From contig CAZLSF010000001.1 in the NCBI GenBank assembly GCA_964562245.1, positions 1 to 45,902 of the forward strand: a DNA stretch of 45,902 nt, in the 5' to 3' direction. Positions 1-45,902 of this stretch are shown piece after piece. How positions within the stretch are numbered: position 1 is the first letter of the stretch; every line of letters starts with the position of its first letter. The stretch is from an uncultured archaeon. Lineage in GTDB: Archaea > Aenigmatarchaeota > Aenigmatarchaeia > QMZS01. Both the position numbers and the translations under genes were made by a program. Under the pieces are notes generated by a model. That model was not told the origin of the DNA and made no database searches. It worked only from the letters and a program-made list of their open reading frames with translations.

Positions 1-28
1 GATATTCTAAATATTTTTAAAGTTCTTC

Positions 29-316
29 TTATTGCAATGTCATGATTATGATTATCTGGTGTTTCCTGAATTCTTTTAAAAATTCAATTTTATAAGGATT
101 GGTTCGTAAATATCTATAATATCCTGTAGTGTACACAAGCTCAAGTGCCGGAATTTTTGGAAAATGATTTTCTCCAAATTCCCATGCGATTCTCCAATTA
201 TTTTGACCAAATTGATTATCCTGGTTAGAATATAATTTATCACTCCTCTTTCCGAAATACCCCAGTCTTTCAATAGTTTCCCACAGCACAATTAATGCAA
301 ACTTATAATTCATCAT
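29..316 (-). CDS. hypothetical protein (95 aa)
   Basis: ATG-initiated ORF (MMNYKF...). Composition is non-repetitive and rich in aromatic residues. I recognise no family motif. Confidence 0.4.
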   Translation of the reverse strand: MMNYKFALIVLWETIERLGYFGKRSDKLYSNQDNQFGQNNWRIAWEFGENHFPKIPALELVYTTGYYRYLRTNPYKIEFLKEFRKHQIIIIMTLQ

Positions 317-386
317 CTATAAGTAAACTAATTTAATCAAAATTTACTGAAAAGTACTTAGATTGTATAGATAAATTGCAAAGGGA

Positions 387-1568
387 TTAATCTCCAAATA
401 TCTTACTCCAAAATCCTTTTTTCTCCTTTTTCTTTGATTCTGCTTCAATCTTCTTATTATAATCATCAATTTTCTTTTCTGCAATTTCTGCGGCTTTTTT
501 GTTGTTTCCCACGCCAACTGTAAGTCCGACACCAACGATTATCACTTTCTTTTTCACTTCTTTCATGCTTCTCCATACTGCTTCATCAACAAGAGGTAGA
601 GCTTCTTTAATCTCTTTTTTCATTGGCATTAATGCCTGTTCAGATTTCATTTTAACTATAACTCCGTCAACAGGAATATTTTTATTTGTGAGGAAAGTCT
701 CTGCAAAGAATCTTTCTGCTCCTCTTGGACCCATTGCAAATCCAACCCCTTCCGCAACTGATCCTGTTTTCTCGCTTTCAAGAGCCCCGCTTGCATCTAT
801 TGTGATTATTTTATCTATTTTGTTCTTTGCAACAATTTTCTTGATTGCTTCATCAATATTTCCAAGGTTTGCCCCGGGACCATCAGCTTTTAAAATAAAG
901 ATTTCTTTTCCTTTAATTTTTTTCTTTGCGACAACAGTACCTTCTGTGATCTCTTCAGTTTTTGAATCGCCGATTATATTTGCGGCGTAAAGTGGACCTA
1001 TGCAGTCTCCAACAGGAATATTATTTATCAGGGCAGGAATAGAACTATATAATGCTTTCATCTCTTTGTCAATAAAAGGAAGTTGCATTTGAAGTATCAT
1101 TCCTATTTGGAAATTTTTTGTTTGTTTTACAAGTTCAATATAGTGTTTTATAATTTTTGTTACTTGGTACAAACCAATTGTGTGTGTTATACTTGCGGAT
1201 AAATTTTTCCTGTATTCTTTTGAAAATCCTTCGGTTATATCATCAACAAATAACTCAAGTTTTTTGTCGTGCCTGTTTGTAATGTACCTGATTTTCTTTG
1301 CAATGCCATTTGGGTCTATAGTATCCGGTTCAACAACAAAAGTTTCCATTACCCTGTCTATACTGGCTTTTAGCTGTTTATTTGTAAGTTTTGTTTTTTT
1401 ATCTATTTTTTTAAGTATTATCTTCTGAGCTTTTGTGGTCATTTCCTCATAACTTGCGGCTTTTGAATTTAATAGTGAAAGAATCTGGTATAGCATGATT
1501 TTTGGGAAAAAGAACATTAATACAATAAAAAGCACGAAACTAATTATGTCAAATACACCACCGAACAT
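387..1568 (-). CDS. conserved archaeal membrane-anchored protein, DUF1512-like
   Basis: 393-aa ORF with an N-terminal TM helix (IISFVLFIVLMFFFP). The soluble body carries GPGANLG and GVGFAMGPRGAE glycine motifs and ends in a K/E-rich tail. The layout recalls the archaeal DUF1512 family; this is from memory and not verified. Confidence 0.55.
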   Translation of the reverse strand: MFGGVFDIISFVLFIVLMFFFPKIMLYQILSLLNSKAASYEEMTTKAQKIILKKIDKKTKLTNKQLKASIDRVMETFVVEPDTIDPNGIAKKIRYITNRHDKKLELFVDDITEGFSKEYRKNLSASITHTIGLYQVTKIIKHYIELVKQTKNFQIGMILQMQLPFIDKEMKALYSSIPALINNIPVGDCIGPLYAANIIGDSKTEEITEGTVVAKKKIKGKEIFILKADGPGANLGNIDEAIKKIVAKNKIDKIITIDASGALESEKTGSVAEGVGFAMGPRGAERFFAETFLTNKNIPVDGVIVKMKSEQALMPMKKEIKEALPLVDEAVWRSMKEVKKKVIIVGVGLTVGVGNNKKAAEIAEKKIDDYNKKIEAESKKKEKKGFWSKIFGD

Positions 1569-1621
1569 TATATTATTTGATTAAATTAAATATAGTTCAA
1601 TTTTATTATTTTTACTTTAGA

Positions 1622-2245
1622 TTACTCTTTTGTTTCAGGTTTAATTTCGGATTTTTTCTTTTCTGTCTTGGATTTTTCAACAACTTTTGTTTCCAATTTA
1701 TCTTTATCTTTTGTTTCAACTTTCTTTACTTCAATTTTTTCTTCTGTTTTGGTATCGACCTTTTCTTCTGTTTTGGTATCGACCTTATTTTCTTTTATAT
1801 TAGGTTTTACTCCTTTTTTAACTTCTGTTTCGACTTTTGTTTTGGGTACAACTGCTTTTTTCCCTGTTCTTTCTTTAAGAATTACCTCAAGATGCGCGGC
1901 TTTTATTCTTGAACCTATATTTCTTTTGTGCCTTCTCCTATGCATGTGTGTTCCTTCCAAAGGAGCTATGTGCAAAATATACATATTTTTAGTATCAAGA
2001 TTCTTAAACTCTGCATTCTTTTCAGCAGATAGAATTATATTAAGGATTTCTCTTGTTGTTTTAGGGTAATATCGACCCCCAATGTTCTTTTTTGATTTCA
2101 AAACATCTTCAAGGAACTGTTTTGCCACAGGCAATCCAAGACCTCTTACTGATTTACACACAGGTTTGGCGTTTTTAACCGATATTCTTAGGTTATTTGA
2201 ATAGGCTTTTGCCACATTATCCCCCTCAACTTTTCTGCTATACAT
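1622..2245 (-). CDS. rpl22: 50S ribosomal protein uL22 (L22P/L17e) with long K/E/T-rich C-terminal extension
   Basis: The N-terminal ~130 aa match the uL22 pattern (AKAYSNNLRISVKNAKPVCKSVRG...; HIAPLEGTHMHRRRHKRNIGSRIKAAHLEVIL). It lies immediately downstream of uS19, as in the S10 operon. The tail is ~75 aa of KVDTKTEE-type low complexity. Confidence 0.9.
   Translation of the reverse strand: MYSRKVEGDNVAKAYSNNLRISVKNAKPVCKSVRGLGLPVAKQFLEDVLKSKKNIGGRYYPKTTREILNIILSAEKNAEFKNLDTKNMYILHIAPLEGTHMHRRRHKRNIGSRIKAAHLEVILKERTGKKAVVPKTKVETEVKKGVKPNIKENKVDTKTEEKVDTKTEEKIEVKKVETKDKDKLETKVVEKSKTEKKKSEIKPETKE
1741..1788. repeat. 24-bp tandem duplication (2 copies) inside the uL22 tail
   Basis: cttctgttttggtatcgacctttt is followed directly by cttctgttttggtatcgaccttat. 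On the minus strand this encodes EEKVDTKT twice. Confidence 0.9.
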
Positions 2246-2247
2246 AA

Positions 2248-2634
2248 TTATTTCTTAGAAGCGCTAAACTTTGTTCCCTTTGAAGCGCCTATACCAGCGG
2301 AACCGTGTTTAAGTGGTTTCCTTGTCAATGCAAATTCTCCAAGCCGGTGTCCCACAGATTCTTCAACAATATCAACTGCAACAAATTCTTTTCCATTATG
2401 AATTCCAATCTTGTGTCCAACCATTTCAGGCAAAATTATCATACTTCTGCAATGGGTTTTAATAAATTTTCTCCCTTTTTGTTCTTTAAATTTATCTAAA
2501 GTGATTAATAACTTGTTTTCTTCTTCAGGAAGACCTCTCCTAAATTTCCTTCTTATTTTAGAAGGCAATAACTCTATAAATTCCTCCCTTGAGAGTTCTT
2601 TTGGCTTTTTTCCCCTATAAATAAAGTCTGCCAT
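2248..2634 (-). CDS. rps19: 30S ribosomal protein uS19 (S19P/S15e)
   Basis: 128 aa. Motifs: [11 protein letters not shown]..., [33 protein letters not shown]..., [13 protein letters not shown]. The stop lies 3 nt before the uL22 start. Confidence 0.95.
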
Positions 2635-2698
2635 AATTAAGAATAAAAATTAAATAGTTATTAAATTGCTGATATTTTAATTATTTGGAATCTTATGT

Positions 2699-4486
2699 AT
2701 GAATCTAAAAAAATTACAGGAATTTCTCGGTTCTGGCGGGGATTTGGTTGAATTACCAGACTATTTTTCAATTATTGTGAATGAAAGAAAGTTTGAGTTT
2801 AGAAGAACTCCTAAGAAAGCTCAAAAATTGCTAAAATACCCAAGAGAAAAGTTAATGGAAGAAATAAAATGGCCCCAGAATGTGGGAACCTATGATATAG
2901 GAGATGTTGCAAACCCTGTTATGTTAATCTGCCCGTCGCAAGACAGGGAATTGCAAGAACATGCAATTTATGCAGGAGTGTGCGCAACAGGACCCTGTTT
3001 AACCCCAAGGGGAGTCGAACTCCTGATAACAAATACAATCTCAAACCCAAATATAAGATTTTTGATTCTTGCTGGAAGAGATTCAGGGCATTTAACTGGG
3101 GATTTAATTGAAAATTTAATATTGAACGGAGTTGATGAAAATAGAAAGGTAATAGGCACAAAGTGTCCGTCGTTCCCTTACCTGCCAAACCTGAGTTTAG
3201 AAGCAATAAACAAATTCAGGGAACAATTAGAGGTTATAAATTTGATTGGTGTTTTTGATCCCACTTTGATAACTCTGATAATAAGACTTTGCTTGCAGGA
3301 ACCAAGTAATGCTTATGAATTAACCTATGAAGAAAAAGTTTCACCTCTATTTAAGCAAATCAAGAACCCAAAGAAAATTACTCATACTTTATTTGATAAA
3401 GGAACTGAAAACAAAGAACCTATGGTGTTGTCTTATTCTTTAGTGGACTTGCAGTCCCTGCCTTATGAAGCATTTTCAACAACAGGAACCACGGTTTACG
3501 CTTCCACAGTCGAGGAAGCGCATAGAATACTTGTTGACTTTTTAAAAAGAGCCGGGGTGTGGGTAAAACAAGAAAGCAATAGGATGGGTCTGGATGTAAT
3601 AGCAACAACAATTGTTGTGGAAAATCTTGAGCAGGGTCTTTATCCAAAAAATTACAAACCTGTGGAATGGGTTGATTCTGATGAAAAAATGAAACAATAT
3701 TTAAAGGCTTACGGTGTGTGGAATTATTTAGTTCCATGGAGCAATGTTGTGTTTGATGAAAGTCTTGATAAAACAGTTCCTTCTATTCCTGACATGAAAT
3801 ATCTTTCTTATTCTTATGGAACCAGGATTACCGCAAAGGGAATGGATTCATGCAAAAAAGAAGAGAAAGAAGGAATCATAAAATTAGTGAAATCTTTTCA
3901 GGAAAAGTATTATGAAAAAGTTCCTGACTTTAAATCAATTCTTAATTTTTACCATGATTTAAAAGAGATTCAAAAACAAAGTTTTAATCAATTGCTGGCA
4001 GTTACCAAAGCAGGCTCCATTATTATTAAAGATAATATTACCGGGACTTACAGGCCTTATTTACAATTGCACGTTGCGGATGATTTAAGACCTATTGACC
4101 CGAGAAAAATGCATAATCCTTGTTATTGTATGTTTGTTCCTTTTTTCAGGAAAACTTATTATAGGGAATATAATAAAGATGGAGTTACACGCAGATTTTT
4201 AGTTCCTTCTTTAAATGGTGAAAAAGAAAAAGATTTAAAGTATGATTGGTTGTTTATGCCTTCAGCTTATTTAAGGGCTCATGACTGGTTTGCTTTTCCA
4301 GCGAATGTCCACGGATCTTTAGCCATGGGGAACTTTATATTGCAGTACCTTGAAAAAGAAACAGGGAAAAAAATTCCATGGGGTTGTTATTCACATCATG
4401 CTTCATCATTGCATCTTGTTGATTATTCTCTTGATAAAGACCTGATTGAAAAACTTAACAGGACTTTGCCTTCAGATAAAAATTGA
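2699..4486 (+). CDS. fusion protein: N-terminal MtrA-like (tetrahydromethanopterin methyltransferase subunit A / DUF4346-like) domain plus C-terminal thymidylate-synthase-like domain
   Basis: The N-terminal part aligns by eye with MtrA: WPQNVGTYDIGD..PVMLI...ATGPCLTPRGVELLITNTISNPNIRFLILAGRDSGHLTGD...NGVD. The C-terminal part carries ThyA core motifs: YSYGTRI, NPCYCMFVPFFR (the catalytic-Cys position of PCHxxxQFYV), YLRAHDWFAFPANVHG (RSxDxxLGxPFN) and SSLHLVDY (THLYxNH). Confidence 0.65.
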   Translation: MNLKKLQEFLGSGGDLVELPDYFSIIVNERKFEFRRTPKKAQKLLKYPREKLMEEIKWPQNVGTYDIGDVANPVMLICPSQDRELQEHAIYAGVCATGPCLTPRGVELLITNTISNPNIRFLILAGRDSGHLTGDLIENLILNGVDENRKVIGTKCPSFPYLPNLSLEAINKFREQLEVINLIGVFDPTLITLIIRLCLQEPSNAYELTYEEKVSPLFKQIKNPKKITHTLFDKGTENKEPMVLSYSLVDLQSLPYEAFSTTGTTVYASTVEEAHRILVDFLKRAGVWVKQESNRMGLDVIATTIVVENLEQGLYPKNYKPVEWVDSDEKMKQYLKAYGVWNYLVPWSNVVFDESLDKTVPSIPDMKYLSYSYGTRITAKGMDSCKKEEKEGIIKLVKSFQEKYYEKVPDFKSILNFYHDLKEIQKQSFNQLLAVTKAGSIIIKDNITGTYRPYLQLHVADDLRPIDPRKMHNPCYCMFVPFFRKTYYREYNKDGVTRRFLVPSLNGEKEKDLKYDWLFMPSAYLRAHDWFAFPANVHGSLAMGNFILQYLEKETGKKIPWGCYSHHASSLHLVDYSLDKDLIEKLNRTLPSDKN

Positions 4487-4753
4487 GAAAAACAAGAAGA
4501 ATATGAATAAAGCAAGCAGGGCGGTTAATGCAGTTCTTGCACTTCCAACTACAAATTTGCTGAGAAAATATACTAATGGGGTTAAGACCATAAATGCAAT
4601 TATAACACCCGAAGGACCGCCAACAGTAATTCCATACGCAAGGGAATTGATGAGTTGTATAAATAATGAAAAAACTGTGACAATGGTTGTAATTGTATTT
4701 GATAAGATTACATAAAAAATCTGGAATAGAATGGACAATGGCGAGTTTACCAT
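4472..4753 (-). CDS. small hydrophobic membrane protein (93 aa), hypothetical
   Basis: ATG start and 2-3 predicted TM helices. It converges on the previous gene and overlaps it by 15 nt. I prefer it over the + strand ORF 4446..4715, which mostly overlaps it and looks less protein-like. Confidence 0.45.
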   Translation of the reverse strand: MVNSPLSILFQIFYVILSNTITTIVTVFSLFIQLINSLAYGITVGGPSGVIIAFMVLTPLVYFLSKFVVGSARTALTALLALFIFFLFFSIFI

Positions 4754-5232
4754 ATATTATTTATTTCTTAATGAGTTATATAAAATTTTATACTTCTCCC
4801 AATTGTTTATATTGTTTTGAATAAACTTAAATACAAGTAAGACTGAAGTTTATATTATATCAAGGAAGAATACAACTATGAGAAACTCGTTTAAATGGAA
4901 AATAACTATGATAATGTTTGTTAAAAATATATTTTTTATCTGAAGCAATACTATTTGAGAAATAATTCTAAGTCCGGGTTTTCTGCGGATAAAGAGGGTT
5001 TAAATGGAAAGTGAAATAGAGAAAAGAAGAGAAGACAGATTGTGGTATAAACTACGTTAATGTCGGGCACAATCTATTAAACCTATATACAGGTTAGTTC
5101 TACCCACAACCCTATAGATAAAACAATTAATATCAATAAACAAATAACCCAAGTTTGATTTTCTTTTCCAAAATTACAGTTTAAGATATTAGTATTAATT
5201 AATCTTTGCAAAAGCCTCGTAATTTCTGATAA

Positions 5233-6492
5233 TTATTTTATAACATCCTTCCCAACAAAATCTCTCAAAACTTTTGGAACAATTATTGAACCGTCTTCCT
5301 GTTGGTAATTTTCAAGGATGCATGCAATTGTTCTCTCTGTTGCAATCGCTGTTGAATTTAATGTATGAACTAATTCTTTGTTTCCCCCATGTTTTCCGAA
5401 TTTCACATTCAACTTTGCTGTCTGAAAATTAGTACAGTTTGAACATGATCCAAGTTCTCTATATTTTTTCTGCGCAGGAAACCATGCTTCCAAATCATAT
5501 TTCTTTGCAGCATTATCATTTAATTCCCCGCTTGCAATATTCACAACCCTGTAAGGCAATTCCAAAGCCTGATAAATTTCCTCTGTGTTTTTAATTAATT
5601 CCTCGAAAATATTCCAGCTGTCTTTTGGATTGCAGAAAACAAACTGTTCAATTTTGTCAAACTGGTGAACCCTGAAAATTCCTTTTGTATCCTTCCCATG
5701 GCTACCGGCTTCTTTCCTGAAACATGTTGAAAATCCCGCATATTTTAGTGGAAGAACTTCCTCCTCCAGAACTTCTCCTGAATGAAGTGAAGCAATTGAC
5801 TGCTCACTTGTTGCAATTAAATAAGAATCTTCGCCTTCAAGTTTATAAAGTGTTTCCTCAAAATCAGCAAGTTCCGCAGCGGCTTTCATATATTTCTTGT
5901 TTATAAAGAAAGGCGTTAATATAGGAATAAACCCTTTTTTAATAAGTCTCTTGATCCCAAAATCAATTAAAGCAAGATTTAACAAAACCAAATCACCTTT
6001 AAGAAAATAAGTTCTTGCTCCTGAGATTTTTGCCGCTCTCTCAAGTTCTGCAAATCTTTCAACAAGTTCAGCGTGCCCTTTTGGTGTAAAATCAAATTCC
6101 TTAAGTTCGCCAAAAGTCCTGACTATTATATTATCCTCTTCTGTTGGGGCAACAGGAACACTTTGGTCAAGAATATTCCCAATTTTATATCTGTAATTTT
6201 CCCTTTCTTCTTTCAAGAACTGAACTTCCCGTTCCAGTTTAGAAATTTCATCATCTATTTTGCTTGCATTAATTATTAAATCTTCTGTTTCTTTTTTTTC
6301 TCTTTTTAACTTGCCTATTTCTTCTGAAATTTTGTTTTTTTTGTGTTTTAATTTCTGGATTTCCTCTAATTTCTCCCTCCATCTTCTATCATATTCGATT
6401 ACTTTATCTACAACAGAAACATCCTTAAATCTGTTTTTTTCGCTTTTTTTTATCAATTCTGAGTTTTCCCTGAATAATTTAATATCTAACAT
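5233..6492 (-). CDS. serS: seryl-tRNA synthetase
   Basis: 419 aa. N-terminal coiled-coil arm (MLDIKLFREN...). Class II core motifs: FRKEAGSHGKDTKGIFRVHQFDKIEQF and GSCSNCTNFQ...TLNSTAIATERTI. Confidence 0.95.
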   Translation of the reverse strand: MLDIKLFRENSELIKKSEKNRFKDVSVVDKVIEYDRRWREKLEEIQKLKHKKNKISEEIGKLKREKKETEDLIINASKIDDEISKLEREVQFLKEERENYRYKIGNILDQSVPVAPTEEDNIIVRTFGELKEFDFTPKGHAELVERFAELERAAKISGARTYFLKGDLVLLNLALIDFGIKRLIKKGFIPILTPFFINKKYMKAAAELADFEETLYKLEGEDSYLIATSEQSIASLHSGEVLEEEVLPLKYAGFSTCFRKEAGSHGKDTKGIFRVHQFDKIEQFVFCNPKDSWNIFEELIKNTEEIYQALELPYRVVNIASGELNDNAAKKYDLEAWFPAQKKYRELGSCSNCTNFQTAKLNVKFGKHGGNKELVHTLNSTAIATERTIACILENYQQEDGSIIVPKVLRDFVGKDVIK

Positions 6493-6552
6493 AATTAAAT
6501 AATTTTAAAAACAATTTAAACAAAAACTGCTAAAATCCTTTAAATAATACAA

Positions 6553-7242
6553 TTAAGAAGTTTGGGTGGTATTTATTTCAGACAGAACTTGTTCCAATAA
6601 AGTAATATTTTCAATTATATATTCCACATTTAATTCTTCAGCTTCTCTTTTATTTAAATGACCGGATAATACGACGATTGGAATCAGACCAGCTGCTTGA
6701 GCCATAATAACATCGCCTTTAGCATCACCAACAAGCACTGCTTCGTGTGGTTTGATATTTTGAGTTTTCAAAATTTGTTCAACCATGTAAGGATGAGGTT
6801 TTTGTTTCTCAACATCATCAATATCATAAGAAGATATTATTTGTTTGAAAATATCTGGAAAATCAAATTTAGGTATTACTTTATTCTTAAGAACCTCTGG
6901 ATTAAGGCCCGTTGCAATACATAAGATATAATTTTTTGATAACTTTTTTAATAATTCTATTGTTCCCGGAATCATGCTTAAACTATCTATGAAAGTATTT
7001 CCAAATAATTTAGATTCATAAATTTTACAGGCTTTGTCAAGTAGTTCAGGATACTCTTTAAGAAGTTCTCGCAATTCCTCACGATGAGATTTACTCCACT
7101 TCGCCATAATCCTATTTCTCTCTTCCTTTGGATCTAAATATATATTTAAATCAGCCAAAGTTTCGTGGTAGCACTTAAAATATCCTTCTTTTGACCCTAA
7201 AGTTAATACATCGTCCCAATCGAAAACTATTAGTTTAATCAT
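6553..7242 (-). CDS. HAD-superfamily hydrolase (subfamily IA-like phosphatase)
   Basis: Motif I is IVFDWDDVLT (DxDxV). Motif II is IATG. Motif III Lys lies in KQKPHP. Motif IV is VGDAKGD. Confidence 0.85.
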   Translation of the reverse strand: MIKLIVFDWDDVLTLGSKEGYFKCYHETLADLNIYLDPKEERNRIMAKWSKSHREELRELLKEYPELLDKACKIYESKLFGNTFIDSLSMIPGTIELLKKLSKNYILCIATGLNPEVLKNKVIPKFDFPDIFKQIISSYDIDDVEKQKPHPYMVEQILKTQNIKPHEAVLVGDAKGDVIMAQAAGLIPIVVLSGHLNKREAEELNVEYIIENITLLEQVLSEINTTQTS

Positions 7243-7267
7243 AAGAATATATTAAAATTAATTCTAA

Positions 7268-7579
7268 AATATTAATATTGTATCTTACAAGATCTCAATT
7301 GTAGTATCCCAAAATAATTTCACCCCCAAAATACCTAAAATTGACTTAATATTTGCAAGAATCAAACATCCTCAAACAAACGGAAAGATTGAAAAATGGT
7401 TCGATATTTATCAGAAACACAGATGCAGGTTTAACAGGTTAGAAGACTTTATTAACTGGTACAACAACAAGAAACCTCACATGAGTCTTAGATTCAATAA
7501 AGCAGAGACACCTTCAGAAGCATTTATCAGAAAGATAAAAACAGAGGTCTGGTTGGGTTTTGTGAAGCATTGGTTTTAA
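7268..7579 (+). pseudogene. C-terminal remnant of a DDE (rve/integrase-core) IS transposase
   Basis: Open frame with no start codon, encoding ...IFARIKHPQTNGKIEKWFDIYQKHRCRFNRLEDFINWYNNKKPHMSL.... HPQTNGKxE(K/R)(W/F) followed by YN..RPH is the signature end of the rve domain. The whole N-terminal and catalytic DD part is missing. Confidence 0.75.
7285..7299. repeat. 15-bp direct repeat, copy 1 (ttacaagatctcaat)
   Basis: An identical 15-mer recurs at 7636-7650. The two copies bracket the transposase remnant. The repeat contains the palindrome agatct. Confidence 0.85.
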
Positions 7580-7635
7580 TATGAAGAGAGTAAAATATAT
7601 TATAGAAAAGGGTGAAATAAAAACGGGATATCACA

Positions 7636-7650
7636 TTACAAGATCTCAAT
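7636..7650. repeat. 15-bp direct repeat, copy 2 (ttacaagatctcaat)
   Basis: Identical to 7285-7299. Confidence 0.85.
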
Positions 7651-7657
7651 CCAATAG

Positions 7658-8278
7658 TTAATTATATTTCCTTTTTAAATACCCGTAAAATACCTCTCTC
7701 TTAACAAGTGTATCAAATAAGTTATCTTCTATTAACTCCTTATATAAACTCATATCCTGTTTATCATATTCACCTCTCACAAAATAAGGCGTATCTGAAT
7801 CAGTGTAAATTCTGCAAATATCATAATCTTTAAGATTTGGGGCATATTCTTCAATAATTTTCCTGAAGTTTCTCTCAAGAAATTCTCTCGCGGCTATCTC
7901 ATGCTTGCATTTTCCCGGAACCCTACAAATTCCCTTGCTATAAAGTATATAATTGCAACTATGAGCGGAATTATTTATAGGTTCTAAAATATTTCTGGTC
8001 TGATCTGGATTATCAACTCTTTCCAGTTTAAACATCACATCATAATTCATAAAGTTTCCGCTTTCTGAAGGAACTTTTAATACAATATCTAGAGTGCTCC
8101 CGTTTTCACAGTCTCCCCCAACCCAAGTGATTTTTATTTTATTATTTTCAAGGAATTGTTCTGCTTTCGCAATATACCAAGGGTCTCCAAATAAATCCAC
8201 CTCTTCTCTTCTGATTCCAAAATGTTTCCATGAATTATATAAATCTCTTCTCCACCTCACAGCTCTATCGTGTTTCAT
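7658..8278 (-). CDS. hypothetical protein (206 aa) with SWIM-like Cys/His cluster
   Basis: ATG ORF. The segment CNYILYSKGICRVPGKCKHE gives C-x9-C-x5-C-x-H, which is loosely SWIM-zinc-finger-like. I recognise nothing else. Confidence 0.5.
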   Translation of the reverse strand: MKHDRAVRWRRDLYNSWKHFGIRREEVDLFGDPWYIAKAEQFLENNKIKITWVGGDCENGSTLDIVLKVPSESGNFMNYDVMFKLERVDNPDQTRNILEPINNSAHSCNYILYSKGICRVPGKCKHEIAAREFLERNFRKIIEEYAPNLKDYDICRIYTDSDTPYFVRGEYDKQDMSLYKELIEDNLFDTLVKREVFYGYLKRKYN

Positions 8279-8597
8279 ATTTCCACAAAGGATAGTTTAA
8301 ACTTATAGAATTTAACTTAATCCCAAATTCATTATACCTTGCTTCAGATCTTTCAAGAATTATTTCTTTTCCATTAAAAAGTAAGTTTGTTCCCTTCTCG
8401 CAAGCAGTGTTTAGCAGCTTTTTATAAGTTTCATCTAAATAAGGATAATTCTGGATTTCTGCGCCTGTTGGTCCTGCAACCACATATAATCTGCCCTGCT
8501 CCTTATATAATGTGCCTTTAATTGAGATATACTTATCTCGATAATCAGTACTGAACCTATCCAATACTCTTTTTTTGGTTTCTCCTATATCCGCCAT
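8265..8597 (-). CDS. hypothetical protein (110 aa)
   Basis: ATG ORF. Its 3' end overlaps the start of the downstream gene by 14 nt, which suggests co-transcription. No family recognised. Confidence 0.45.
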   Translation of the reverse strand: MADIGETKKRVLDRFSTDYRDKYISIKGTLYKEQGRLYVVAGPTGAEIQNYPYLDETYKKLLNTACEKGTNLLFNGKEIILERSEARYNEFGIKLNSISLNYPLWKYETR

Positions 8598-8645
8598 AAT
8601 TTAGTGAGTAACTTATTTTAAATATTCATTGAAAATATTTTATAG

Positions 8646-8900
8646 CTAATTTTTAAGTTTATTTAATCCATAATCCAGATAACCTGACACTTCCTGGTCA
8701 TATTCAATTGCACCAACAACTGCTGAATAAGCTAATACTCCGCCAGCCAAAGCAATTGCCGAGCCAGGAAGCTGCTCTGTAATAAAATCTGCGGTTGATC
8801 CTAAACCACCTACAACAATAATTTCTACCACTCTATTAAAAACGTATCCCCTGCAAGTATCCACTCCCCAAATAGGTTTAATACCTCGCAACTCATTCAT
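8646..8900 (-). CDS. hypothetical small Gly/Ala-rich protein (84 aa)
   Basis: ATG ORF with a central hydrophobic G/A-rich segment (VVGGLGSTADF...AIALAGGVLAYSAVVGA). No family recognised. Confidence 0.4.
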   Translation of the reverse strand: MNELRGIKPIWGVDTCRGYVFNRVVEIIVVGGLGSTADFITEQLPGSAIALAGGVLAYSAVVGAIEYDQEVSGYLDYGLNKLKN

Positions 8901-9018
8901 CCTTTAAATAATGTACTGTTTTCAAAGAAAACAAGTGCGCTGCGAACTGAGTAGAGCGAACGGTGGGTATTTCATTTTTAATTAAAAATACTCTGATTTT
9001 TTCGAGTAATCTAAATAT

Positions 9019-10581
9019 TTACCGTTCAAGAATGTCGAGATGAACTTTAAATTTGTTTTCCAGTTTATCAATTCCTTTCCCTCCTCTACCGATTAATTTT
9101 GCAATTATTTTTTTATTAACATAAATCCTAAAATCTGTTCCTGAAATATGTTCTACTGCAACATTTTTATCATACTTGCTGATCTCCTTTTTTATCTGCT
9201 TGATTTTTTTCCCCACTTCTTTTTCATCAAACTCTTCAATTGGAATAACAATTATTTCGTCCCCGAAAGAATATATTTCATACTCAAGTTTTCCTGTTTC
9301 AAATGATCTAACTTCTATAATAGGTCTTGCAAGGTCAGAATCTCTCATCCCTGTAGGAACTCTTACTATCAAATCCGTGGAATAAACTTCTTCAATTTTA
9401 CCGTCCTTTACAAAAATTATTGTATCCACAATATTATGAAGCATCCCTAGTTCAATTTTGTTGACAAATCTCTGGATTGAATCAATTGGTTGGGAAGCGT
9501 GAATTACACCAACCATTCCAACGCCTGCAAGTCTCAAATCACTGAAAATCTTAAAATCAAAAGAAGTTCTTATTTCATCAAAAATCGTGTAATCTGGTCT
9601 AACCAATAACAATATTTCTGCTGTTTTTGCAAAGGATTTTGCCAACGGGGCGTATTGGGTGATTTTTTCATTCACCTGTAAATCCCTTGGCTGTTCCATA
9701 GTCTTTACAATCTTATTCTGTTTCTGGTAAAATTCAGCCAGACTTGCGGCCAATGTTGATTTGCCGCTTCCTGGAGGACCTGAAATAAGAATGCCTCCAG
9801 CCTCATCGGTTATTCTCTTTTTAAGTTTCTCTGAAAGTTCATAATCATCAATATTCAATTTTGCTATTGGTCGCACAATAGTCATCTCCTTGTCATCTGA
9901 AAACGGAGGTCTTGTGATTGAGATTCTCATATCCTTTATCTGCAAAACCATGGCCCCGTATTCCTCAAATTCAACAAAAGCGAAATTCTTTCCCCGGATT
10001 TCCTTAAGTACGCTGGATGCAAGTTGTTCAAATTTTGATTTTGAAAGTTTCTCTTTTCCAACTTTTTTTAATTCCCATTTGCCGGGGTGTCCTCTTTTTG
10101 CTAAAGTAACGCAATTCACCTTAAAATGCAAAGACATCGTATCTTTCGTGAGTAATTCTAGAAATTCAAGCTCTGCTTTTTTATGCGCAGTTTTAATGAA
10201 TTTTACTTTTACTCCAAAAACTTCCGCAACAAGAGCCTGCACAAAATCTCTTGTGTATAATGTTGCTTTGTGTTTCTGCGCAAGTTCCCTTATCAATGCA
10301 TCAATTCTTCCTTTCTTTGCAAGTTTTATTTCTTCTATTGTTGGCTTCCTCCCCACAAATTCAAGTTTCACATTTCGTTTCCTTAGTTCTTTAATTTCTT
10401 CAAGACCTAAAAAACCAATTTCCTTTCCTTTGTTTGCCTGAGCCTGAAGTTCATCAATAACAAATTCAGGAATAAGAACCTTTACTTTTTTTAATTGTCC
10501 AATATCAATTAATTCAGTAAGCTTTTTTGAAATCAATACTGAAGTATCCGGCACAATTAATTCTTCTTTTCCAAAATTCAT
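9019..10581 (-). CDS. PIN-domain / PilT-family ATPase / KH-domain protein (COG1855-type)
   Basis: N-terminal PIN-like segment (IVPDTSVLIS...IPEFVIDELQ). Walker A is ILISGPPGSGKSTLA. The C-terminal KH motif is IAKLIGRGGKGIDKLE. Confidence 0.85.
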   Translation of the reverse strand: MNFGKEELIVPDTSVLISKKLTELIDIGQLKKVKVLIPEFVIDELQAQANKGKEIGFLGLEEIKELRKRNVKLEFVGRKPTIEEIKLAKKGRIDALIRELAQKHKATLYTRDFVQALVAEVFGVKVKFIKTAHKKAELEFLELLTKDTMSLHFKVNCVTLAKRGHPGKWELKKVGKEKLSKSKFEQLASSVLKEIRGKNFAFVEFEEYGAMVLQIKDMRISITRPPFSDDKEMTIVRPIAKLNIDDYELSEKLKKRITDEAGGILISGPPGSGKSTLAASLAEFYQKQNKIVKTMEQPRDLQVNEKITQYAPLAKSFAKTAEILLLVRPDYTIFDEIRTSFDFKIFSDLRLAGVGMVGVIHASQPIDSIQRFVNKIELGMLHNIVDTIIFVKDGKIEEVYSTDLIVRVPTGMRDSDLARPIIEVRSFETGKLEYEIYSFGDEIIVIPIEEFDEKEVGKKIKQIKKEISKYDKNVAVEHISGTDFRIYVNKKIIAKLIGRGGKGIDKLENKFKVHLDILER

Positions 10582-10615
10582 AATTTATCTAAATAAATTA
10601 AAAGATATAAAGAAA

Positions 10616-11215
10616 TTAAATATTATAAGGTTCTACTGCAGTTTGGTCTATCAAAAATTGCCTGAAAAGGTTATTATTTTCTACAATCAAAACCTTGTTT
10701 GTTTTCTGATTCCTGTACCAAGCACTGGTTCTCTTATTTTCATTATAACCTAAATAATCAAAAAGAGCAAAGTCAGTGCTAATACCATAGGGTTCAAATC
10801 TATCTAATATATAGGAGTCTCCTTTTTTTATTAGAAAATAAAAGTTGGGAATATCTTTTTTTAGTTCTATCAATTCTTTTTTACAATTTTCGGGGAGTTC
10901 TGTATTATCAAACAAAAAAATATTTGCTGGAACATACATTGCATCTAATATTTTTGTTGATGAAGGTAAATAAAGGTTCTTTCCACCTTCTGAAATATAT
11001 TTGTCATAATTGTCTTTTAATGTTCCTCGTGTTTCCCCATTTAAAAGTTCTTCCAAAAAATCCTCTGTCAAAATACCAAACGTGCTCCTCCTGCTTTTTG
11101 GGACTAATTTATGCAATTCCTGAAGACCCTCATCACAATCATATTCCTTCCAAATTTTTCCAGATTCACAAATATCTCTCAACTGTCCCTGAAAACCTCC
11201 ATACCGTTTACTCAT
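10616..11215 (-). CDS. hypothetical protein (199 aa)
   Basis: ATG ORF with ordinary globular composition. No family recognised. Confidence 0.5.
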   Translation of the reverse strand: MSKRYGGFQGQLRDICESGKIWKEYDCDEGLQELHKLVPKSRRSTFGILTEDFLEELLNGETRGTLKDNYDKYISEGGKNLYLPSSTKILDAMYVPANIFLFDNTELPENCKKELIELKKDIPNFYFLIKKGDSYILDRFEPYGISTDFALFDYLGYNENKRTSAWYRNQKTNKVLIVENNNLFRQFLIDQTAVEPYNI

Positions 11216-11264
11216 AATAACAAGAACAATATATGTAAATTATTGCTTTCAAAAGTATTATATT

Positions 11265-11870
11265 ATGTACCTTAACATAAAAGAAGGTGAGTACCTCGTG
11301 AGGCTTGCAAGAAATTCAATTGCGCACTATCTTGAAAGTCTTCTTCCAATGACTCCCCCAAAACCAGACTTTCCAGAACTACTTGAAAAAAGAGGGGTCT
11401 TCTGCACACTACTTAAATATCCTAGCGGGGATTTAAGAGGATGCATTGGTCTAATTGAATCTGACAAAAGCCTGATTAATGGGGTTATAGAAACAAGTTG
11501 TTCCGCAACGCAAGACCCAAGATTTATGCCTCTGACTTCTGAAGAGCTGGATAAAATTATAATTGAAATAACAGTGTTAAGCAATATGCAGAAAATTCTT
11601 GTTTATCAACCGAGGGATTATCTAAATGAGATTGAAATTGGAAAAGACGGGTTGTTTATTAAATATAAATATAGTTCCGGGATTTTCCTTCCACAGGTTC
11701 CAGTTGAACAAAAATGGGACCTGAAAACTTATTTATGCGAACTATGCCTTAAAGCCGGTCTGGATGAAGATGCATGGATTACAAAACCTGTGGATTTGTA
11801 TAAATTCCAAGCACAGATATTTTCAGAGACCGAGCCGAGAGGAAATGTTTTTGAGAAGAAATTGAAGTAG
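11265..11870 (+). CDS. AMMECR1-domain protein
   Basis: Motifs GVFCTL...LRGCIG and DPRFMPL...L..I.IEITVLS are the AMMECR1 signature. Confidence 0.85.
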   Translation: MYLNIKEGEYLVRLARNSIAHYLESLLPMTPPKPDFPELLEKRGVFCTLLKYPSGDLRGCIGLIESDKSLINGVIETSCSATQDPRFMPLTSEELDKIIIEITVLSNMQKILVYQPRDYLNEIEIGKDGLFIKYKYSSGIFLPQVPVEQKWDLKTYLCELCLKAGLDEDAWITKPVDLYKFQAQIFSETEPRGNVFEKKLK

Positions 11871-11920
11871 ATATTTATATTTTTTTGAAAAACTGAGACA
11901 TAATAAAAAGAAAAATTTTA

Positions 11921-12081
11921 GTGACTTTCTATAAAAATCCTGATTTGGATGGCATAGTATGTGCTTCTTTATATGCAGAATATTTGCAAAAAATGGCATT
12001 GATGCAGTTTCCAGAAGTTTTGGAACACCTCATAGAAAAGCTCAATTTGTAGTTAATAAATTGTTGTATATTAATTTCTAA
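11921..12081 (+). pseudogene. frameshifted N-terminal fragment of a DHH-family phosphoesterase (paralog of the PPase at 14310..15242)
   Basis: Reads TFYKNPDLDGIVCASLYAEYLQK. After a 1-nt slip in the A6 run at 11988-11993 it continues NGIDAVSRSFGTPHRKAQFVVNKL. This parallels GHKNPDTDSIVSS...AVAKRAGELNNETKFVLDH in the intact gene. Only ~53 codons remain. Confidence 0.55.
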
Positions 12082-12088
12082 GAAATTT

Positions 12089-12961
12089 ATGTTGGCGGAA
12101 ATTTCAGGTGTAATTGAGGAAATTAAGAGTAAAGATTATAAGAGAATCCTAATTCAGGTTCCAGAAGGATTGAAAACCGAAGTTAAAGAAATTGCGGATA
12201 AAATTGAGAAAGAATGCGACGTGGATGTTTTTATAGCGGCTGAACCCTGTTACGGAGCATGTGATTTGCCTTTGGAAGAAACAAAATTCTTAGATTGCGA
12301 TGTAATTGTTCATTTTGGTCATTATGATTTTGGGGTTAAAACCAGAATTCCGGTAATTTATGTTCCTGTTGAGATTGATGCGGAACTTACTGAAGAATTG
12401 AAAAAAGAGATTGAAAAAATTAAAGAAAAAAAAATAAGCATTTATTCCTCAGAACCTTTCAGGAAACTTCTTGATTTATTTGGAGATTACTTGGAGGATA
12501 TTGGAAAAGAGGTGGTTAATAAAAAAATAATACTCGGGTGCTCAGAATATGAACCTGTGGGAGAATTAAATCTATTTATCGGATCAGGGAAATTTCACCC
12601 CCTTGCTCTAAAAGGAAAAACTTATTTTTTAAATCTTGAGAAAAACCGATTTGAAGATTTGAGTGGGGAAATTATGAAAGAAGAAATGAAAAAAGCCGCA
12701 AAAGTTTCAAAATTCAAAAATGCAAAAAAAGTGGGTATTCTTGTGTCAACTAAACCCGGGCAGTTTTACAAAAATTATAAGCAACTTGAAGATAAATTCA
12801 GGAAACAGGGGAAAAAAACAAGGATTTTAATATTTGATATGATTACAAATGAAAAACTGATGGGGCTTGATTATGATGTATATGTAAATACTGCGTGCCC
12901 ACGGATTCTTGATAATCCTTTTGACAAGCCTGTTGTTAATTTAAGGGATTTATCAATTTAA
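12089..12961 (+). CDS. dph2: diphthamide biosynthesis radical-SAM enzyme Dph2 (2-(3-amino-3-carboxypropyl)histidine synthase)
   Basis: Aligns along its whole length with archaeal Dph2: RILIQVPEGLK, PCYGACD, CDVIVHFGH, ILGCS, GSGKFHPL, NTACPRI. Confidence 0.9.
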   Translation: MLAEISGVIEEIKSKDYKRILIQVPEGLKTEVKEIADKIEKECDVDVFIAAEPCYGACDLPLEETKFLDCDVIVHFGHYDFGVKTRIPVIYVPVEIDAELTEELKKEIEKIKEKKISIYSSEPFRKLLDLFGDYLEDIGKEVVNKKIILGCSEYEPVGELNLFIGSGKFHPLALKGKTYFLNLEKNRFEDLSGEIMKEEMKKAAKVSKFKNAKKVGILVSTKPGQFYKNYKQLEDKFRKQGKKTRILIFDMITNEKLMGLDYDVYVNTACPRILDNPFDKPVVNLRDLSI

Positions 12962-13285
12962 TTTAGCTCTCTTCTTCTCAAGCAGGTCTTTTAATTCCAT
13001 TTTCCAGCCCTCTGCTCTGGGTTTGATGTACTCCAGTTTTTTCTCAAATTCAGAATCAAGGTCAAAATTATATACATTTGCAAGTTCCAAAACGCAAATT
13101 AAAACATCCGCAATTTCTGCCTTTAAGTCTTCTATATCCTCTGTTTCCTCGTAAATCTCCTTTTTCATTACCTCATTAGCAACTTCCCCAACTTCTTCTG
13201 TTAAAGCAACAAATGAAGCCAATCTTGGGTGTTCTATTTCTCCAAGCAATTCCTTAATCTTTTGTTGGGCTTGATGAATGTCCAT
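12953..13285 (-). CDS. MazG-like nucleotide pyrophosphohydrolase (small single-domain type)
   Basis: 110 aa. The helical EExxE/D pattern (LTEEVGEVANEV...; LKAEIADVLICVLELAN) is typical of MazG/all-alpha NTP-PPases. Confidence 0.8.
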   Translation of the reverse strand: MDIHQAQQKIKELLGEIEHPRLASFVALTEEVGEVANEVMKKEIYEETEDIEDLKAEIADVLICVLELANVYNFDLDSEFEKKLEYIKPRAEGWKMELKDLLEKKRAKLN

Positions 13286-13592
13286 AATTTATTGGATTAA
13301 AATATATTTCAGTTAAAAAATCTATTTATAATAGATATTTAGTTGATAATTAGTTTTGATTATTCCCATTGTCTAATAACAACAAATATTTTTTTGGAAT
13401 AATTATAATTATTTAGAGTTAATAATTTTCTTATGTTTTTTATTTATTATTTTATCTTTGCCTTTCTGAATTCTTATTTTAATTCTCACCCTGGTTAACA
13501 ATATTCTTCGCTAATTACTTTAATCCCGTTTATTCTTAAAAACACGAAAATAATCTTATATTTAATAATAATCTGTGGTTTTATTACACTTT

Positions 13593-14195
13593 CTAAATTT
13601 TTCCATAGTGTTTCTTAACTTTTTCTGGTAAGTAAGAAAAACTTTTAATACCTTTCCACCAATTAGTTGAATTTTGTTCTTTTAAAATAGCTCCAAGCCT
13701 CTTTGCGGATTCTGTTTGCAACCTCTCAATTTGATTAACAATCCAATCTTCAGTTTCATATCCTTTTTCTAAGAGTTCTTTTGCGATTGTAGCCAATTCA
13801 AGTAAATCAGCATCTCTTGCAATAATACCTGCTTTATCTTCCGCATGTTCAAATTTCTCCCAAAGTTCAAGAATTTCCTTACCAATATCTCCAAGTTTAT
13901 TAGTTTGTTCTTTAACTGCATTTGCTTCATCGCCTTTTATATATCTGCTTGCAATCTTATTTATATCTCCAACCCTGCATTCTCCGATTTCGTGAAAAAC
14001 AGCAATTGTGCAGACTTTATAAGGGTCTTCATAATTTTCAAGTTTTGCCAAGATAAAAGCAATTTGTGCAGTTCTTAAAGTATGTTCTCCTATACTATCC
14101 CTATCTTTGACCCCTGCTAACCTTAATCCATCATGACTAATAAATCTCTGTTGCCCAAGTTCAAATATGAAATCCCATATATTTTCATCTTCCAT
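13593..14195 (-). CDS. HD-domain hydrolase, YfbR-like 5'-(deoxy)nucleotidase family
   Basis: Motifs: SIGEHTLRTAQIAFILA, then VFHEIGECRVGDI, then ARDADLLE. The usual HD dyad reads HE here. Confidence 0.75.
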   Translation of the reverse strand: MEDENIWDFIFELGQQRFISHDGLRLAGVKDRDSIGEHTLRTAQIAFILAKLENYEDPYKVCTIAVFHEIGECRVGDINKIASRYIKGDEANAVKEQTNKLGDIGKEILELWEKFEHAEDKAGIIARDADLLELATIAKELLEKGYETEDWIVNQIERLQTESAKRLGAILKEQNSTNWWKGIKSFSYLPEKVKKHYGKI

Positions 14196-14309
14196 GATTA
14201 ATTGATTTATTTTTTAAAATACTGGAGTCGCCCAAATCATAACAGATAAACGGTGTAAAATTTTATATTCAGATATATTATAAAACTATTTATAAATTTA
14301 CTGGTAATT

Positions 14310-15242
14310 TTATTCCAGTTTCTCTTTTAATGGGGGAACAATCTGTTTTTTTCTTGAAACAATATGTTCCGCAAACATTACATTGTTTTCTAAATTGCCA
14401 TTGAATATTTCTTTGGCGAGATTAATTTCTTCATCTCCCACCAGATATAAATAAGTGTTTTCTTTGATAATATCTACAACTCCAAAGAACAAATAATCCA
14501 AACCCTCTTTTTGTTTTTTGTTTTTCAACGCTTTGAGAATTTCTTCTTTCCTTTCATTGACAGTTTCAGGAACAACTGTTTCCCACACCCCGATTCCGAC
14601 TTTTGATTTTCCCATCTCAAAAAATTTATAATCTTTTTCAATTATTTCAGTTGTTTCAATTCCTTCCAGACTGGATTTTGCCTTAAACATTTCCATTGAA
14701 TAATTTTCCAGATTTAATCCTGCGATTTTATTTAACTCCTCAAGAATTGTTCTATCTTCATCTGTGGTGGTTGGTGAATTCAAAAACAAAGTATCTGAGA
14801 TGATTGCGGATGCCATCAGACACGCAACTTCCTGGGTTATTTCCAGATTTTTTTCTTTCAGTATTTTATATAATATTGTGCATGTACATCCGAGAGGTTC
14901 TATTCTTGCGTAAATTGGCTTTGAAGATTTTAATCCCCCGAGATTGTGATGGTCTATAACTGCAAAAAGATTGTTTTCATTTATGCCCTCGATAAGCTGG
15001 GTTGGTTCTGTAGTATCAACCAGAATAACATTTTCTTCATTGACTTTTTCCAATAATTCCGGTAATCTGATTGTTGGTTTTGCGATGTGATCTAAAACAA
15101 ATTTAGTTTCATTATTTAATTCTCCGGCTCTCTTTGCGACTGCGTGATGCCCGAACAGGGAATCGCTGTAATATGAAACTATCATTGAGGATACGATTGA
15201 ATCTGTATCCGGGTTTTTATGCCCTATTACTACAAGTTCCAT
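14310..15242 (-). CDS. ppaC: family II (Mn-dependent) inorganic pyrophosphatase, DHH-DHHA2
   Basis: 310 aa. Motifs: VIGHKNPDTDSIVSS, LVDTTE, VIDHHNLGG, SAIISDTL and a C-terminal DHHA2-like part. The length matches PpaC. Confidence 0.85.
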   Translation of the reverse strand: MELVVIGHKNPDTDSIVSSMIVSYYSDSLFGHHAVAKRAGELNNETKFVLDHIAKPTIRLPELLEKVNEENVILVDTTEPTQLIEGINENNLFAVIDHHNLGGLKSSKPIYARIEPLGCTCTILYKILKEKNLEITQEVACLMASAIISDTLFLNSPTTTDEDRTILEELNKIAGLNLENYSMEMFKAKSSLEGIETTEIIEKDYKFFEMGKSKVGIGVWETVVPETVNERKEEILKALKNKKQKEGLDYLFFGVVDIIKENTYLYLVGDEEINLAKEIFNGNLENNVMFAEHIVSRKKQIVPPLKEKLE

Positions 15243-15348
15243 AATTTACATCTTTTTATTTATTTCTATTGATTTAATGTTATCTTGCAAAATAAAAGTA
15301 TAATTTAAGGTTTTTCCCAATACTTAAAGGTTTTCTGGTAAATTGTAT

Positions 15349-15561
15349 ATGGCAGATAACATAAAAGGAGAAGTAAAATTCTTTAACGACTTCAAAGGCT
15401 TTGGATTCATTGCCGGAGAAGATGGAAAAGAATATTTCGTACACAGCACAGGTCTTAAAGAGGGAATAAAAATAAATGATGGAGACAAAGTTGTGTTTGA
15501 GATAGAAATGGGAGATAAAGGTCCAAAAGCAGTAAATGTTGAAAAGGACACTTCCGAATAA
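15349..15561 (+). CDS. cold-shock domain protein
   Basis: MADNIKGEVKFFNDFKGFGFI...FVH carries the RNP1/RNP2 motifs KGFGFI and FVH. The ORF-track start at 15343 is TTG, so I use the ATG at 15349. Confidence 0.9.
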   Translation: MADNIKGEVKFFNDFKGFGFIAGEDGKEYFVHSTGLKEGIKINDGDKVVFEIEMGDKGPKAVNVEKDTSE

Positions 15562-15743
15562 TTCTAAATTTGTGAGTATAATTTTGTTTTAAATTCGACA
15601 AATAGAATTGAAATAGTTTATTTTTTAAGTTGTTTTTGAAATTCAAGGTAAGAATAAATAATCGTATATATGGCAATTAAGATTGGGGGAAACATTTGGC
15701 AGAGTGGTTATTGGAATATTCATTATAATTTCAATTAACAATA

Positions 15744-16220
15744 ATGGAACTTTATAATTTGCTGTTAATTATTCTTCTCACTTTCATTCCAACTCTCGAA
15801 CTGAGGTTTTCAATCCCTTATGCTTTGCTTATATTAAAAATGAACCCTTTAGTTGCATTTTTTATCATAATAATAGCAAACATAGCAATTGGCGAGATAA
15901 TATTTTATTCCCTTAATACAATTCTGCCTTATGTACTGAAAATAAAGATTTTTGAGAGAATCTACAATAAATGTGTAAAAAGGATTCAGAAAAAAATGCA
16001 CAAACAGGTCGATAAATATGGAACAATTGGTCTTGCTTTGTTTATTGGAGTTCCTCTACCAGGTTCAGGTGTATGGACAGGGGCTTTAGCCGCTTTCCTC
16101 CTCGGATTTAAAAGAAAAGAGTTTTCTTTGGCAAATATTGTTGGTGTATTGATTGCGGGTGTGATTGTGATCTTTGCAATTATTGCTGGGATTAATGGGT
16201 TTTCTTTATTTGTTAAATAA
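15744..16220 (+). CDS. small membrane protein, putative small multidrug export family (COG2426-like)
   Basis: Four or more TM helices. Motifs ELRFSIPYAL and IGVPLPGSGVWTGALAAFLLG are typical of this family. Confidence 0.65.
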   Translation: MELYNLLLIILLTFIPTLELRFSIPYALLILKMNPLVAFFIIIIANIAIGEIIFYSLNTILPYVLKIKIFERIYNKCVKRIQKKMHKQVDKYGTIGLALFIGVPLPGSGVWTGALAAFLLGFKRKEFSLANIVGVLIAGVIVIFAIIAGINGFSLFVK

Positions 16221-16301
16221 TACCTTCGTTTCTAAAATTCAGGAATAATATACTTTTTTACAAAATAAGAGATAAAACCCTTATTTAATTTAATAGATAA
16301 A

Positions 16302-17138
16302 ATGGTTATGAACAACAAACTTATTTTTGTCACACTGGCGTTTCTTCTGTTCAGTCTTGCCTTTCTCGGGTATAAACAAGTGACAACAGGTAGTTTTATT
16401 GATAAAAGCATTGATTTGAAAGGAGGGAACCTTCTTATTATTTCTTTCTCTGATGCAAATTATAATGAAATATCTAATTTAAGGGGTAAACTTCAAACCA
16501 AATATCATGTTAACACATATACAACAACAAGTGCAATTGAGACCCAATTATCAGTTGAATGTCCTGAAGATAATGTCAATGAACTAATAAAAGATATTAA
16601 CACCACTCTTGAAATCAGAAATTACGAACTCAGTAAAATAGATCCTAAATTAAGCGCAGGGATTTTTAATGAAATAATCTATTCTGTATTTATTGCTTTC
16701 ATTGCAATAGCAATCATAATATTTCTTCTTTTCAGAATATTTATTCCATCATTTGCAGTTGTCCTGTGTGCATTCTCAGACATTATAATCACACTGTTTT
16801 TTATGAATATTTTTTCAATACCTTTATCAATAGTTACTTTTACCGCTCTCTTAATGTCTCTTGGTTATTCAGTTGACACAGATATTTTACTTACTACAAG
16901 AACCCTTAAATTAAGAAAGAATTTTGATGACCAATATAAAAAAGCCCTTAAAACAGGACTTACAATGAGCGCAACAAGCCTAATTGGACTCATCTCTATT
17001 TTGCTTATAACCGGATTTTCATCTGTATTTGGGCAACTTTCAGCAGTCTTAATAATATCTCTTATTGTTGATCTTCCAAATACCTGGATTCAGAATGCTT
17101 CAATTTTAAGGTGGTATAGCGAAAAACCTAAACACTGA
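16302..17138 (+). CDS. secF: protein-export membrane protein SecF
   Basis: N-terminal TM helix, then IDLKGG and a periplasmic-type domain, then a TM bundle with LGYSVDTDILLTTR. Confidence 0.85.
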   Translation: MVMNNKLIFVTLAFLLFSLAFLGYKQVTTGSFIDKSIDLKGGNLLIISFSDANYNEISNLRGKLQTKYHVNTYTTTSAIETQLSVECPEDNVNELIKDINTTLEIRNYELSKIDPKLSAGIFNEIIYSVFIAFIAIAIIIFLLFRIFIPSFAVVLCAFSDIIITLFFMNIFSIPLSIVTFTALLMSLGYSVDTDILLTTRTLKLRKNFDDQYKKALKTGLTMSATSLIGLISILLITGFSSVFGQLSAVLIISLIVDLPNTWIQNASILRWYSEKPKH

Positions 17139-17506
17139 AAGTTCTCAGATAATCTTTAAAATATAATTAAGATTTAGGAAATCTATACGAAAAATATTGC
17201 ATATTCTCTCAGGAAATGTGCCGGAAATAGTTCACGCAGTTCAAAGAAACCAAATTGAAAATACTTGTTTATAATATTGAAATAACTGTTTGCAGTTTTT
17301 TATTGTTTTTGGTATTAATAACTTGTTAAAGTAAGTGGTTTTAGAGGATTTTTATAGAGCCAAATTTTATTTTATAAAATCTGGAATTTTCTGGAATTTT
17401 ATTTTAAGATAATACCCTAAAGATAGATTACTTTCAATTTGCAGTTGAATTATATGAAAGTTTTCTTGAAAAAGCTCAAATCAATTAATATTTAAAATAG
17501 TTACAA

Positions 17507-17911
17507 TTACTTCTTAACTAATTCAGGCATTTTCAATGGTGGTGGCAACTGCAAATCATCCGCAATCTTCACACTCTGAATCATGCATTTTCTGAAGATG
17601 TAATTTACTATATACAATGAAACTTTTTCATCAATTTTCTTTTCTTTTTCCCATTTGGTTAAAATTTCTTTCTGGTTCTTGTCTGTATACAACAATTCAC
17701 CGCCAAGGTTTATTTTTGCTTTTGTTGGTTCATATTTGGTCTTATATTCAAATTCTATTGCAAGAACTTTTGTCGTATTTCCCGCAATTCCGAGTTCTCT
17801 CTCAACAATATTTTTTATTTTTGGCAATGAAGAAGATATTTTCAACTCTCCTGTTGAAATTTCTCCTACAGATCCTTCAAGATTAGTTAACCTGAAACTC
17901 AAGATTCCCAT
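17507..17911 (-). CDS. hypothetical protein (134 aa), possible SecB-like fold
   Basis: ATG ORF. The N-terminal two thirds look beta-rich. The C-terminal segment IVNYIFRKCMIQSVKIADDLQLPPPLKMPEL loosely resembles the SecB segment ending ...GFPPLxLxPVNF. The family call is weak. Confidence 0.45.
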   Translation of the reverse strand: MGILSFRLTNLEGSVGEISTGELKISSSLPKIKNIVERELGIAGNTTKVLAIEFEYKTKYEPTKAKINLGGELLYTDKNQKEILTKWEKEKKIDEKVSLYIVNYIFRKCMIQSVKIADDLQLPPPLKMPELVKK

Positions 17912-18023
17912 ATAACAAGATTAATAAAATTAATAAATAAGGATATATTCCAAAAAACCCTTTTTTAATGAATTTCAGGCAATTCTTTTTATTAAGTGCA
18001 TATAACTTTAAGAAATAATTATT

Positions 18024-18881
18024 ATGCTTCAGAATTATATTAAAAGAATTTATTTATCTTATGGTGAAATTGCAGAACAAATTTCACCTCATTTCAAATA
18101 TGTATTGGAAGACCTCAAAAAAAGCGGATTGAAATATACTCTTGAAGAATATCTTTCCCTTGCAATTTTTATATCCTTGATAGTTTTTGTGGTTGAACTC
18201 CCAATTATAACTCTAACTTTATCTTTTTTTATTCATGTTGTTTTTGCTATTTTACTTTCCTTTATTTTCTCTTTTGCAGGAGCAATAATCATTTTTTTTC
18301 TTTTTACCACTTATCCAAAAGCGCAGGTCAGTAATTTAGCCTCAAAAATAGACAAAGGCTTACCTTTCTCTGTTAGTTATATGACTGCAGCAGCCAGTTC
18401 TGATGCTCCACCAATCACAATTTTTAAAGCAATTACAAAGTTAGATGAATATCCTGAATTAAAAGATCAGGCTCAAAATGTGATAAGGGATGTAGATGCT
18501 CTTGGGATGGATATATTAAGTGCTTTGAGAAGGGAATCAAAAAGAACCCCATCTAAAGAATTTAGAGATTTACTCTTTGGAATAGAATCAACCATAAGTT
18601 CAGGCGCGGATTTAACTCTTTTTTTAAACAGCAAATCAATTTCTTTGTTCAAATCTTACCAGAGAAAAATTAAAGCTTATGCTAATACCTTATCTATGAT
18701 TATAGAAATGTATATTACAGTAGTAATCGTTGGTCCAATTTTTTTCACAATTTTATCAAGTGTAATGAGTATGATGGGTGGAGTTGAAAATGCACTTGCA
18801 ATGCAGGTTTTGGTTTCTTTTATATTAATGCCCGCGATATCTGTAATCCTTGCTTTTTATATCAATATGGCTTCACCATGA
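18024..18881 (+). CDS. type IV pilus/archaellum platform protein, single T2SSF domain (FlaJ/TadB-like, first half)
   Basis: TM-rich. The T2SSF cytoplasmic domain reads KGLPFSVSYMTAAASSDAPPITIFKAI...ELKDQAQNVIRDVDALGMDILSALRRESKRTPSKEFRDLLFGIESTISSGADL. Confidence 0.8.
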   Translation: MLQNYIKRIYLSYGEIAEQISPHFKYVLEDLKKSGLKYTLEEYLSLAIFISLIVFVVELPIITLTLSFFIHVVFAILLSFIFSFAGAIIIFFLFTTYPKAQVSNLASKIDKGLPFSVSYMTAAASSDAPPITIFKAITKLDEYPELKDQAQNVIRDVDALGMDILSALRRESKRTPSKEFRDLLFGIESTISSGADLTLFLNSKSISLFKSYQRKIKAYANTLSMIIEMYITVVIVGPIFFTILSSVMSMMGGVENALAMQVLVSFILMPAISVILAFYINMASP

Positions 18882-19852
18882 AAACCAAAAAATTTTTAAA
18901 AGGAAAACTAACAAAAACTCAAGAGATTTTATTATATTCTGCAATAGGATCTCTTGCTGTCATCCTATTTGGGCTGGTTCTTTCTTTATCATTTGCCAAC
19001 TTTAATATTTTGTTAAACTTTTTTGTTTTTGCGGTTTTTGTTTTTGTTTTACCGTTTTTCTTTTACAGATATATACATTTCCTGGAAATAAAAGACTGTG
19101 AAAAAAATATCCCTATATTTTTTACTGATTTGAAAGAAATTAAAAAGAGCGGAGTTTCTTTTCCAGAAGCAATTAAATCCTGTAAAGGCGATTATGGAAA
19201 ATTAAATAAATATATAGAAAAATTAAAAAAAGATATAAGCTGGGGAATTAGCATAGATTCCAGTTTAAAACAAATGCAAAATAGTTTGGGTGAAAGTAAA
19301 GTTTCATCAAGAGCTATTTCAACTTTATTAGAAACTTACAGGTCTGGAGGAAATATGGAAGATATTTTGGAAACTTTAATAACCTCTTTGCTCAAAATAA
19401 TGGAAAGTGAAAAAGACAAAAACTCAATGATGCAACAACATGTATTTATAATGTATGGTATTTTTTTGATGTTCGTTGGATTAATAATTGCTCTTGGAAA
19501 TTTTTTAATTCCTATGTTTTCTGAAATGGGAGGAACTGAAACAGGATTGGGTAATATTCAATTAATGCAAGCGAAGTCTCCTTGCCTTGCTTGTTATGAT
19601 CCTTTTTGTTATGGTCTTTGCGGTTATTATAACCTTATTGGAGGAATGTTTGGTTTTGGAGAGCCAAATTCACTGCCCGTATACTACAAATCCTTGTTTT
19701 TTACAATGGTTCTTATCCAGGGATTTTTTACCGGATTAATTGCCGGGCAGATCTCAGCAAAAAGTTGGTTGGAAGGAATAAAACATGGTTTGATTATGTT
19801 TTTCTTGGGATTATTCATTATAGTTATGGCAAATCTTGTTGGTTTCTTTTAA
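18878..19852 (+). CDS. type IV pilus/archaellum platform protein, single T2SSF domain (FlaJ/TadC-like, second half)
   Basis: Its start overlaps the upstream stop (ATGA at 18878-18881). The T2SSF domain reads IPIFFTDLKEIKKSGVSFPEAIKSC...ISWGISIDSSLKQMQ...TLLETYRSGGNMEDIL. A Cys-rich loop (SPCLACYDPFCYGLCGYY) sits between the C-terminal TM helices. Confidence 0.8.
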   Translation: MKTKKFLKGKLTKTQEILLYSAIGSLAVILFGLVLSLSFANFNILLNFFVFAVFVFVLPFFFYRYIHFLEIKDCEKNIPIFFTDLKEIKKSGVSFPEAIKSCKGDYGKLNKYIEKLKKDISWGISIDSSLKQMQNSLGESKVSSRAISTLLETYRSGGNMEDILETLITSLLKIMESEKDKNSMMQQHVFIMYGIFLMFVGLIIALGNFLIPMFSEMGGTETGLGNIQLMQAKSPCLACYDPFCYGLCGYYNLIGGMFGFGEPNSLPVYYKSLFFTMVLIQGFFTGLIAGQISAKSWLEGIKHGLIMFFLGLFIIVMANLVGFF

Positions 19853-19853
19853 A

Positions 19854-20405
19854 ATGATGAAAAATAAAGTTTGTAACTATAAATCTAAAAAGAGAATAAA
19901 ATTGATGGTTACAAAGTTTAAAGGACAGGTAAATATTTATTTTATTATCAGTACTATTTTGTTCGTCTCTCTTTCAATTTATTTAATTTCGATTATTATA
20001 GAAATATATCCAACACATCAAAATGATATATCTTCTGATGTTTGGTATTCTAAAGCATATTCAGTTTCTGAATTATTAATAAAAGATTCTGGTTATCCAA
20101 AAGACTGGGATGAAACTAATTTTGAAAGAATCGGGCTTGCTTCTGAACCTTACTCTTTAAATTCAACAAAAATTAATGAATTTGAGAAAATATGTAATTC
20201 AACAACAAACTTAACAAAAATTCAAAAATTTAGAGATTCTTTTGGATTGGAGAATAATAATTTGGTTGTTGAAATTAATTATTTAAACAATACAAATATA
20301 ATAAAATGTAAGCCTACGGGTGAAAAAGTTGGTGCAACAGCGCGTATAAAAAGAATTGCAACTCTAAATAATAAATTTGTAGAAGTGATTGTTTATGTCG
20401 GGTAA
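19854..20405 (+). CDS. pilin-like protein with class III signal peptide
   Basis: The ORF-track start at 19836 is TTG. ATG codons occur at 19854 and 19905. The sequence ...MVTKFKG|QVNIYFIISTILFVSLSIYLISIII is a basic-Gly cleavage motif followed by a hydrophobic helix. Confidence 0.55.
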   Translation: MMKNKVCNYKSKKRIKLMVTKFKGQVNIYFIISTILFVSLSIYLISIIIEIYPTHQNDISSDVWYSKAYSVSELLIKDSGYPKDWDETNFERIGLASEPYSLNSTKINEFEKICNSTTNLTKIQKFRDSFGLENNNLVVEINYLNNTNIIKCKPTGEKVGATARIKRIATLNNKFVEVIVYVG

Positions 20406-20469
20406 AAGATTTATTTTGACAACTGAAGTTTAGTTAAACTAAGTGATAATTTATAAATTAGTTGAGCTA

Positions 20470-20952
20470 ATGGAATTTATTATGAACAATGAGGAAAAAT
20501 TAATTTTGAGAGCAATTCTTTTGATAATTCCTTTAATCTTTCTCTCCTCTTTTCATTTTGAACTTCAAGTTTTTCACCAGGTTTTTTTTTCACATGTTAT
20601 CTGGTTTTTGGAGTTATTTGGTATCAAATCTCAAGTTCAAGGATATCAAATAATAACAAAAAATTTCTCGTCAATAATAACTTTTGACTGCACCGGATGG
20701 AAACAGTTTTATATTTTTTGCACCTTAATATTCTTACCTTTAAGAATTAAACTTTCAAGCAGACTTAAAGGTTTATTATTTCTAATTCCTTTATATTTTT
20801 ATAACATTTTTAGAGTGATTATTACAATTTATATTAGTTCCATTTCTTATTCCTGGTTTAAACCAGTTCATTATTTCTTATGGAATTTTTTGTTCCTTGC
20901 CCTGATCTTTATTTTCTGGTTTTTTTGGTATCAACACATGAAAAAGAATTAA
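20470..20952 (+). CDS. minimal archaeosortase/exosortase-family-like membrane protein
   Basis: Polytopic membrane protein. It has IITFDCTGWKQ (Cys codon at 20689-20691), then PLYFYNIFRVIITIY 41 residues later (Arg codon at 20812-20814), then KPVHYFLWNF (His codon at 20869-20871). This matches the xxCSG ... NxxR ... H layout of exosortase/archaeosortase cores. The track start at 20443 is GTG; I use the ATG at 20470 (an alternative ATG is at 20482). Confidence 0.6.
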   Translation: MEFIMNNEEKLILRAILLIIPLIFLSSFHFELQVFHQVFFSHVIWFLELFGIKSQVQGYQIITKNFSSIITFDCTGWKQFYIFCTLIFLPLRIKLSSRLKGLLFLIPLYFYNIFRVIITIYISSISYSWFKPVHYFLWNFLFLALIFIFWFFWYQHMKKN

Positions 20953-21045
20953 TTACAAATTATCCAGATAATTCTAGAAAAATCAAAATAAAAAATTCTC
21001 AAAAATGTTGGCAATTATAATTAAAAACAAAATAACAGAAAAATT

Positions 21046-24000
21046 ATGAGGAGGCATTATTTTAGTCAAAAACAGGCTTTATTAATATGTTTTACATTAA
21101 GTTTTTTTCTTCTTCCAGCAATATCATTAGCAACATGCTGTACTGAGTTACTATCTTCTTGTCCATATGGAAATGTGGATGGCAATAGTTGTAATAATGT
21201 TAGTATCGGATCTTATTGTGAAGGTGATGGTGAATGCGGAACAGATAATAATGCAAATAATTGTAATGTATGGGATTGGTACAAGCGGGTATGTTGTGAT
21301 AATGGTGTTAGTTGTTCTGTAGATGGAGATTGTTGTTCAGGCAATTGCGTGGATGGTTATTGCTGTGATTCTGCCTGCAATGGTGCTTGTGAAGCCTGCA
21401 ATGTAGCGGGACATGAAGGAACTTGCACAGATGATCATTCTTTATGTAGTGGAACAATTTCTTCCTGCTATTGTAGTGGTGGAGTTTGCCAACCTTGTAC
21501 TGACCCAGGAGGTTGCAGTTATGCAACTTGTATAGGTCATACTTGCGGAACTGCAGATTATGGGACATCTCATGAATGCAATTCAGCTTGGAAATGTTCT
21601 ACATCTACAGGGGATGGTAACTACGGAGTTGGAAGCGGAAATTACAAATGCCAAGGATATTGCGATGGGTCTGGGAATTGTGATTACGCTGGAAACTGCT
21701 ATAATTGCAATGACGATAATTATTATTATTGCGAAACAGGAAATAATAAATATTACCAGGATTATGATTGCTCTGGTGGAACTTGTGTAAAAGACACTCC
21801 TTCTTTTCGAAAAGATTGTGATGATTATGACGATGATAATTGTTGGTTAGTTTGTGATACTGGAACTGGAGATATAGATAGGTGGTGTGATGATTGGTAT
21901 TGCAATAGTGGAACATGTAAAGATTCTGGAAATAACTGGCTCAGAGATAATCCTTATAGTGATTGTTCAGATACAGCAAGTGATAATGATGGAGGAGATA
22001 AACCAAAGACATCAGGAACTTGCACAGATTATGAACTCTGTACCTCTGGAGATACTTCCTGTCCCTCCACAGATTATCCAGATAATTGTGCCTCTACAAC
22101 ACATTTAGAAGAATATTATCCTTACTCCAATGATTGCACTTCAAAAGATTATTATTGCAGTGATTTTGAAGTTGCAGCAACAGACTCCTATGGAGATGAT
22201 CCTACCTACACAGAAACTTGCTATGGTGGAATAGGGGCTTCTTGTTCTTCTAACCAATTTGTAACCTCTTCTCAAAGTGATTTTACAGATCACTGTACCG
22301 GAACTTGCGGAACAGGGATAGATTCTTGTTATTTTATAGAATACTATCCTGCTGATTCAGGAGATGCTTGCTCAGGGAATGATTACTGCAAACCAAAAAA
22401 TTATGATGCAGATCATGAAAGCAACACTTGCAATGCATGTGGATTAAATTGGAATCTTGATTGTTCCTTTGGGGATTGCTCTCCTTCTGAATCTTCAAGC
22501 AAAGAGGTCGGTACAACTTACACTTATAATTACTGTTGTGGGGATGATGCAAGTGAATATGCAATAACTTGTTCCTGTAACTTAAATTCCTGTTCTTCTG
22601 ACAGCACAGATGCCTGCTGCGCAAATTCAGATGATTGTGTCTGGGCAGGTGGGTGTTATTTAAATGGAAATACTACCGACATAGATTCTGATGGAATAGA
22701 TGAATATTGTAAAGGTAATGAAAATAAATGGTATGCCTATCCAAATATTACTTCAATTTCTATAGATAAATCCCCAATAGACAGAGATGATGAAGTAGAT
22801 AAATTTACACCTGACACTGAAATAAAAATTACAGCAGAAATTTATGATCAAGATAATAACGACAGGGATAAAGTTTATATAACTATTTACGAACCAGATG
22901 GAGTAACAATTGCAAAAGACCAAAGTGGAACATCTATAAATTCAAAACTTATGATCTGTTCTGATACAAATTCAAATCATTGGAGTTGCTATTATAATTA
23001 CAACCCAGAAGATGGTTCTCCTATTAGAGATTATGATGTAAAAATAAAAGCTGTTGATAACGAGGGTTTGGAAGATACAAAAACAGAAAGTAATTTATTT
23101 AAAGTTGAAGATATTTATTTAACTAATATGAATCACTATGGAACAACAAAAGATTTGCACATAACAGGAACAGCAAAATATACAACTTATGATACTACAG
23201 TCTCCGGGGCAAATGTAAAATGCTATGCTGAAGACAAAATTTGTTCAACAACCACAGATGGTGGTGGAAACTTTGATTGTAATATAGGGGAACTAAACAA
23301 AAATTTTGCACAGTATAATACAATAAAAACAAACACTTTTATCTGCGAGGTTATGGATATTTATAATATTGCGGGTAGTAGGACTTATAATATAACTATC
23401 GGATTGCGGGCTACAACTCACACCTGGAATGACACAACCCTTTATCATGATGAAACAGTAAGTTTTAATGTTACTTTTAAAAATGTTGGGGATTTAACTT
23501 TTGCAATGGATGACTTATATTGGGAAATCAGTTCTGAAAATGGAACCAACCCGGAAATAAACGAAGATTGTCATAACACAGGCTGGGTAGATGCATGTGG
23601 ATATTTAGGGAAATATGAAGGAGATCCGCATAATTCTTGTGGATGTTATATTCAGTTTGACCAAAACTTGGTTCCTGGAAACACAGTTACTTATTCTGGT
23701 TCCTGGAAAGCAAAATATCATGAATTTGGAGATTATAATTTTAGTGTTTGGGTAGAGTTTCCAGATAATGAAACTGGTTTTACAAATATCGTTGCCGGAC
23801 AAAAAATAAAGACAATTAAAATATTAGATAAATCGCCAGTAAATCTAACCTTTATGTTTGCTTTGCCTTCCCCTGTTGATAGAGATAAAGAAACATCCAA
23901 GACAAATGATAATATTACAATAAGAGTCAATGCAACTGATTATGTTGATGGAGTTCTTGGCGATAATGATGAATTAGAGCAATATTCTACAATTTGGGTG

Positions 24001-25821
24001 AAAAGTGATCAAAACAATAATTGGATGATCTGCGAAAATGTAACAATGAACCAGATTCCTTATCATAATGCATATTATTACGGGAACTGCACTTGGAACC
24101 CACCTAATGATATGTCTGATGTTGATTTAGGTAATTTTAGTGTTAAGTTCAAAGTTCTTGGGTATGGAAGTTATCATGATATTGTAGGGGAAGGTTACAA
24201 TATTTCTGATTACTCTGAAAATACAGACAAATTTGTTGTTGAAGATATTGATATATCAAATATTGCTTGGTCCTTTGGAAACACAACAGATTTAATTTTT
24301 ATAGGAAATGCAACCTACCTTTCAAATAATCTAAGAATTAACAATATAACAAATCAAACTTGCAGCCAGCCCATAATTTTAGATATTCCTGATGGAAATG
24401 AAAATACAAGAGAAAATATAAATCCGCCAGATTCAAGACTTTGTGGGATTAATTCTTTTGCGCAAGATATAACTTGCACTGTAATAAATGGAAATTTTAG
24501 TTGTTATGTCAGAAATATTAAGCTGAATGATACAACAGTTACTTTTTCCTATATTTTAACTGATGAAAAAAATATTTCAGGAAACGAAGACCTAACGATC
24601 AATTTAAACGGAACAATAGATGATTTTATCAATATAAGTGATCCGGATGGATTTGTAAATATTTATCAACCAATTAATTATACAATAAATTTCTCAAACA
24701 CAGGAAACATTGGATGGTTTGGAGAGATTTCTAATCAAACAAGAATAAAAATCTATTCTCCTGCTGGAGAAAATCCTGTAATTCCCTCGCAAGAGCATAT
24801 TTCTTTAGATTGTGATAACAATAGTTCCTGGGTGAATTTGATGAATGGAACAACCAGTAATTTTTCGCATTTCTTGGGTCATTCTTATTATGTTCTGGGA
24901 AAATATAATTATATAACAAATTTAAGTTATTTCTGGTCTGATTCTTTACATAGTATAAATTTCTCTATTACAACAGGAGGAAAAACAAACTACACGGTTG
25001 CAGCAATAGATATTACAGATTATAATTTACCCAACAAAGTTGTTAGAGGAAACCAGATTATAGGAAAAGCAAAGGGATATTTTGTTGGTTCAATGGATAT
25101 AGGTTATTGGGAAGAAATTCAAGGAGATGCATTTAAAGTTACAAACAACACAACAAATGCAATATATTGGGTTGAGAAATGGAATAAAACTTCAAAAATA
25201 GGAACAGAAATTCCAGAAACAAACATGACCTGGAATCCTGGTTTTTGGGAAGGTAAAATAAATACCTTTGATTTAAGTTGTGATGATGAAACAACAGTTC
25301 ATAGAGTTTATTTCCTGATTAACTGGACAGATTTTAATATTTATACCCCTTATGTAAAAGGAGAATTTAAATCAGAATTCTGGCCTTATTTTTATCAAAA
25401 TTTAAGTGTGATCTGTACCTCAAGAGAATTATTTGAAGTTAATCCAGAAATTACGAATGTTGCTCTAGGAACAGAAAATAGAGATATTTATAATATTTTT
25501 ATTGAAAATCCAAGTGACAGTCCAGTTGATATAAACCTGACAATAAATTGTGATGATTACCCTGATGCTGTAAATTGGGTAAATGAAAATCATTGGACTA
25601 TTCATATTCCTGCAGAGAGTTCTACTTCAAAAATAGTTACCTTAGACGAGGCTCCAAGAGTTGGTAACTATGAATTTTCTGTATCGGTAAGAGGAGACCT
25701 AAGATATGACAAAAAAGTCTGGTTGAATATTTTCTCAGAAGCGTTGGGTTCTGATAGTTTAGTTTATCTTCTCTTATTATTTTTCATGACTTCTATTTTA
25801 TTGATTAAAAGAAAATTATGA
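21046..25821 (+). CDS. giant (1591 aa) secreted Cys-rich, heavily sequon-decorated surface protein with C-terminal anchor/sorting-like tail
   Basis: Signal peptide MRRHYFSQKQALLICFTLSFFLLPAISLA. There are 71 Cys between residues ~31 and 560 by hand count. One DIDSDGIDEY Ca-binding-type motif is present. Two large beta-rich super-repeats follow. I count more than 30 N-x-S/T sequons. The C-terminus reads ...SEALGSDSLVYLLLLFFMTSILLIKRKL. Confidence 0.9.
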   Translation: MRRHYFSQKQALLICFTLSFFLLPAISLATCCTELLSSCPYGNVDGNSCNNVSIGSYCEGDGECGTDNNANNCNVWDWYKRVCCDNGVSCSVDGDCCSGNCVDGYCCDSACNGACEACNVAGHEGTCTDDHSLCSGTISSCYCSGGVCQPCTDPGGCSYATCIGHTCGTADYGTSHECNSAWKCSTSTGDGNYGVGSGNYKCQGYCDGSGNCDYAGNCYNCNDDNYYYCETGNNKYYQDYDCSGGTCVKDTPSFRKDCDDYDDDNCWLVCDTGTGDIDRWCDDWYCNSGTCKDSGNNWLRDNPYSDCSDTASDNDGGDKPKTSGTCTDYELCTSGDTSCPSTDYPDNCASTTHLEEYYPYSNDCTSKDYYCSDFEVAATDSYGDDPTYTETCYGGIGASCSSNQFVTSSQSDFTDHCTGTCGTGIDSCYFIEYYPADSGDACSGNDYCKPKNYDADHESNTCNACGLNWNLDCSFGDCSPSESSSKEVGTTYTYNYCCGDDASEYAITCSCNLNSCSSDSTDACCANSDDCVWAGGCYLNGNTTDIDSDGIDEYCKGNENKWYAYPNITSISIDKSPIDRDDEVDKFTPDTEIKITAEIYDQDNNDRDKVYITIYEPDGVTIAKDQSGTSINSKLMICSDTNSNHWSCYYNYNPEDGSPIRDYDVKIKAVDNEGLEDTKTESNLFKVEDIYLTNMNHYGTTKDLHITGTAKYTTYDTTVSGANVKCYAEDKICSTTTDGGGNFDCNIGELNKNFAQYNTIKTNTFICEVMDIYNIAGSRTYNITIGLRATTHTWNDTTLYHDETVSFNVTFKNVGDLTFAMDDLYWEISSENGTNPEINEDCHNTGWVDACGYLGKYEGDPHNSCGCYIQFDQNLVPGNTVTYSGSWKAKYHEFGDYNFSVWVEFPDNETGFTNIVAGQKIKTIKILDKSPVNLTFMFALPSPVDRDKETSKTNDNITIRVNATDYVDGVLGDNDELEQYSTIWVKSDQNNNWMICENVTMNQIPYHNAYYYGNCTWNPPNDMSDVDLGNFSVKFKVLGYGSYHDIVGEGYNISDYSENTDKFVVEDIDISNIAWSFGNTTDLIFIGNATYLSNNLRINNITNQTCSQPIILDIPDGNENTRENINPPDSRLCGINSFAQDITCTVINGNFSCYVRNIKLNDTTVTFSYILTDEKNISGNEDLTINLNGTIDDFINISDPDGFVNIYQPINYTINFSNTGNIGWFGEISNQTRIKIYSPAGENPVIPSQEHISLDCDNNSSWVNLMNGTTSNFSHFLGHSYYVLGKYNYITNLSYFWSDSLHSINFSITTGGKTNYTVAAIDITDYNLPNKVVRGNQIIGKAKGYFVGSMDIGYWEEIQGDAFKVTNNTTNAIYWVEKWNKTSKIGTEIPETNMTWNPGFWEGKINTFDLSCDDETTVHRVYFLINWTDFNIYTPYVKGEFKSEFWPYFYQNLSVICTSRELFEVNPEITNVALGTENRDIYNIFIENPSDSPVDINLTINCDDYPDAVNWVNENHWTIHIPAESSTSKIVTLDEAPRVGNYEFSVSVRGDLRYDKKVWLNIFSEALGSDSLVYLLLLFFMTSILLIKRKL

Positions 25822-26429
25822 ACCATAGAAAATTTAAGGGGGTGTCGCCAATAATTTCTTCTATTTTAATAATTGGAATTCTTGCGATAATTACTGGAAT
25901 TGCTTATCAATGGGGAATGCCAATGATTCAAAAAAACATTGATATAACAACTTTAAATAAAGCCGAAAATTTTCTAAGGAAATTAGATAATTCAGTCTCT
26001 GATATTGCAAAAACGGGAGGAACAGAGGAATTGATTTTTAATCTACCCGGAGAAATTAATATAAATCCAGAGAATAATACAATAAAATTCTCTCTAAAAA
26101 CCAGTGGGAGTATTTATATGCAAGGAGGTATTGTTTGTTTTAGCAGGAATTGCAATTTAACAGAGGGCACTTGGGGGAAAGATTCTTATTCTGTTATTAA
26201 CGCCCAAGTAGATCAGTTTGAAGAATACGCAACGATAACGACTTACTCAATCATATATAGAAATCTCACAAGAGGAGAAGGATTTAATAAAAAAATATAT
26301 CTTCTGGATATTGTAACTCCCGGAAATGCAACCATTGTTGGTTCTGAAAATTCCAGAATTTCAATTGAAAAAATTGGTGAAGAGAGGGGGGATGTAACAA
26401 AAACTATTATCAAATTAGATATCAAATAA
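25818..26429 (+). CDS. archaeal type IV pilin-like protein (class III signal peptide, DUF361-type N-terminus)
   Basis: MNHRKFKG|VSPIISSILIIGILAIITGIAY. The start overlaps the stop of the giant gene (ATGA at 25818-25821). Confidence 0.8.
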   Translation: MNHRKFKGVSPIISSILIIGILAIITGIAYQWGMPMIQKNIDITTLNKAENFLRKLDNSVSDIAKTGGTEELIFNLPGEININPENNTIKFSLKTSGSIYMQGGIVCFSRNCNLTEGTWGKDSYSVINAQVDQFEEYATITTYSIIYRNLTRGEGFNKKIYLLDIVTPGNATIVGSENSRISIEKIGEERGDVTKTIIKLDIK

Positions 26430-26529
26430 AAAATTAAGTTGTAAACTTAAATAAAGTTTTCAGAAATTAATCCAATAAAATGTAGTATTAGATGAAAATG
26501 TGAGTTAGTTATAAACTATAAAATAATTT

Positions 26530-27834
26530 ATGGTGATTAAAGAATCTACTAAAAGCAATAACAAAGGATTTGTTAGGGTTATAGAAATTGTAATCTTTTC
26601 TTTTATTTTGTTTGTCTTACTCATGCCAACTTTCTTTTATTATTCTAATATAAATGATTGGAACAAAGCAAATGGTTTGTTGTTGTGTAATGATTTGCTT
26701 TATTCAATTGAAAAAAACAAAACTTTTGATAATGTTTTAAATCCTTTTGTTGAAAATTCAGATTTTTCTGGAGAACATCAAAAAGATTTGGAGTTGCTGA
26801 AAAATATTACTGATAGAGTCTTTCCGGTTGCTGTTGATTTTGACTATGAGATAAAAAATATCGCTCCTTACGAAATTTCTATTGGGTGTAATTGCACTCA
26901 GAGTCAGATAGACTGGCTAAATAAAGAAATTTTGACTCCAAGTTATCCAACAGTAAAATTCCCAATTAAACAGGTAAGTTTGAATAATTTATCCTCCGAA
27001 TATAATTTGTTTATTATTTTTGATAAAGTTAATTTATCCAAACCAAACATTAAATCAAATATTACCGCAATGCTAAAGAAAGGAAAAGGTTTTGTCTTAA
27101 TCAGAAATTTTTTATCTGATCCTGATCAATTTACAAAAGAACTCTTTGGTATTGATTTTTCTGGTGTTGGTTTCTCCACAAATAATTTGAGTTTTAATAA
27201 TTTATCAACTCCAAAAACAGCAGGAATTGCAAAGAGATTTATAAACAATCTAATTAGGATTAATCTATCTAATGGAAAAGGTATCTTGCAACTCAGAAAT
27301 GAAAGATTTGAAATAAATGCAACAAAAAATCACGTAAATATATCTGATTGCTCACTTTCTCAAGGAGATAGTTGCATACTTTCTGGAATTGCGAACATAA
27401 CTTTATTTCAAATTGATCCTCTTGATATAGATTGGGTGAGGGCAGATTTTGAGGAGTGGATAGACTTAAAAATTTCAGGAACTTCAAATCCGAGAGATTA
27501 TAGTTTTTATGACACTTTCCCGCTAAATGTTAATAAAAATAATTATACTATCTTATCATTTGGAACAAATACTGCTACAAATGCAAAAATTTTAAAAAAA
27601 TATTCTAAATCCTATGAAAATGAACCAAGGACTTTCTGGATTTATGATTATAACCAAACAAAAGATGACTTAAATTTACTTTTAAAAACAGGAATTATCT
27701 GGACCTCTGGAGAACACTATTTTGTATTTGACAAAAAAATTACAGATGAAAGAAATTATTGCCAGCATTTTTATTCAGGTCTAGACGAAAATAATATACC
27801 TTTTTTAGTTAAATTATATTTCTTTGGTTATTAA
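26530..27834 (+). CDS. large pilin-like/pseudopilin-like protein (434 aa) with N-terminal class III-like signal
   Basis: MVIKESTKSNNKG|FVRVIEIVIFSFILFVLLM. Gly-Phe followed by a Glu at +6 resembles bacterial prepilin sites. The rest is unrecognised and sequon-rich. Confidence 0.5.
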   Translation: MVIKESTKSNNKGFVRVIEIVIFSFILFVLLMPTFFYYSNINDWNKANGLLLCNDLLYSIEKNKTFDNVLNPFVENSDFSGEHQKDLELLKNITDRVFPVAVDFDYEIKNIAPYEISIGCNCTQSQIDWLNKEILTPSYPTVKFPIKQVSLNNLSSEYNLFIIFDKVNLSKPNIKSNITAMLKKGKGFVLIRNFLSDPDQFTKELFGIDFSGVGFSTNNLSFNNLSTPKTAGIAKRFINNLIRINLSNGKGILQLRNERFEINATKNHVNISDCSLSQGDSCILSGIANITLFQIDPLDIDWVRADFEEWIDLKISGTSNPRDYSFYDTFPLNVNKNNYTILSFGTNTATNAKILKKYSKSYENEPRTFWIYDYNQTKDDLNLLLKTGIIWTSGEHYFVFDKKITDERNYCQHFYSGLDENNIPFLVKLYFFGY

Positions 27835-27995
27835 ATTTTTGGAATTATATTTCTTTAGGGTATTGTAAAATATAACTGCCATTTTATCTCTTTCAGATTC
27901 GCAGTTACACCTTATGAAAAGACCTTTCCTTGTTATTTAATTACTCCATTTGGCTTAAGTTTTTCCTAAAGGTTTATTTTAAAAGAAAAAGTTTT

Positions 27996-28274
27996 ATGGA
28001 AGAGATAATAAAATTAAGATTGCCAAAAAAAGATGAAGTTATCGGAGTTGTTGAAGAAAAACTTGGAGGGGCTCATTTCAAAGTTTACTGCATGGATGAA
28101 AAAACCAGATTATGCAGAATTCCAGGAGCAAGAAAAAGAGATTTATGGATAGAACTCAACAGAATAGTGCTTGTAAAACCCTGGGAAGTGCAGTCAGATG
28201 AACGAGGAGATATAATAGCAAAATACGACAATCAGGGGGTAAAAGAACTTATTAAAAGAGGTCTTTATAAATAA
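27996..28274 (+). CDS. eif1a: translation initiation factor aIF-1A
   Basis: MEEIIKLRLPKKDEVIGVVEEKLGGAHFKVYCMDEKTRLCRIPGARKRDLWI...VLVKPW. The track start at 27930 is TTG; the ATG at 27996 gives the canonical length. Confidence 0.9.
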   Translation: MEEIIKLRLPKKDEVIGVVEEKLGGAHFKVYCMDEKTRLCRIPGARKRDLWIELNRIVLVKPWEVQSDERGDIIAKYDNQGVKELIKRGLYK

Positions 28275-28412
28275 TCTGAAATTATCTTTTAAACATATAC
28301 AAATATACGAAGTGCCGTAAGGCATTTGGGCATAACAAAGTGAAGCCGTATATCTGGTGTTAGATGTTGTAAATTTTTAGGGATTTTGTGGCCAAATATT
28401 AATACTCCTCAT

Positions 28413-28688
28413 TTATTTCATATCTTGATATATTTTCTTAAATAAAAACCATGTGTAACCTAAAGAGAGATATGCCTCTGTTATGTAAATTATGCCTATC
28501 CATAACACCACTGAGCCATATTCCTTTGCAGCACTGAGGATTATATTCGGGTCTCCGTGTGGGATGAACCACCATATCACAACTAGCGGCAGAGTCAATA
28601 GAAAATGCCAATACCTAATTTTCAGGGCAACTTCACTTGTAGCTATTTTTTTGGTTAAGAGATAAAGTAAAATGAGGTCGATTATCAC
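28413..28688 (-). CDS. hypothetical membrane protein (GTG start), possibly the 3' part of a frameshifted gene
   Basis: Hydrophobic 91-aa ORF starting at GTG. Its frame stays open upstream into the 3' end of ORF 28724..29014. Confidence 0.3.
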   Translation of the reverse strand: MIIDLILLYLLTKKIATSEVALKIRYWHFLLTLPLVVIWWFIPHGDPNIILSAAKEYGSVVLWIGIIYITEAYLSLGYTWFLFKKIYQDMK

Positions 28689-28723
28689 AAAGATATTCAG
28701 CCAGATATGGCCGGATGTAATGT

Positions 28724-29014
28724 TTATGTTAAGATACCTTCAATATATGTTTCAATCATCATCAGTTCAAGACACGGGTAAATGAGAAAGCCGAAAAAAA
28801 GGATAAGCAAAAAATATTCACCTGATGTGTCTCCCAGAACAGGCACCATTAGCCAGCTTATAATCATTTGAATTGTAAAAATCTTGATTCTGATTCTGTC
28901 AAAAAATATCAACTTATCGATTGGTTTTTTATACATATGTTTATTACTAACTTTTTGATTAATAAATCTTTTCCAGAGCAAAATCTCGTTAAGAAAATTT
29001 ATTGCATCTAACAA
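28724..29014 (-). CDS. hypothetical membrane protein (TTG start in track), possibly the 5' part of a frameshifted gene
   Basis: Hydrophobic ORF. The track start is TTG, and the first ATG is 26 codons in. Confidence 0.3.
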   Translation of the reverse strand: MLDAINFLNEILLWKRFINQKVSNKHMYKKPIDKLIFFDRIRIKIFTIQMIISWLMVPVLGDTSGEYFLLILFFGFLIYPCLELMMIETYIEGILT

Positions 29015-29052
29015 TTATTGAGGGTAAAATAAAAAAAATAATATAATTTTAT

Positions 29053-29350
29053 GCCTCAGTAGCTCAGTTAAACTGCAAACAGCATTCATCAAAAATGATG
29101 CCCTTTTTCGCGTTGCGAAAAATAAGGTTTTATCATTTGGTCTGCCTTTGCTTAAATACCTTAAAAAAACTCGGCAAGCTTTCAAAAAGTTTCAGTTTAG
29201 AGAAATCTGGTAGAGTGCGTGCTTGGTAAGCACGAGGTCCCGGGTTCAACGCAACTCTTTTCACAGGCGAAGCAAATGCTTGTCTTTTAGACTGTACCCT
29301 ATTTGCTTTGCAAAATGGAAAGGTATAAAGTGAAAACCCCGGCTGAGGCT
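29053..29350 (+). tRNA. tRNA-Thr (anticodon GGU) interrupted by two introns (D-loop ~29069-29206; T-loop ~29250-29335)
   Basis: The exons assemble into a 74-nt cloverleaf. Acceptor stem GCCUCAG/CUGAGGC. D stem GCUC/GAGU. Anticodon stem CGUGC/GCACG with loop UUGGUAA. Variable region AGGUC. T stem CCGGG/CCCGG with loop UUCAAAC. Discriminator U. The ends of the D-loop intron pair (UUAAACUG...CAGUUUAG). Confidence 0.75.
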
Positions 29351-29358
29351 TATTTTAA

Positions 29359-30393
29359 TTAAACCCGCCAATCTAAATAATCTCTAATAACTTCTTTTAA
29401 TTCCAAGGTATCAAATACCTTCCTGCCTAAAAATTCATTTGCTGTGGAAGTATACATATTTGATACAATTCTGTTTAAGTCCACATCCAACTGAGGGGGT
29501 TCTGACCTGCAAATTTTTCTCCAATCCTTTATTCCTTTTTCTTTAGCAATTTTTTTGGCATTTTCTACATCATTCGCCCAAGAAGTATTCCTATAATATT
29601 CTCTCGCAATTTCCTTACTCACAGGAATACCTTTATAAGTGAACCTGCATTCATCTAAAGTTCCCAGCACATCAACAAGCATTAATTCCCTGTCTGTATT
29701 GTAAGCTAATTCTATTTTACCATCTTCATTAACCAAACCCGCTTTCCCAGCAATTTTAGTAATTAAATTATTTGTTTTTAAAAGAGTTTCTTTAATTTCA
29801 TCTGTTTCTTCATCAGTTAATCCAGCCAATTTCTGGGCTTCCTCCCAATTTATATACCTATCTGTTTCCTCCAGTTTTGTACTTACATCCAAAAAAGGTC
29901 TGTTTAATTTTTCTCCTTGCTCAGGATAATGATCCAATCCCAAATCTTTATAACTAATATCTCCTCTTTCCAGTCTCCTGAAAACACTCGAACCCTTTGG
30001 CAAATAATTCCTATAAATTATCTCAAGAGGGATAAGTAAATTATTAATTGCTTGTCTGCTCGCATAATCATATTTCCCGTCTTTGAATTCAGGGGGAAAT
30101 ACCCTGACTAAATAAACTTCCATCACATTCGTTGGCTCCTCAAGTTCATCTGTGTAAACAACATTCCCATCTTTATTCACAAGACCGCGATAATGGGTAT
30201 TAATTCCCTTATCTTCTGCTCTTTCAAAACAATAACCTCCAGTTATGCACAAAGAGGCTCCCTTATCTTCAATAGGATTCGGCATTTTTCCCCAATCAAA
30301 AACAGAATAATCATCAGAGAATTTAAATCTCCCAATACCTAAACTATCTCCCTCTGGTTTTTTTAAAATCTCCAAATCCTTAACACTCCCCAT
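29359..30393 (-). CDS. purC: phosphoribosylaminoimidazole-succinocarboxamide (SAICAR) synthase
   Basis: Aligns by eye with PurC/Ade1: GSVKDLE, FSDDYSVFDW, LIPLEIIYRNYL, STKLEETDR, EDGKIELAY, LMLVDVLGTLDECRF. Confidence 0.8.
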   Translation of the reverse strand: MGSVKDLEILKKPEGDSLGIGRFKFSDDYSVFDWGKMPNPIEDKGASLCITGGYCFERAEDKGINTHYRGLVNKDGNVVYTDELEEPTNVMEVYLVRVFPPEFKDGKYDYASRQAINNLLIPLEIIYRNYLPKGSSVFRRLERGDISYKDLGLDHYPEQGEKLNRPFLDVSTKLEETDRYINWEEAQKLAGLTDEETDEIKETLLKTNNLITKIAGKAGLVNEDGKIELAYNTDRELMLVDVLGTLDECRFTYKGIPVSKEIAREYYRNTSWANDVENAKKIAKEKGIKDWRKICRSEPPQLDVDLNRIVSNMYTSTANEFLGRKVFDTLELKEVIRDYLDWRV

Positions 30394-30585
30394 TATTTGT
30401 TAATGATTATATCTTTAATAATTCTTCAGTTAAAAACATCTAAAATTACAATCTCTTTTTCTCTTTCTTTATTCTTCTCTTGATTTTCCTCATTCTCGAT
30501 TTCACAGAATTCTTTGGCATAATAATCTATATAAATTTAAAATATCAAACAGTACTTGATTTATTAATTAGAAATCCCAATATTT

Positions 30586-33417
30586 ATGGATTTCAGGAAA
30601 ATTGAGGAAAAATGGAAGAAAAAATGGGAAGAAGAAAAGATATTTGAATCAAATCCCGATAATAGGGAGAAATTCTTTGTAAATGTTGCTTATCCTTATG
30701 TAAATGGTTACGGGCATCTTGGTCACTTATTTACTTTTCTAAGAACTGAAATTCTGGCGAGATTCAAGAGAATGCAGGGATATAATGTTCTTTTCCCGCA
30801 GGGATTTCACGCAACCGGACAGCCAATTGTTGCCGCAGCAAAGAGAATAAAAGAAAAAGAAGAAAAACAGACCAAAATTCTTAAAGATATGGGGATTCCA
30901 GAAGAAGATATAGAAAAATTTTCAGATGTAAACCACTGGATAGAATATTTTCCTGAAAAATGGAAGGAAAATTTAAAGAATCTTGGTTTTTCAATTGACT
31001 GGAGGCGGAGTTTTATAACGACAGAAATAAATAAACCTTACGACAGTTTTGTAAAATGGCAGTTTATGAAATTAAAAGAAAAAAATCTTGTAAACAAAGG
31101 AAACCATGCTGTTATTTTCTGCGAGAAATGCGGATTTCCGATCGGGGACCATGACCGTGCAGAAGGAGAAGGTGTTGTTCCAGAAGAAGTTATATTATTG
31201 AAATTTGAACTTGATGGTGTTAAACTCCCTGTGATGACCTACAGACCAGAAACAATTTATGGGGTAACTAATCTTTGGATAAATCCTGATGAAACCTATC
31301 TTCAGGTAGAAGTTTCAAGAGAAAACCTCAAAGAAAACTGGGTAATATCAAAGGAAATGGTTGAAAACCTGAAAAAACAGGATTTTGAAGTAAATGAGAT
31401 TAAAGAAATAAAAGGCTCTGATTTTATAAAAAAGAAAGTCCTGAACCCAGTAACAAATAAAGAAATAATAATCCTCCCCGCAAGTTTTGTTGATATAAAA
31501 ATAGGGTCAGGAATTGTAATGTGCGTTCCCGCGCATGCTCCTTTTGATTATGCGGGCGTCAAAGAACTTAGAGAGAATAAGGAACTCAGGGAAAAATATG
31601 AGTTAAAAAAAGAAGACCTGAATTTTGATTTTATCTCATTAATAAAACTAGAAGAATTCGGAGAATTTCCCGGTGTTGAACTTGTTGAAAAAATGAAAAT
31701 CAAGTCCCAGAAAGAAAAAGATAAACTTGAGATGGCAACAAAAGAAATCTATAAAAAAGAATTTCACTCAGGAATTCTAAAGATAAAAGGATTTGAAGGA
31801 AAAAAAGTTTTTGAGATAAAAGACGAACTTACTGATAAATTTATAAGAGAAGGAATAGGTATAAAATATTTCATACTTCCTGAAAAAGTGATTTGCAGAT
31901 GTCTTACTCCTGCTGTAATTAGAATTGTGAAAGACCAGTGGTTTATCAATTACAGCAATAAAGAACTGAAGAAAAAAACTCATAAACTTGCGGACAAGAT
32001 GAGATATTACCCTCCTGAGATAAAGGATAATTTTCACTATACAATTGACTGGCTCAATGACTGGGCATGCACAAGAGATAAAAAAACATCAATAGGAACA
32101 ACACTCCCTTTTGATGAAACGCAGATGATAGAGAGCCTATCTGACAGCACTTTATATATGGCTTATTATACAATCTCAAATTATCTTCAGGAAAGAAAAC
32201 TGAAAAATGATAAAATCCTAAACGAAGAATTTTTTGATTATGTTTTCCTTGGAAAAAATGATATTAACAAAATATCTGAAGATAACAAAATAGGTATAGA
32301 AACTCTCAAAAAAATGAGAGAAGAATTCCTCTACTGGTACAAAAACGGTTTTCAGGTGAGAAATTCAGGGAAAGATTTAATACAGAACCATCTTACTTTC
32401 TGCATGTTAAACCACGTAGCAATTTTCCCTGAAGAAAATCTTCCAACAGGGATTAGTGTAAACGGGCATGTTATGCTGGATGGAAAAAAGATGAGCAAAA
32501 GCAAAGGAAATGTTATTTTTATAAAAGATGCAATTAATGATTACCCTATTGATGTCCTTCGGTTTGTAGTCGCTTACGCGGGAACAGCAGGTCTGGATGA
32601 TGCAAATATTGAATTGAAAGAAAGCAAATCAATCAGAGCAAAGTTAAAAAAATTTTATGAGTTTGCAATATCTGACCACGAAACCTATGAAGAATCCAAA
32701 AGTATAGATAAATGGTTTGAATCTGTAATGAATCGTACAATGAAAAAAGTTTATGAAAATTATGATAATCTTGAAACAAAATCAGTTTTGCAAATTGGGT
32801 TTTTTGAACTGCAGAATCATTTTAGGTGGTATAAAAGAAGGACAACCAACTACAACAAAAAACTTTTGTCAAAATTCATAGAACTGCAGACAAAAATTCT
32901 CGCTCCAATCACTCCATTTCTCTGCGAGGAAATCTGGGAAAATATTGGAAACCGGGGATTTATAAGTTTAGATAAATTACCTGGAGTTGACGAAGAAAAA
33001 ATTGACGAGACTGCTGAGAAAAATGAAGAAATAATCTCAAATCTTCTCGAAGATATTAAAGTTGTGATTGAACTTGCAAAAATCGAGCAACCAAAAAAGA
33101 TTAAAATTGTTGTTCCTGAGGAATGGAAATACCAATTATTCTCTAAGTTGGAAAAGAAACTTGAAGAAACCCATAATTTTGGTGAATTAATAAAAGAATC
33201 TATGAAATTTGAAGAAGCAAGAAAAAAATCAAAGGAAATTCAGAGATTAATCAAAAGAATTCTGAGTAGTGGAACCGGAATATTCAATCCTGAAGAAGAA
33301 AAATTGCTTGAAGAAAACAAAGAATTTTTAGAGAAAGAATTTGAATGTAAAATTGAGATTACAAAAGATTTAATAAAAGAATCATGGCCAGGGAAATTTG
33401 GGATTTTAGTTGAATAA
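30586..33417 (+). CDS. leuS: leucyl-tRNA synthetase (archaeal type)
   Basis: 943 aa. HIGH-type motif YVNGYGHLGH. Editing-domain insertion present. KMSKS motif KMSKSKGN. The C-terminal extension is typical of archaeal LeuRS. Confidence 0.95.
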   Translation: MDFRKIEEKWKKKWEEEKIFESNPDNREKFFVNVAYPYVNGYGHLGHLFTFLRTEILARFKRMQGYNVLFPQGFHATGQPIVAAAKRIKEKEEKQTKILKDMGIPEEDIEKFSDVNHWIEYFPEKWKENLKNLGFSIDWRRSFITTEINKPYDSFVKWQFMKLKEKNLVNKGNHAVIFCEKCGFPIGDHDRAEGEGVVPEEVILLKFELDGVKLPVMTYRPETIYGVTNLWINPDETYLQVEVSRENLKENWVISKEMVENLKKQDFEVNEIKEIKGSDFIKKKVLNPVTNKEIIILPASFVDIKIGSGIVMCVPAHAPFDYAGVKELRENKELREKYELKKEDLNFDFISLIKLEEFGEFPGVELVEKMKIKSQKEKDKLEMATKEIYKKEFHSGILKIKGFEGKKVFEIKDELTDKFIREGIGIKYFILPEKVICRCLTPAVIRIVKDQWFINYSNKELKKKTHKLADKMRYYPPEIKDNFHYTIDWLNDWACTRDKKTSIGTTLPFDETQMIESLSDSTLYMAYYTISNYLQERKLKNDKILNEEFFDYVFLGKNDINKISEDNKIGIETLKKMREEFLYWYKNGFQVRNSGKDLIQNHLTFCMLNHVAIFPEENLPTGISVNGHVMLDGKKMSKSKGNVIFIKDAINDYPIDVLRFVVAYAGTAGLDDANIELKESKSIRAKLKKFYEFAISDHETYEESKSIDKWFESVMNRTMKKVYENYDNLETKSVLQIGFFELQNHFRWYKRRTTNYNKKLLSKFIELQTKILAPITPFLCEEIWENIGNRGFISLDKLPGVDEEKIDETAEKNEEIISNLLEDIKVVIELAKIEQPKKIKIVVPEEWKYQLFSKLEKKLEETHNFGELIKESMKFEEARKKSKEIQRLIKRILSSGTGIFNPEEEKLLEENKEFLEKEFECKIEITKDLIKESWPGKFGILVE

Positions 33418-33436
33418 AGCTAATTTACAGCTTAAT

Positions 33437-33976
33437 TCATATGTTTAATTTACCAGCAATCTCCTTATATCTTTTTCTTATTATACCTTCACTCACACCA
33501 AGATCCATATGCAATTTTTTTTGTGTTATTGGCTCATTGCAGAGTTTAGAAGCTATATAAATTGCACCTGCAGCAGTCCCTAAAGGAGGATAATTATTAT
33601 AATCTTTAAGAAATTCACCTTTATAGATTTCCAATAGGTTTTTTGTTGTTTTCGGAATACAGTCTCCATATACATCCATTAAATTACACATAGAATCTAT
33701 TCTTTCAATAGGTTCTCTTCTTTTTATTCCTGTTTCCTTTCTTATCTTAGATAAAAGTCTAAATTTTGGTAATGGAATTTTCCCTGGTATTGCGCAGGAA
33801 TACTTATCACAGGCTAAATATAATGCAACATTTGCTTTAGTTTCTCCATCATAACGAATAGACTTAATATCACCCTCATAAAGATTCATTGCTTCATTTA
33901 ATAATACTTCTTTAGATCTCTGTGAAAGTGAAGTGTCATCCAGGATAGCCTTAAGATAGCCCTCTATTTCTACCAT
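33437..33976 (-). CDS. TFIIB/TFB cyclin-fold core-only protein (no zinc ribbon or B-reader)
   Basis: 179 aa. The C-terminal repeat GTAAGAIYIASKLCNEPITQKKLHMDLGVSEGIIRKRYKEIAGKL is a clear TFIIB repeat with HTH. A degenerate first repeat lies around ANVALYLACDKY. No CxxC pairs occur at the N-terminus. Confidence 0.7.
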   Translation of the reverse strand: MVEIEGYLKAILDDTSLSQRSKEVLLNEAMNLYEGDIKSIRYDGETKANVALYLACDKYSCAIPGKIPLPKFRLLSKIRKETGIKRREPIERIDSMCNLMDVYGDCIPKTTKNLLEIYKGEFLKDYNNYPPLGTAAGAIYIASKLCNEPITQKKLHMDLGVSEGIIRKRYKEIAGKLNI

Positions 33977-34301
33977 TATATTACTTATAAATAATATTTA
34001 AAGCATTTGCTTATTCATTATCTGTAAAACAAAGATTATAAGTCTCAGCAAATTTAATATAAAAGATTTCAATATACCCGAAACAACCAATAAATATAGC
34101 ACCCATATCTACATCATTCAGTATATTATAAACCATTTTTTTACCTCTTAAATACTTTTATTCTCTTGACATATAATTTGCATAATCCTCTGTAATAATA
34201 TTCATTATAATAAATAAAAATATTTACATAAAATTTAAGTTCCATTTCAGAAAAATATAATTAATTCTGATTAAATTATTATAATCAAAAACCAATAAAA
34301 A

Positions 34302-34610
34302 TTATCCGAACAAAGAACTCAATCCTGTTGCTGCTGCCTCTGCTTTCTTCTCTGTGTCCTCTTCTTTCTTTTCCTCTTTCTTCTCTTCTCCTCCTGCTGA
34401 TGTGGTTGGAGCTGCTGCTACTGGAGCTGCCACTGCAGAACTCAAGACCTCTTCAATATTAACTTCTTTTAAATTTTCCACAGTTGATTTAACCATTGCT
34501 TTATCTGCTTCTAAACCAACAGATTCTATAATTTTAGATATTGAAGCCTCATCAATTTCCTTTTTTGCCTCGTGCAACAATAATGCTGCGTATATATATT
34601 CAAGTCCCAT
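34302..34610 (-). CDS. rpl12: ribosomal stalk protein P1 (L12P)
   Basis: MGLEYIYAALLLHEA..., an Ala/Pro hinge, an acidic EEKKEEKKEED region, and a C-terminal GLSSLFG. Confidence 0.9.
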   Translation of the reverse strand: MGLEYIYAALLLHEAKKEIDEASISKIIESVGLEADKAMVKSTVENLKEVNIEEVLSSAVAAPVAAAPTTSAGGEEKKEEKKEEDTEKKAEAAATGLSSLFG

Positions 34611-34734
34611 AATAAGATTAGAAAACTTTAAAAGTAACCCTTTCCATTAAAGATTCAACAATTCAGATTATCAAAATAAAAATAATTAATCAAAATAAAC
34701 TTTCCCAACCGCAATAATCAATCCTCAAAATAAT

Positions 34735-35148
34735 CTATTTTTTGATTAATTCCTGTCTCTCAAGATAAGAATTTAAATGTGATTTATCTCTAAAAAATCC
34801 GCCTCCTGATTTTCTATATAAATCCTTATAAATTGTTTTTTCAATTTTGTCAGTGTCAAGTAATCTTTTTAATTCTGCCCTCAAACCGCGAATTTTTGTA
34901 ATCCATCTCCTTTTTTTACCTAAACGAGAATACTTTGCTCCTTTCCTGCTCCCTACTCCTTTTTTAACTCTTTTGCGAATTGATAAATTTTTCTTTTCGG
35001 GAAGTTTCTTTATTGCCTTTTTCTTGATTAATTCCCTGAAATCCGCGGCAGTTATTGATTCTTCTATTTCTTTTTTCTTTGTATAATCAAACCAGACCTT
35101 ATTTTTTCCTACTTTCAATACTCTTGCCGCCAGTTTTTTCCTATCCAT
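34735..35148 (-). CDS. rpl19e: 50S ribosomal protein eL19 (L19e)
   Basis: From the ATG at 35148: MDRKKLAARVLKVGKNKVWFD...GSRKGAKYSRLGKKRRWITKIRGLR. The 17 upstream codons in the track ORF are probably not translated. Confidence 0.9.
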   Translation of the reverse strand: MDRKKLAARVLKVGKNKVWFDYTKKKEIEESITAADFRELIKKKAIKKLPEKKNLSIRKRVKKGVGSRKGAKYSRLGKKRRWITKIRGLRAELKRLLDTDKIEKTIYKDLYRKSGGGFFRDKSHLNSYLERQELIKK

Positions 35149-35262
35149 AAATTCATTTATTAAAAAATAAAAGTATCCTAAATAAAAATAATTACTCAAA
35201 ATTTACTAATAAATAACACTTATCTGAAGAAAAATCAAAATAAATTAAAAATAAATTAATTA

Positions 35263-36459
35263 TTAATTACCGCAACCACCTGTTGAAGCTGTTCCTGTAC
35301 CGCCGCCAAATCCTGGTGATGTCGGACTATTTGAAAGTGTTTCCTCGCATTCTGCTGGAGGTGTTTCAAATGCTGAACAAATTGCTTCTTTATATGCTTC
35401 AGGTGACCTGCTCACACTAACAATTTTGTCATTAATCACCATTGTTGGTGAACCCTGAACTCCGTAAGCATCATTATCTTCTTTTTCAACATAAAACATT
35501 GGGAATCTCCCGCTTGCCCATGTATTTTTGTCATTATACATATTGGTTATATTAAATTCTTTGTCTATCCTTGCTACGCAGGAATCAAGTTTTGTCTTAT
35601 CTACATTTGACTCATTAAGACATGATTCATAATCACCAGATTCTGTGAAACAAGCCAAGTATTTTAAAAATACTCCCTTCTGTTCTTCCTGTATACAATA
35701 CATTCTCAGGTTTTCATCAAGTTCTTTCTTGCCATGCATTGCGTAACTTACGAAATTTAATGTCATATCTGCCTTTCCGTCCAATAATTTATATGCAGGT
35801 ATTGCTGCTTTCATCGCCTGTAAACCAAAAGGACAATAAGACATTATAAACAATTTTACCTTAGGTTTCTCTGTTTTTGGAATTTCATCCAATTTTTGTT
35901 CCTGCTGTTGATTTTGCTGTTCCTCTGCCGCCTTCTTCAAAGCTGCAAATTCTTTCATTGGAATTCCCTGAGGGAATAAATATTCACCATCGCTTGTGAT
36001 GTAAGATTCTGCAACTTGTGAAGCTTTGCCATCTGAAAGGTTCAACTCAACTTTGTACAAAGATCCGCCGTTTATTTCCTCTGTTGAAACCAATTTTGCT
36101 GAAACGCCCGGACTCAATAAATTGGTTGTAATGAATTCCACTGCTTTGTTCCCCGCTTCTTGTGAATTCATGGATTGTGTTGATGTTGAATCTGGATTTA
36201 AATATTGTGTTGATGTTGAACCTGAACTTAACAGCATACCAACAAGTAAACCAATAGCCATACCACCTACAAATAAAAGAACTGCGAATATTTTATAATT
36301 CATTTTTAGAGTACTTTTAGTTGTTGGTTCTTTTATTTTAGTATCTTCCTTTTTTTCCACTATTTTTTCTTCTTTTGATTTTTTTGTTTCTGTTGGTTCT
36401 TTTGTTTTAGTATCTTCCTTTTTTTCCACTATTTTTTCTTCTTTTGATTTTTTTGACAT
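35263..36459 (-). CDS. membrane-anchored extracytoplasmic thioredoxin-fold protein (DsbA/GILT-like), K/E-rich repeated N-terminus
   Basis: N-terminal cytoplasmic K/E/T repeats, then one TM helix (IFAVLLFVGGMAIGLLVGMLL). The thioredoxin-like segment is KVKLFIMSYCPFGLQAMKAAIPAY...NFVSYAMHG...CIQEE, followed by further conserved-looking Cys. The tail is Gly-rich. The family call is by pattern only. Confidence 0.5.
   Translation of the reverse strand: MSKKSKEEKIVEKKEDTKTKEPTETKKSKEEKIVEKKEDTKIKEPTTKSTLKMNYKIFAVLLFVGGMAIGLLVGMLLSSGSTSTQYLNPDSTSTQSMNSQEAGNKAVEFITTNLLSPGVSAKLVSTEEINGGSLYKVELNLSDGKASQVAESYITSDGEYLFPQGIPMKEFAALKKAAEEQQNQQQEQKLDEIPKTEKPKVKLFIMSYCPFGLQAMKAAIPAYKLLDGKADMTLNFVSYAMHGKKELDENLRMYCIQEEQKGVFLKYLACFTESGDYESCLNESNVDKTKLDSCVARIDKEFNITNMYNDKNTWASGRFPMFYVEKEDNDAYGVQGSPTMVINDKIVSVSRSPEAYKEAICSAFETPPAECEETLSNSPTSPGFGGGTGTASTGGCGN
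36322..36453. repeat. 69-bp tandem duplication (2 near-identical copies) in the 5' end of the thioredoxin-fold gene
   Basis: Encodes KKSKEEKIVEKKEDTK(T/I)KEPT twice (residues 3-23 and 26-46). The DNA copies differ at only a few positions. Confidence 0.9.
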
Positions 36460-36751
36460 AACTTAATAGAAAAATAATTAAAAATAAGAATTAACACAAT
36501 AAATTATAGAACCTTGTATTTGATGATGCTATATTAATACAAAAAAGAATATATAGATTTCTATTATAAAAACTATATATCAAACATCCAAAATCTATAT
36601 ATAATTGTTTTTCGTCATAAAGAAATGAGATACTACGATACAGATTCTGAAGAAGACGGTGAAGAAGATTTAGATGAATAATAACTAGACTTCATGGGTG
36701 CATACATCTTTTATTTTTTGATTTTTGGTTATTTAATTTATTTATTTTATT

Positions 36752-37114
36752 ATGGTATTCTGGTGTTTAAAAAGCAGGCGAAAAAGTACTGGGGGAAGAG
36801 CCCTTACAAATAGGAAAAAGAAGAAGTTTGAGAGAGGGGGGTATTTCATTCCTATAAAAATAGGTGCAAGAAAAATTAGCGTTAATCGCACAAAAGGCGG
36901 CAATTACAAAATAAAAATGCTCAATGCTGAATTTGTGAATGTTGATGGAAAAAAGCATAAAATCCTGCAAGTTATTAAAAACAATGCAAATTTCAGGTTT
37001 AATAGGGAAAAAATAAGCACAAAAGGAGCAATTATTGAAACCGAGAAAGGTCATGTGAGAGTTACGAGTAGACCAGGACAGGATGGTATAGTTAATGGGA
37101 TTTTTGTTGAATAG
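36752..37114 (+). CDS. rps8e: 30S ribosomal protein eS8 (S8e)
   Basis: KSRRKSTGGR...KKKKFERGG...VRVTSRPGQDGIVNGIFVE. Confidence 0.9.
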   Translation: MVFWCLKSRRKSTGGRALTNRKKKKFERGGYFIPIKIGARKISVNRTKGGNYKIKMLNAEFVNVDGKKHKILQVIKNNANFRFNREKISTKGAIIETEKGHVRVTSRPGQDGIVNGIFVE

Positions 37115-37138
37115 ATTTAAGACTTTCTGAAAATTAAG

Positions 37139-37705
37139 CTATATTTTATTATTTTTGATAAACCAGTTTGCGAACTTTTCTTCAACATTGCCAAAAAATC
37201 GAGATATTTTTTCGGGGTTGGTTTCCCTTAAATAGCCAATCACTTCTTTTTCTCCATCTGGAATAAAAATTGAATCTATTAAAGAACCTTTAAGATTATA
37301 TTTTTTAATTATAGTTCCTTTGGTTTTGCCTGAAAAAGTTATTGGTTCTTTTCCGGGCTCGCAGAAACTAAAAGCATAGACTAAATAGGCTTTCCTGTTT
37401 ATTTCATTTTCCATTAATCTCATAAACTTTTCAATTCCAAGTTTTTTGTGAAATTGGTTTGTGTATACTCCGGGCAAACCATTTAAAGCATCTACAAAAA
37501 GACCTGTATCCGCTTTTATCGTTGGTTTCCTGACTTTTTCAGCAACCCACTTTGCGCTAAACTCCGCAACTTCTTCGCAGGTATCTGCCTGAATTTCAGG
37601 AATTCCAAAATTCTTTTCAATCTTAATGTTAATCCCGAATTTTTCAATTACTTTTTTCATCCCATCTACTTTTCGCTCATTATTTATAAAAAAGAATATT
37701 TCCAT
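37139..37705 (-). CDS. non-canonical purine NTP pyrophosphatase (Ham1/RdgB/ITPase family)
   Basis: IFFFINNERKVDGMKKV (TGNxxK-like), PEIQADTCEEVAEFSAKWVA, and ADTGLFVDALNGLPGVYTNQF (the DSGL..DAL.G.PGVYS motif). The track start at 37711 is TTG; the ATG is at 37705. Confidence 0.85.
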   Translation of the reverse strand: MEIFFFINNERKVDGMKKVIEKFGINIKIEKNFGIPEIQADTCEEVAEFSAKWVAEKVRKPTIKADTGLFVDALNGLPGVYTNQFHKKLGIEKFMRLMENEINRKAYLVYAFSFCEPGKEPITFSGKTKGTIIKKYNLKGSLIDSIFIPDGEKEVIGYLRETNPEKISRFFGNVEEKFANWFIKNNKI

Positions 37706-37746
37706 AAACAATTGTTACTTTATTCAATTTATTAGAATCTCTAAAT

Positions 37747-39078
37747 TCAATATCTCCTTCGCCTGTTTGGTTTATTTGATCTTTTTTTATCACTTGGTCC
37801 TGAACTGCTTCGACTTCTATAATTTCCTGAACGGTTTCCGCCAAAGTTACTGCTTTTTTCACTACCAAAATTATTTCTTCTCTCAAAACCTCCTTGTGCG
37901 CTAAATCCTCCTCCATTTCTTCTTCGGGTTCCCATGCTTCTTTGTTGAATAAGGTTTCGGTCAAACCTGATGCTTGGCACCTTCGGCACACCTGTGCTTT
38001 TTATTTCCAATTTTTTATCTGATAAAACATTCCTAAAATTATCATAATCTCTTTCGCACAAGATTGTTATTGCCTCGCCGTTTTTTCCTGCTCTTGCTGT
38101 TCTTCCAATCCTATGAATATAATCTTCTGAGGTTTTTGGAACATCATAATTGTAAACTTGAGTAACATTCTTTATATCTAAACCTCTTGCCGCAACATCT
38201 GTTGCCACAAGAATCTGTATTTTTTCCTTTTTCAAAGAATCCAAAGCATGAATTCTTTTGTTTTGGGTAAGACCTCCGTGAATAGCCATTGCGTGAATAC
38301 CATTCTGCTTTAGATTTGCGGTAAGGTGATCTACTTCCCTCCTTGTGCCGCAAAAAATAAGAGATAATCCGTCTGTTTTTTTATTAAGCAAATGCATCAA
38401 TAAAGAAAATTTCCTTCTCCTGCCAACATCATAATATACTTGATTAAGTTTGCTCTTATCAATCTTGATCTGAGCTTTTAGAATTAAAGGTGATTTTAAA
38501 TATTTTTTTACAACAGACTGAACATTATTGGGTATTGTGGCGCTAAACAAAAGAGTCTGCCTGTTTTTAGGAACTTTGCTTATAATCTTATCAACATCAT
38601 CTCTAAATCCCATATCAAACATCCTATCAACTTCATCAAGCACAAGATATTTTACAGAGTTAAGATTTATTGAATTTCGGTTTAAATGGTCTAAAAGTCT
38701 GCCTGGAGTTGCCACCACCAATTCAGAGATCTTTAAGTCATGGATCTGCTTCCTGATATCAACTCCTCCATAAATTGCTGTCGTTCTGAGACCTTTTTCC
38801 TTCCCAAAATCATCAAATACCTCCTTCACCTGCATGCAAAGTTCTCTTGTTGGTGTTAAAACAAGCGATTGTATTCCTTTTTTTGAAAAGGTTTTCTCTA
38901 TAAGCGGTATTCCAAATGCAACTGTCTTCCCAGAACCTGTTACAGACTGACCTACTATATCCTTTCCTTTTTTTATTGCAGGTATGCATTTTTCCTGTAT
39001 TTCTGTGGGTTTCTGAAACCCTTCTTTTTTTATTCTTCTAAGAATAATCGGGTCAATCCCTAAATCTTCGAACTTCAT
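37747..39078 (-). CDS. DEAD-box ATP-dependent RNA helicase with R/G/S-rich C-terminal tail
   Basis: Q-motif region GFQKPTEIQ. Motif I is SVTGSGKT. Motif II is DEVD (a DEAD variant). Motif III is SAT. Motif VI is HRIGRTARAG. The tail is RRRNGGGFSAQGGFERRNNFG.... Confidence 0.95.
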   Translation of the reverse strand: MKFEDLGIDPIILRRIKKEGFQKPTEIQEKCIPAIKKGKDIVGQSVTGSGKTVAFGIPLIEKTFSKKGIQSLVLTPTRELCMQVKEVFDDFGKEKGLRTTAIYGGVDIRKQIHDLKISELVVATPGRLLDHLNRNSINLNSVKYLVLDEVDRMFDMGFRDDVDKIISKVPKNRQTLLFSATIPNNVQSVVKKYLKSPLILKAQIKIDKSKLNQVYYDVGRRRKFSLLMHLLNKKTDGLSLIFCGTRREVDHLTANLKQNGIHAMAIHGGLTQNKRIHALDSLKKEKIQILVATDVAARGLDIKNVTQVYNYDVPKTSEDYIHRIGRTARAGKNGEAITILCERDYDNFRNVLSDKKLEIKSTGVPKVPSIRFDRNLIQQRSMGTRRRNGGGFSAQGGFERRNNFGSEKSSNFGGNRSGNYRSRSSSGPSDKKRSNKPNRRRRY

Positions 39079-39316
39079 TAATAGTAATGTATTTCTTTTA
39101 TATTATGACCTTTTTTTACTCCTATTTAGAAAAGAAAATTTTGGGTTTTAAAAACCTGATTTAAATAGAGTTGCAGGGATTTTTGGCAAATAAGATAATC
39201 CATTCTCTAAATACACTCTACTTTACTTAGTAATCTTTATAAATTATAAATAAACAGATTTTATCTTTTTTAGAAAAGAAATCTAAATTACTTGTTAAAA
39301 ATATCCTTTAATTAAA

Positions 39317-39490
39317 GCAATTTTCGTGTATGGTTCTGCTGCGAGAAAAAACAAGAAGCCGAATGACATTGACTGCATCAGGAACTTTTTAGTGCATCAA
39401 TATGGAAATATTGATAATGAAATTGCGTTTGAATATATTATAACATGTCTGGAAGATTTTGAAAGAATTTTCAAGGAAATAAAAAAATAA
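39317..39490 (+). pseudogene. in-frame fused relic of a nucleotidyltransferase (MNT) / HEPN (DUF86) toxin-antitoxin pair
   Basis: Open frame with no start codon. AIFVYGSAARKNKKPNDID is an MNT N-terminal GSxxR...D.D motif. It is joined directly to CIRNFLVHQYGNIDNEIAFEYI...LEDFERIFKEI, which is a HEPN RNxxxH motif and C-terminus. Confidence 0.6.
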
Positions 39491-39505
39491 TTAAAACCAA
39501 AAGAT

Positions 39506-41938
39506 CTAAGAAGTGTACTCAATTTCCTCAGCTTTGGCTTTATTTACTAATGGTGTATGTGTTGCCTTTTCAAACTCTTCATAACTTTTTATCAGTTTCT
39601 CAGAAATTGAAGGTCTCATATTCTTTAGGATTTCATCAAAATGTTTCTTTGTGACTTTATCAATACCTTTACCTTCTATATTTTCTCTCAAGGCAAGCAT
39701 TGTCGCTTCTTTACACAAAGATTCCAAGTCAGCCCCAGAGAAATTCTTTGTTTTTTTTGCAATTTCCTCAAGATCCACATTTTTATCAATAGGTATATTT
39801 TTTGTGTGAACTTTCAGAATTTCAATTCTTCCTTTTTCATCTGGAGCAGAAATTAATATGTGCCTGTCAAATCTTCCGGGTCGCAACAAAGAATTATCAA
39901 CAATGTCTGGCCTATTTGTTGCCGCCATTATTACAACACCCTTAATTTCTTCAATACCGCTCATTTCCGTCAATAACTGGGAGACTAAAGTATCAACAAC
40001 CTCTGTCCTGCTTGTTCCTCTTGAATGGGTCATTGCATCAATCTCATCAAAGAAAATTATTGAAGGAGCTGACTGTTTTGCTTTCCTGAAAATTTCCCTC
40101 AACTTTTTTTCGCTTTCGCCAACCCATTTGCTTAACAACTCAGGACCTTTCACAGAAATAAAATTTGCTCCAGATTCATTTGCGACTGCTTTTGCTATCA
40201 GAGTTTTTCCTGTTCCTGGAGGACCATAAAGCAAGATTCCTTTTGGAGGAGTTAAATTAAATTTATCAAATTGGTCAGGATATTTTAAAGGCCATTCAAC
40301 AACTTCTTTTAATTTCTGTTTAACTTTTTCAAGTCCTCCAACATCAGACCATTTCACTTTTGGTATTTCAATCAGAACTTCCCTCAGCGCGGAAGGTTCT
40401 ACCTTCTGCATTGCATAATCAAAATCCACTTTTTTTATAATTAACTTTTCCATCTGTTCTTCTGATAATTCATGTCCTTTAAGAGAAGAAATATCCGGCA
40501 ATACCCTTCTTAAAGTATGCATTGCAGCCTCTTTGCACAAAGCTTCAAGATCTGCACCAACATAACCATGAGTTTTTTCTGATAATTCCTTAAGCAATAA
40601 CTCTCTCAATTTTTCAGTAACCTTGTCATACACCTTTTCTTCCTTCAAAATTTCTATCAAGTTCTTCTTTTCTGACTTTTTTATCCTTTCTATAACCTTC
40701 TGCGCATCTTTTTCCGTCTCAAGAACTTTCAGTATATTGGTTTTCGTATACTCGGGTTTTATAGGCATATTCCTTGAATGAATCTGTAGTATTTCAAATC
40801 TGCCCTCGCTGTTTGGAATCCCAATCATAATTTCCCTGTCAAATCTTCCTGGTCTTCTTAAAGCAGGGTCTAAAGAATCAGGTCGGTTTGTTGCGCCAAT
40901 CACAATTACCTGACCTCTTGTTTTTAATCCGTCCATTAAAGTTAATAATTGAGATACAACTCTTCTCTCAACTTCTCCTGAAACTTCTTCTCTCTTCGGA
41001 GCAATTGCGTCAATTTCATCAATAAATATTATTGAAGGTGCATTTTTCTCAGCATCATCAAATATTTTCCTTAGGTTTTCTTCTGACTGCCCATACCACT
41101 TGCTCATAATCTCCGGTCCGGCAATTGGAAAAAACTTTGCGCCGGATTCATTTGCGACTGCTTTTGCCAATAGAGTTTTTCCTGTTCCTGGAGGACCGTG
41201 TAATAAAACACCTTTTGGTGGTTTAACCCCCAATATCTCAAAAGGTTTCTTGTGCCTCAATGGCAACTCAATAACTTCTCTCACAGAATCTATTTCTCTT
41301 TTCAAACCCCCAAGGTCATCATAGGTAACACCAGAAATATTTTCCTCTTCCTTGACCTCAACAGCCTCTGATATAATCTCTACATTTGTTGTTTCGCCAA
41401 TAAACCCTCCTTCTTTAGGGGAAACATCAACAACAACAAATTTTATATCCCCAAGAGGATTAAAAGAACGAACATTCTCTCCAAAAAAACTATCAAAAAA
41501 ATCATCAAGAAACTCTGAGTCTCTTCTTTTCATGACAGTTGGAACAAAAAGATCTCCTTTTGACACTGGTCTTTTATATAAATTTTGGACTATAAATCCG
41601 GGATCAATTCTTACCATAACACCTTTTTGGGCAGGAGCAATTACTATTTTTTTTGCTTCCGTCAACTCGGCTTTTCTTACCTTGACTCTTTCTCCAACAC
41701 CAGTCTGACAATTCTTTCTTGAAATCCCATCAATCCTGATAATATCCAAACCAACATCGCTTGGATAAGATCTTAGAGCAATCAAATAAGTTTTCCTCTT
41801 TCCTTCAACTTCAATATATTCTCCTTCCCTAATACCAAGTTTCATCATAAAATTAGATCCTAATCTCGCAATTCCTTTTCCATAATCCTGCCTGTTTTCA
41901 GATAAACCCCCAACAGTTAATTTTAAATTCTCACCCAT
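39506..41938 (-). CDS. cdc48: CDC48/VCP-like AAA+ ATPase (N domain plus D1 plus D2)
   Basis: Double-psi-barrel N domain ([25 protein letters not shown]...). Two Walker A motifs GPPGTGKT(L), two Walker B motifs IIF(I/F)DEID, and two second regions of homology. Confidence 0.95.
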
Positions 41939-41969
41939 AATAATATTATAATAAATTATAAATTACAAA

Positions 41970-42389
41970 TTACTGAATTATTGGGATAAATTGAGTTTTC
42001 CCCTTGCACTCGACAACCTCCACCATAAATCCCTTTATATCCTCATAATTATTCTCTATTATATCTTTATCAAAAGTTATCTCAGTTGGAGTATTTGCTT
42101 CAAAAGGACCTTTTATTTTTTTTATAAAAGCTTTTTGATTAGTGCCAAGAAAAATATAAAGATTATACGCATTTACGCTGGTTCCTATGTTTTGCACAGT
42201 AAAGGTACCCGCATCATAATCATAGTTGTAATAAGTCAAATCCAATTTACTGCAGGTTTCCATAGATCCGAGTTCTGATTGCGTGTAGTTCATAGCCCAA
42301 GTTCCTACAATTGCCGCAATGGCTACACTAATAACTATTAGAAGTACGCTTGCGACTATAGGAGAAATTCCCTTTAACCCTTGCAACAT
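41970..42389 (-). CDS. archaeal type IV pilin-like protein (class III signal peptide, DUF361-type)
   Basis: MLQGLKG|ISPIVASVLLIVISVAIAAIVGTWA. Confidence 0.8.
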   Translation of the reverse strand: MLQGLKGISPIVASVLLIVISVAIAAIVGTWAMNYTQSELGSMETCSKLDLTYYNYDYDAGTFTVQNIGTSVNAYNLYIFLGTNQKAFIKKIKGPFEANTPTEITFDKDIIENNYEDIKGFMVEVVECKGKTQFIPIIQ

Positions 42390-42447
42390 AATATATATAA
42401 GTATTTATTCAAAAAGAATGTATTTAATTTTATTAAAATAATTTTAT

Positions 42448-42668
42448 GCCACGGTAGCTCAAGCTTACCCTTTTCTTTTCCGAAAGGAAAAGACTAAAGT
42501 TCACCCAAAAGAAAAGGAGATTATTCACACTCCAAAATGTATTCGGAATAAAAGGGAAGGAGCAATCCGGTAGAGCACCGGTCTTGTAAACCGAAGGTTG
42601 AGGGTTCAACGCAACCTTTTTCTACGCAATTATTTAAAAAGGTATAAGTGGAAATCCCTCCCGTGGCT
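42448..42668 (+). tRNA. tRNA-Thr (anticodon UGU) interrupted by two introns (D-loop ~42463-42565; T-loop ~42610-42653)
   Basis: The exons assemble into 74 nt. Acceptor stem GCCACGG/CCGUGGC. D stem GCUC/GAGC. Anticodon stem CCGGU/ACCGA (27:43 is a C-A mismatch) with loop CUUGUAA. T stem GAGGG/CCCUC with loop UUCAAAU. Discriminator U. The D-intron ends pair (CUU(A)CCCUUUU...AAAAGGGAAG). The T-intron has an 8-bp internal stem ACCUUUUU/AAAAAGGU. Confidence 0.75.
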
Positions 42669-42727
42669 GATTTATTAAGGTTATATGTCCACACCCTTGT
42701 TAAAGTAATAGTAAAACAAAAAAAAGC

Positions 42728-43885
42728 ATGGACATATACGAAAGATTGAGGAAAAGAAAAATATCCGAGAGCAATAAAAGAGTTATTAAGCAATTTATTA
42801 AGAATAGAGAAAGTGAAGGAATACAGGAAAGGAGATTATCAAAGTATGAATATATGTTGTCTGTTTTTGCGGGAGTTGTTAAAAAGGATATTTCTAAAGT
42901 TGGTGAAAAAGATCTAAGAAAATTCACAACATGGTTATTGGAACAGAAATTATCAGAGAACACAAAAATAACTTTTAAGATAGTTATAAAAACTTTCTTT
43001 AGAAACTTTGTATTTGGTGGTGAACTGCCAAAAAAGTTTAGAGAAATTCTGAAAGCAAAAAGGATTACAAACAATCTAACTCCTCAGGATTTATGGTCTA
43101 TGGAAGATATACAAAAATTACTTAATCAAACTCAAAATATAAGAAGAAAGGCTATGATAATGGTCTTATTTGAGGGGGGATTGAGAGCTGGTGAATTGCT
43201 ATCTCTTCGTGTAGGTGATATTGAGTTTACAAATTGGGGTTGCAGGATTTTTGTTCCGGAATCAAAGACAAAAACAAGAAGTCTGCCTTTATTTAATTCT
43301 GCTCCTTTGTTAAGTCAATATTTAAGAACTCATCCTAAAAGAGAAGATAAAACTATTTCCCTTTGGCTTAATGATAAAGGTAAACCTATGAAATATCCTG
43401 CTTTAAGAAAAATGCTAAATGATTTAAAAGATAAGGCAGGTTTCCAAAATAAGAGAATATTTGCTCATTTACTCAGGCACTCAAAACTTACAGTTTTATC
43501 TCAGCAACTAAAATCAGCAGAGTTAAAAGAATTTGCAGGATGGACTTCCATAAAAATGGTGGATACTTATTCTCACTTAAATTGTGAAAATGTAGAAGAG
43601 AAACTATTAGAACAACAGGGAATTAAAATTAAGAGTAAAAAAGAAATATATAATCCAATAAAGTGTCCGAGATGCAATCAACAAAATGAATATAATGCTA
43701 AATACTGTAATTCCTGTGGGTTAATTCTTGGAAAAACAGCAATAGAGGAAGTGAAGAAAATAGAAACTTTAGATAACCTAAGTACTGAAGCCTTAAAGAA
43801 AGAAAATGTTCGGGAAGCCTTTAAAGAAGCAATAAAGGAATTGATTAAAGAGAATCCTGATATTTTGAAAGGATTAAATTTATAA
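42728..43885 (+). CDS. tyrosine recombinase/integrase with C-terminal zinc ribbon
   Basis: Catalytic set: GGLRAGE (Arg), SKTKT (Lys hairpin), HLLRHS (HxxR), GW, and MVDTYSHL (Tyr). The C-terminal extension carries CPRCNQQNEYNAKYCNSCG. The gene starts 60 nt after the tRNA-Thr(UGU). Confidence 0.9.
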   Translation: MDIYERLRKRKISESNKRVIKQFIKNRESEGIQERRLSKYEYMLSVFAGVVKKDISKVGEKDLRKFTTWLLEQKLSENTKITFKIVIKTFFRNFVFGGELPKKFREILKAKRITNNLTPQDLWSMEDIQKLLNQTQNIRRKAMIMVLFEGGLRAGELLSLRVGDIEFTNWGCRIFVPESKTKTRSLPLFNSAPLLSQYLRTHPKREDKTISLWLNDKGKPMKYPALRKMLNDLKDKAGFQNKRIFAHLLRHSKLTVLSQQLKSAELKEFAGWTSIKMVDTYSHLNCENVEEKLLEQQGIKIKSKKEIYNPIKCPRCNQQNEYNAKYCNSCGLILGKTAIEEVKKIETLDNLSTEALKKENVREAFKEAIKELIKENPDILKGLNL

Positions 43886-43896
43886 ATATTGTGTTA

Positions 43897-43980
43897 CAAA
43901 GAACTACTTTGAACTACAAATGTATAGCATTGTATTACTTTTGGATACAAAAGTATTTAAAATAAATACTTTGTAATACA
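43897..43980. promoter_or_regulatory. candidate operator/promoter region upstream of the RHH gene
   Basis: Direct repeat gaactac at 43901-43907 and 43911-43917. Inverted repeat tgtattac (43931-43938) / gtaataca (43973-43980). An inner imperfect palindrome aaagtattt-aaaat-aaatacttt overlaps an AT-rich TATA-like stretch. Confidence 0.3.
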
Positions 43981-43985
43981 TATTT

Positions 43986-44273
43986 ATGGCAAATAAAAAG
44001 AGTATATCTCTAAGGTTGGATGAAGAAGAAATTAAAAAAATAAGAGATATTGCAGAAAAAGAAGGAGTAAAAAGAAGTTTTATAATTAAAAAAGCAATAA
44101 CTCAGTTTATTGAGAACTATGGAAAAGAGTCTCAAGATGAAAAAAAGATATATGAAAAAATCAGTGAAATTGAAAGAAGGTATGGATCAGTTTTAACAAG
44201 AACAAATATCCTCAAAACACAAGTTGATAATATTATCAAAAGAATGGATAAAATAGAGAAAAATGGAAAATAA
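43986..44273 (+). CDS. ribbon-helix-helix (CopG/Arc/MetJ-like) DNA-binding protein
   Basis: KKSISLRLDEEEIKKIRDIAEKEGVKRSFIIKKAITQFIENY is a beta strand followed by two helices. The C-terminal half looks like a coiled coil. Confidence 0.8.
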   Translation: MANKKSISLRLDEEEIKKIRDIAEKEGVKRSFIIKKAITQFIENYGKESQDEKKIYEKISEIERRYGSVLTRTNILKTQVDNIIKRMDKIEKNGK

Positions 44274-45902
44274 AATAGACAGGTTATTAAAAGAAAGTTG
44301 TCCCTGGCAGGACAAATCTAACAAGGAATGGTATGTTAAAGATGGAGATCTTAGAGAATTGATAGAAGCAGAAAAACAGGGTTTATTTCATCCTCCTAAG
44401 ATAAAATATGTTTTAGAAAAGAAGTTCTTTGACGAATTGTTTAAGGATTCAAATAAGTATGGAATACTAATCCTGAGAGGACCTAGAAGAATTGGCAAAT
44501 CATCTACTTTAAAATATTTAGTAAAAGAATATATAGATAAGAAAGAAGATCCAAATAGGTTCGTTTATCTTTCTCTTGATAAAGAAGATCTTTTTATAGG
44601 AAGTAAAAAAAGAATATTTTTAAGAGAATTAATAAAAAATGTAATTAACAAATACAAAAAAGAAAATAAACCATTAGTTCTTATTCTTGATGAAGTTACC
44701 TTCTATGAAGGATGGTGTAGGGCATTCAAAAATTTAATAGATGAAGGCATTATAGGTCCTGGTATTGGGATGATTGCAACAGGTAGTTATTCTTTAGATT
44801 TAAGCAGTGCAAAAAGAGAATTATCAGGAAGATTTGGTCCTTTAGGTGAAGCATTCGGTGGTGATATATTCATGTATCCAAGAAAATTTATAGAACTATC
44901 TGAATCTTTACTTGGTGGAGATTTCAAAAATTTTATTGGTAAAAACATTGGTGACTTTGGAAAAAGATGCGGTATGATAGAATATTTAGCTAATTATCAA
45001 ACAAAAGAAAATAATATAAAATTCGGTTATGAACAACTTTTAAATCAAATTTTATATCAGTACTATGATGACTTACACGATCTATTTAAAGAAATTTATT
45101 TATACAGTGGAGGTTATCCGAGATCGTTTTATAGAGCTATATTGAGTAAAAGGTCTGGTGAGGTTGCAGTTTCTGATTCTAGGTATATAGAAGATATATA
45201 TAATCTGCTTGTTACAGATTCAAAAAAATTTAGACTTTCTGAAGAGACTCTCAAAAGTATATTAAAAAAGATAGAATTTCCTTCAATGGAAATTACCTAT
45301 ACCTCTCTAATTAAACTCAAAAAAGAAGATGTAGAAAAATATATATCTTATCTAAAAGCTTCTGGTCTGTTTGCTTTTATACCACTTATTAGCTCTTCAA
45401 CACAAATAGATGTTGAAAACTTGCTGGTAACACCAAACAGAGAAAAATTAAAGTTAATTATAACTGATCCTGCTGCTTTCATAGCAATTTATATGGGTTC
45501 AAGAGGAATAACAGGAGATATAATTAAACATACTAAAGAAATATTTACCCAAAAGGAAAAAATAAAAGAACTATTATTTGAATCCATCGTAGTATCTCAT
45601 TTATTGAGAAGCCCTATTTTTAGGAAGTCTTCTCTTGTAGAAAATGTTTGTTTTGTCAAAAAAGAAAATGAAGAGCTAGTAGATTCTCTAGCATGGTATG
45701 TAAACTGGAAAAACGAATTAGTTCTTGTTGCTGTAGAAGCAAAAACAGGAAATATAGACCTAAAAGAAATAAAAAGGAAATCAAATATATTAAAAGATGA
45801 ATTTAATATAAAACGCTTAATTGTTGTTTCTAACAACAAAGAACTAAAAATTGAAGAAGATTATGTTGTAATTCCTATTGAAATATTCCTTCTCTTTTTA
45901 TA
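44263..45902 (+). CDS. AAA-type ATPase of the COG1373 (AAA_14 plus DUF4143-like) family, 3'-truncated by the window edge
   Basis: This ORF is not in the supplied track because it has no stop inside the window. The ATG at 44263 overlaps the RHH stop by 11 nt. Walker A is ILRGPRRIGKSST. Walker B is LVLILDEVTF. The C-terminal part (WYVNWKNELVLVAVEAKTG) resembles the nuclease-fold DUF4143 end. Confidence 0.8.
   Translation, partial: MENKIDRLLKESCPWQDKSNKEWYVKDGDLRELIEAEKQGLFHPPKIKYVLEKKFFDELFKDSNKYGILILRGPRRIGKSSTLKYLVKEYIDKKEDPNRFVYLSLDKEDLFIGSKKRIFLRELIKNVINKYKKENKPLVLILDEVTFYEGWCRAFKNLIDEGIIGPGIGMIATGSYSLDLSSAKRELSGRFGPLGEAFGGDIFMYPRKFIELSESLLGGDFKNFIGKNIGDFGKRCGMIEYLANYQTKENNIKFGYEQLLNQILYQYYDDLHDLFKEIYLYSGGYPRSFYRAILSKRSGEVAVSDSRYIEDIYNLLVTDSKKFRLSEETLKSILKKIEFPSMEITYTSLIKLKKEDVEKYISYLKASGLFAFIPLISSSTQIDVENLLVTPNREKLKLIITDPAAFIAIYMGSRGITGDIIKHTKEIFTQKEKIKELLFESIVVSHLLRSPIFRKSSLVENVCFVKKENEELVDSLAWYVNWKNELVLVAVEAKTGNIDLKEIKRKSNILKDEFNIKRLIVVSNNKELKIEEDYVVIPIEIFLLFL

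What the first reader, a model, noticed from the sequence alone, without database searches (positions are those of the whole stretch)
2699..4486. MtrA-like domain fused to a divergent thymidylate-synthase-like domain
The first ~200 residues align convincingly by eye with the soluble part of methyltransferase subunit MtrA and its DUF4346-type homologs (GPC..T...G.E.....N.ISNPNIRFLIL.G....GH.TG......NG.D). The last ~330 residues keep the ThyA catalytic constellation: the Cys of PCH, the R-x-x-D of RSxD, the Asn of PFN and the His of HxY. Large insertions interrupt this part.

ThyA needs a methylene-pterin C1 donor. MtrA-family domains are associated with C1/corrinoid or pterin metabolism. The fusion therefore hints at a dedicated carrier or donor-binding module for dTMP (or another 5-methyl/hydroxymethyl pyrimidine) synthesis, in an organism that probably lacks normal folate or H4MPT pathways. 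I do not know of a characterised member with this architecture.
Basis: partly seen in the sequence, partly recalled or inferred. Interest (0 to 1): 0.6.

Follow-up and report, generated by a model that had tools for sequence, protein, structure and literature searches.

The report
B12-type domain fused to thymidylate synthase
A tiny symbiotic archaeon has none of the usual thymine-making enzymes or folate one-carbon enzymes that I searched for, but it carries one gene joining a vitamin-B12-binding domain to a strongly diverged thymidylate-synthase domain, which is probably how it makes thymidylate and may be an undescribed B12-linked route.

Summary
ORF 2699-4486 (+, 595 aa) is one intact gene.

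- **N-terminal half.** Residues 57-207 are an MtrA-type corrinoid domain (Pfam E 5e-34; structural Z 24 to solved MtrA). The cobalt-ligand His and the tail-pocket residues are conserved.
- **C-terminal half.** Residues 259-582 have the ThyA fold (profile-profile 99.4%, E 2e-20; Z 16-19). The Cys nucleophile, Arg-x-x-Asp, Asn and the dimer-loop Arg are kept. The folate-closing C-terminus is missing and the Glu58 position varies.
- **Genome.** This ~89%-complete Aenigmatarchaeota genome shows no ThyA, ThyX, thymidine kinase, SHMT, FolD, MtrH or pterin-binding methyltransferase. It does have dCMP deaminase, thymidylate kinase, a B12-dependent RNR and CobA.
- **Relatives.** Sister genomes without the fusion have ThyX plus SHMT. 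In Patescibacteria and one other archaeal contig the gene lies next to dCMP deaminase, thymidylate kinase or both.
- **Phylum survey.** Of 301 genomes, those with only long or fused ThyA-like genes rarely have SHMT (10% against 76%).

Most likely it is the cell's thymidylate synthase, using a corrinoid-borne one-carbon unit. The chemistry and the one-carbon source are untested.

I found no paper describing this. This scan has flagged the same theme on other DNA (55 findings, at least 48 genomes).

The parts
2699..4486 (+). Whole gene: MtrA-type domain plus ThyA-fold domain, 595 aa
   Evidence: Single ORF. Full-length homologues are 35-99% identical. AF2 model has mean pLDDT 84.9.
2699..2866 (+). 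N-terminal extension (residues 1-56): helix, beta-hairpin, helix. Conserved K-Y-P-R-E motif. No known family.
   Evidence: Alignment A1. Secondary structure from the model. Outside the Pfam MtrA envelope.
2867..3319 (+). MtrA-type Rossmann-like corrinoid-binding domain (residues 57-207)
   Evidence: PF04208 at E 5.3e-34. 5LAA at E 2.3e-28. Z 24.4 to 5L8X.
3089..3091 (+). His131, equivalent to the cobalt lower axial ligand His84 of MtrA; invariant in 24 of 24
   Evidence: Alignment to 5LAA. Role of His84 from PMC4915002. Conservation.
3005..3007 (+). Pro103 at the position of MtrA Glu54, which hydrogen-bonds to His84; invariant Pro in the family
3320..3472 (+). Interdomain linker (residues 208-258); residues 248-257 have pLDDT below 50
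3473..4444 (+). Diverged thymidylate-synthase-fold domain (residues 259-582), ending where E. coli ThyA residue about 228 would be
   Evidence: hhalign 99.4%, E 2.2e-20. Foldseek. VIA-align Z 16-19. ESM Atlas nearest clusters all PF00303.
3839..3991 (+). Insertion A (about residues 381-431): two to three helices between the Tyr94-equivalent and the Arg126/127-equivalent loop
   Evidence: Unaligned block in hhalign. Helices 387-403 and 411-424 in the model.
4052..4054 (+). Arg452, equivalent to ThyA Arg127 (phosphate-binding Arg donated across the dimer); invariant
   Evidence: Lies in the predicted homodimer interface.
4118..4123 (+). Pro474-Cys475, equivalent to the ThyA Pro145-Cys146 catalytic nucleophile
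   Evidence: Cys in 23 of 24, Ser in P0006.
4154..4246 (+). Insertion B (about residues 486-516): beta-hairpin present only in the archaeal long forms of the family
   Evidence: Alignment A1, columns 735-775. hhalign gap.
4274..4306 (+). Arg526-Ala-His-Asp529 ... Pro534-x-Asn536, equivalent to ThyA Arg166, Asp169, Pro175 and Asn177 (dUMP phosphate and uracil recognition)
   Evidence: R526, D529 and P534 are invariant; N536 in 22 of 24.
4412..4426 (+). His572-x-Val574-Asp575-Tyr576. His matches ThyA His207. The Tyr209 position is Val or Cys. The Asp-Tyr pair is conserved across the family: Asp in 24 of 24, Tyr in 22 of 24 (Trp in the other two).

Best explanation
The gene most likely encodes this archaeon's thymidylate synthase, built differently from ThyA and ThyX.

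Shown:
- The protein joins a His-on MtrA-type corrinoid domain to a dimeric ThyA-fold domain.
- The ThyA-fold domain keeps the dUMP-activating machinery: Cys475 nucleophile, Arg526, Asp529, uracil-reading Asn536, Tyr373, and Arg452 reaching across the dimer.
- It lacks the folate-closing C-terminus, and the position of the folate-chemistry Glu58 is not conserved.

Inferred mechanism:
1. dCMP deaminase supplies dUMP.
2. Cys475 adds to C6 of dUMP.
3. The resulting C5 carbanion takes a one-carbon unit held on the cobalt of the fused domain, most simply a methyl group from methyl-Co(III). This gives dTMP directly and leaves Co(I).
4. Thymidylate kinase takes dTMP onward.

Not identified: how Co(I) is re-loaded. 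No methyl-pterin:corrinoid methyltransferase, SHMT, FolD or SAM synthetase was found in this genus, so the donor is probably scavenged from the host.

My odds: about 0.7 that the enzyme makes dTMP from dUMP, and about 0.4 that a corrinoid carries the carbon. The confidence value given is for the combined statement.
For: (1) Domains and residues.

(2) Cobalamin-contact residues of solved MtrA (PMC4915002) map to conserved residues here: His84 to H131 (24/24), Asn64 to N112 (24/24), Thr53 to T102 (23/24), Gly57 to G105, Tyr18 to Y65 (Tyr or Phe). The meander P-Y-x-x-N maps to P160, Y161, N164.

(3) The cell uses cobalamin. Its only RNR is the adenosylcobalamin class II type (TIGR02504, 684 bits against a cut-off of 400). 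CobA adenosyltransferase is present.

(4) No other route to dTMP was found. PF00303, PF02511 and thymidine kinase gave no match in G000 and its fusion-bearing relatives, while thymidylate kinase (4 of 5 genomes, not in G027) and dCMP deaminase are present.

(5) Complementarity within the genus. G000, G138, G211 and G260 have the fusion and no ThyX. G016 and G060 have ThyX and no fusion. This was rechecked with the lineage's own ThyX as the query.

(6) Neighbourhoods elsewhere:
- dCMP deaminase, fusion, Tmk (L034, L051).
- dCMP deaminase, fusion, Tmk, ThyX, SHMT (L031).
- fusion, Tmk (L049).
- dCMP deaminase, fusion, with CobA and an RNR large-subunit gene (class not determined) 2 kb away (L032).

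(7) SHMT independence. SHMT was found in 0 of 7 genomes with this family and in 6 of 59 genomes whose only ThyA-like gene is a long or fused ORF. It was found in 135 of 177 genomes with ThyX or canonical ThyA. In the window's taxonomic family, the three ThyX genomes all have SHMT, and in G060 SHMT is not linked to ThyX.

(8) The predicted homodimer scored ipSAE 0.88 against a best control of 0.00. That mark was reached by 20 of 30 solved pairs of one chain and by 1 of 23 single chains. The runs share at least 73% of contacts and the partner pLDDT is 85. Arg452 lies in the interface. ThyA dimers are solved, so this shows likeness and may come from memory.

Against: - No enzyme that could methylate the corrinoid was found: no MtrH, no Pterin_bind, and no archaeal or bacterial SAM synthetase in genus g1. 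The cycle cannot be closed on paper.
- MtrA Glu54, the hydrogen-bond partner of the His ligand, is an invariant Pro here.
- Asp529, which corresponds to the pterin-contacting Asp169 of ThyA, is invariant. This also fits a pterin donor.
- The fusion is not strictly an alternative to other synthases. It sits in one operon with ThyX and SHMT in L031. Of 88 genomes with long ThyA-like ORFs, 29 also have ThyX or ThyA. G027 has this gene plus a second ThyA-like gene.
- The related 'class I' proteins lack the His ligand yet are equally common in SHMT-less genomes. A His-on corrinoid is therefore not required for SHMT independence.
- From my own knowledge: no characterised enzyme transfers methyl from methylcobalamin to an enolate carbon outside the radical-SAM methylases.
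- The genome is a MAG, 89% complete in 100 contigs, so absences are 'not found'.
- Related genomes are not independent samples, so the SHMT contrast is overstated statistically.
- No cofactor binding or activity has been measured.
Confidence: 0.45

Rival explanations
1. It is a thymidylate synthase that still uses a methylene-pterin (folate or H4MPT taken from the host) as carbon donor, as ThyA does. The MtrA-like domain then holds or positions the pterin, or is only a scaffold or regulatory domain, and binds no corrinoid.
For: The invariant Asp529 corresponds to the pterin-contacting Asp169 of ThyA. Relatives carry a domain that Pfam calls PterinBD-DUF4346. MtrA Glu54 is lost. In L031 the gene sits beside SHMT.
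Against: His131 and the nucleotide-tail pocket residues of the cobalamin site are invariant, which is hard to explain without a corrinoid. The ThyA C-terminus that closes over folate is absent, and the Glu58 position varies (G, S, E, D, Q). Fusion-only genomes lack SHMT, and FolD was not found in the window's taxonomic family (13 genomes), so methylene-pterin could not be regenerated after each turnover.
Confidence: 0.2
2. It makes dTMP using the corrinoid as the reductant rather than as the carbon carrier. A methylene donor supplies the carbon, and Co(I) reduces the exocyclic methylene intermediate. This parallels ThyX, which uses reduced flavin.
For: The same domain evidence applies as for the best explanation. 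It would explain co-occurrence with SHMT in some genomes. From my own knowledge, cobalamin acts as a reductant in QueG and in reductive dehalogenases.
Against: No Fe-S motif or electron-input domain is present in the protein (alignment). Most fusion-only genomes have no SHMT to supply the methylene donor.
Confidence: 0.1
3. It modifies a pyrimidine nucleotide in some other way (for example 5-hydroxymethylation of dUMP or UMP, as dCMP/CMP hydroxymethylases do), and dTMP comes from uptake.
For: The best sequence and structure matches include MilA CMP hydroxymethylase (E 0.06; Z 17) and the phage dCMP hydroxylase AfhB (Z 19). G027 carries this gene alongside another ThyA-like gene.
Against: Asn536 is the uracil-reading residue of ThyA, not the Asp of the cytosine enzymes, and it is conserved in 22 of 24. 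The gene sits in housekeeping dCMP deaminase/Tmk operons of cellular genomes. It is complementary to ThyX within a genus. No thymidine kinase was found for salvage.
Confidence: 0.1
4. It is a decayed, non-catalytic relic or a regulatory protein.
For: It is very diverged from PF00303 (no direct hit) and has long insertions. One homologue (P0006) has Ser in place of the catalytic Cys.
Against: Twenty-five positions of the C-terminal domain are invariant, including the catalytic set, across archaea and Patescibacteria at 35-40% identity. All frames are intact. Operon positions are conserved.
Confidence: 0.05

Closest known systems
ThyA, folate-dependent thymidylate synthase (Pfam PF00303; e.g. 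E. coli ThyA, L. casei TS)
   Same: Same fold (Z about 16, 210 residues aligned). Profile-profile E 2.2e-20. Equivalents of Cys146, Arg166, Asp169, Asn177, His207, Tyr94 and Arg127 are kept. A back-to-back homodimer is predicted.
   Different: No PF00303 hit. The last 36 or so residues that close over folate are missing. The Glu58, Arg21, Arg126 and Tyr209 positions are not kept. Two insertions are present. An N-terminal corrinoid domain is fused. It occurs in genomes where SHMT was not found.
Short archaeal (methanogen-type) thymidylate synthase, NCBIfam TIGR03283
   Same: A trimmed ThyA core without the folate-closing tail. This is the only thymidylate-synthase model that gives any signal on this protein (E 0.24, residues 266-336). 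From my own knowledge, its physiological one-carbon donor has not been settled.
   Different: The score (10.9 bits) is far below the cut-off (174.55). The short forms are stand-alone proteins of about 200-280 aa. In the tree, this family branches with the MtrA-fused class II proteins, not with the short forms.
MtrA and cytoplasmic MtrA homologues (PF04208; PDB 5LAA, 5L8X, 8Q3V), the corrinoid subunit of methyl-H4MPT:coenzyme M methyltransferase
   Same: 35-38% identity over about 150 residues. Z 23-24 with rmsd 1.2-1.4 A. The His84 ligand, Asn64, Thr53, Tyr18 and the Pro-Tyr-x-x-Asn meander are kept.
   Different: No membrane anchor. No Mtr partners in the genome (MtrH not found). Glu54 is replaced by an invariant Pro. 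It scores below the NCBIfam equivalog cut-offs (109 against 249). It is covalently joined to a nucleotide-modifying domain.
Less diverged MtrA(His)+ThyA fusions ('class II': P0036, P0049, and a 445-aa protein of Ca. Methanoperedens at L056) and the MtrA-like+ThyA+DUF4346 three-domain proteins ('class I') of DPANN archaea. All are uncharacterised.
   Same: Same two-domain order. This family is one clade (support 100) nested among the class II fusions (support 96). All keep the Pro-Cys nucleophile.
   Different: In class II the ThyA domain is still recognised by PF00303. Class I has lost the His ligand and adds a C-terminal PF14251 domain. This family has extra insertions and an N-terminal extension.
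Core methionine synthases MesA/MesB, predicted to take methyl groups from corrinoid proteins (Price et al. 2021, PMC7857596)
   Same: The same evolutionary logic: a catalytic core that has shed its folate-binding parts and is proposed to take methyl from an MtrA or CoFeSP corrinoid protein.
   Different: Unrelated fold. The acceptor is a thiol rather than a carbon. The donor protein is separate, not fused. Also only partly tested.
ThyX, flavin-dependent thymidylate synthase (PF02511)
   Same: Fills the same metabolic slot. It alternates with this gene among genomes of one genus.
   Different: Unrelated fold and cofactor. In the window's taxonomic family, the ThyX genomes also carry SHMT and the fusion genomes do not.

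Membership tests
ThyA / Thymidylat_synt (PF00303) | Matches the family HMM above the curated cut-off (24.3 bits) | tested here: not met
   No PF00303 hit even at E <= 1. The genome search with PF00303 finds nothing in G000.
ThyA / Thymidylat_synt (PF00303) | ThyA alpha/beta fold | tested here: met
   hhalign 99.4%, E 2.2e-20. Foldseek E about 1e-8 to many TS chains. VIA-align Z 15.5-19 over residues 259-582.
ThyA / Thymidylat_synt (PF00303) | Catalytic Cys146 nucleophile in a Pro-Cys motif | tested here: met
   P474-C475. Cys in 23 of 24 homologues.
ThyA / Thymidylat_synt (PF00303) | dUMP phosphate-binding arginines (Arg21, Arg126', Arg127', Arg166) | tested here: inconclusive
   The Arg166 and Arg127 equivalents (R526, R452) are invariant. 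The Arg21 and Arg126 positions are Glu292 and Tyr451. Other invariant arginines (R376, R484; R295 in 18 of 24) might substitute.
ThyA / Thymidylat_synt (PF00303) | Asn177 reading uracil (Asp in the cytosine-specific relatives) | tested here: met
   N536, Asn in 22 of 24.
ThyA / Thymidylat_synt (PF00303) | Folate-handling elements: Glu58 and the C-terminal segment (residues about 229-264) that closes over the cofactor | tested here: not met
   The alignment ends at ThyA residue 228 and the protein ends about 20 residues later. The Glu58-aligned column reads G, S, E, D or Q. The alignment around Glu58 is of low confidence.
ThyA / Thymidylat_synt (PF00303) | Obligate homodimer with the active site shared between subunits | tested here: met
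   Prediction only. ipSAE 0.88 against a best control of 0.00. That mark was reached by 20 of 30 solved pairs of one chain and 1 of 23 single chains. Runs share at least 73% of contacts; pLDDT 85. The R452 loop lies in the interface. The pass may reflect likeness to solved ThyA dimers.
ThyA / Thymidylat_synt (PF00303) | Catalyses dUMP + methylene-tetrahydrofolate -> dTMP + dihydrofolate | not testable with these tools
   Needs an enzyme assay.
MtrA (PF04208) | Matches the family HMM above the curated cut-off (25 bits) | tested here: met
   117.8 bits, E 5.3e-34, profile positions 7-157 of 173.
MtrA (PF04208) | His84 lower axial ligand of cobalt (base-off/His-on) | tested here: met
   H131 aligns to His84 of 5LAA and is invariant. 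Actual cobalt ligation was not tested.
MtrA (PF04208) | His84-Glu54 hydrogen-bond linkage | tested here: not met
   The Glu54 position is Pro103 in 24 of 24.
MtrA (PF04208) | Nucleotide-tail pocket (Tyr18, Thr53, Gly57, Val61, Asn64) and the meander G-A-I-P-[FY]-x-E-N | tested here: met
   Pocket: Y65, T102, G105, L/V109, N112. Meander: P160, Y161 and N164 are conserved, but the Glu of the meander is not.
MtrA subunit of the Mtr complex (NCBIfam TIGR01111 equivalog) | Equivalog score, C-terminal membrane anchor, and MtrB-H partners | tested here: not met
   109.4 bits against a cut-off of 249.15. The domain is followed by a ThyA-fold domain, not by an anchor. MtrH was not found in five fusion-bearing genomes.
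PterinBD-DUF4346 (PF14251) | Matches the family HMM | tested here: not met
   No hit in this protein at E <= 1. The domain is present at the C-terminus of the class I relatives only.

The most novel reading that the evidence does not exclude
This is a member of a third kind of thymidylate synthase, alongside ThyA and ThyX. In this reading a ThyA-fold domain methylates dUMP with a methyl group carried on a fused MtrA-type corrinoid. No folate is needed, which lets ultra-small archaea and bacteria that lack SHMT and folate cycling make their own thymidylate. The same logic could explain the unresolved one-carbon donor of the short archaeal thymidylate synthases.
Probability: 0.35. Interest if true: 0.9.

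Novelty: new variant of a known kind. Interest (0 to 1): 0.75.

Why it matters
Thymidylate synthesis is essential for all DNA-based cells. Only two enzyme types, ThyA and ThyX, are known, and both use methylene-folate. A corrinoid-linked, folate-independent enzyme would be a third route.

It would explain how many DPANN archaea and Patescibacteria without SHMT or folate cycling still make dTMP. It would add a new reaction type to B12 biochemistry, namely methyl transfer to a nucleotide carbon. It would also give a function to MtrA homologues outside methanogenesis, which are currently read as 'methanogenesis' genes in ancestral-state reconstructions.

The question is directly testable with one recombinant protein.

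Tried and rejected
- **Plain HMM scans of the C-terminal half.** Pfam and NCBIfam gave nothing usable. A family profile against PDB sequences gave only MilA at E 0.06. Profile-profile and fold comparison were needed.
- **The search for related loci with the C-domain alignment.** This failed because no stretch was conserved enough. The whole-protein alignment worked, but most of its 80 loci were ordinary methanogen MtrA.
- **Riboswitch search.** No cobalamin riboswitch or other Rfam family, apart from tRNAs, lies near the fusion in eight loci.
- **Neighbours in this window.** They are uninformative: rpS19/rpL22, DUF1512, SerRS and a generic HAD hydrolase.
- **Asgard check.** I looked at one Asgard MtrA locus (L117) for an adjacent ThyA-like gene, following earlier scan notes. 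None was there. I did not test those notes further.
- **Literature.** Searches for MtrA, corrinoid or cobalamin together with thymidylate synthase, and for DUF4346, found no description of the fusion. This covers only the open-access library.
- **SAM as the donor made in the cell.** Neither SAM synthetase family was found in genus g1, so this idea has no genomic support there.
- **Assembly or frameshift artefact.** Rejected, because the frame is conserved in many assemblies.
- **Geometry between domains.** The distance between His131 and Cys475 could not be read, because model coordinates are not exposed. The pTM of 0.59 suggests the domain arrangement is uncertain.
Full report
**What is there**

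Window 2699-4486 (+) is one ATG-to-stop ORF of 595 aa. It lies divergently from an rpS19-rpL22 pair and upstream of a small orphan ORF, SerRS and a HAD hydrolase. The window has about 31% G+C. The closest public relatives of the gene are in Candidatus Aenigmatarchaeota MAGs, at 93% and about 78% identity. The genome held for the window is 895 kb in 100 contigs and about 89% complete.

**N-terminal half**

- Pfam MtrA (PF04208) covers residues 57-207 at E 5.3e-34.
- phmmer finds solved MtrA chains 5LAA, 8Q3V and 5L8X at E 1e-22 to 1e-28.
- In the AlphaFold model (mean pLDDT 84.9, pTM 0.59) this part superposes on 5L8X with Z 24.4 and rmsd 1.3 A over 169 residues.

I used the residue roles from the MtrA-cobalamin structure (Wagner et al. 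2016, PMC4915002) together with the HMMER alignment to 5LAA. The mapping is:

| MtrA residue | Role | Here | Conservation |
|---|---|---|---|
| His84 | cobalt ligand | His131 | 24/24 |
| Asn64 | tail pocket | Asn112 | 24/24 |
| Thr53 | tail pocket | Thr102 | 23/24 |
| Gly57 | tail pocket | Gly105 | invariant |
| Tyr18 | stacks on the base | Tyr65 | Tyr or Phe |
| meander Pro-Tyr-x-x-Asn | loop | P160, Y161, N164 | conserved |
| Glu54 | H-bond to His84 | Pro103 | invariant Pro |

The one clear loss is Glu54. The protein scores below the NCBIfam MtrA equivalog cut-offs and has no membrane anchor. It is therefore a cytoplasmic MtrA-type domain, not the Mtr subunit.

**C-terminal half**

Plain HMM scans fail. 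There is no PF00303 hit, and TIGR03283 scores only E 0.24. A 24-sequence family profile against PDB sequences gives MilA CMP hydroxymethylase at E 0.06. The decisive tests were these:

- hhalign of the family alignment against canonical and short ThyA sequences gives probability 99.4%, E 2.2e-20, over E. coli ThyA residues 1-228.
- Foldseek returns more than 400 matches at E <= 0.001. After the MtrA chains at the top, the listed rows are ThyA, MilA and phage dCMP hydroxylase chains.
- VIA-align gives Z 19 to the phage dCMP hydroxylase AfhB, Z 17 to MilA and Z 16 to ThyA, over residues 259-582.
- The ESM Atlas feature search returns only PF00303 clusters.

Residue mapping:

| E. coli ThyA | Here | Conservation |
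|---|---|---|
| Tyr94 | Y373 | invariant |
| Arg127 | R452 | invariant |
| Pro145-Cys146 | P474-C475 | Cys 23/24 |
| Arg166 | R526 | invariant |
| Asp169 | D529 | invariant |
| Pro175 | P534 | invariant |
| Asn177 | N536 | 22/24 |
| His207 | H572 | 18/24 |

Not kept are Arg21 (Glu292 here), Arg126 (Tyr451), His147 (Tyr476), Tyr209 (Val574) and the Glu58 column, which is variable, though the alignment there is weak. The last 36 or so residues of ThyA, which close over folate, are absent. Two insertions, roughly 381-431 (helical) and 486-516 (hairpin), interrupt the fold.

A two-copy prediction of this domain gave ipSAE 0.88 against a best control of 0.00. That mark was reached by 20 of 30 solved pairs of one chain and 1 of 23 single chains. 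Runs share at least 73% of contacts and pLDDT is 85. The R452 loop lies in the interface. ThyA dimers are solved, so this shows likeness rather than independent proof.

**The family**

A word-indexed search found 27 full-length homologues, all annotated with MtrA only. An exhaustive profile search of 1.84 billion representatives with the C-domain found just 32 proteins at E <= 1e-3. The distant ones fall into two groups:

- MtrA + PF00303 (P0036, P0049, P0041 and others).
- PF00303 + PterinBD-DUF4346.

Sampling long ThyA-like ORFs from genomes of the same phylum showed two architectures:

- **Class I.** A degenerate MtrA-like domain without the His ligand, then a ThyA core, then DUF4346; about 465-490 aa. 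This was the commonest form among the eight long ORFs I sampled: seven carry DUF4346 and six also carry the MtrA-like domain.
- **Class II.** An MtrA domain with the Gly-His ligand, then a ThyA core that ends right after the His-Ile-Tyr motif.

A quick maximum-likelihood tree of the ThyA domains puts the window's family in one clade (SH-aLRT 100), nested among class II fusions (96). These include a 445-aa protein from Ca. Methanoperedens. Full-length members of the window's family occur in Aenigmatarchaeota, in an NCBI protein record labelled Nanoarchaeota, in an uncultured archaeon, and in Ca. Saccharibacteria and other Patescibacteria.

**Context and distribution**

In this window the neighbours say nothing about function. 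Elsewhere the gene sits exactly where a thymidylate synthase would:

- dCMP deaminase, fusion, thymidylate kinase: L034 and the Patescibacteria locus L051.
- dCMP deaminase, fusion, Tmk, ThyX, SHMT: L031.
- fusion, Tmk: the Saccharibacteria locus L049.
- dCMP deaminase, fusion, with CobA and an RNR large-subunit gene (class not determined) 2 kb away: the archaeal contig L032.

Among 301 genomes of the phylum, strong matches to this family occur in seven: G000, G138, G211, G260, G027, G208 and G013. None of the seven has ThyX. Only G027 has another PF00303 gene, and that one is class I.

Within the genus, the four fusion genomes lack ThyX. The two genomes without the fusion (G016, G060) have a tandem-repeat ThyX. 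A search with that ThyX itself finds it only in G016, G060 and G160.

**One-carbon and B12 inventory**

Five fusion genomes were searched for the families below:

- Not found in any of the five: MtrH, SHMT, Pterin_bind, thymidine kinase and the archaeal SAM synthetase. The bacterial SAM synthetase was found in G027 only.
- Found: thymidylate kinase in 4 of 5, and an RNR large subunit in 5 of 5.

In 13 genomes of the window's taxonomic family, FolD was not found, CobA was found in 11 (including G000), and dCMP deaminase was found in all 13. G000's RNR is the adenosylcobalamin class II type (TIGR02504, 684 bits against a cut-off of 400). The cell therefore depends on imported cobalamin in any case.

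The three ThyX genomes of this taxonomic family all have SHMT. In G060 SHMT is not next to ThyX. Across the phylum sample, hand-tabulated:

| Genome group | SHMT found |
|---|---|
| ThyX or canonical ThyA | 135 of 177 (76%) |
| Only a long or fused ThyA-like ORF | 6 of 59 (10%) |
| Only a short ThyA-like gene | 3 of 32 |
| This family | 0 of 7 |

Relatedness and MAG incompleteness inflate this contrast, but its direction is clear.

**Mechanism**

Shown:
- The architecture and the retained dUMP-activating residues.
- A retained cobalamin pocket with its His ligand.
- A cobalamin-using cell.
- No other thymidylate route found.
- Operon placement between dUMP supply and dTMP use.
- No SHMT-fed methylene-pterin supply.

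Inferred:
- dUMP is the substrate and dTMP the product (my odds about 0.7).
- The one-carbon unit arrives on the corrinoid, most simply as methyl-Co(III) attacked by the C5 carbanion of the Cys475-dUMP adduct. This removes the need for the folate-dependent hydride step (about 0.4).

Unknown:
- What re-methylates Co(I).
- Whether a reductive activator exists.

Rivals are a pterin-using ThyA with a non-corrinoid accessory domain, a corrinoid acting as reductant, a different pyrimidine modification, and a relic. Their evidence is listed in the Rival explanations section.

**Comparison and novelty**

The ThyA fold and the MtrA fold are both known. The fusion has no characterised member, and I found no paper describing it in the open-access library. 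The nearest idea in print is that core methionine synthases take methyl groups from MtrA (PMC7857596).

I file this as a new variant of a known kind. It is not a member of PF00303 by the HMM criterion, though it is clearly homologous and probably works like ThyA on the nucleotide side.

This scan has reported the same theme before on other DNA: 55 findings in at least 48 genomes. One of them concerns a near-identical architecture (e1-1465870). Those notes were leads. Everything cited above was tested here.

- The genus-level ThyX/fusion alternation.
- The phylum-wide SHMT contrast.
- The class I / class II distinction and the placement of this family within class II.
- The residue-level audit of both cofactor sites.

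Noticed in passing
P0020 (735 aa, from a 6-kb public contig, alignment A1): One family member carries an extra N-terminal uracil-DNA glycosylase superfamily domain (PF03167) ahead of the MtrA and ThyA-like domains. This links the enzyme to uracil handling in DNA.
   Followed up: no
G027:C26:43211-43621 (locus L019:621-2078, minus strand) and G027:C10:673-1779: One genome of the same taxonomic family carries two ThyA-like genes: this diverged fusion and a three-domain MtrA-like + ThyA + DUF4346 protein. The two forms may therefore not be functionally identical.
   Followed up: partly
L021:911-2260 (minus strand), genome G137: A 449-aa ORF contains two ThyA-like halves in tandem (PF00303, two stretches). 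It may be a single-chain pseudo-dimer with no MtrA or DUF4346 domain.
   Followed up: no
L124:1447-2697 (+), genome G060; also G016:C46:5020-6261: The ThyX of the sister genomes is a 416-aa single chain with two weak Thy1 repeats (E about 3e-9 each). Many ThyX hits across the phylum are likewise two repeats within ORFs of 450-580 aa.
   Followed up: partly
window 4472-4753 (-): A 93-aa ORF with no family match overlaps the 3' end of the fusion gene by 15 nt on the opposite strand.
   Followed up: no
P0006 (Aenigmarchaeota, 54% identical): The catalytic Cys is Ser in this one homologue (motif H-T-P-S-F). This is either a sequencing error or a natural inactive or altered variant.
   Followed up: no
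L047 (6.2-kb contig labelled Candidatus Methanoperedenaceae): A full-length member of the DPANN-type family (40% identity) sits on a short contig binned to a methanotroph. The contig may be mis-binned. A genuine class II fusion does occur on a 109-kb Methanoperedens contig (L056).
   Followed up: partly
G000:C89:698-3124 and G000:C23:4458-5096: The genome's only detected ribonucleotide reductase is the adenosylcobalamin-dependent class II type, and a CobA adenosyltransferase is present. This small symbiont therefore needs an external corrinoid.
   Followed up: yes
Literature: PMC13473441: Ancestral reconstructions count MtrA (arCOG03221) as a methanogenesis gene. MtrA domains fused to ThyA-like enzymes in DPANN and Patescibacteria could affect such inferences if they fall in the same orthologous group. 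I did not check this.
   Followed up: no

Follow-up and report, generated by a model that had tools for sequence, protein, structure and literature searches.

A precedent for C-terminal sorting in archaea is the ArtA/PGF-CTERM processing of Haloferax volcanii (PMC6098224). Another archaeosortase, the small ArtE of Methanococcus maripaludis, is described as uncharacterized in PMC10133366, where natural transformation depends on it genetically and is also tied to the type IV-like pilus; that paper does not report a linkage of artE with pilus genes. With regard to pili, Makarova et al. (2019, PMC6393860) describe DPANN islands for type IV pili in which FlaI and TadC are accompanied by 'specific surface proteins' and by pilins that cannot be recognised, and Makarova et al. 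(2016, PMC4858521) describe clade 4B loci of the Thermoproteales in which two TadC genes occur with a surface protein that contains Cys and is anchored at its C-terminus. The string 'sortase' is absent from the main texts of both studies. In bacteria, clients of the GlyGly-CTERM/rhombosortase (Vibrio) and MYXO-CTERM/myxosortase (Myxococcus) systems are passed to a type II secretion system (T2SS), according to the accessible part of PMC11980579, which describes no linkage of these protease genes to T2SS genes. The preliminary description of this DNA treats pilus machinery and C-terminal sorting as normally separate pathways; taken as a rule without exceptions this goes too far, since these bacterial clients are handled by the T2SS. 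Its other statement, that no operon with a sortase-like enzyme inside a pilus cassette is known, agrees with the searchable literature, where an archaeosortase within a pilus locus is not described.

The locus studied here lies in a 45,902-nt stretch of DNA, analysed as a whole and referred to as the window, from a small archaeon of symbiont type within the Aenigmatarchaeota, so that the suspected DPANN origin was correct. ORF calling returned the seven same-strand ORFs at 18024-27834 that had been reported, here named g1 to g7 (Table 1). Translational coupling is apparent from the ATGA overlaps at g1/g2 (18878-18881) and g5/g6 (25818-25821), and g2 and g3 abut, with the g2 stop ending at 19852 and the g3 ATG at 19854. 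The initial picture of 'tiny gaps or ATGA overlaps' fits these three junctions but not the remaining ones, as g3 and g4 are spaced by 76 nt (measured to the conserved Met at 20482), g4 and g5 by 93 nt and g6 and g7 by 100 nt. A TATA-like TTTATAAA is situated in the g3-g4 gap, ~30 nt 5' of the g4 ATG. A T5 run is found 3' of the g7 stop, at 27836, and none within the seven-gene cluster. The ORF divergent from g1 has no Pfam or NCBIfam match; orthologs with 69-70% identity occupy the equivalent divergent site in five loci (L001, L009, L010, L015, L016), 137-aa ORFs fill the position in L019 and L025, and the ORF is missing upstream of g1 in L022.

Table 1 Features of the locus and of the window
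Feature	Coordinates	Strand	Description
Neighbouring ORF	17507..17911	-	134 aa, no assigned function; divergent from g1; conserved neighbour, not assigned to the system
g1	18024..18881	+	285 aa; predicted N-terminal half of split FlaJ/TadC-type (T2SSF) pilus platform
g2	18878..19852	+	324 aa; predicted C-terminal half of split platform
g3	19854..20405	+	Prepilin-like protein
g4	20482..20952	+	Minimal membrane protein, ~156 aa, assigned to the exosortase/archaeosortase superfamily
g5	21046..25821	+	1591 aa; secreted, Cys-rich, sequon-rich surface protein
g5, Cys-rich N-terminal region	21136..22725	+	Residues ~31-560; variable 'passenger'
g5, conserved C-terminal part	23845..25821	+	Residues 934-1591; beta-rich domains ending in beta-sandwich and helix
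g5, C-terminal tail	25711..25818	+	KKVWLNIFSEALGSDSLVYLLLLFFMTSILLIKRKL; motif, hydrophobic helix, basic end; candidate tripartite sorting signal
g6	25818..26429	+	203 aa; pilin-like protein
g7	26530..27834	+	434 aa; prepilin-like protein
Canonical archaeal type IV pilin	41970..42389	-	139 aa; unlinked; leader MLQGLKG, then ISPIVASVLLIVISVAIAAIV

Both g1 (E 3.6e-12, 46.8 bits; cut-off 25.2) and g2 (E 3e-12, above Pfam gathering) match Pfam T2SSF, and they align to opposite halves of the FlaJ, UpsF and BasF models. On the ArlJ/FlaJ model (555 positions) the g1 protein spans 12-248, and g2 covers the C-terminal halves (BasF 405-562/656, FlaJ 184-393/465, UpsF 265-432/484). By these profile matches g1 and g2 are assigned as a single FlaJ/TadC-type platform divided into two half-genes, as originally proposed; their ATGA overlap is kept in L001, L019, L022 and L025. 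HMM scans revealed neither a pilus assembly ATPase in the window nor a Peptidase_A24 match among its scanned ORFs, in line with the reported lack of an assembly ATPase and a prepilin peptidase. The only T2SSE-like protein in the window, encoded at 9019-10581(-), is of the PINA/PRK13764 type (678.8 bits) and was rejected as a pilus ATPase.

Class-III-type N-termini are conserved across four families of small proteins. In g3, g6 and g7 a basic leader ending in KG precedes ~22 hydrophobic residues, and this arrangement is kept in the orthologs. The g3 leader ends in KFKG, followed by QVNIYFIISTILFVSLSIYLISIII (the mechanically called ORF opens at TTG 19836), and L009, L019 and L022 keep this N-terminus, with the leader shortened down to MLRG. 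The gene is always placed between g2 and the sortase gene and has no family match in Pfam or NCBIfam. The g6 protein starts with MNHRKFKG, then VSPIISSILIIGILAIITGIA; its family comprises 28 clusters, all taxon-labelled members of which belong to the Aenigmatarchaeota, with two invariant residues, C107 and C112, and four that are nearly so (K7, G8, P11 and S14). A confident AF2 model of g6 (pLDDT 81.9) shows two helices, the first of them a TM helix, ahead of beta strands, and matches no fold in the PDB, pilin included. The g7 leader ends in SNNKG, followed by FVRVIEIVIFSFILFVLL; this protein has no family match and is known only from the clade with the full seven-gene order, where the L019 ortholog is 71% identical and 428-aa genes followed by eIF-1A stand at the g7 position in L022 and L025. 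Thus, of the claim of three class-III-signal proteins, the conserved [KR]G plus hydrophobic N-termini stand, but hits to pilin N-terminus HMMs were sub-threshold or absent for all three, including g6 against Pilin_N and TIGR02537. The unlinked pilin of the window reached 26.0 bits against Pfam Pilin_N (cut-off 25.2) and has an N-terminus closely similar to that of g6; possibly, it may serve as the major pilin of the g1-g7 machine.

The g4 protein scored 37.4 bits against the exosortase/archaeosortase model TIGR04178 (cut-off 23), which all 13 of the 13 g4-family members passed, and an alignment of homologs showed C83, R124 and H143 to be invariant. The putative catalytic residues are encoded at 20689-20691 (Cys), 20812-20814 (Arg) and 20869-20871 (His). 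The mechanically called ORF opens at GTG 20443, the homologs begin at M14, and at least three hydrophobic helices are present. The similarity that had been suspected for the 20470-20952 protein is therefore borne out by model and residues, and g4 is assigned to the exosortase/archaeosortase superfamily at superfamily level. Like ArtA, g4 is polytopic, passes the signature model and has the conserved Cys, Arg and His; unlike ArtA, it is roughly half the size, its gene is located in a pilus platform operon, and it stays below every curated subfamily cut-off (pacearchaeosortase NF033505 32.3 bits, cut-off 80; XrtX 29.2, cut-off 170; ArtB 17.4, cut-off 150). With ArtE it shares the small size and family, and its pilus association, which comes from gene order, but g4 scored only 18.7 bits on the ArtE model (cut-off 95), which was matched at E <= 0.001 by 2 of the 13 family members (best E 1.9e-05).

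The description of g5 as a secreted Cys-rich protein of 1591 aa with a hydrophobic-plus-basic tail proved accurate. It contains a signal-like N-terminal helix, 92 Cys, 72 of which fall within the first 560 aa, 42 NxS/T sequons and, at the C-terminus, a hydrophobic helix (residues 1562-1580) with KRKL behind it. No match to g5 was obtained in Pfam, NCBIfam or PDB sequences. Ortholog lengths vary from 694 to 2329 aa with differing N-termini, and the passenger-equivalent regions of L022, L023 and the 694-aa L025 homolog P0042 open with different sequence. The C-terminal part shows 37-50% identity to P0042-P0046 and an 847-aa protein of L002. Its AF2 model (mean pLDDT 47) reaches confident values (pLDDT 80-88) only in the final beta-sandwich of ~100 aa and in the helix at the end, and Foldseek returned generic multi-Ig-type matches only. 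The tail alignment revealed a conserved motif, N-[IV]-[FV]-S-x-[AK]-x-G, which is retained even in the distant L024 tail (NIVSDAVGGE...IIIRDTRKY). A tail HMM found the end module on other passengers as well, including the beta-helix protein P0054, so that g5-type C-terminal modules are seen on Cys-rich, Ig-only and beta-helix passengers. This HMM never found the tail without the preceding ~130-aa domain, so that a role as a portable stand-alone signal would be putative.

Like the ArtA substrates (PMC6098224), g5 is predicted to be Sec-exported, is glycosylatable and ends in motif, hydrophobic helix and basic residues. Unlike them, it carries no PGF, PEF or other curated motif, and its processing is only putative; the tail matched no curated CTERM domain, with Loki-CTERM at 11.2 bits (cut-off 19.9). 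The early suggestion that the giant protein is the sortase substrate gains from the adjacency of the genes in two arrangements and from the tripartite tail, but loses from this position outside known CTERM models. We infer a sortase-surface protein tie from these features, with g5 as the putative substrate of g4. The tripartite tag, the membrane protease and a subsequent type IV filament-class machine leading to the surface recall rhombosortase and myxosortase as presented in the accessible part of PMC11980579, a likeness that for g4-g5 would follow from gene order only; those proteases are of families unrelated to g4 and belong to bacteria with an outer membrane. The locus resembles the DPANN islands and clade 4B in its split or duplicated TadC-type platform, in its divergent class-III-signal proteins and in encoding a large Cys-containing surface protein with a single C-terminal membrane helix, and differs from them in lacking an ATPase and in having a hypervariable g5 strictly coupled to one pilin-like gene.

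When recurrence of the order in DPANN relatives was examined, g1-g7 together with the downstream eIF-1A gene were found conserved in three Aenigmatarchaeota assemblies (L019, L022, L025), and in a fourth assembly (L001/L006) g1-g5 matched up to the contig end. In the full-order relatives, identities were 78-84% for g1-g4 and g6, 71% for g7 and ~50% for the conserved g5 parts. The g5/g6 overlap is present in all arrangements (L002, L019, L022, L023, L025). One indivisible cassette, as first envisaged, is not what was observed: g1-g4, g5-g6 and the sortase gene each occur apart, and in L025 two opposite-strand genes sit between g4 and g5. The cluster is real and conserved, and represents a lineage-specific join of two separable modules. 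In more distant relatives (L023, L024 and L030), g6 precedes a small pilin of the KGQ/RGQ type and then a gene for a FlaI-type ATPase (398.8 bits), and no sortase gene lies nearby. The tie between surface protein and pilus system is solid, because g5 is always coupled to g6 and g6 lies beside a FlaI-type ATPase elsewhere. Altogether, we give a probability of roughly one half to the reading that these genes contribute to a type IV pilus-like apparatus of the cell surface, specific to this lineage, whose two modules became neighbours in one clade.

A possible, though less probable, explanation is that the sortase is a general housekeeping anchoring enzyme, comparable to haloarchaeal ArtA, that was relocated into the platform operon in this lineage without dedicated coupling to the pilus; g5 would be one of several substrates or none, and the pilus would work without it. 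The sortase gene stands alone after GAPDH in housekeeping surroundings in six loci of basal and sister lineages (L007, L008, L011-13, L018), and a neighbour-joining tree places this arrangement at the base as a paraphyletic group. The copies linked to the platform make up one nested clade, and therefore a single move to the platform genes is indicated. Sortase-free loci point in the same direction, with g5-g6 plus FlaI-type ATPase in L023 and, in L024, g6 plus FlaI-type ATPase preceded by a g5-type tail with which the cut contig begins. Similarly, g1-g4 occur without a giant gene nearby in L009, L014 and L015, where no g5-type gene was found downstream of platform-g3-sortase within ~3.5 kb (L009, contig end) or 7-9 kb (L014, L015), and the TATA-like TTTATAAA could give g4 its own transcript. 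Counting against the pilus-like apparatus, one MAG (E05-068) has its sortase gene on one contig and the block of g6, pilin and ATPase on another. Against mere relocation, however, the g2-g3-g4 order is invariable across all platform-linked loci after the move, and a second, different geometry of adjacency exists in L002-4, where the sortase gene is convergent with g5+g6 rather than in tandem as in the window clade. Moreover, tails composed of motif, TM and basic end were confined to g5 homologs in a scan of the contig sets, taken without L019-L030.

It is unlikely that the locus encodes a bindosome- or T2SS-like pseudopilus, in which g6 and g7 would be pseudopilins placing or releasing large envelope proteins such as g5, prepared as cargo by the sortase, instead of an attachment pilus. 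Such a device would be consistent with the 47.4 and 36 bits that g1 and g2 reach on BasF, the bindosome platform of Sulfolobus, and with the 206.7 bits of the L023 ATPase on BasE, but these values are far under the cut-offs of the two families (1300 and 1000), and FlaI/FlaJ models score higher. The large surface protein next to g6 homologs differs between loci, being of the g5 type where it lies upstream and a 1015-aa beta-helix protein where it lies downstream (L026-29), and bacteria offer the precedent of tag processing followed by T2SS handling (accessible part of PMC11980579); yet these archaea have no outer membrane to cross, and the window contains a canonical Pilin_N pilin. An accidental adjacency of g1-g4 with g5-g7 as unrelated transcription units, produced by a compact genome and inherited by close relatives, is improbable, since each half is independently of type IV pilus type (T2SSF in g1/g2, g6 beside a FlaI-type ATPase), L022 retains the block order despite a different upstream flank and the T5 run directly follows g7 with none inside, although the full-order relatives are close, the halves are separated in L025 and the 76-100 nt internal gaps could hold promoters.

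Returning to the pilus-like apparatus, module 1 (g1-g4) would comprise the coupled platform half-genes, the prepilin-like g3 and a minimal Cys/Arg/His archaeosortase-superfamily enzyme. Module 2 (g5-g7) would provide the hypervariable, glycosylatable multi-beta-sandwich protein, the coupled pilin-like g6 and the large prepilin-like g7; what stays constant in g5 would be its C-terminal module, in which a beta-sandwich is followed by the N[IV][FV]SxAxG motif, a membrane helix and a basic end. In bacterial type IVa pili the large non-pilin adhesin PilY1 is co-encoded with minor pilins thought to present it, an analogy for g5 with g6/g7 that involves no sequence or fold similarity. To our knowledge, PilY1 lacks both a membrane anchor at its C-terminus and a partner sortase. 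As for the biochemical steps, including cleavage of g5 by g4 and contact between g5 and g6, we infer the following course. Sec would export g5, which would initially be retained in the membrane by its C-terminal helix; g4 would recognise and cut the tripartite tail, after which g5 would be lipid re-anchored, as with ArtA, or freed. A prepilin peptidase encoded elsewhere would trim g3, g6, g7 and probably also the 41970-42389 pilin, and g1 and g2, together with a FlaI-type ATPase encoded elsewhere, would assemble the trimmed proteins into a short filament or pseudopilus. This filament would carry or position g5 as a variable adhesin contacting a host cell or surface. The locus is a good candidate for an attachment apparatus.

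A mechanical ORF list placed seven + strand genes, g1 to g7, at exactly the sites proposed in the preliminary description, and the two ATGA overlaps at g1/g2 and g5/g6 were confirmed as well. Tiny gaps had been described for the remaining junctions; this holds for the single base between the g2 stop and the g3 start, but the other three junctions measure 76 nt (g3-g4), 93 nt (g4-g5) and 100 nt (g6-g7), and each leaves room for an archaeal promoter. In the g3-g4 gap, TTTATAAA lies approximately 30 nt 5' of the conserved g4 start codon, homologs of g4 beginning at the Met at 20482. Runs of at least five T were not found inside the g1-g7 cluster, and one follows directly after g7. Divergently upstream of g1, most platform-linked loci carry a 134-aa ORF without family match (69-70% identity; missing in the related locus L022), which could have a regulatory or accessory role for the platform operon.

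Table. Position of the locus genes and of other features in the window
Feature	Position	Strand	Product
MtrA-domain protein	2699-4486	+	595 aa
PINA-type ATPase	9019-10581	-	
Divergent ORF	17507-17911	-	134 aa
g1, platform	18024-18881	+	285 aa
g2, platform	18878-19852	+	324 aa
g3, pilin-like	19836/19854-20405	+	183-189 aa (two possible starts)
g4, sortase-like	20443/20482-20952	+	156-169 aa (two possible starts)
g5, giant surface protein	21046-25821	+	1591 aa
g6, pilin-like	25818-26429	+	203 aa
g7, pilin-like	26530-27834	+	434 aa
Canonical archaeal type IV pilin	41970-42389	-	139 aa; MLQGLKG followed by ISPIVASVLLIV; Pilin_N 26.0 bits vs 25.2
Tyrosine recombinase	42728-43885	+	

The window has approximately 31% G+C, codes for eIF-1A, a TFIIB-repeat protein, diphthamide synthase, CDC48 and SecF, and is by its sequence archaeal; all named relatives are Candidatus Aenigmatarchaeota, a DPANN lineage. 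It also encodes, in what appears to be a small-genome DPANN archaeon, a protein with an MtrA domain (tetrahydromethanopterin S-methyltransferase subunit A).

Both g1 and g2 contain, as had been claimed, one T2SSF domain above the Pfam gathering cut-off (PF00482; 46.8 and 47.0 bits, cut-off 25.2). A complete platform protein of the FlaJ/TadC/PilC type has two such domains, and the N-terminal halves of the FlaJ, UpsF and BasF models aligned to g1 and their C-terminal halves to g2. Judged from these alignments, g1 and g2 are a single pilus platform protein divided over two overlapping, translationally coupled genes. Neither a FlaI/PilB-class secretion ATPase nor a Peptidase_A24 gene was found within the 45.9-kb window, in agreement with the earlier reading. 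The gene at 9019-10581 was ruled out as the missing pilus ATPase, since it encodes a PIN domain plus a T2SSE-like ATPase of the PINA/PRK13764 type and matches the PRK13764/PINA models (Holliday-junction branch migration). As a FlaI-like ATPase gene lies 3' of the g6 homologs in three related loci (L023, L024, L030), the ATPase is expected to be encoded elsewhere in this genome.

The exosortase/archaeosortase-like nature proposed for g4 was borne out by the signature model TIGR04178, which g4 matched with 37.4 bits (cut-off 23) over positions 3-93 of 97 and which was matched by 13 of 13 members of the g4 family (best E 4.1e-10). With Pfam EpsH (PF09721) the score remained just under gathering (25.5 vs 25.7), and a PDB sequence search with the g4 profile gave no match. 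The protein has at least three strongly hydrophobic helices, and Cys83, Arg124 and His143, the putative catalytic set, are invariant across 13 sequences with identity down to 44%. In a collection of 5.8 billion proteins the family comprised only 13 clusters. Scores of g4 against curated subfamilies (cut-offs in brackets) were 32.3 (80) for pacearchaeosortase NF033505, the nearest, 18.7 (95) for ArtE TIGR04124, 17.4 (150) for ArtB TIGR04144, 29.2 (170) for XrtX NF046081 and 22.1 (86) for XrtH TIGR04177. With none of these five cut-offs reached by any reported family member, g4 is by its scores an unnamed archaeosortase subfamily, so far found only in Aenigmatarchaeota.

Two neighbours of sortase genes in other assemblies were recorded in addition. 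In L020, a 47%-identical relative, a 1032-aa Cys-rich secreted protein unrelated to g5 is encoded convergent and overlapping with the sortase gene (1539-4637, - strand); it was ruled out as a substrate, as it has no C-terminal helix. In L002 a DUF87/HerA-type ATPase gene (7381-8865, - strand) lies directly upstream of the sortase gene in divergent orientation.

The giant protein g5 begins with a signal-type N-terminus. Of its 92 Cys, 72 fall within residues 1-560, and most of its 42 N-glycosylation sequons are found in the C-terminal half. Its tail is made up of NIFSEALGSDS and a 19-residue hydrophobic helix, with KRKL at the end. The motif N-[IV]-[FV]-S-x-[AK]-x-G, phrased to include the divergent tails of L024 (NIVSDAVGGE) and of the homolog P0043 (NIFSKKVGSE), is kept in distant g5 homologs. 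No Pfam, NCBIfam or PDB sequence matches were obtained for g5. Among its orthologs, which measure 694 to 2329 aa, the N-terminal parts are unrelated; the last ~650 aa are conserved, most of all the terminal beta-sandwich with the motif, helix and basic end that follow it. In this comparison g5 has the character of an adhesin that varies while its anchor stays constant. DNA tandem repeats were ruled out as the source of the length variation, none being found, and blastp self-comparison of the protein (E <= 0.01) gave no internal repeats. The AlphaFold2 model of the C-terminal part (pLDDT 47) was confident only in the last beta-sandwich and the terminal helix, and hits of this poor model to alpha-2-macroglobulin, complement and cadherin were discarded as generic similarity among multi-Ig proteins with many beta-sandwich domains.

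When the g5 and L002 tails alone were searched in NCBIfam (E <= 10), the only known CTERM domain retrieved was Loki-CTERM, below its cut-off (11.2 vs 19.9 bits), which rules out a curated CTERM identity for the g5 tail. A 38-position tail HMM produced 12 hits among 1.84 billion representatives. In the hits examined (P0052 left out) the preceding domain of ~130 aa was kept in all except P0051, a repeat-protein artefact; a genuine tail lacking this domain was never found among them, and the bare tail as a portable signal is thus not supported. The whole end module also occurs on other passengers, e.g. the beta-helix repeat protein P0054. Among the tail-anchored proteins of the window and L001-L018, only the protein L002_432 has a similar TM and basic end besides the g5 homologs; this is likewise found in a 451-aa protein of L025 (L025_451), which ends in a TM helix and KKRR. 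The g5 tail motif is absent from both. The gene of the 451-aa protein lies together with that of an 808-aa secreted protein between the sortase gene and the shortened g5 of L025 (4243-8021, - strand), and the C-terminal part of the 808-aa protein resembles by eye the N-terminal part of P0055, a protein that carries the g5 end module.

Class III signals were defined by a short basic leader running to [KR]-G/A and followed by ~20 hydrophobic residues, together with a prepilin peptidase in the genome. For the three proteins that had been assigned to this class, the sequence pattern stands: g3, g6 and g7 have a basic leader ending in KG and then ~22 hydrophobic residues, and this is kept in their orthologs. 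The pilin HMMs, on the other hand, were matched by g6 only below threshold (Pilin_N PF07790, 13.7 bits, cut-off 25.2; TIGR02537, 11.7, cut-off 20) and by g3 and g7 not at all, and TIGR02537 was matched by 3 of 26 members of the g6 family (best E 0.029). A pilin fold was taken to be a helix at the N-terminus that packs against a beta-sheet or an Ig-like domain. In the AlphaFold2 model of g6 (pLDDT 81.9) two helices, the first of them a TM helix, accompany 12 strands. The model is confident, but a Foldseek search of the PDB yielded only noise such as GFP sensors, with every TM-score < 0.2 and no match at E <= 0.001.

A canonical type IV pilin gene is located 14 kb from the locus, adjoining CDC48 and near an integrase gene. 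Its N-terminus (KG followed by ISPIVASVLLIV) is much like that of g6 (KG followed by VSPIISSILIIG), a resemblance that lends independent support to the predicted pilin-like nature of g6; the canonical protein may serve the g1-g7 machine as its major pilin. The adjoining recombinase, a member of the phage integrase family whose C-terminal end gives a weak RelB-like match, may indicate that this region is mobile or variable.

We gathered 30 related loci via the sortase family, the g6 family and the g5 C-terminal part. The genes g1-g7 were mapped by tblastn onto L001-L018, and later loci were annotated from called gene tables with blastp/tblastn checks. Seven arrangements were seen among the collected loci.

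Table. Gene arrangements among the collected loci
Type	Arrangement	Loci
A	full g1-g2-g3-g4-g5-g6-g7, then eIF-1A	window, L019, L022; L001/L006 show g1-g5, contigs ending inside g5
A'	order of type A with two opposite-strand secreted-protein genes between g4 and a short g5 (694 aa)	L025
B	g1-g2-g3-g4, no g5/g6/g7 downstream within ~3.5 kb (L009) to 7-9 kb	L009, L014, L015; contigs of L010 and L016 end at g4
C	sortase convergent with an 847-aa g5 homolog and g6; platform genes absent	L002-4
D	sortase immediately 3' of GAPDH amid housekeeping genes	L007, L008, L011 (=L005), L012, L013, L018
E	g5-g6, 137-138-aa RGQ/KGQ pilin, FlaI-type ATPase (398.8 bits, FlaI model); without sortase	L023, L024 (contig begins inside the g5-type gene); L030 has the block without the giant gene
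F	g6, then a 1015-aa beta-helix protein with a different anchor	L026-29

The gene order thus recurs in relatives, up to the contig end or with an insert in some, but the locus consists of separable modules (types B-F) and is no indivisible cassette. We interpret it as two modules, one of platform and sortase and one of adhesin and pilin, that were joined in a lineage-specific manner. In types E and F the g6 family was found in other company. The class-III-type motif is also conserved in the 137-138-aa pilins of type E. In L026-L029 (~1356-5114) the g6 homolog (73% identity) precedes a NosD-type beta-helix protein whose membrane anchor is of a different type and whose cytoplasmic tail is long and basic, which suggests that large surface proteins of several kinds are partners of the g6 family; g6 homologs more broadly adjoin large variable surface proteins.

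Three divergent lineages have g6 genes beside those for a FlaI-type ATPase and a small pilin, and in the clade of the window g6 adjoins platform genes; there is thus a strong case for the g6 family as part of a type IV pilus-type system. Equally strong is the case for g5-type proteins as partners of g6, since the two genes overlap in every arrangement containing both. The sortase appears, with moderate support, to be linked to both g5-type and g6 genes; it has a fixed position after g3 in all platform-linked loci and independently adjoins g5 and g6 in arrangement C.

The mechanism that we infer, every biochemical step included, from gene content, families, coupling and synteny comprises g5 export, g4 processing, filament assembly and g5 display, and we assign it a probability of about 0.5. 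According to this mechanism g5 would be exported by Sec and at first tethered via its C-terminal helix. As a minimal archaeosortase, g4 would recognize and cleave the tripartite tail, upon which g5 would be re-anchored or released, by analogy with ArtA/PGF-CTERM (PMC6098224); g5 is a plausible, though putative, substrate. A prepilin peptidase encoded elsewhere would process g3, g6, g7 and probably the canonical pilin, and the g1+g2 platform with a FlaI-type ATPase encoded elsewhere would assemble them. The resulting short filament or pseudopilus would carry or position g5 for contact with a host or surface. That g4 is itself part of pilus biogenesis, trimming the C-terminal helix of g5, which is then passed to g6 (and g7) and borne on the filament or at its tip, we consider rather unlikely.

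The main rival explanation takes the sortase as a general anchoring enzyme, its position in the platform operon being without special meaning. The sortase is a lone gene in much of the phylum, and in the one MAG to which both L030 and L005/L011 belong, the GAPDH-linked copy is unlinked to the g6-pilin-ATPase block. In a neighbour-joining tree of the sortases the GAPDH-linked copies are basal and sister to one clade with all platform-linked copies, which implies one relocation into the platform operon. Set beside the fixed position after g3 and the separate association with g5 and g6, these data leave general anchoring a possible, yet somewhat unlikely, explanation. A placement machine of the bindosome or T2SS type in place of an attachment pilus is a still weaker contender and unlikely. 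Mere juxtaposition of two units seems very improbable.

Several elements of the proposed display of g5 by a pilus-type machine have precedents. DPANN pilus islands that combine FlaI and TadC with 'specific surface proteins' and with pilins not recognisable as such have already been described (PMC6393860). In Thermoproteales, loci have been described that pair two TadC genes with a surface protein that contains Cys and is anchored at its C-terminus (PMC4858521); the string 'sortase' is absent from the main text of both papers. In M. maripaludis natural transformation requires the small archaeosortase ArtE and is also tied to the type IV-like pilus (PMC10133366). The premise that pilus machinery and C-terminal sorting are always separate was too strong, as passages of PMC11980579 report bacterial clients with a C-terminal tag that are passed to the T2SS. 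In line with the preliminary description, the literature covered, which did not include the 2012 archaeosortase paper, contained no exosortase-family gene in an archaeal pilus locus and no mention of pacearchaeosortase. Compared with known archaeosortase systems, g4 shares the superfamily but falls in no named subfamily, and none of the named CTERM types fits the g5 tail.

How DPANN archaea attach to the cells on which they live is largely unknown. The locus is a concrete, conserved candidate for the attachment apparatus of an uncultured DPANN lineage and offers candidates for the platform, the pilin-like proteins, a surface protein with a changing outer part and a fixed C-terminal anchor module, and a sortase-like enzyme that could act on this module. 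Even without the sortase link, the g6 family is a useful handle for attachment genes in Aenigmatarchaeota, because a FlaI-type ATPase is encoded beside it, as is a large variable surface protein in the majority of the arrangements collected. The coupling of C-terminal sorting with pilus assembly is possibly new. If the sortase does act on g5 in a pilus context, this would be the first archaeal C-terminal sorting that feeds a type IV filament machine and would define a new archaeosortase subfamily together with a new sorting tail; sortase-assisted loading of an adhesin would directly couple two archaeal surface pathways hitherto treated separately.

Follow-up and report, generated by a model that had tools for sequence, protein, structure and literature searches.

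A short exosortase/archaeosortase family protein in a Ca. Aenigmatarchaeota clade and a giant Cys-rich neighbour as its candidate substrate

Results and Discussion

The sortase ORF and its predicted structure

The open reading frame (ORF) at 20470..20952 (+) encodes a short-form protein of the exosortase/archaeosortase family, and on balance we favour the joint reading that this 160-aa family member (here called the sortase) takes as its substrate the giant Cys-rich surface protein encoded beside it. The sortase reading frame is uninterrupted and ends in a stop codon, and translation of the opposite strand gave stop codons throughout. It is the one exosortase/archaeosortase family member in the window (the whole 45.9-kb stretch of DNA that was analysed), which has a GC content of 31.7% and carries archaeal housekeeping genes of the typical kind. 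The clade to which the sortase belongs is part of Ca. Aenigmatarchaeota (DPANN). Candidate start codons are GTG 20443, ATG 20470 and ATG 20482. Nine of 12 homologs start at the position of Met5 (20482), from which the sortase would measure 156 aa; comparison with these homologs favours ATG 20482, and the choice remains ambiguous.

The sortase consists mostly of hydrophobic helix, with five long hydrophobic helices. AlphaFold2 modelling with 61 sequences (pLDDT 96.0, pTM 0.87) placed helices at residues 7-27, 33-49, 72-88, 95-125 and 127-159, and a small beta element at residues 55-69, immediately ahead of Cys74. The model obtained with 13 sequences was weaker (pLDDT 69.7). Foldseek comparison of both models with the PDB returned no analogue (best E 1.8 and 0.72, TM <= 0.33), and a profile search of PDB sequences detected no exosortase/archaeosortase family members.

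Family membership and the Cys, Arg and His residues

The first-pass annotation of this DNA had called the protein archaeosortase/exosortase-like, and HMM searches with the core models of the family agree. TIGR04178 (exo_archaeo, the NCBIfam signature model) scored 37.6 bits (cutoff 23), aligning sortase residues 70-153 to profile positions 3-93 of 97, and was matched at E <= 0.001 by 13/13 clade members and 61/61 wider relatives. PF09721 (Exosortase_EpsH) gave 24.9 bits, 0.8 under its gathering score of 25.7. Because positions 110-252 of the 254 in PF09721 align to sortase residues 15-153, the sortase corresponds to one half of a full-length exosortase, the C-terminal and catalytic one. The 12 close homologs are 155-181 aa long and 47-99% identical to the sortase, and two of them were already called 'exosortase/archaeosortase family protein' by JGI. 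From these sequence comparisons we assign the ORF product to the exosortase/archaeosortase family with high confidence.

The motifs FDCTGW, NIFRV and PVHYF begin at residues 72, 112 and 132, respectively. They carry Cys74 (codon 20689..20691, +), the putative nucleophile, the NxxR motif from Asn112 to Arg115 (codons 20803..20814, +), and His134 (codon 20869..20871, +). Cys74, Asn112, Arg115 and His134 are all invariant in the close-homolog alignment (13 sequences). The broader alignment comprises 61 relatives, 20-58% identical, with a mean column identity of 24%; Asn112, Arg115 and His134 are present in 61/61, Cys in 59/61, and Ser replaces Cys74 in the other two. Cys74 and Arg115 are 41 residues apart in the sortase, and Arg115 and His134 are 19 apart; the first spacing is 41-42 in 50/61 relatives and the second 19-20 in 60/61. 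Cys, Arg and His are suspected to be the catalytic triad of the exosortase/archaeosortase family (Haft preprint, 10.1101/2023.06.07.544157), and conservation of this kind indicates that the motifs in the sortase are not chance. The earlier description of these three motifs in a protein that is almost entirely helical was confirmed by translation and AlphaFold2, and the comparison with homologs that it proposed showed the residues to be conserved. It had also given C173 and R214 with a 41-residue spacing for Haloferax ArtA, which is correct according to PMC9263693 (citing Abdul Halim 2018), where Cys173, Arg214 and Arg253 are given as the critical residues.

Small size and relation to named subfamilies

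The sortase was initially described as a stripped-down version of about half the usual size. This stands relative to ArtA but not as a novelty, as short subfamilies are already curated and short relatives are plentiful. The NCBIfam profile lengths are 156 for ArtB, 150 for ArtD, 153 for ArtE, 166 for ArtF, 158 for XrtH, 150 for XrtM, 168 for XrtX, 168 for XrtY and 167 for pacearchaeosortase. When 1.84 billion cluster representatives were searched with a profile, 604 relatives emerged at E <= 0.001, and the best 149 of these 604 have a median length of 182 aa (interquartile range 171-195); unnamed family relatives of 150-200 aa are abundant. We conclude that the sortase is an ordinary short-form member of the family, and that its half size is not unusual.

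Among named subfamilies, the highest score was obtained with pacearchaeosortase (NF033505), at 32.5 bits against a cutoff of 80. This subfamily resembles the sortase in length and in having a DPANN host, and the alignment is near end to end (sortase residues 10-153 to profile positions 3-144). NF033505 was matched by 11/13 clade members (best E = 8.2e-8), but the score is below cutoff and the host phylum of the sortase is Aenigmatarchaeota, not Pacearchaeota. ArtB (VPXXXP-CTERM), ArtE, XrtH, XrtX and XrtM share the 150-170-residue, essentially catalytic-core architecture of the sortase, but their full-length alignments to it are weak and far under the cutoffs: 28.0 bits versus 170 for XrtX (NF046081), 22.1 versus 86 for XrtH (TIGR04177), 18.9 versus 95 for ArtE (TIGR04124), 17.6 versus 150 for ArtB (TIGR04144) and 11.4 versus 125 for XrtM (TIGR04300). 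The ArtA model TIGR04125 (cutoff 75 bits) did not match the sortase even at E <= 10. The cutoffs of the named subfamilies are likewise unmet by the whole sortase clade and by the nearest out-group representatives. Since no named cutoff is reached, we place the sortase in an unnamed subfamily within a large, mostly unnamed short-form population.

The sortase lacks the ~110 N-terminal positions of PF09721, corresponding to the N-terminal helices of full-length exosortases, and this would be expected if it were a pseudogene fragment left by truncation, or the inactive remnant of a full-length archaeosortase. We give that explanation virtually no credence. All 12 homologs fall within 155-181 aa and have the same ends, the catalytic residues are invariant, and the ORF upstream is conserved as a gene of its own; the curated short subfamilies, the lengths of the nearest representatives and the compact, confident AlphaFold2 model argue in the same direction. 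That the ORF might be a piece of a longer gene is effectively refuted by homolog lengths and the invariant residues.

The giant neighbour and its C-terminal tail

The gene that starts 93 bp downstream of the sortase (21046..25821, +) encodes the candidate substrate, a secreted, Cys-rich giant surface protein of 1591 aa with a Sec-type signal peptide at ~21046-21135. Cys makes up 5.8% of the protein, with 72 Cys within the first 600 aa, and searches of Pfam and NCBIfam gave no domain matches. The C-terminus reads ...DKKVWLNIFSEALGSDS-LVYLLLLFFMTSILLI-KRKL, i.e., signature, TM helix and basic cluster, and the putative tripartite sorting signal at 25717..25818 (+) comprises VWLNIFSEALGSDS, the TM helix LVYLLLLFFMTSILLI and KRKL. 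Signature, TM helix and basic cluster together form the standard sorting-signal layout (PMC6098224; Haft preprint, 10.1101/2023.06.07.544157). A polar spacer of three residues separates signature from TM helix in the giant-protein tail, whereas PGF/PEP-type signals abut the helix directly.

Similar tails were found on two orthologs of the giant protein, at related loci L014 (2329 aa) and L004 (847 aa). The complete tails are VWLNIFSEALGSDSLVYLLLLFFMTSILLIKRKL in the window, VYLNIFSEALGSNNLVYLLLLFSAVSILLIKRNYEQ in L014 and VWLNIFSQAIGNNSILYLILLFSFVCILLIRKL in L004, giving the signature consensus V[WY]LNIFS[EQ]A[LI]G, then a TM helix and a basic cluster. The tail carriers are 41% identical over the C-terminal ~680 aa. 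Identity is 0.53-0.59 in the tail versus 0.21-0.30 in the protein body, and the tail ranks 69th of 885 alignment windows in conservation, so it is not the top segment. Because the three tail carriers are orthologs, this conservation may be ordinary ortholog conservation.

Searches for further tail carriers were negative. The tails matched no curated CTERM model in NCBIfam (VPXXXP-CTERM included), and the PGF motif is absent as well. A homolog search that used the C-terminal 250 aa of the giant protein as query returned nothing, though near-identical contig copies exist (L017). Protein searches with the three-tail alignment at E <= 10 and a related-locus search on metagenome contigs revealed no additional carriers. 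Searching for V[WY]LNIFS[EQ]A.G as a degenerate DNA pattern gave seven matches, all outside ORFs, which we attribute to chance. A heuristic for C-terminal TM helices with basic tails, applied to the related loci (~200 kb), recovered the orthologs plus one unrelated tail in L004, on the protein at 13834-15132. A P-type ATPase-like protein in L012 was also a candidate in the tail scan and was rejected.

A type IV pilus-like gene cluster

The sortase and giant genes lie within a cluster on one strand (+), with neighbouring genes overlapping by up to 4 bp or lying up to 100 bp apart. Upstream are two genes for a split type IV pilus platform protein (T2SSF) of the ArlJ/FlaJ/UpsF type. The N-terminal half (18024..18881; PF00482, 46.8 bits) aligns to positions 12-248 of 555 in the ArlJ/FlaJ model, and the C-terminal half (18878..19852; PF00482, 47.0 bits), which overlaps the former by 4 bp, aligns to positions 265-432 of 484 in UpsF and 184-393 of 465 in ArlJ. 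Between the platform genes and the sortase, 19905..20405 encodes a pilin-like protein of 166 aa whose N-terminus, KFKG/QVNIYFIISTILF, resembles a class III signal, and which had no profile matches in Pfam or NCBIfam. A 203-aa pilin-like protein is encoded at 25818..26429, and the first 4 bp of its gene are shared with the end of the giant gene. Its N-terminus reads KFKG/VSPIISSILIIGILAI (also written KFKG/VSPIISSILIIG); matches to UpsA and to archaellin/pilin N-terminal models were sub-threshold only, and the protein is 54% identical to an L004 ORF in the equivalent place after the tail-bearing protein. The last gene of the cluster (26530..27834) encodes a protein of 434 aa whose N-terminus, NNKG/FVRVIEIVIFSF, is pilin-like; L014 and L017 also keep this gene behind the 200-aa one. 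A pilus ATPase and a prepilin peptidase were sought in the window, and the one find was a PIN + T2SSE-like ATPase encoded at 9019-10581, 8 kb off and outside the cluster.

Neighbourhood across related loci

Related loci, which are contig fragments and not whole genomes, were dereplicated by sortase sequence. The block of split platform, pilin-like ORF (166-189 aa) and sortase occurs in six distinct loci: the window and its copy L017, L001/L009, L012, L013, L014 and L015. In these related loci, as in the window, the 166-aa-type pilin-like gene is directly upstream of the sortase. The giant gene follows the sortase in the window and L017, in L014, and in L001/L009, where a contig end cuts the gene before the tail. 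L012 and L015 keep the platform/pilin-like block with no giant gene after the sortase. In L004/L005, a sortase 59% identical to that of the window is accompanied on the opposite strand by the 847-aa ortholog and the gene for a 203-aa pilin-like protein, and no T2SSF genes are near the sortase. The sortase stands beside GAPDH in L006/L011 and L007/L008/L010, with neither a tail-bearing neighbour nor pilus-type partners, and its neighbour in L002 is a 1032-aa protein without a TM tail.

After dereplication, the sortase and giant genes are therefore adjacent in four loci, with sortase identities of 59-99%, or about half of the loci of the clade. The first-pass annotation had placed the sortase directly upstream of a protein with a sorting-signal-like tail; both the adjacency and the tail are real, but only some members of the clade keep the arrangement. 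Loci without the giant gene are incomplete contigs, so a distal target is possible there.

Proposed topology, mechanism and pairing

Lys and Arg residues number 4.1 per sequence in the N-terminus, 2.9 in the loop at residues 93-101 and 3.8 in the C-terminus. Because positive charge is concentrated in these three segments, we infer that the termini and the loop are cytoplasmic, and that Cys74, Arg115 and His134 lie near the outer membrane face. Helix 33-49 is ambiguous in this topology, as an N-terminus and a loop that are both inside demand an even number of spans ahead of residue 93. Cys74 would then sit at the start of helix 3, Arg115 in the outer half of helix 4 and His134 at the start of helix 5.

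Substrate, cleavage site and acceptor are all inferred, and for the chemistry we extend by analogy the ArtA model (PMC7157517), which is itself explicitly speculative. The Sec-exported substrate would present its signature just above its TM helix, facing the enzyme residues outside, and the sortase would recognise the C-terminal tail of the giant Cys-rich protein. Cys74 may attack between signature and helix, forming a thioester acyl-enzyme and releasing the TM helix with its basic tail. The thioester would then be resolved by an amine, probably the head group of a membrane lipid, and the giant protein would be left covalently anchored on the surface. Lipid re-anchoring of this kind, as opposed to plain cleavage, is a tentative suggestion by analogy with ArtA, and we regard it as rather doubtful.

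That the neighbouring giant protein is the substrate of the sortase seems to us somewhat probable. In its favour, tail-bearing orthologs adjoin the sortase in L014 and also in L004, despite the rearrangement of the latter. Against it, adjacency is not universal, being absent in L002, L006/L011, L007/L008/L010, L012 and L015, no non-orthologous tail carrier was found, and a curated CTERM match is lacking. The tail was found in a single ortholog group, each time with the sortase adjacent, and this distribution suggests that the two may form a dedicated one-enzyme/one-target pair. Dedicated sorting systems are recognised by regular adjacency of enzyme and target (Haft preprint, 10.1101/2023.06.07.544157). 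Pairs so defined have enzyme and target genes that are consecutive or nearby, as with the sortase and the giant protein, and not a multitude of targets dispersed over the genome; here, however, adjacency is seen in ~half of the dereplicated loci, and contig fragments leave a one-to-many relationship possible.

Alternative explanations

The platform/pilin-like/sortase block is more widespread than sortase/giant adjacency, as it recurs in six loci, two of which (L012 and L015) keep it without a giant gene, and two pilin-like ORFs come after the giant gene in the window. These arrangements could mean that the real partner of the sortase is the type IV pilus-like machinery, through processing or attachment of pilin-like proteins or the linking of a protein to the pilus, and that adjacency to the giant gene is secondary. 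We consider this distinctly unlikely. The pilin-like proteins bear class III-type signals at the N-terminus and do not have a C-terminal motif, TM helix and basic tail, while characterised family members act on C-terminal tripartite signals (PMC6098224). Furthermore, the L004 sortase accompanies a tail-bearing protein with no T2SSF genes nearby, and other clade members have neither partner in their vicinity. The absence of an adjacent tail-bearing gene from about half of the loci of the clade could also be read in another way, with the giant-protein tail as a permanent TM anchor, the substrates of the sortase unlinked and encoded elsewhere, and the adjacency coincidental or co-regulatory. The unexceptional conservation of the tail and the occurrence of C-terminal TM helices with basic tails on other proteins, such as L004 13834-15132, are consistent with such an anchor. 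Coincidence is harder to reconcile with an adjacency that recurs in four dereplicated loci across 59-99% sortase identity and outlasts changes of strand and neighbours in L004, and the ~200 kb of related loci showed no further class of candidate tail; we judge the permanent anchor improbable.

Even with the giant protein as substrate, the sortase might be a plain endopeptidase (sheddase), freeing the protein or handing it on without transpeptidation to lipid. Whether ArtA performs cleavage and lipid attachment in one step is still unsettled (Haft preprint, 10.1101/2023.06.07.544157), and the 45.9-kb window, which covers only a fraction of the genome, revealed no genes of the PssA/PssD type. 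The Cys/Arg/His set, however, is like that of sortase transpeptidases (Haft preprint, 10.1101/2023.06.07.544157), and an adhesin-like episymbiont protein of 1591 aa is more plausibly kept on the cell than released. A sheddase is thus unlikely in our estimation, and our preferred reading remains that the sortase acts on the tail of the giant protein.

Comparison with known systems and implications

The experimental literature that we found deals with ArtA, and contained no work on short-form or DPANN family members. ArtA (Haloferax volcanii HVO_0915; TIGR04125) and the sortase have in common the signature region of the superfamily and, going by the ArtA residues given in PMC9263693, the 41-residue Cys-Arg spacing. 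ArtA targets (PGF-CTERM) carry a C-terminal signature, TM helix and basic cluster, as does the giant protein, but the tail of the latter is without the PGF motif. The two enzymes also differ in size, the ArtA model having 271 positions and the 160-aa sortase lacking N-terminal helices, and in the third residue, which is Arg253 among the critical residues listed for ArtA (PMC9263693) and His134 among the invariant residues of the sortase. ArtA has 1 to 52 predicted targets per genome, with nine in H. volcanii (PMC6098224), whereas a single adjacent target is indicated for the sortase.

An unnamed Aenigmatarchaeota subfamily, together with a candidate cognate tail that has no curated model, is hereby added to the short exosortase/archaeosortase enzymes. 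The embedding of a short sortase in a type IV pilus-like cluster, beside a giant Cys-rich surface protein, is also new, if modestly so. Size, motifs and dedicated-pair arrangement all have precedents, and knowledge of the family is unchanged. The locus does offer a concrete candidate enzyme/substrate pair that is open to testing in a heterologous host. DPANN episymbionts presumably attach to their hosts through their surface proteins, and knowing about the anchoring of a Cys-rich protein of 1591-2329 aa, as well as the company that sortase and type IV pilus genes keep, would be useful to DPANN cell biology.

One further scenario, which we hold to be very improbable, is that the sortase works within the type IV pilus-like apparatus and transfers the cleaved adhesin either to a pilin-like subunit or to a lipid located at the base of the pilus. 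If true, a giant adhesin would be displayed by a pilus for attachment to the host cell, as an archaeal, non-homologous counterpart of the pilus tip adhesins attached by sortases, and an archaeosortase would for the first time be linked to type IV pili. The sortases of Gram-positive bacteria (SrtA and those of class C, which assemble pili) show analogous Cys/His/Arg chemistry, a tripartite C-terminal signal and association with pilus loci, but their fold is unrelated and they have no homology with the exosortase/archaeosortase family, so that the resemblance is one of analogy only. Instead of being polymerised by a sortase, pili at this locus would be of a type IV-like kind, built on an ArlJ/UpsF platform from pilins bearing class III signals.

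Giant surface protein and its orthologs

The giant surface protein encoded in the window (21046-25821, + strand), the candidate substrate of the short sortase, has orthologs at two related sortase-bearing loci, L014 (10504-17493) and L004 (10007-12550, − strand). These proteins differ in length (1591 aa in the window, 2329 aa in L014 and 847 aa in L004) and have only the C-terminal ~680 aa in common. The N-terminal part of the window protein is Cys-rich, with 72 Cys within the first 600 aa; the L004 ortholog lacks this part and contains 1.8% Cys. No Pfam or NCBIfam domains were detected in the giant protein or in its L014 and L004 orthologs. A protein homolog search with the C-terminal 250 aa of the giant protein returned no match, despite the orthologous genes at L004 and L014 and a near-identical gene on ENA contig L017. 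The empty result of this search does not indicate a lack of homologs.

L004 also encodes a second secreted protein (13834-15132, − strand), located two genes upstream of the tail-bearing gene within the cluster. Its C-terminus carries a different TM helix and KRK tail (…ENILYVVAVIVSLILISLLGYLFMKRK), without the VWLNIFS signature.

Serine variants among relatives of the short sortase

In two distant relatives of the short sortase, P0049 and P0090, the putative nucleophilic Cys is replaced by Ser (DSTGW and DSTAW), and the invariant Asn, Arg and His are retained. P0049 and P0090 could be Ser-nucleophile variants of the exosortase/archaeosortase family.

Pilus-like genes

The ArlJ/FlaJ/UpsF-type pilus platform protein of the cluster is split between two + strand ORFs with a 4-bp overlap. 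The models' N-terminal half is matched by ORF 18024-18881 and their C-terminal half by ORF 18878-19852. This two-ORF arrangement is kept in L001/L009 (one dereplicated locus), L012, L013, L014, L015 and L017. Neither a pilus ATPase nor a prepilin peptidase was found within the cluster. Class III (prepilin-like) signal N-termini, consisting of K-G followed by a hydrophobic stretch, were observed in four ORFs of the window: 19905-20405, 25818-26429 and 26530-27834, all on the + strand, and 41970-42389 on the − strand. The last of these alone passed the Pfam Pilin_N threshold (26.1 bits), and the other three have no significant profile match.

Other features of the window

No tRNA genes (ARAGORN) and no Rfam families at the gathering threshold were detected in the 45.9-kb window (1-45902). 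Close to its 3' end, a tyrosine recombinase gene (42728-43885, + strand; Phage_integrase, 81.6 bits) is followed by a small unannotated ORF (43986-44273, + strand), and the two may represent the edge of an integrated element. Near the opposite end, a 595-aa protein with an MtrA (tetrahydromethanopterin S-methyltransferase subunit A) domain (2699-4486, + strand; 117.8 bits) is encoded in what is apparently a small DPANN genome.

What the first reader, a model, noticed from the sequence alone, without database searches (positions are those of the whole stretch)
25735..25821. C-terminal tripartite tail on the giant protein lacks every named archaeosortase motif
The protein ends ...NIFSEALGSDS-LVYLLLLFFMTSILLI-KRKL. 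That is a short polar segment, a ~16-residue hydrophobic helix and a basic cluster. This is the architecture of PGF-CTERM, PEF-CTERM, PIP-CTERM, VPXXXP-CTERM and PEP-CTERM signals, but none of those signature motifs precedes the helix.

If the adjacent sortase-like protein processes it, the recognition motif (perhaps within SEALGSDS) would define a new sorting-signal class. No other protein in this window has the same tail.
Basis: inference. Interest (0 to 1): 0.7.

Follow-up and report, generated by a model that had tools for sequence, protein, structure and literature searches.

The report
Candidate new archaeosortase sorting tail
The giant surface protein ends in a conserved domain, short motif, membrane helix and basic tail that diverse proteins of one group of tiny uncultured archaea share, and it is probably the unrecognised target signal of the small archaeosortase-like enzyme encoded next to it, although cleavage has not been shown.

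Summary
The 1591-aa protein (21046-25821) ends ...VWLNIF-SEALG-SDSLVYLLLLFFMTSILLI-KRKL. No NCBIfam C-terminal sorting model matches this tail or 18 related tails. No other protein in the window carries it.

The tail is not unique and not stand-alone. A full HMMER search found 21 protein clusters. In these, the tail caps a ~105-aa beta-sandwich on at least four different passenger architectures. The consensus is W-L-N-[VI]-x-[ST]-[ED]-[AS]-[VIL]-G, then a helix, then K/R. In a confident AF2 model, WLNIF is the last strand and SEALG is a 5-residue loop abutting the helix.

The upstream gene (20482-20952) is an exosortase/archaeosortase-family protein: it passes TIGR04178 but no named subfamily. 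Cys83, Arg124 and His143 are invariant. Every organism name recovered for either family is Aenigmatarchaeota. Enzyme and tail protein lie within 10 kb in three different gene arrangements, and on two contigs of one MAG.

Best reading (about 0.5): a new archaeosortase/signal pair inside a type IV pilus-like locus.

Main rival (about 0.3): a permanent TM anchor whose juxtamembrane motif serves the pilin-like partner gene that overlaps its stop codon.

Cleavage, lipid attachment and strict genome-wide co-occurrence remain untested.

The parts
18024..18881 (+). FlaJ/TadC-like membrane platform protein, first half (T2SSF domain)
   Evidence: Pfam T2SSF 46.8 bits. NCBIfam ArlJ/FlaJ and UpsF partial matches. 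Syntenic in L001, L002 and L013/L021.
18878..19852 (+). FlaJ/TadC-like platform protein, second half (T2SSF domain). It overlaps the previous gene by 4 nt.
   Evidence: Pfam T2SSF 47 bits. Gene spacing.
19836..20405 (+). Pilin-like protein with a class III-type signal (…KFKG|QVNIYFIISTILFV…). It always precedes the sortase in the pilus-linked arrangement.
   Evidence: Sequence. Homologs lie directly upstream of the sortase in L001, L002, L013 and L020-22. No Pfam or NCBIfam hit.
20482..20952 (+). Mini archaeosortase/exosortase-family protein. The ORF opens at GTG 20443; homologs start at the Met at 20482. Proposed catalytic residues are Cys83, Arg124 and His143 in ORF numbering.
   Evidence: TIGR04178 scores 37.4 bits against a cutoff of 23. 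All named subfamilies fall below their cutoffs: pacearchaeosortase 32 vs 80, XrtX 29 vs 170, ArtE 19 vs 95, ArtB 17 vs 150. Pfam EpsH scores 25.5 vs 25.7. C83, R124 and H143 are invariant in 11 homologs at 43-82% identity. The AF2 model shows five helices plus a beta-hairpin before Cys83.
21046..21132 (+). Sec-type signal peptide of the giant protein (29 aa), followed by a conserved CCTELL.
   Evidence: Sequence. The L002 ortholog starts MRKIVIILAFFIYASGIVLGS|CCTELL.
21046..25821 (+). Giant secreted surface protein, 1591 aa. It has a Cys-rich N-terminal third and sequon-rich Ig-like repeats, then the C-terminal module.
   Evidence: 72 Cys in residues 1-560; 42 sequons. Orthologs of 847-2329 aa.
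25420..25734 (+). Conserved C-terminal beta-sandwich domain (residues 1459-1563). Its last strand is RYDKKVWLNIF, and WLN lies at 25720-25728.
   Evidence: AF2 with an 18-sequence alignment gives mean pLDDT 92, with strands up to module residue 105. Invariant residues are W, A, R, G, Y and N. Foldseek finds only generic Ig-like, MG and PapD-like folds. No Pfam family matches.
25735..25749 (+). Juxtamembrane loop SEALG (residues 1564-1568). This is the candidate signature motif [ST]-[ED]-[AS]-[VIL]-G.
   Evidence: It is coil in the AF2 model, between the last strand and the helix. Weighted column frequencies are S/T 0.92, E/D 0.77, A/S 0.87, V/I/L 0.85 and G 0.92 (alignment).
25750..25806 (+). 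Hydrophobic transmembrane helix SDSLVYLLLLFFMTSILLI (residues 1569-1587).
   Evidence: Helix 111-132 in the AF2 model. Conserved positions are [SN]-x-[NS]-[LI] and L-x-L-L-F.
25807..25821 (+). Basic cluster KRKL plus the stop codon. The stop overlaps the ATG of the next gene (ATGA).
25818..26429 (+). Pilin-like 203-aa protein with a class III-type signal (…KFKG|VSPIISSILIIGILA…). It shares a 4-nt overlap with the giant's stop codon.
   Evidence: Pfam DUF7289 gives a weak hit. Homologs sit directly downstream of the tail-bearing gene in L002, L006-8, L014 and L017, whose passengers differ between loci. The 4-nt overlap (gene coordinates) holds for the window, L006-8 and L014.
26530..27834 (+). 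Second pilin-like protein (434 aa, …SNNKG|FVRVIEIVIFSFILF…).
   Evidence: The only ortholog found is in L002.

Best explanation
The tail is the membrane-proximal end of a lineage-specific C-terminal module: a beta-sandwich, then the loop S-[ED]-[AS]-[VIL]-G, then a transmembrane helix, then a Lys/Arg cluster. Aenigmatarchaeota attach this module to several kinds of secreted surface proteins. It is most likely the cognate sorting signal of the small archaeosortase encoded just upstream.

Proposed course of events:
1. The giant protein is exported by Sec through its N-terminal signal peptide.
2. It is held transiently in the membrane by the C-terminal helix, with the basic cluster inside (inferred).
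3. The archaeosortase then acts. Its Cys83 and His143 are predicted to lie at the outer membrane boundary, level with the SEALG loop. It cleaves in or next to that loop and, by analogy with ArtA and PGF-CTERM, replaces the helix with a lipid anchor (inferred).

Shown here: the architecture; conservation of the motif on different passengers; the enzyme's family membership and invariant residues; the shared narrow taxonomic range; and repeated gene proximity.

Inferred only: recognition, cleavage and lipid transfer.
For: (1) All 19 aligned tails are tripartite and terminal.

(2) The stretch W-L-N-[VI]-x-[ST]-[ED]-[AS]-[VIL]-G is conserved about as well as the structural core. N is 100% and G is 92%. 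G and S are among the 16 most informative columns of the module. Yet SEALG is a loop outside the fold that abuts the helix without a spacer. Haft describes that geometry for PEP-, PGF- and GlyGly-CTERM.

(3) The module occurs on at least four passenger architectures: the giant Cys-rich family, a NosD-like beta-helix protein (P0028), the P0030/31/33/34 family, and the 296-aa P0032. 10 of 11 complete members have signal peptides.

(4) The enzyme passes the TIGR04178 signature cutoff. Cys, Arg and His are invariant across 11 homologs. The Cys-to-Arg spacing is 41, the same as ArtA C173 to R214.

(5) Proximity in independent arrangements:
- consecutive and co-directional in the window, L001 and L002;
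- convergent, separated only by the pilin-like gene, in L006-8, where the sortase is 59% identical;
- 8.7 kb apart in L013/L021, with a different passenger;
- on two contigs of one MAG, JAUXEA01 (GCA_030620695.1).

(6) Both families are tiny. There are 13 clusters in 5.8 billion proteins for the sortase and 21 representatives in 1.84 billion for the tail. Every source name recovered for either is Aenigmatarchaeota.

(7) No other protein with a conserved-motif tripartite tail was seen around the sortase genes.
Against: - From memory, all named exosortase and archaeosortase motifs contain Pro. This one does not.
- Homology never stops at the tail. It always includes the ~105-aa beta-sandwich, so Haft's criterion that pairs share only the signal is not met.
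- Three members carry 25-28-residue Lys-rich cytoplasmic extensions after the helix (P0020, P0023, P0031). That is more typical of a permanent anchor.
- One member (P0019) lacks the S-E-A-x-G motif.
- In five sortase lineages the gene follows a GAPDH gene or lies elsewhere, with no tail protein in the available flanks (L003/4/19, L005, L009, L011, L024).
- In L014, L015 and L016 no sortase lies within 10 kb of the tail protein; the L012 contig, only 4.7 kb long, also holds none.
- Multiple tail proteins within one genome could not be demonstrated.
- Only five residues separate a folded domain from the membrane, which could restrict access.
Confidence: 0.5

Rival explanations
1. The tail is a permanent type I transmembrane anchor. 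The conserved juxtamembrane motif and beta-sandwich serve to dock the surface protein onto the type IV pilus-like apparatus, for example onto the pilin-like protein whose gene overlaps its stop codon. The archaeosortase acts on something else.
For: - A homolog of the 203-aa pilin-like gene lies directly downstream of the tail-bearing gene in the window, L002, L017, L006-8 and L014. This holds even where the passenger is an unrelated 296-aa protein. A 4-nt overlap (ATGA read in the window) is seen from the gene coordinates in the window, L006-8 and L014.
- Other pilin-like genes, a T2SSE ATPase or T2SSF genes surround the tail proteins in L012-L015 and L017.
- Long Lys-rich cytoplasmic extensions occur in three members.
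- Neighbouring surface proteins in L006, L018 and L015 use C-terminal TM plus KRK tails without any shared motif, so plain TM anchoring is common in this lineage.
- The sortase is absent from half of the tail-protein loci.
Against: - An apparently active archaeosortase would be left without any visible substrate in these small genomes.
- The enzyme is itself inserted in the same pilus-like locus, directly before the tail protein, in two lineages.
- A passive linker would not be expected to keep S-[ED]-A-[VIL]-G at module identities of 23-35%.
Confidence: 0.3
2. The archaeosortase acts as a transpeptidase. It moves the giant adhesin from its helix onto a pilin-like subunit instead of a lipid. 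The adhesin would then be covalently displayed on a type IV pilus-like filament, a functional analogue of sortase-built pili in Gram-positive bacteria.
For: - The gene order is T2SSF, T2SSF, pilin-like, sortase, tail protein, pilin-like, pilin-like, all on one strand with overlaps or gaps of at most 100 nt.
- This order is conserved in L002.
- The sortase sits immediately beside the pilin-like/tail-protein gene pair in L006.
- Whether archaeosortases are one-step transpeptidases is still an open question.
Against: - No archaeosortase or exosortase is known to use a protein acceptor (from memory).
- Most sortase homologs sit next to a GAPDH gene, away from any pilin gene.
- There is no direct evidence of any kind.
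Confidence: 0.08
3. The tail is removed or shed by a different membrane protease, such as a rhomboid or another intramembrane protease, which recognises the small-residue motif A-x-G-S at the helix start. The archaeosortase would be unrelated to it.
For: - The motif is rich in small residues at the helix N-cap.
- A rhomboid-like gene fragment (…AHIAHIGGAIVG…) lies convergent to the tail protein in L012.
- GlyGly-CTERM/rhombosortase is a precedent for a Gly-based signal.
Against: - It is a single occurrence on a 4.7-kb contig.
- No rhomboid or CPBP protease gene lies in the window or in the other loci near tail proteins (and the gene tables).
- This reading does not explain the repeated proximity of the sortase.
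Confidence: 0.05

Closest known systems
ArtA / PGF-CTERM system of Haloferax volcanii (archaeosortase A)
   Same: - A polytopic Cys/Arg-dependent membrane enzyme of the same superfamily (TIGR04178).
- A Sec-exported surface glycoprotein substrate with motif, TM helix and basic cluster at the extreme C-terminus.
- The motif abuts the helix.
- The Cys-to-Arg spacing of 41 residues is identical.
   Different: - The enzyme is about half the size (157 aa) and scores below every named subfamily cutoff.
- The motif is S-[ED]-A-[VIL]-G, with no Pro-Gly-Phe.
- There is no Thr/Ser-rich linker. The motif follows a folded beta-sandwich directly.
- An equivalent of ArtA Arg253 was not identified.
- The lineage is DPANN, not Euryarchaeota.
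- Cleavage is untested.
Mini archaeosortases and exosortases with dedicated or few targets: pacearchaeosortase NF033505, ArtE TIGR04124, ArtB TIGR04144/VPXXXP-CTERM, XrtH, XrtX
   Same: - Size is about 155-170 aa.
- These are the best-scoring named models for the window enzyme and its homologs.
- Enzyme and target are encoded by consecutive or nearby genes, which matches Haft's description of 'dedicated systems'.
   Different: - All scores are far below the curated cutoffs: 32 vs 80, 19 vs 95, 17 vs 150, 22 vs 86 and 29 vs 170.
- None of the corresponding C-terminal signal models hits the tails.
- Here the signal sits on several architectures and always together with a beta-sandwich domain.
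Loki-CTERM and Heimdall-CTERM archaeal sorting domains (NCBIfam NF033507, NF045529)
   Same: These are archaeal C-terminal helix plus basic cluster domains. They are the only sorting-domain models to give any signal on the tails.
   Different: The matches are sub-threshold (at most 12.5 bits against 19.9; E of 0.08 or worse). They cover only the hydrophobic and basic part of the model (positions 5-24 of 27), not the signature motif.
Ordinary C-terminal type I transmembrane anchors of archaeal surface proteins
   Same: An N-terminal signal peptide, a single C-terminal helix and a cytoplasmic basic stop-transfer cluster. Neighbouring proteins in related loci have exactly this, without any motif.
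   Different: Plain anchors do not normally keep a conserved juxtamembrane motif across different proteins. Nor do they normally travel with an archaeosortase gene.

Membership tests
Exosortase/archaeosortase superfamily (enzyme, 20482-20952) | Match to the family signature model TIGR04178 above its curated cutoff | tested here: met
   37.4 bits against a cutoff of 23, covering residues 79-162. All 11 homologs match. Pfam Exosortase_EpsH scores 25.5 against 25.7, which is borderline.
Exosortase/archaeosortase superfamily (enzyme, 20482-20952) | Near-invariant Cys, Arg and His proposed as the catalytic residues | tested here: met
   C83 (FDCTGW), R124 (YNxxR) and H143 (HYFLW) are invariant in 11 sequences at 43-82% identity. 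The Cys-to-Arg spacing of 41 equals ArtA C173 to R214. Whether the three residues cluster in 3D could not be measured. An equivalent of ArtA R253 was not found.
Exosortase/archaeosortase superfamily (enzyme, 20482-20952) | Polytopic integral membrane protein | tested here: met
   The AF2 model (pLDDT 73) shows helices 2-36, 42-58, 84-97, 104-135 and 140-168. Read with the positive-inside rule, this puts C83 and H143 at the outer boundary (inference).
Named archaeosortase/exosortase subfamilies (ArtA-E, pacearchaeosortase, XrtH, XrtX …) | Score above the subfamily's curated cutoff | tested here: not met
   The best is pacearchaeosortase at 32.3 bits against 80. Others: XrtX 29 vs 170, XrtH 22 vs 86, ArtE 19 vs 95, ArtB 17 vs 150.
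Named C-terminal sorting domains (PGF-, PEF-, PIP-, VPXXXP-, PEP-, Loki-, Heimdall-CTERM and others in NCBIfam 20.0) | HMM match above cutoff, or presence of the signature motif | tested here: not met
   There is no hit above cutoff for the window tail or for any of the 19 tails. There is no Pro in the motif region.
Tripartite C-terminal sorting signal (Haft criteria) | 1) Location at or very near the C-terminus | tested here: met
   In all 19 tails the helix ends 3-28 residues from the C-terminus, and within at most 11 residues in 16 of them.
Tripartite C-terminal sorting signal (Haft criteria) | [quoted passage not shown] | tested here: inconclusive
   Only one tail protein per contig was seen. 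One was found in MAG JAUXEA01, but with a narrow search pattern. P0015 and P0016 have near-identical tails on different bodies and may be paralogs, but their genomes could not be traced.
Tripartite C-terminal sorting signal (Haft criteria) | [quoted passage not shown] | tested here: inconclusive
   N is 100%, G 92% and S/T 92% before the helix. However, the homology domain starts about 105 residues earlier, and the invariant N lies in the last beta-strand.
Tripartite C-terminal sorting signal (Haft criteria) | 4-5) A hydrophobic helix followed by a basic cluster | tested here: met
   The cluster is mostly Lys rather than Arg. The genomes are 26-50% GC.
Tripartite C-terminal sorting signal (Haft criteria) | 6) N-terminal signal peptides on most members | tested here: met
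   10 of 11 complete members start with a short basic segment plus a hydrophobic segment. This was judged by eye; no predictor was run.
Tripartite C-terminal sorting signal (Haft criteria) | 7) Pairs of members share nothing but the signal | tested here: not met
   All members also share the beta-sandwich. Upstream of that domain, at least four unrelated architectures exist.
Tripartite C-terminal sorting signal (Haft criteria) | Alternative for dedicated systems: enzyme and target regularly encoded by consecutive or nearby genes | tested here: inconclusive
   They are nearby in 3 of 8 sortase lineages and share a MAG in a fourth. They are not nearby in the rest, where flanks are often short.
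Tripartite C-terminal sorting signal (Haft criteria) | Proteolytic removal of the helix and attachment of a new anchor | not testable with these tools
   This needs proteomics or a reconstituted assay.

The most novel reading that the evidence does not exclude
The mini-archaeosortase, the beta-sandwich/SEAxG/helix module and the overlapping pilin-like gene form one DPANN-specific machine. The sortase cuts giant Cys-rich adhesins off their membrane helix and couples them covalently to a type IV pilus-like filament or its base. That would be an archaeal counterpart of sortase-assembled pili, used by an episymbiont to attach to its host.
Probability: 0.08. Interest if true: 0.85.

Novelty: new variant of a known kind. 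Interest (0 to 1): 0.6.

Why it matters
Archaeosortase systems have been characterised experimentally only for ArtA/PGF-CTERM in haloarchaea. The full-text searches found no paper linking a sortase to Aenigmatarchaeota.

If the pairing proposed here is real, three things follow:
- It would extend the system to a DPANN lineage.
- It would add a signature motif without proline, fused to a dedicated beta-sandwich.
- It would give a simple sequence handle (an HMM of the module) for listing the surface proteins of uncultured Aenigmatarchaeota. These include giant Cys-rich proteins that are obvious candidates for host attachment.

The consistent embedding in type IV pilus-like loci also suggests a link between sortase-type processing and pilus-like surface structures that can be tested.

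Tried and rejected
- **Word-index protein search.** Searching with the giant's last 373 aa found nothing. Searching with the 18-sequence module profile found only one protein. Full HMMER found 21, so the misses are a tool limitation and say nothing about rarity.
- **The search for related loci with the full module alignment.** The 7-sequence subset used a narrow peptide pattern, so the genome scan (2 loci) undercounts the family.
- **Metagenome scan with the sortase alignment.** It returned only loci equivalent to ones already held.
- **Viral-contig scans for both families.** Both were empty.
- **Known sorting-domain HMMs, and Pfam on the module.** Nothing was found.
- **Foldseek of the module.** It gave only generic Ig-like, MG, PapD and MSP folds, with no informative relative.
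- **Tail conservation against the rest of the giant.** The tail is more conserved than average (53-74% against 27-34%) but is not the most conserved segment. This comparison alone does not prove a signal.
- **The 1032-aa protein next to the sortase in L009.** It was considered as a possible substrate and rejected, because it has no C-terminal helix.
- **Pilin-like neighbours as sortase substrates.** Rejected, because none has a C-terminal helix.
- **Literature searches.** Searches for pacearchaeosortase and for sortases in Aenigmatarchaeota found nothing relevant.
Full report
**1. The observation**

Bases 25735-25821 encode SEALGSDS-LVYLLLLFFMTSILLI-KRKL plus a stop codon. This is the end of a 1591-aa ORF at 21046-25821.
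- The protein begins with a Sec-type signal peptide.
- Its first 560 residues contain 72 cysteines.
- The rest contains 40 of its 42 N-x-S/T sequons.
- This fits a large secreted and probably glycosylated surface protein.

A hydropathy scan of every ORF of at least 100 aa in the window finds no other protein with a terminal helix plus K/R. The only other hit is the polytopic sortase-like protein itself. No NCBIfam C-terminal sorting-domain model matches the tail. The best is Loki-CTERM at 11-12 bits against a cutoff of 19.9, and only over the hydrophobic and basic part.

**2. The neighbouring genes**

All genes from 18024 to 27834 lie on the + strand, with 4-17-nt overlaps or gaps of at most 100 nt. 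In order they are:
- two T2SSF-domain halves of a FlaJ/TadC-like platform protein;
- a pilin-like protein;
- the sortase-like gene;
- the giant protein;
- two more pilin-like proteins with class III-type signals (KG|VSP…, KG|F…).

The sortase-like protein passes the exosortase/archaeosortase signature model TIGR04178 (37.4 bits against a cutoff of 23). It falls far below every named subfamily: pacearchaeosortase 32 vs 80, XrtX 29 vs 170, XrtH 22 vs 86, ArtE 19 vs 95 and ArtB 17 vs 150.

Thirteen homologous clusters exist among 5.8 billion proteins. In an alignment of 11 of them (43-82% identity), Cys83, Arg124 and His143 are invariant. The Cys-to-Arg distance of 41 residues equals that between the essential Cys173 and Arg214 of Haloferax ArtA.

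An AF2 model (pLDDT 73) shows five helices and a beta-hairpin just before Cys83. By the positive-inside rule, I infer that Cys83 and His143 lie at the outer membrane boundary.

**3. The tail is part of a conserved module**

A full HMMER search of 1.84 billion cluster representatives with residues 560-1591 returned 21 proteins. Eight of them (152-888 aa) match only the last ~130 residues. In all members the C-terminus reads [KR]-x-[VA]-W-L-N-[VI]-x-[ST]-[ED]-[AS]-[VIL]-G-[SNG]-x-[NS], followed by about 17-20 hydrophobic residues and a Lys/Arg cluster.

With the last 150 residues removed, the proteins fall into at least four unrelated groups:
- the giant Cys-rich family;
- a NosD-like beta-helix protein;
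- the P0030/31/33/34 family;
- a 296-aa protein.

AF2 on the 18-sequence alignment gives a confident model (pLDDT 92):
- a beta-sandwich whose last strand is RYDKKVWLNIF;
- a five-residue coil, SEALG;
- a helix running from SDS to the end.

Weighted column statistics put the invariant Asn, the Gly (92%) and the Ser/Thr (92%) of this stretch among the most informative columns of the whole module. Foldseek finds only generic Ig-like folds. Pfam and NCBIfam have no model for the module or for any of the tails.

The tail is therefore conserved and shared, but it is never a stand-alone 25-30-residue signal.

**4. Association with the sortase**

| Loci | Arrangement |
|---|---|
| Window, L001, L002 | Sortase gene immediately precedes the giant gene |
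| L006-8 (sortase 59% identical) | Sortase convergent with, and 1 nt from, the pilin-like gene that follows an 847-aa tail protein |
| L013/L021 | Sortase follows T2SSF and the pilin-like gene, as in the window; a tail protein with another body lies 8.7 kb downstream |
| MAG JAUXEA01 (GCA_030620695.1) | Sortase on contig 5, an 853-aa tail protein on contig 10 |

Every organism name recovered for either family is Aenigmatarchaeota. Sortases and tail proteins both occur in low-GC (0.26-0.33) and in ~0.44-GC contig groups.

Against a strict link:
- Five sortase lineages have no tail protein in the available flanks. In four of them the sortase directly follows a GAPDH gene; in L009 it lies elsewhere.
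- Loci L014, L015 and L016 have no sortase within 10 kb of the tail protein, and the L012 contig (4.7 kb) holds none.

**5. A second regular neighbour**

A homolog of the 203-aa pilin-like protein lies directly downstream of the tail-bearing gene in the window, L002, L017, L006-8 and L014. This includes the locus where the tail protein is only 296 aa. The gene coordinates give a 4-nt overlap in the window (read as ATGA), L006-8 and L014. Other tail-protein loci contain further pilin-like genes and a T2SSE ATPase.

The module is therefore tied at least as tightly to a type IV pilus-like apparatus as to the sortase. Neighbouring surface proteins in L006, L018 and L015 carry terminal helix plus KRK tails without any common motif. 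Plain TM anchors are evidently also used in this lineage.

**6. Interpretation**

Haft's criteria for a C-terminal sorting signal are met for position, helix, basic cluster and signal peptides. They are ambiguous for the signature residues, for multiplicity per genome and for gene adjacency. They are not met for 'nothing shared but the signal'. The geometry (motif abutting the helix, with no spacer) matches signals cleaved by membrane-embedded enzymes.

An intact archaeosortase in these small genomes needs a substrate, and this is the only conserved-motif candidate seen. I therefore favour a new archaeosortase/signal pair (about 0.5).

The main rival is a permanent anchor whose juxtamembrane motif serves the pilus-like apparatus (about 0.3). 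Supporting it are:
- the pilin-gene coupling;
- three members with long Lys-rich cytoplasmic extensions;
- one member (P0019) without the motif;
- from memory, the absence of proline, which all named motifs of this enzyme family contain.

Two minor rivals remain. One is transfer of the adhesin onto a pilin-like subunit (about 0.08), which is the most novel reading. The other is processing by another protease such as a rhomboid (about 0.05; a single rhomboid-like fragment in L012).

**7. Novelty and verdict**

The enzyme is a new subfamily of a known family. The tail would be a new signal class with an unusual composition and an attached domain, so this is a new variant of a known kind. The full-text searches found no paper linking a sortase to Aenigmatarchaeota and no use of the term pacearchaeosortase. 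The searches that pair archaeosortase with DPANN or with sorting signals returned reviews and papers on other systems.

Interest is 0.6.

Noticed in passing
window 21133-21150; L002 about 10567-10584: Directly after the signal peptide, the giant protein and its L002 ortholog share CCTELL (…AISLA|TCCTELL; …IVLGS|CCTELL). This is a near-lipobox context, so the protein might also be lipid-anchored at its N-terminus.
   Followed up: no
L003 8998-10471; L004; L011 5405-6999; L019; L024; L005 (adjacent, not overlapping): In most relatives the sortase homolog directly follows a GAPDH gene, overlapping its end in all but L005. This looks like the ancestral position. Only the window/L001/L002 and L013/L020-22 lineages have the sortase inside the pilus-like locus.
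   Followed up: partly
L012 4371-4619 (-): A rhomboid-like C-terminal fragment (…VAHIAHIGGAIVGLIYG…) lies convergent with the beta-helix tail protein P0028.
   Followed up: no
L006 13834-15117 (-); L018 2292-3560; L015 8637-10004: Neighbours of the tail proteins end in a helix plus KRK/KR but lack the SEAxG motif (for example …ENILYVVAVIVSLILISLLGYLFMKRK). This is a second, motif-less kind of C-terminal anchor in the same loci.
   Followed up: partly
P0015 vs P0016: A 2329-aa and a 694-aa protein have nearly identical tails (…VYLNIFSEALGSNNL.YLLLLF…ILLIKRNYEQ) and identical starts of the module, but divergent middles. They may be paralogs with a recombined or homogenised tail, but their genomes could not be traced.
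   Followed up: partly
module alignment: About 91% of modules carry a two-Cys insertion (…C……C…) between strands. The window lineage and its closest relatives lack it.
   Followed up: no
window 41970-42389 (-) and 42728-43885 (+): An archaeal type IV pilin (Pilin_N) lies next to a tyrosine integrase that has a RelB-like C-terminal piece. This may be the edge of an integrated element.
   Followed up: no
window 9019-10581 (-) and 2699-4486 (+): One gene encodes a PIN domain fused to a T2SSE-like ATPase. Another encodes a 595-aa protein with an MtrA (methyltransferase subunit A) domain, which is unexpected in a small DPANN-type genome.
   Followed up: no
tools, vs 32: The word-indexed protein search missed almost all homologs of the giant's C-terminal region that the full HMMER search found, including a 75%-identical one. 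Negative results from that index should not be read as absence.
   Followed up: yes

Follow-up and report, generated by a model that had tools for sequence, protein, structure and literature searches.

A threonine tRNA gene with two predicted introns at non-canonical sites in the D-loop and T-loop of a DPANN archaeon

Introduction

Can a tRNA whose two acceptor strands lie nearly 300 nt apart be a working gene, and, if so, how would its transcript be spliced? The window, by which we mean the whole analysed stretch of 45,902 nucleotides, has a G+C content of about 31% and encodes eIF-1A, L19e, S8e, S19, TFIIB, CDC48, diphthamide synthase, and an archaeal pilin. The closest named homologues of its CDC48 (92–93% identity) and of its PurC (80–85% identity) belong to Candidatus Aenigmatarchaeota. 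From these archaeal hallmark genes and closest named homologues, we infer that the host is a DPANN archaeon. An earlier note, made from the letters of the window, had described a tRNA-Thr(GGU) gene interrupted in its D-loop and in its T-loop by one insertion each. It had set out beforehand that a lack of any bulge-helix-bulge-like structure at the junctions, or an uninterrupted tRNA-Thr(GGU) elsewhere, would speak against this reading, and had suggested an intron-aware search with ARAGORN. We conclude that the locus is very probably a genuine and functional tRNA-Thr(GGU) gene carrying two non-canonical introns of the endonuclease type, the splicing of which is predicted from comparative evidence.

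Architecture of the interrupted gene

The tRNA-Thr(GGU) gene spans positions 29053 to 29350 of the forward strand, 298 nt end to end. Its acceptor strands, GCCTCAG (29053–29059) and CTGAGGC (29343–29349), are perfectly complementary and are followed by a discriminator U at 29350; no CCA is encoded at the 3' end of the gene. Read in order, the gene consists of GCCTCAGTAGCTCAG, a 138-nt insertion in the D-loop, TCTGGTAGAGTGCGTGCTTGGTAAGCACGAGGTCCCGGGTTCAAC, an 86-nt insertion in the T-loop, and CCCCGGCTGAGGCT. With both insertions removed, the remainder forms a 74-nt cloverleaf that ARAGORN identifies as tRNA-Thr(ggt). This spliced form features a 7-bp acceptor stem, the D-stem GCUC/GAGU, an anticodon stem CGUGC/GCACG enclosing the loop UUGGUAA (anticodon GGT at 29225–29227), the T-stem CCGGG/CCCGG, and the discriminator U. 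The introns are located at sites 15/16 and 59/60 and none is found at 37/38, which makes this a multi-intron tRNA gene. On these points the earlier note is borne out: it had recognized the acceptor stem spanning 298 bp, insertions of about 138 and about 86 nt whose removal yields a 74-nt cloverleaf, and the absence of either from 37/38. Divided according to the bulge-helix-bulge cleavage rule into exons of 15, 45, and 14 nt, the gene and its flanks comprise the following features.

29022..29052, forward strand: upstream A/T-rich block GGGTAAAATAAAAAAAATAATATAATTTTAT, putative BRE/TATA promoter
29053..29067, forward strand: exon 1, with the 5' strand of the acceptor stem, U8 and A9, D-stem GCUC, A14 and G15
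29068..29205, forward strand: intron 1 (138 nt), D-loop site 15/16, relaxed bulge-helix-bulge of HBh' type
29206..29250, forward strand: exon 2, with the rest of the D-loop, the 3' strand of the D-stem, and the anticodon arm, and in its 3' part the variable loop, the 5' strand of the T-stem, and U54–C59
29251..29336, forward strand: intron 2 (86 nt), T-loop site 59/60, relaxed bulge-helix-bulge of hBH/BHL type
29337..29350, forward strand: exon 3, with C60, the 3' strand of the T-stem, the 3' strand of the acceptor stem, and discriminator U73
29351..29358, forward strand: T-rich tract TATTTTAA, putative transcription stop

The A/T-rich upstream block is nearly identical in four related loci (L040, L035, L116, and L125), and the sequence farther upstream diverges. 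The T-rich tract 3' of the discriminator is present in all tRNA-Thr(GGU) orthologues. On the unspliced sequence of the whole window, ARAGORN reports no tRNA, whether its intron option is on or off, so that the intron-aware search proposed earlier makes its call, tRNA-Thr(ggt), only once the introns are taken out. With a relaxed score it returns spurious calls only, all of them elsewhere than the tRNA-Thr(GGU) gene. Rfam gives no match over the whole window at the gathering threshold and none up to E=0.5; at the tRNA-Thr(GGU) locus, hits up to E=10 are noise only and include no intron family.

Relaxed splice motifs and predicted junctions

The archaeal splice motif consists of a 4-bp helix with 3-nt bulges on both sides (PMC4090602). 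At the canonical site, the helix takes in the first two anticodon bases, and two bulge nucleotides therefore remain with the exon (PMC4090602). We applied the corresponding cleavage rule, which PMC4090602 states for the canonical site, by placing the cut on either strand so that two bulge nucleotides separate it from the 4-bp helix. For intron 1, helix H is formed by D-stem GCUC (29062–29065) and intronic GAGA (29200–29203), with three Watson-Crick pairs and a G-A mismatch; its H' strand is a perfect GAGC (4 bp) in L125, L018, L013, and a second interrupted gene of the window, tRNA-Thr(UGU), described below. A 3-nt bulge, A G|U (29066–29068), lies on the 5' strand between H and helix h', in which UAAACUG (29069–29075) pairs with CAGUUUA (29193–29199) and which extends to 11 bp with one bulged C. 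On the 3' strand, A A|U follows H', after which there is only a weak outer helix. The rule thus predicts cuts at 29067/29068 and 29205/29206. The D-loop product, AGUCUGGUA, is the same for this 15/16 split and for the 16/17 split of the earlier note.

For intron 2, the T-stem serves as helix h, and UUCA (29245–29248), directly following the T-stem, pairs with UGAA (29331–29334). A 3-nt bulge, A A|C (29335–29337), adjoins the T-stem on the 3' strand. The minimum-free-energy fold of the 298-nt precursor recovers this motif exactly (z-score -3.0), together with the acceptor stem, the anticodon arm, and the T-stem; the 5' splice site of intron 2 falls in a 7x7 internal loop of the predicted fold rather than in a 3-nt bulge. 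Here the rule predicts cuts at 29250/29251 and 29336/29337, leaving the T-loop UUCAACC. Neither intron presents the strict hBHBh' structure. Instead, both junctions form relaxed half-motifs, HBh' and hBH/BHL, and this is the outcome on which the earlier note had staked its reading.

Comparison of related genes reinforces these assignments. The intron 1 layout of GCUC paired with GAG(A/C), a 3-nt bulge, and helix h' recurs at all eight distinct junctions, and two intron 1 families that cannot be aligned with each other (UAAACUG... and CCUACC...) both keep the arrangement of H, bulge, and h'. The intron 2 layout of UUCA paired with UG(A/G)A, bulge AA|Y, and T-stem is found at nine of nine distinct junctions; since its H' reads only UGAA or UGGA, the pairing is kept through U-G. 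When the orthologues are folded one by one, the weak A/U-rich H helices appear in the minimum-free-energy structure in some cases only, and the evidence for the motifs is therefore comparative, not thermodynamic.

The position of the T-loop junction deserves closer consideration. UUCAAAY resembles the commonest archaeal T-loops, and a run of A residues permits junctions between 56 and 59 by sequence alone. The same gene and mechanism could accordingly be combined with an intron at 58/59 (or at 56/57 or 57/58) and the T-loop UUCAAAC, a variant that this likeness favours and that we regard as possible but doubtful. Against it, the 4-bp helix with two exon-side bulge nucleotides calls for cuts at 29250/29251 and 29336/29337, which correspond to 59/60, and an intron at 59/60 with an hBH motif is the arrangement that was cleaved experimentally in ARMAN-2. 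Judged from these sequence features, the junction probably lies at 59/60 rather than at 56–59. With 59/60, the spliced RNA is predicted to read ...GCUCAG|UCUGGUA... and ...GGGUUCAAC|CCCCGG...; with a junction within 56–59, it would read ...UUCAAACCCCGG.... The earlier note was right about the ambiguity that the A run creates, but its range of 56–59 stops just short of the site given by the rule. Similarly, its three exon blocks totalling 74 nt hold, whereas the lengths of 16, 43, and 15 nt are replaced by 15, 45, and 14 nt.

Conservation among Aenigmatarchaeota

A scan for the anticodon-arm pattern in one genome per species yielded at least 120 loci, of which at least about 110 hold an uninterrupted tRNA-Thr(GGU) according to ARAGORN (Thermoplasmata, Archaeoglobi, Micrarchaeota, Woesearchaeota, and others). 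All five Aenigmatarchaeota loci among the matches listed (L013, L018, L035, L040, and L116) are interrupted at the two sites seen in the window, and no uninterrupted tRNA-Thr(GGU) of Aenigmatarchaeota occurs among these anticodon-arm matches. A metagenome scan with the exon 2 pattern returned only two contigs, L121 and L122, from near-identical strains with identities to the window of 99.2% and 99.9%, respectively. JGI samples Ga0190303 and Ga0190315 contain near-identical contigs. Following synteny outward from PurC, a neighbour of the tRNA gene, yielded L125 and L123, the latter with the same tRNA sequence as L116. Altogether, relatives provide seven distinct versions of the gene, each with insertions at these two sites (L121, L040, L035, L116/L123, L125, L018, and L013, where the contig ends inside intron 2). 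ARAGORN recognizes the spliced sequence as a canonical tRNA-Thr(GGU) for the window gene and for all complete orthologues.

Exons and introns differ markedly in their conservation. The exons are 93–100% identical to those of relatives, exon 1 being the same in eight of eight distinct gene versions, and the differences from L040, L035, L116, and L125 amount to a single compensatory T-stem pair, G52-C62 to A52-U62. When the near-identical strain L121 is set aside, identity is 24–89% for intron 1 and 31–49% for intron 2, or the introns cannot be aligned at all. Intron 1 measures 39–140 nt; the shortest intron 2 has 28 nt and the longest at least 119 nt. Intron 1 is 89% identical to that of L040 and is 41 nt shorter in L035, where it has a 43-nt deletion; in L116 and L125, a non-alignable 39-nt intron takes its place and retains the geometry of H, bulge, and h'. 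As coding DNA between these genomes is only about 82–86% identical, the exons appear to be strongly constrained and the intron interiors not.

Pairing within the cloverleaf is maintained as well. Taking seven distinct tRNA-Thr sequences in spliced form, we find 96.6% of the cloverleaf cells paired, compared to 37–46% when the partners are slid by one to three columns. Eight cloverleaf pairs have changed on both sides, including pairs of the acceptor stem (exon 1 with exon 3) and of the T-stem (exon 2 with exon 3); in the T-stem, both 52:62 (G-C to A-U) and 50:64 (C-G to U-A) change on both sides among orthologues. More distant Aenigmatarchaeota were approached through CDC48 homologues of 64–71% identity; gene order is not conserved there, and no tRNA-Thr was found. 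A Micrarchaeota tRNA gene (L091) has one T-loop intron that does not fit the same helix and bulge register, and it was excluded from the comparison.

These observations bear on two other explanations of the locus. Two insertions might have inactivated the gene while an intact tRNA-Thr(GGU) elsewhere does the work, as the silence of standard detectors at 29053–29350 could suggest; moreover, the window is one part of a genome, and the Aenigmatarchaeota genomes were judged among the matches listed. A decayed pseudogene is nevertheless very improbable, because its exons would hardly be under strong purifying selection in genomes whose coding DNA has drifted to about 82–86% identity, nor would the base pairs bridging the insertions, in the T-stem and the acceptor stem, covary. 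The promoter-like upstream block and the downstream T-tract are also conserved, and non-homologous intron families at the same two sites all retain the helix-bulge geometry. Every Aenigmatarchaeota anticodon-arm match among those listed is interrupted and none is intact; an uninterrupted gene elsewhere is what, according to the earlier note, would have made this one a decayed copy.

The insertions might, on the other hand, be removed by something other than a splicing endonuclease, either as self-splicing group I or group II introns or as small mobile insertions, in which case the parts of the divided gene would be processed separately. They are unusually long for archaeal tRNA introns, and they show conserved hairpin modules, indels, and apparent movement between genes, all of which such an origin would accommodate. 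Yet lengths of 28–140 nt fall far below those of group I or II introns and Rfam yields no match whatever the threshold, so that this class is rejected for the 86- and 138-nt insertions on account of size and the lack of a covariance-model match. The insertions contain no ORFs, and both ends always bear the helix-bulge signature of a splicing endonuclease (EndA) substrate. Separate processing is likewise opposed by the three exons lying in order on the same strand, with only one promoter-like block ahead of them. We regard removal by such other means as exceedingly unlikely, and a functional gene with two endonuclease-type introns remains the reading that we adopt in the following.

A second interrupted threonine tRNA gene

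The window contains another gene split at the same two sites, tRNA-Thr(UGU) at 42448–42668 of the forward strand, which the inventory of the earlier note, correct for the GGU gene, had missed. It was indicated by a G+C-rich intergenic island at 42554–42593, the sole further one of its kind, and by a blastn match to the intron of L013. ARAGORN identifies its spliced form as tRNA-Thr(tgt). The gene is organized as follows.

42448..42462, forward strand: exon 1 (15 nt)
42463..42565, forward strand: intron 1 (103 nt), D-loop site 15/16, HBh' type
42566..42610, forward strand: exon 2 (45 nt), with the anticodon UGU
42611..42654, forward strand: intron 2 (44 nt), T-loop site 59/60, hBH/BHL type
42655..42668, forward strand: exon 3 (14 nt)

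Intron 1 of this gene has the 4-bp helix H GCUC/GAGC, the bulge AA|G, and a helix h' in which CUU(A)CCCUUUU pairs with AAAAGGGAAG; the minimum-free-energy fold recovers this motif of GCUC/GAGC, bulge AAG, and h'. Intron 2 has helix H UUCA/UGGA and the bulge AA|U. Three orthologues were reached through the neighbouring CDC48 gene: L126; L127, which shares a contig with L125; and L128, which shares an assembly with L116. L126 has the two introns, and the D-loop intron is missing from L127 and L128, whose sequences match the predicted spliced sequence exactly or within one base. At the junction of exons 1 and 2, the window gene predicts GCUCAA+UCCGGUAGAGC, and L128 reads exactly GCTCAATCCGGTAGAGC. 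As a comparison of genomic sequences, this match to a gene without the D-loop intron provides indirect support for the predicted D-loop junction of tRNA-Thr(UGU), and it is the nearest substitute for an RNA experiment.

A search of the window for other tRNAs with intact T-arms or T-loop introns found only the two threonine genes. A candidate tRNA at 17046–17411 was dismissed as a false positive composed of A/T only. The 3' end of tRNA-Thr(UGU) was considered as an attachment site and rejected, as there is no second copy in the window, and the pattern of its exon 2 has no matches in viral contigs.

Discussion

Proposed splicing of the precursor

We propose that a precursor of about 300 nt would be transcribed from the conserved A/T-rich putative promoter. 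At each junction, bases of the 5' exon and the last bases of the intron would form a 4-bp helix with an adjoining 3-nt bulge, giving a relaxed bulge-helix-bulge. In intron 1, D-stem GCUC would pair with intronic GAG(A), and the well-formed bulge would contain the 5' splice site (HBh'). In intron 2, T-loop UUCA would pair with intronic UGAA, and the well-formed bulge beside the T-stem would contain the 3' splice site (hBH/BHL). The two motifs can coexist because they use different parts of the tRNA. The archaeal splicing endonuclease would then cut two nucleotides beyond the helix on both strands, an RtcB-type ligase would join the three exons, and trimming of the ends would be followed by CCA addition.

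Only an enzyme of broad specificity would cut both of these half-motifs, and the model thus predicts that Aenigmatarchaeota possess a splicing endonuclease of this kind. Broad specificity is known for the (alpha-beta)2 and epsilon2 forms of EndA and has been suggested for the DPANN alpha4 form with an L3 loop (PMC5829648; PMC3239211). None of the 41 ORFs of the window contains an EndA domain, and tblastn with an approximate M. jannaschii EndA query gave nothing credible in 991 kb of loci.

Comparison with known disrupted tRNA genes

The two-intron tRNA-Thr(GGU) belongs to an already known type of disrupted archaeal tRNA gene. Site 59/60 is among the listed archaeal tRNA intron positions (PMC4090602), and its closest parallel is the pre-tRNA-Cys(GCA) of ARMAN-2 (Ca. 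Micrarchaeum), in which the epsilon2 EndA cleaves a 13-nt hBH/BHL intron at 59/60 in vitro (Fujishima et al. 2011, PMC3239211). Both cases share a DPANN host, the intron site, the T-stem as outer helix, a 3-nt bulge with the 3' splice site, and a 4-bp helix formed with T-loop bases. Compared to ARMAN-2, the intron in the window is considerably longer (86 vs 13 nt), is accompanied by a D-loop intron, and belongs to a different phylum, Aenigmatarchaeota.

Multi-intron tRNA genes are known from Thermoproteales and from DPANN lineages, as the earlier note had pointed out, and a DPANN host is consistent with this distribution. For Thermoproteales, up to three introns per tRNA gene and intron transposition have been described (Sugahara 2008 and Fujishima 2010, reviewed in PMC4033280 and PMC4090602). 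The genes described here similarly carry at least two introns of the bulge-helix-bulge type at non-canonical sites in one tRNA, with related introns in different tRNA genes and with gain or loss between close relatives. Unlike the Thermoproteales examples, they occur in DPANN rather than TACK archaea, are documented here in two tRNA-Thr isoacceptors only, and have introns much longer than the usual median of 12–25 nt. Archaeal tRNA introns as quoted in 2014 range from 11 to 129 nt with that median, and the 138 nt of intron 1, like introns of 140 and 137 nt, exceed this range.

Several DPANN lineages combine non-canonical and multiple tRNA introns with L3-loop EndAs (Kaneta et al. 2018, PMC5829648), and standard predictors miss part of the DPANN tRNA set (PMC5829648). 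In line with this, ARAGORN makes no tRNA call either in the window or across about 130 kb of loci from Aenigmatarchaeota. The DPANN members newly added in PMC5829648 are Pace-, Woese-, and Nanohalo- lineages and Mancarchaeum, with no Aenigmatarchaeota genome, and our literature search found no published description of such tRNA-Thr genes in Aenigmatarchaeota. Another long archaeal tRNA intron with conserved internal structure is that of tRNA-Trp in Haloferax and other Euryarchaeota, which contains a box C/D small RNA, has a median length of 65 nt, and is located at 37/38. The introns of the window differ in that they are not at 37/38 and have no Rfam match; a box C/D small RNA within them was rejected, given that all four lack a CUGA D box and only one imperfect C-like box (AUGAUGC) is present. 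Overall, the genes are modestly unusual in their intron lengths, in two fixed sites common to two isoacceptors, and in the interchange of intron families between them.

For genome analysis, the consequence is that standard finders report zero tRNAs in the window and about 130 kb of related loci, though the window contains two threonine tRNA genes. Missed genes of this sort make DPANN genomes appear poor in tRNAs and distort estimates of completeness and codon usage.

Possible intron exchange between isoacceptors

The orthologue set constitutes a compact natural experiment on the origin, spread, and loss of protein-spliced introns, with two constant sites, interchangeable intron families, a D-loop intron that is variably present, and lengths of 28–140 nt. 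It also indicates what a relaxed splice motif must keep for function. Over its length, intron 1 of the window's tRNA-Thr(UGU) gene shows homology to intron 1 in the tRNA-Thr(GGU) gene of L013. About 65 nt of intron 2 of the window's tRNA-Thr(GGU) gene are homologous to intron 2 of the L128 tRNA-Thr(UGU) gene, and the tRNA-Thr(GGU) gene of L116, from the same genome as L128, has a short intron 2 without that inner module. Homologous introns in different isoacceptors, and a D-loop intron found in only some of the genomes with a CDC48 92–93% identical to that of the window, point to introns having been recently exchanged, gained, or lost among these genomes, as far as sequence comparison can tell. 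Since the shared introns sit in paralogues and occupy the two sites common to them, gene conversion and transposition are equally likely explanations.

Tentatively, we consider that the introns or structured modules nested within them may at present be mobile, moving or being copied between the two tRNA-Thr paralogues, with gain or loss of the D-loop intron within a genus-level clade, and that the long introns may carry a cargo RNA. If mobile, they would be a DPANN counterpart of the intron transposition of Thermoproteales; if they carry cargo, introns of more than 100 nt would each bear such an RNA, for instance in the form of a stable circular RNA left by excision. Within the window itself, the ends of intron 2 of tRNA-Thr(UGU) resemble those of intron 2 of tRNA-Thr(GGU).

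A second disrupted tRNA-Thr gene and the detection of split tRNAs

Besides tRNA-Thr(GGU), the window carries a second disrupted threonine tRNA gene, with the anticodon UGU, which lies just upstream of an integrase gene.

42448-42668, + strand, disrupted tRNA-Thr(UGU) gene
42728-43885, phage-integrase-family gene, beginning 60 nt past the 3' end of tRNA-Thr(UGU)

The tRNA-Thr(UGU) gene is interrupted by a D-loop intron of 103 nt and a T-loop intron of 44 nt, both at sites identical to those of the GGU gene. At 42448-42668, it is invisible to standard detectors. ARAGORN, run with or without its canonical-intron option, reports no tRNA genes in the window or in about 130 kb of Aenigmatarchaeota loci (L013, L018, L035, L040, L116, L123 and L125-L131), a small sample in which loci overlap. 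This absence of calls hints that disruption may affect many tRNA genes in the Aenigmatarchaeota lineage.

In a Micrarchaeota locus, L091, the tRNA-Thr(GGU) gene (about 4037-4077) has a normal D-loop and a single T-loop insertion of about 38 nt. We attempted to fit this insertion to the relaxed bulge-helix-bulge register of the Aenigmatarchaeota genes and obtained no fit.

Modules within the introns

The first intron of the window's GGU gene includes a 43-nt segment (TTTTATCA...CCTTAAAAAAA; approximate coordinates 29128-29170) that is present in the related locus L040 and cleanly absent from L035. Such an intron-internal module may represent a small element nested within the introns. In another relative, L013, an apparent similar internal module was spotted by eye in both introns 1 and 2 (GCCTTTARGAAAGGC ... 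CCAAA..TTGG.TAAAAA).

Possible insertions at tRNA-Thr genes

The region from the integrase gene to the end of the window (42728-45902) may constitute an integrated element, with tRNA-Thr(UGU) serving as its attachment site. Downstream of the integrase gene, positions 44274-45902 contain no open reading frame of at least 100 aa, the longest being 80 aa, and the sequence immediately 3' of tRNA-Thr(UGU) in the window differs from that in three relatives carrying this gene (L126-L128). A second copy of the tRNA-Thr(UGU) 3' end was searched for in the window, and none was found.

In the relative L125, three genes encoding 323, 89 and 291 aa (11036-13344) separate PurC from tRNA-Thr(GGU), and a vestige of the 3' end of the tRNA, TGAGGCTGTTTATATTTAAA, adjoins PurC. 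The 11036-13344 region looks like an insertion at the 3' end of the tRNA, accompanied by target duplication.

CDC48 in relatives and other features of the window

Several close homologues of CDC48, the gene neighbouring tRNA-Thr(UGU), are far longer than the window's copy (1038-1320 versus 810 aa), for example L128 4001-7117, P0125, P0139 and P0171. PF14890 and/or PF14528, taken here to be intein domains, occur in several of the longest homologues, so some relatives may have inteins within their CDC48.

Elsewhere in the window, a G+C-rich island (63%, 8937-8967) within a 118-nt spacer flanked by two minus-strand genes bears no likeness to a tRNA and gives no Rfam match. Directly downstream of two T2SSF pilus-assembly genes lies a 1591-aa open reading frame (21046-25821, + strand) with no match in Pfam. 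A 595-aa protein (2699-4486, + strand) features an MtrA domain (tetrahydromethanopterin S-methyltransferase subunit A), which is odd in a DPANN archaeon.

Follow-up and report, generated by a model that had tools for sequence, protein, structure and literature searches.

A tRNA-Thr(UGU) gene with two non-canonical bulge-helix-bulge introns in the intron-rich tRNA gene set of a Ca. Aenigmatarchaeota genome

Multiple non-canonical bulge-helix-bulge (BHB) introns in tRNA genes have been described in Thermoproteales, ARMAN-1/2, N. equitans, and other archaea (PMC4033280, PMC3239211), and a twice-interrupted BHB tRNA gene is a type already known. In ARMAN-2 (Ca. Micrarchaeum), the pre-tRNA-Cys(GCA) contains a 59/60 intron of the hBH type that is cleaved in vitro by the EndA endonuclease of the same organism (Fujishima 2011, PMC3239211), and the pre-tRNA-Pro(GGG) contains introns at positions 53/54 and 59/60 (PMC3239211). 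Multiple-intron tRNA genes and intron transposition are reported for Thermoproteales (Sugahara 2008; Fujishima 2010; reviewed in PMC4033280 and bioRxiv 10.64898/2026.10.13.758758); the share of introns common to different tRNAs was given as 28% for Thermoproteales and 1.5% for Asgard (10.64898/2026.10.13.758758), by a procedure that differs from the one used here. In DPANN archaea, a link was drawn between an alpha4-type EndA with an "L3" loop and the disruption of tRNA genes (Kaneta 2018, PMC5829648), and hidden disrupted tRNA genes were predicted in such genomes by the same study. Relaxed motifs are not cleaved by classical alpha4 endonucleases (PMC3239211, PMC5829648).

The gene considered here belongs to a genome of Ca. 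Aenigmatarchaeota (DPANN; 0.895 Mb, 100 contigs, 89% complete, 31.7% G+C), hereafter G000, whereas G001, G002, G004, G006, G007, and G008 denote same-genus genomes with orthologues of this gene. Within the window, i.e., the whole stretch of 45,902 nucleotides that was analyzed, positions 42448-42668 on the plus strand constitute a tRNA-Thr(UGU) gene divided by two non-canonical BHB introns into three exon pieces. The closest counterpart is found in ARMAN-2, another DPANN archaeon with a relaxed hBH intron in the T-loop at 59/60 (cleavage is predicted from sequence in our case), with use of the 53/54 site, as in the orthologues from G001 and G007, and with an EndA insert between the catalytic Tyr and His; however, EndA of ARMAN-2 is a three-unit epsilon2 protein rather than a single alpha unit, and its Cys intron is 13 nt long, compared with 20-170 nt for the introns described below. 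As in Thermoproteales, a gene may have as many as three BHB introns at non-canonical sites, and related introns recur across tRNA types and positions (16 of 45 introns in G000). In contrast to Thermoproteales, which belong to the TACK superphylum and possess an (alpha-beta)2 EndA with a Crenarchaea-specific loop, the studied organism is a member of DPANN, has an alpha unit with a Nanoarchaeum/ARMAN-type insert, and demonstrates a very strong bias toward position 59/60. The genome shares with those discussed by Kaneta (2018) its DPANN affiliation, a single alpha-type EndA with an insert common to N. equitans and ARMAN-2, and a full tRNA set that escapes standard tools, but tRNAs of Aenigmatarchaeota were outside that survey (PMC5829648), and EndA is here additionally equipped with a lysine-rich N-terminal extension of ~115 aa. 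The near-total disruption of tRNA genes, the dominance of position 59/60, and the presence of intron families like those of Thermoproteales in a DPANN lineage whose EndA is single-subunit go beyond the known picture.

Gene structure and splice junctions

No RNA genes were found in the unspliced window by ARAGORN or by Rfam at gathering thresholds, and the Rfam tRNA model (RF00005) assigns the unspliced gene 18.1 bits at 42553-42624, compared with a cut-off of 29. With both introns cut out in silico, ARAGORN recognizes a 74-nt tRNA-Thr(tgt), in agreement with our own cloverleaf rules; both the location and the identity of the gene had been assigned correctly in the preliminary description. The gene and its downstream neighbor are arranged as follows:

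42448..42462, plus strand: exon 1, tRNA positions 1-15 (acceptor 5′ strand, U8, A9, GCUC, A14, A15)
42463..42565, plus strand: intron 1, 103 nt, position 15/16, relaxed HBh′ type
42566..42610, plus strand: exon 2, positions 16-59 (remaining D-arm, anticodon arm with anticodon UGU at 42585-42587, variable loop, T-stem 5′ strand, T-loop U54-C59)
42611..42654, plus strand: intron 2, 44 nt, position 59/60, hBH type
42655..42668, plus strand: exon 3, positions 60-73 (U60, T-stem 3′ strand, acceptor 3′ strand, U73)
42728..43885, plus strand: tyrosine recombinase gene, 60 nt downstream (Pfam Phage_integrase, E = 7.6e-23), not part of the tRNA

The spliced tRNA has a perfect 7-bp acceptor stem, a 4-bp D-stem, and a 5-bp T-stem, and holds U8, A14, G18G19, U33, and the discriminator U73; the 3′-terminal CCA is not encoded in the gene. 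The C27-A43 mismatch in the anticodon stem, which had been pointed out previously, is indeed present and is common to the orthologues in G004, G006, G007, and G008, whereas G001 and G002 have G27-C43. This mismatch weakens the anticodon stem and counts against a functional tRNA.

The central helix of the first junction is formed by D-stem bases 10-13, GCUC (42457-42460), and GAGC (42560-42563), the latter occupying the sixth to third bases ahead of the 3′ cut. The central helix is bordered by the bulges A14 A15|G and AA|U, directly after which begins the inner helix (42464-42474 / 42550-42559, CUU(A)CCCUUUU/AAAAGGGAAG). Since this motif (H = 4 bp, h′ = 3+7 bp) has no outer helix, it is of the relaxed HBh′ type. 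At the second junction, the T-stem serves as the outer helix (42600-42604 / 42656-42660), U54-A57, UUCA (42605-42608), pairs with UGGA (42649-42652) in the central helix, and the bulges, ACG and AAU, are 3 nt each (A58 C59|G and AA|U). This motif (H = 4 bp with one G-U pair, h = 5 bp, the T-stem, and h′ = 1 bp) is a relaxed hBH, since its inner helix comprises only one base pair. Each of the two junctions contains the elements by which BHB motifs were defined here, namely a 4-bp helix, two 3-nt bulges, and at least one flanking helix. The length of exon 1 (15 nt), the D-loop intron (103 nt, 42463-42565) with its closing helix, and the T-loop intron (44 nt) with its 8-bp stem ACCUUUUU/AAAAAGGU (42614-42621 / 42636-42643) are all as originally proposed, and the intron positions equal those of tRNA-Thr(GGU) at 29053-29350, whose BHB geometry is alike as well.

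The unconstrained minimum-energy fold of the unspliced 221 nt (-63.1 kcal/mol, z = -3.2, none of 200 shuffles being as stable) shows the acceptor stem, the first junction with its GCUC/GAGC helix, AAG bulge, and inner helix, and the T-stem that closes intron 2; the central helices of both junctions are part of it. Given that group I introns have been found in archaea (PMC6125680) and split tRNAs in Nanoarchaeum (PMC4033280), the inserts might in principle splice themselves as group I or II introns, or the tRNA might be put together in trans from split genes. However, inserts of 103 and 44 nt are far below the size of a ribozyme, the core of which takes several hundred nucleotides, the Rfam families of group I and II introns are unmatched in the window at gathering score, and all three exons lie in order on the same strand in a stretch of 221 nt. 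We consider the probability of either explanation negligible.

The cuts were placed after the second base of each bulge. In the whole genome, this rule leads to position 37/38 for all 10 anticodon-loop introns and to 59/60 for 18 T-loop introns, with the same geometry in 18 of the 22 genes of the census described below. Taken with the BHB geometry, it locates the T-loop cuts after C59 and before U60, so that the exons are 15+45+14 nt long. The preliminary description had proposed 15+44+15 nt; its first exon stands, but the T-loop cut shifts from 58/59 to 59/60, with C in place of A at position 59 as the sole consequence (T-loop UUCAACU instead of UUCAAAU). The T-loop sequence is ambiguous because both readings yield a 7-nt loop with U60, and the product of a 58/59 cut in the same gene, by the same mechanism, is accepted by ARAGORN equally well. 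Nonetheless, such a cut would come after the first bulge base rather than the second, at variance with the 10 introns at 37/38 and the 18 at 59/60, and in intron-free relatives position 59 is G or U but in no case A, and the sequence continues from the U of UCCC. In particular, an intron-free contig of a relative reads UUCAA-G-UCCC, where the counterparts of 42609 and 42655 are joined with one variable base between them. A cut at 58/59 thus appears unlikely.

We propose, with a probability of roughly 0.9, that this is a functional tRNA-Thr(UGU) gene whose two introns are predicted to be excised by EndA and whose exons would be joined by RtcB. From the observed sequence features, orthologue junctions, and enzyme genes, we infer transcription, cleavage, and ligation in the following order. 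A 221-nt precursor would be transcribed from the gene and would form two BHB motifs, each half exon and half intron. The motif at 15/16 would combine the helix of D-stem GCUC and GAGC with 3-nt bulges and a strong intron-internal helix (HBh′), and the one at 59/60 would stack the T-stem on the 4-bp helix of U54-A57 with UGGA, again with 3-nt bulges (hBH), apparently copying on the T-arm the geometry of the canonical 37/38 intron on the anticodon arm. The single alpha-type EndA with its basic loop insert would then cut after the second bulge base, and RtcB would ligate the exons of 15+45+14 nt into the 74-nt tRNA, to which CCA would be added later. The fact that both motifs are relaxed counts against this scheme, given the limits of classical alpha4 EndA.

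Orthologous genes and the adjoining integrase element

Orthologues were identified by a DNA search of 60 relatives followed by inspection. Their introns differ in presence and position:

G000: 103-nt D-loop intron at 15/16; 44-nt T-arm intron at 59/60
G004, G006, G008: no D-loop intron, GCUCAA-UCCGG or AACCCGG, identical to the predicted junction; T-arm intron at 59/60 with UUCA/UGAA and the AAU bulge
G007: no D-loop intron, same predicted junction; T-arm intron at 53/54, intact loop UUCAAUU
G001: 54-nt D-loop intron ending in GAGCAA; T-arm intron at 53/54, intact loop UUCAAGU
G002: 37-nt D-loop intron ending in GAGCAA; no T-arm intron

With introns present in some genomes and absent from others, the exon boundaries can be fixed without reliance on any motif. 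The 15/16 introns of G001 and G002 differ from that of G000 and end in the same GAGCAA. Exon 1 is 100% identical to its orthologues in G002, G004, G006, G007, and G008, and exon 2 has 92-97% identity with orthologous exons from same-genus and same-family genomes. Furthermore, DNA contigs of four other metagenomes, of hydrothermal vent, marine, and marine sediment origin, retain positions 42350-42669; only two substitutions are seen, and each falls within intron 1.

The downstream region is variable. In three other metagenomes, the sequence past 42669 switches to an integrase-free flank, TTTATATTTACTTC..., which is similar to the flank in G006, and one contig joins unrelated DNA to 42657-42749. 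An integrase-bearing element (window positions 42657-45902) appears to have been inserted at the very 3′ end of the tRNA-Thr(UGU) gene, and the latter contig suggests an attachment core of ~12 nt wholly within the 14-nt exon 3. No second copy of the tRNA 3′ end of at least 12 nt, which would show where the integrase element stops on its other side, was found in G000; a lone 10-mer match on contig C59 lies in unrelated GC-rich sequence.

The proximity of this element to the gene, as well as the membership of the D-loop insert in a sequence family present in several other loci (see below), would fit a decaying pseudogene, i.e., a tRNA gene broken by mobile DNA whose inserts are never removed. 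Such decay is difficult to reconcile with intact exons that share 92-100% identity with orthologues, with substitutions between populations that are confined to an intron, and with a splicing motif located in both inserts exactly at the junctions. ARAGORN and our BHB finder detected no further tRNA-Thr(UGU) gene in the G000 assembly. Moreover, 30 of the 31 recognizable tRNA genes are built alike, and the same reasoning would leave the cell almost without tRNAs. We therefore regard a pseudogene as very improbable and retain the interpretation of a functional, spliced gene.

The tRNA gene set and its splicing enzymes

Interrupted tRNA genes were collected by a finder that first searches for BHB-like intervals, each with a 4-bp helix, 3-nt bulges, and a flanking helix, and then fits up to a few of them into a rule-based cloverleaf built around a 7-bp acceptor stem. 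The strict census comprises 22 interrupted loci with 45 introns, which are ARAGORN-valid once spliced and all have different anticodons: three each for Val and Leu, two each for Thr, Lys, Ser, Glu, and Arg, and one each for Ala, Met, Ile, Gly, Asn, and Gln. Thirteen of these genes have two introns, five have three, and four have one; intron length varies between 20 and 170 nt, with the median being 62. The introns are distributed as follows:

Position 59/60: 18 genes
Position 37/38: 10 genes
Position 15/16: 7 genes
Position 54/55: 3 genes
Other D-arm sites and 29/30: the remaining 7

The motif statistics of the census are circular, since introns were proposed by the BHB motif; support independent of the motif comes from cloverleaf and ARAGORN validity, the 22 distinct anticodons, a decoy search, the orthologue junctions, and an upstream TTAT element. 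The decoy, a reversed (not complemented) genome, yielded one locus with five implausible introns, compared with 22 loci in the real genome. As for the upstream element, (A/T)TTAT or a close variant immediately precedes +1 in all 22 census loci, a feature unused by the finder, and exon 1 of tRNA-Thr(UGU) is directly preceded by ATTTTAT. In the window, the element occupies 42441-42447 and 29046-29052, and TAAT, TATAT, and TAAAT occur as rare variants. It may be a processing signal or a promoter feature at a fixed distance. No RNase P RNA was matched in G000, which, along with TTAT at the tRNA 5′ ends, had raised the possibility of life without RNase P; this lead was dropped because 7 of 9 same-genus genomes do have RNase P RNA, and the lack of a match in G000 is probably an assembly gap.

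A relaxed search added four genes, Ser(GCU), Ser(GGA), Ala(CGC), and Leu(CAA), and inspection of weak Rfam matches added four more:

Asp(GUC): intron at 54/55
Tyr(GUA): introns at 37/38 and 59/60
initiator Met: intron at 59/60
Thr(CGU), G000 contig C2, 16270-16400, minus strand: no D-loop intron, a single T-arm intron at 53/54 or 54/55

Since tRNA-Thr(CGU) is devoid of a D-loop intron, the two-intron layout is not common to all Thr genes. Models with four or five introns produced by the relaxed search (on contigs C2, C13, and C39) were rejected as artefacts, those on C2 and C13 proving on inspection to be simple one-intron genes. A tRNA-Leu with the anticodon AAG (A34), which is unusual for archaea, was observed at C30:6329-6476 on the minus strand of G000; tRNA-Leu(AAG) has been noted in ARMAN-4 (Fujishima 2011, PMC3239211).

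Overall, about 30 of the 31 recognizable tRNA genes are interrupted (22 strict, 4 relaxed, and 4 found by eye), and Cys(GCA) is the only uninterrupted tRNA gene found in G000 by ARAGORN. The suggestion, made from two genes in the window, that tRNAs of this genome are as a rule laden with introns is thereby borne out by the genome-wide survey of intron number and position. Searches of the unspliced genome gave only six matches above the cut-off for the Rfam tRNA model and three for ARAGORN. Per genome, there are 2-19 Rfam tRNA matches in the same family and 2-42 elsewhere in the class, which indicates that the degree of tRNA hiding differs by lineage.

The genome contains one EndA gene, encoding an alpha-type protein of 296 aa (L001:1474-2364, minus strand, on G000 contig C18; PF01974 match at C18:7327-7599, E = 4.6e-26) with N-terminal (E = 1e-14) and C-terminal (E = 1e-24) Pfam domains. 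A beta-like paralogue was not found by tblastn. The nearest solved structures are the M. jannaschii alpha4 enzyme (1A79) and the N. equitans alpha subunit (3IEY). Between the catalytic Tyr and His, EndA carries a basic six-residue insert, KRGPKS, that is conserved in 13 Aenigmatarchaeota; an insert of this type is shared with the N. equitans alpha subunit and the ARMAN-2 catalytic unit and is missing in M. jannaschii, A. fulgidus, and M. kandleri. We take it to correspond to the L3 loop of Kaneta (2018) by virtue of its presence in N. equitans and ARMAN-2 rather than from the published figure, and it is this loop insert from which a broad specificity of the enzyme toward relaxed motifs is predicted. 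The lysine-rich low-complexity extension of ~115 residues, which precedes the canonical N-domain and varies in length in close relatives, might add non-specific RNA binding. The RtcB ligase is encoded at C8:16090-17394 (E = 2e-174). This splicing machinery fits the picture drawn by Kaneta (2018, PMC5829648).

Intron families and their implications

Both introns of tRNA-Thr(UGU) have relatives in other tRNA genes. Intron 1 and the 15/16 intron of tRNA-Ala(GGC) of the same genome share 83.5% identity over 91 nt; in the latter gene, the D-stem GUUC is paired with GAAC instead of GCUC with GAGC, a compensatory change. Further members of this family are present at 15/16 in G006 (Phe(GAA)), G008 (Ala), and G007 (Lys(CUU), Thr(GGU), and Thr(CGU)). 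Taken together, no fewer than six tRNA species (Thr-UGU, Thr-GGU, Thr-CGU, Ala-GGC, Phe-GAA, and Lys-CUU) from five same-genus genomes have a member of the family at this site, and in four of these genomes the orthologous tRNA-Thr(UGU) lacks it. No C or D box motifs of a C/D-box guide RNA were seen by eye inside intron 1.

The first 33 nt of intron 2 have 82% identity with the 59/60 intron of tRNA-Ala(GGC), which itself is matched by introns from Asn, Lys(UUU), and Arg(UCG) genes. In G004 and G006, the 59/60 introns of tRNA-Thr(UGU) are longer and resemble, by eye, that of G000 tRNA-Thr(GGU), so that the 44-nt intron 2 looks like an internally deleted member of the family. More than one-third of the census introns (16/45) are at least 80% identical, over 35 nt or more, to an intron from a different tRNA type, whereas none did so in 30 dinucleotide shuffles. 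Seven of these 16 introns match across positions 37/38 and 59/60, which are structurally equivalent. Such sharing of introns among tRNA types resembles, in its sequence pattern, the intron transposition of Thermoproteales.

In G022, a genome from another family of the class (loci L014 and L039-L042), more than 10 copies of a ~50-nt hairpin, CCUUUUCUUUU..AAAAG..CCCAAAAGAAA, resemble nucleotides 19-68 of intron 1. These copies are intergenic, located beside the starts of protein-coding genes in both orientations and outside tRNA genes. The hairpins are rich in purine/pyrimidine tracts and may be homologous to intron 1 or low-complexity look-alikes.

Nearly the whole tRNA set of this lineage is missed by standard tRNA finders, and genome-quality metrics and codon-usage inferences for such metagenome-assembled genomes are therefore misleading. 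At the same time, the 45 or more introns, mostly of the hBH type at 59/60, constitute a compact natural substrate set for EndA specificity, with which the broad specificity of a homotetramer-type EndA with a Nanoarchaeum/ARMAN insert could be tested. The polymorphism of intron presence within the genus and the intron families that cross tRNA types bear on how intron DNA enters tRNA genes, a matter on which Thermoproteales and Asgard were contrasted recently (2026 preprint 10.64898/2026.10.13.758758). We slightly favor the view that both introns of tRNA-Thr(UGU) belong to BHB-intron families that are actively spreading in a DPANN lineage. If this is true, Aenigmatarchaeota would represent a second, independent case of large-scale tRNA-intron transposition, in which the spread was accompanied by near-total disruption of tRNA genes (~30 of 31) and was served by a single-subunit endonuclease.
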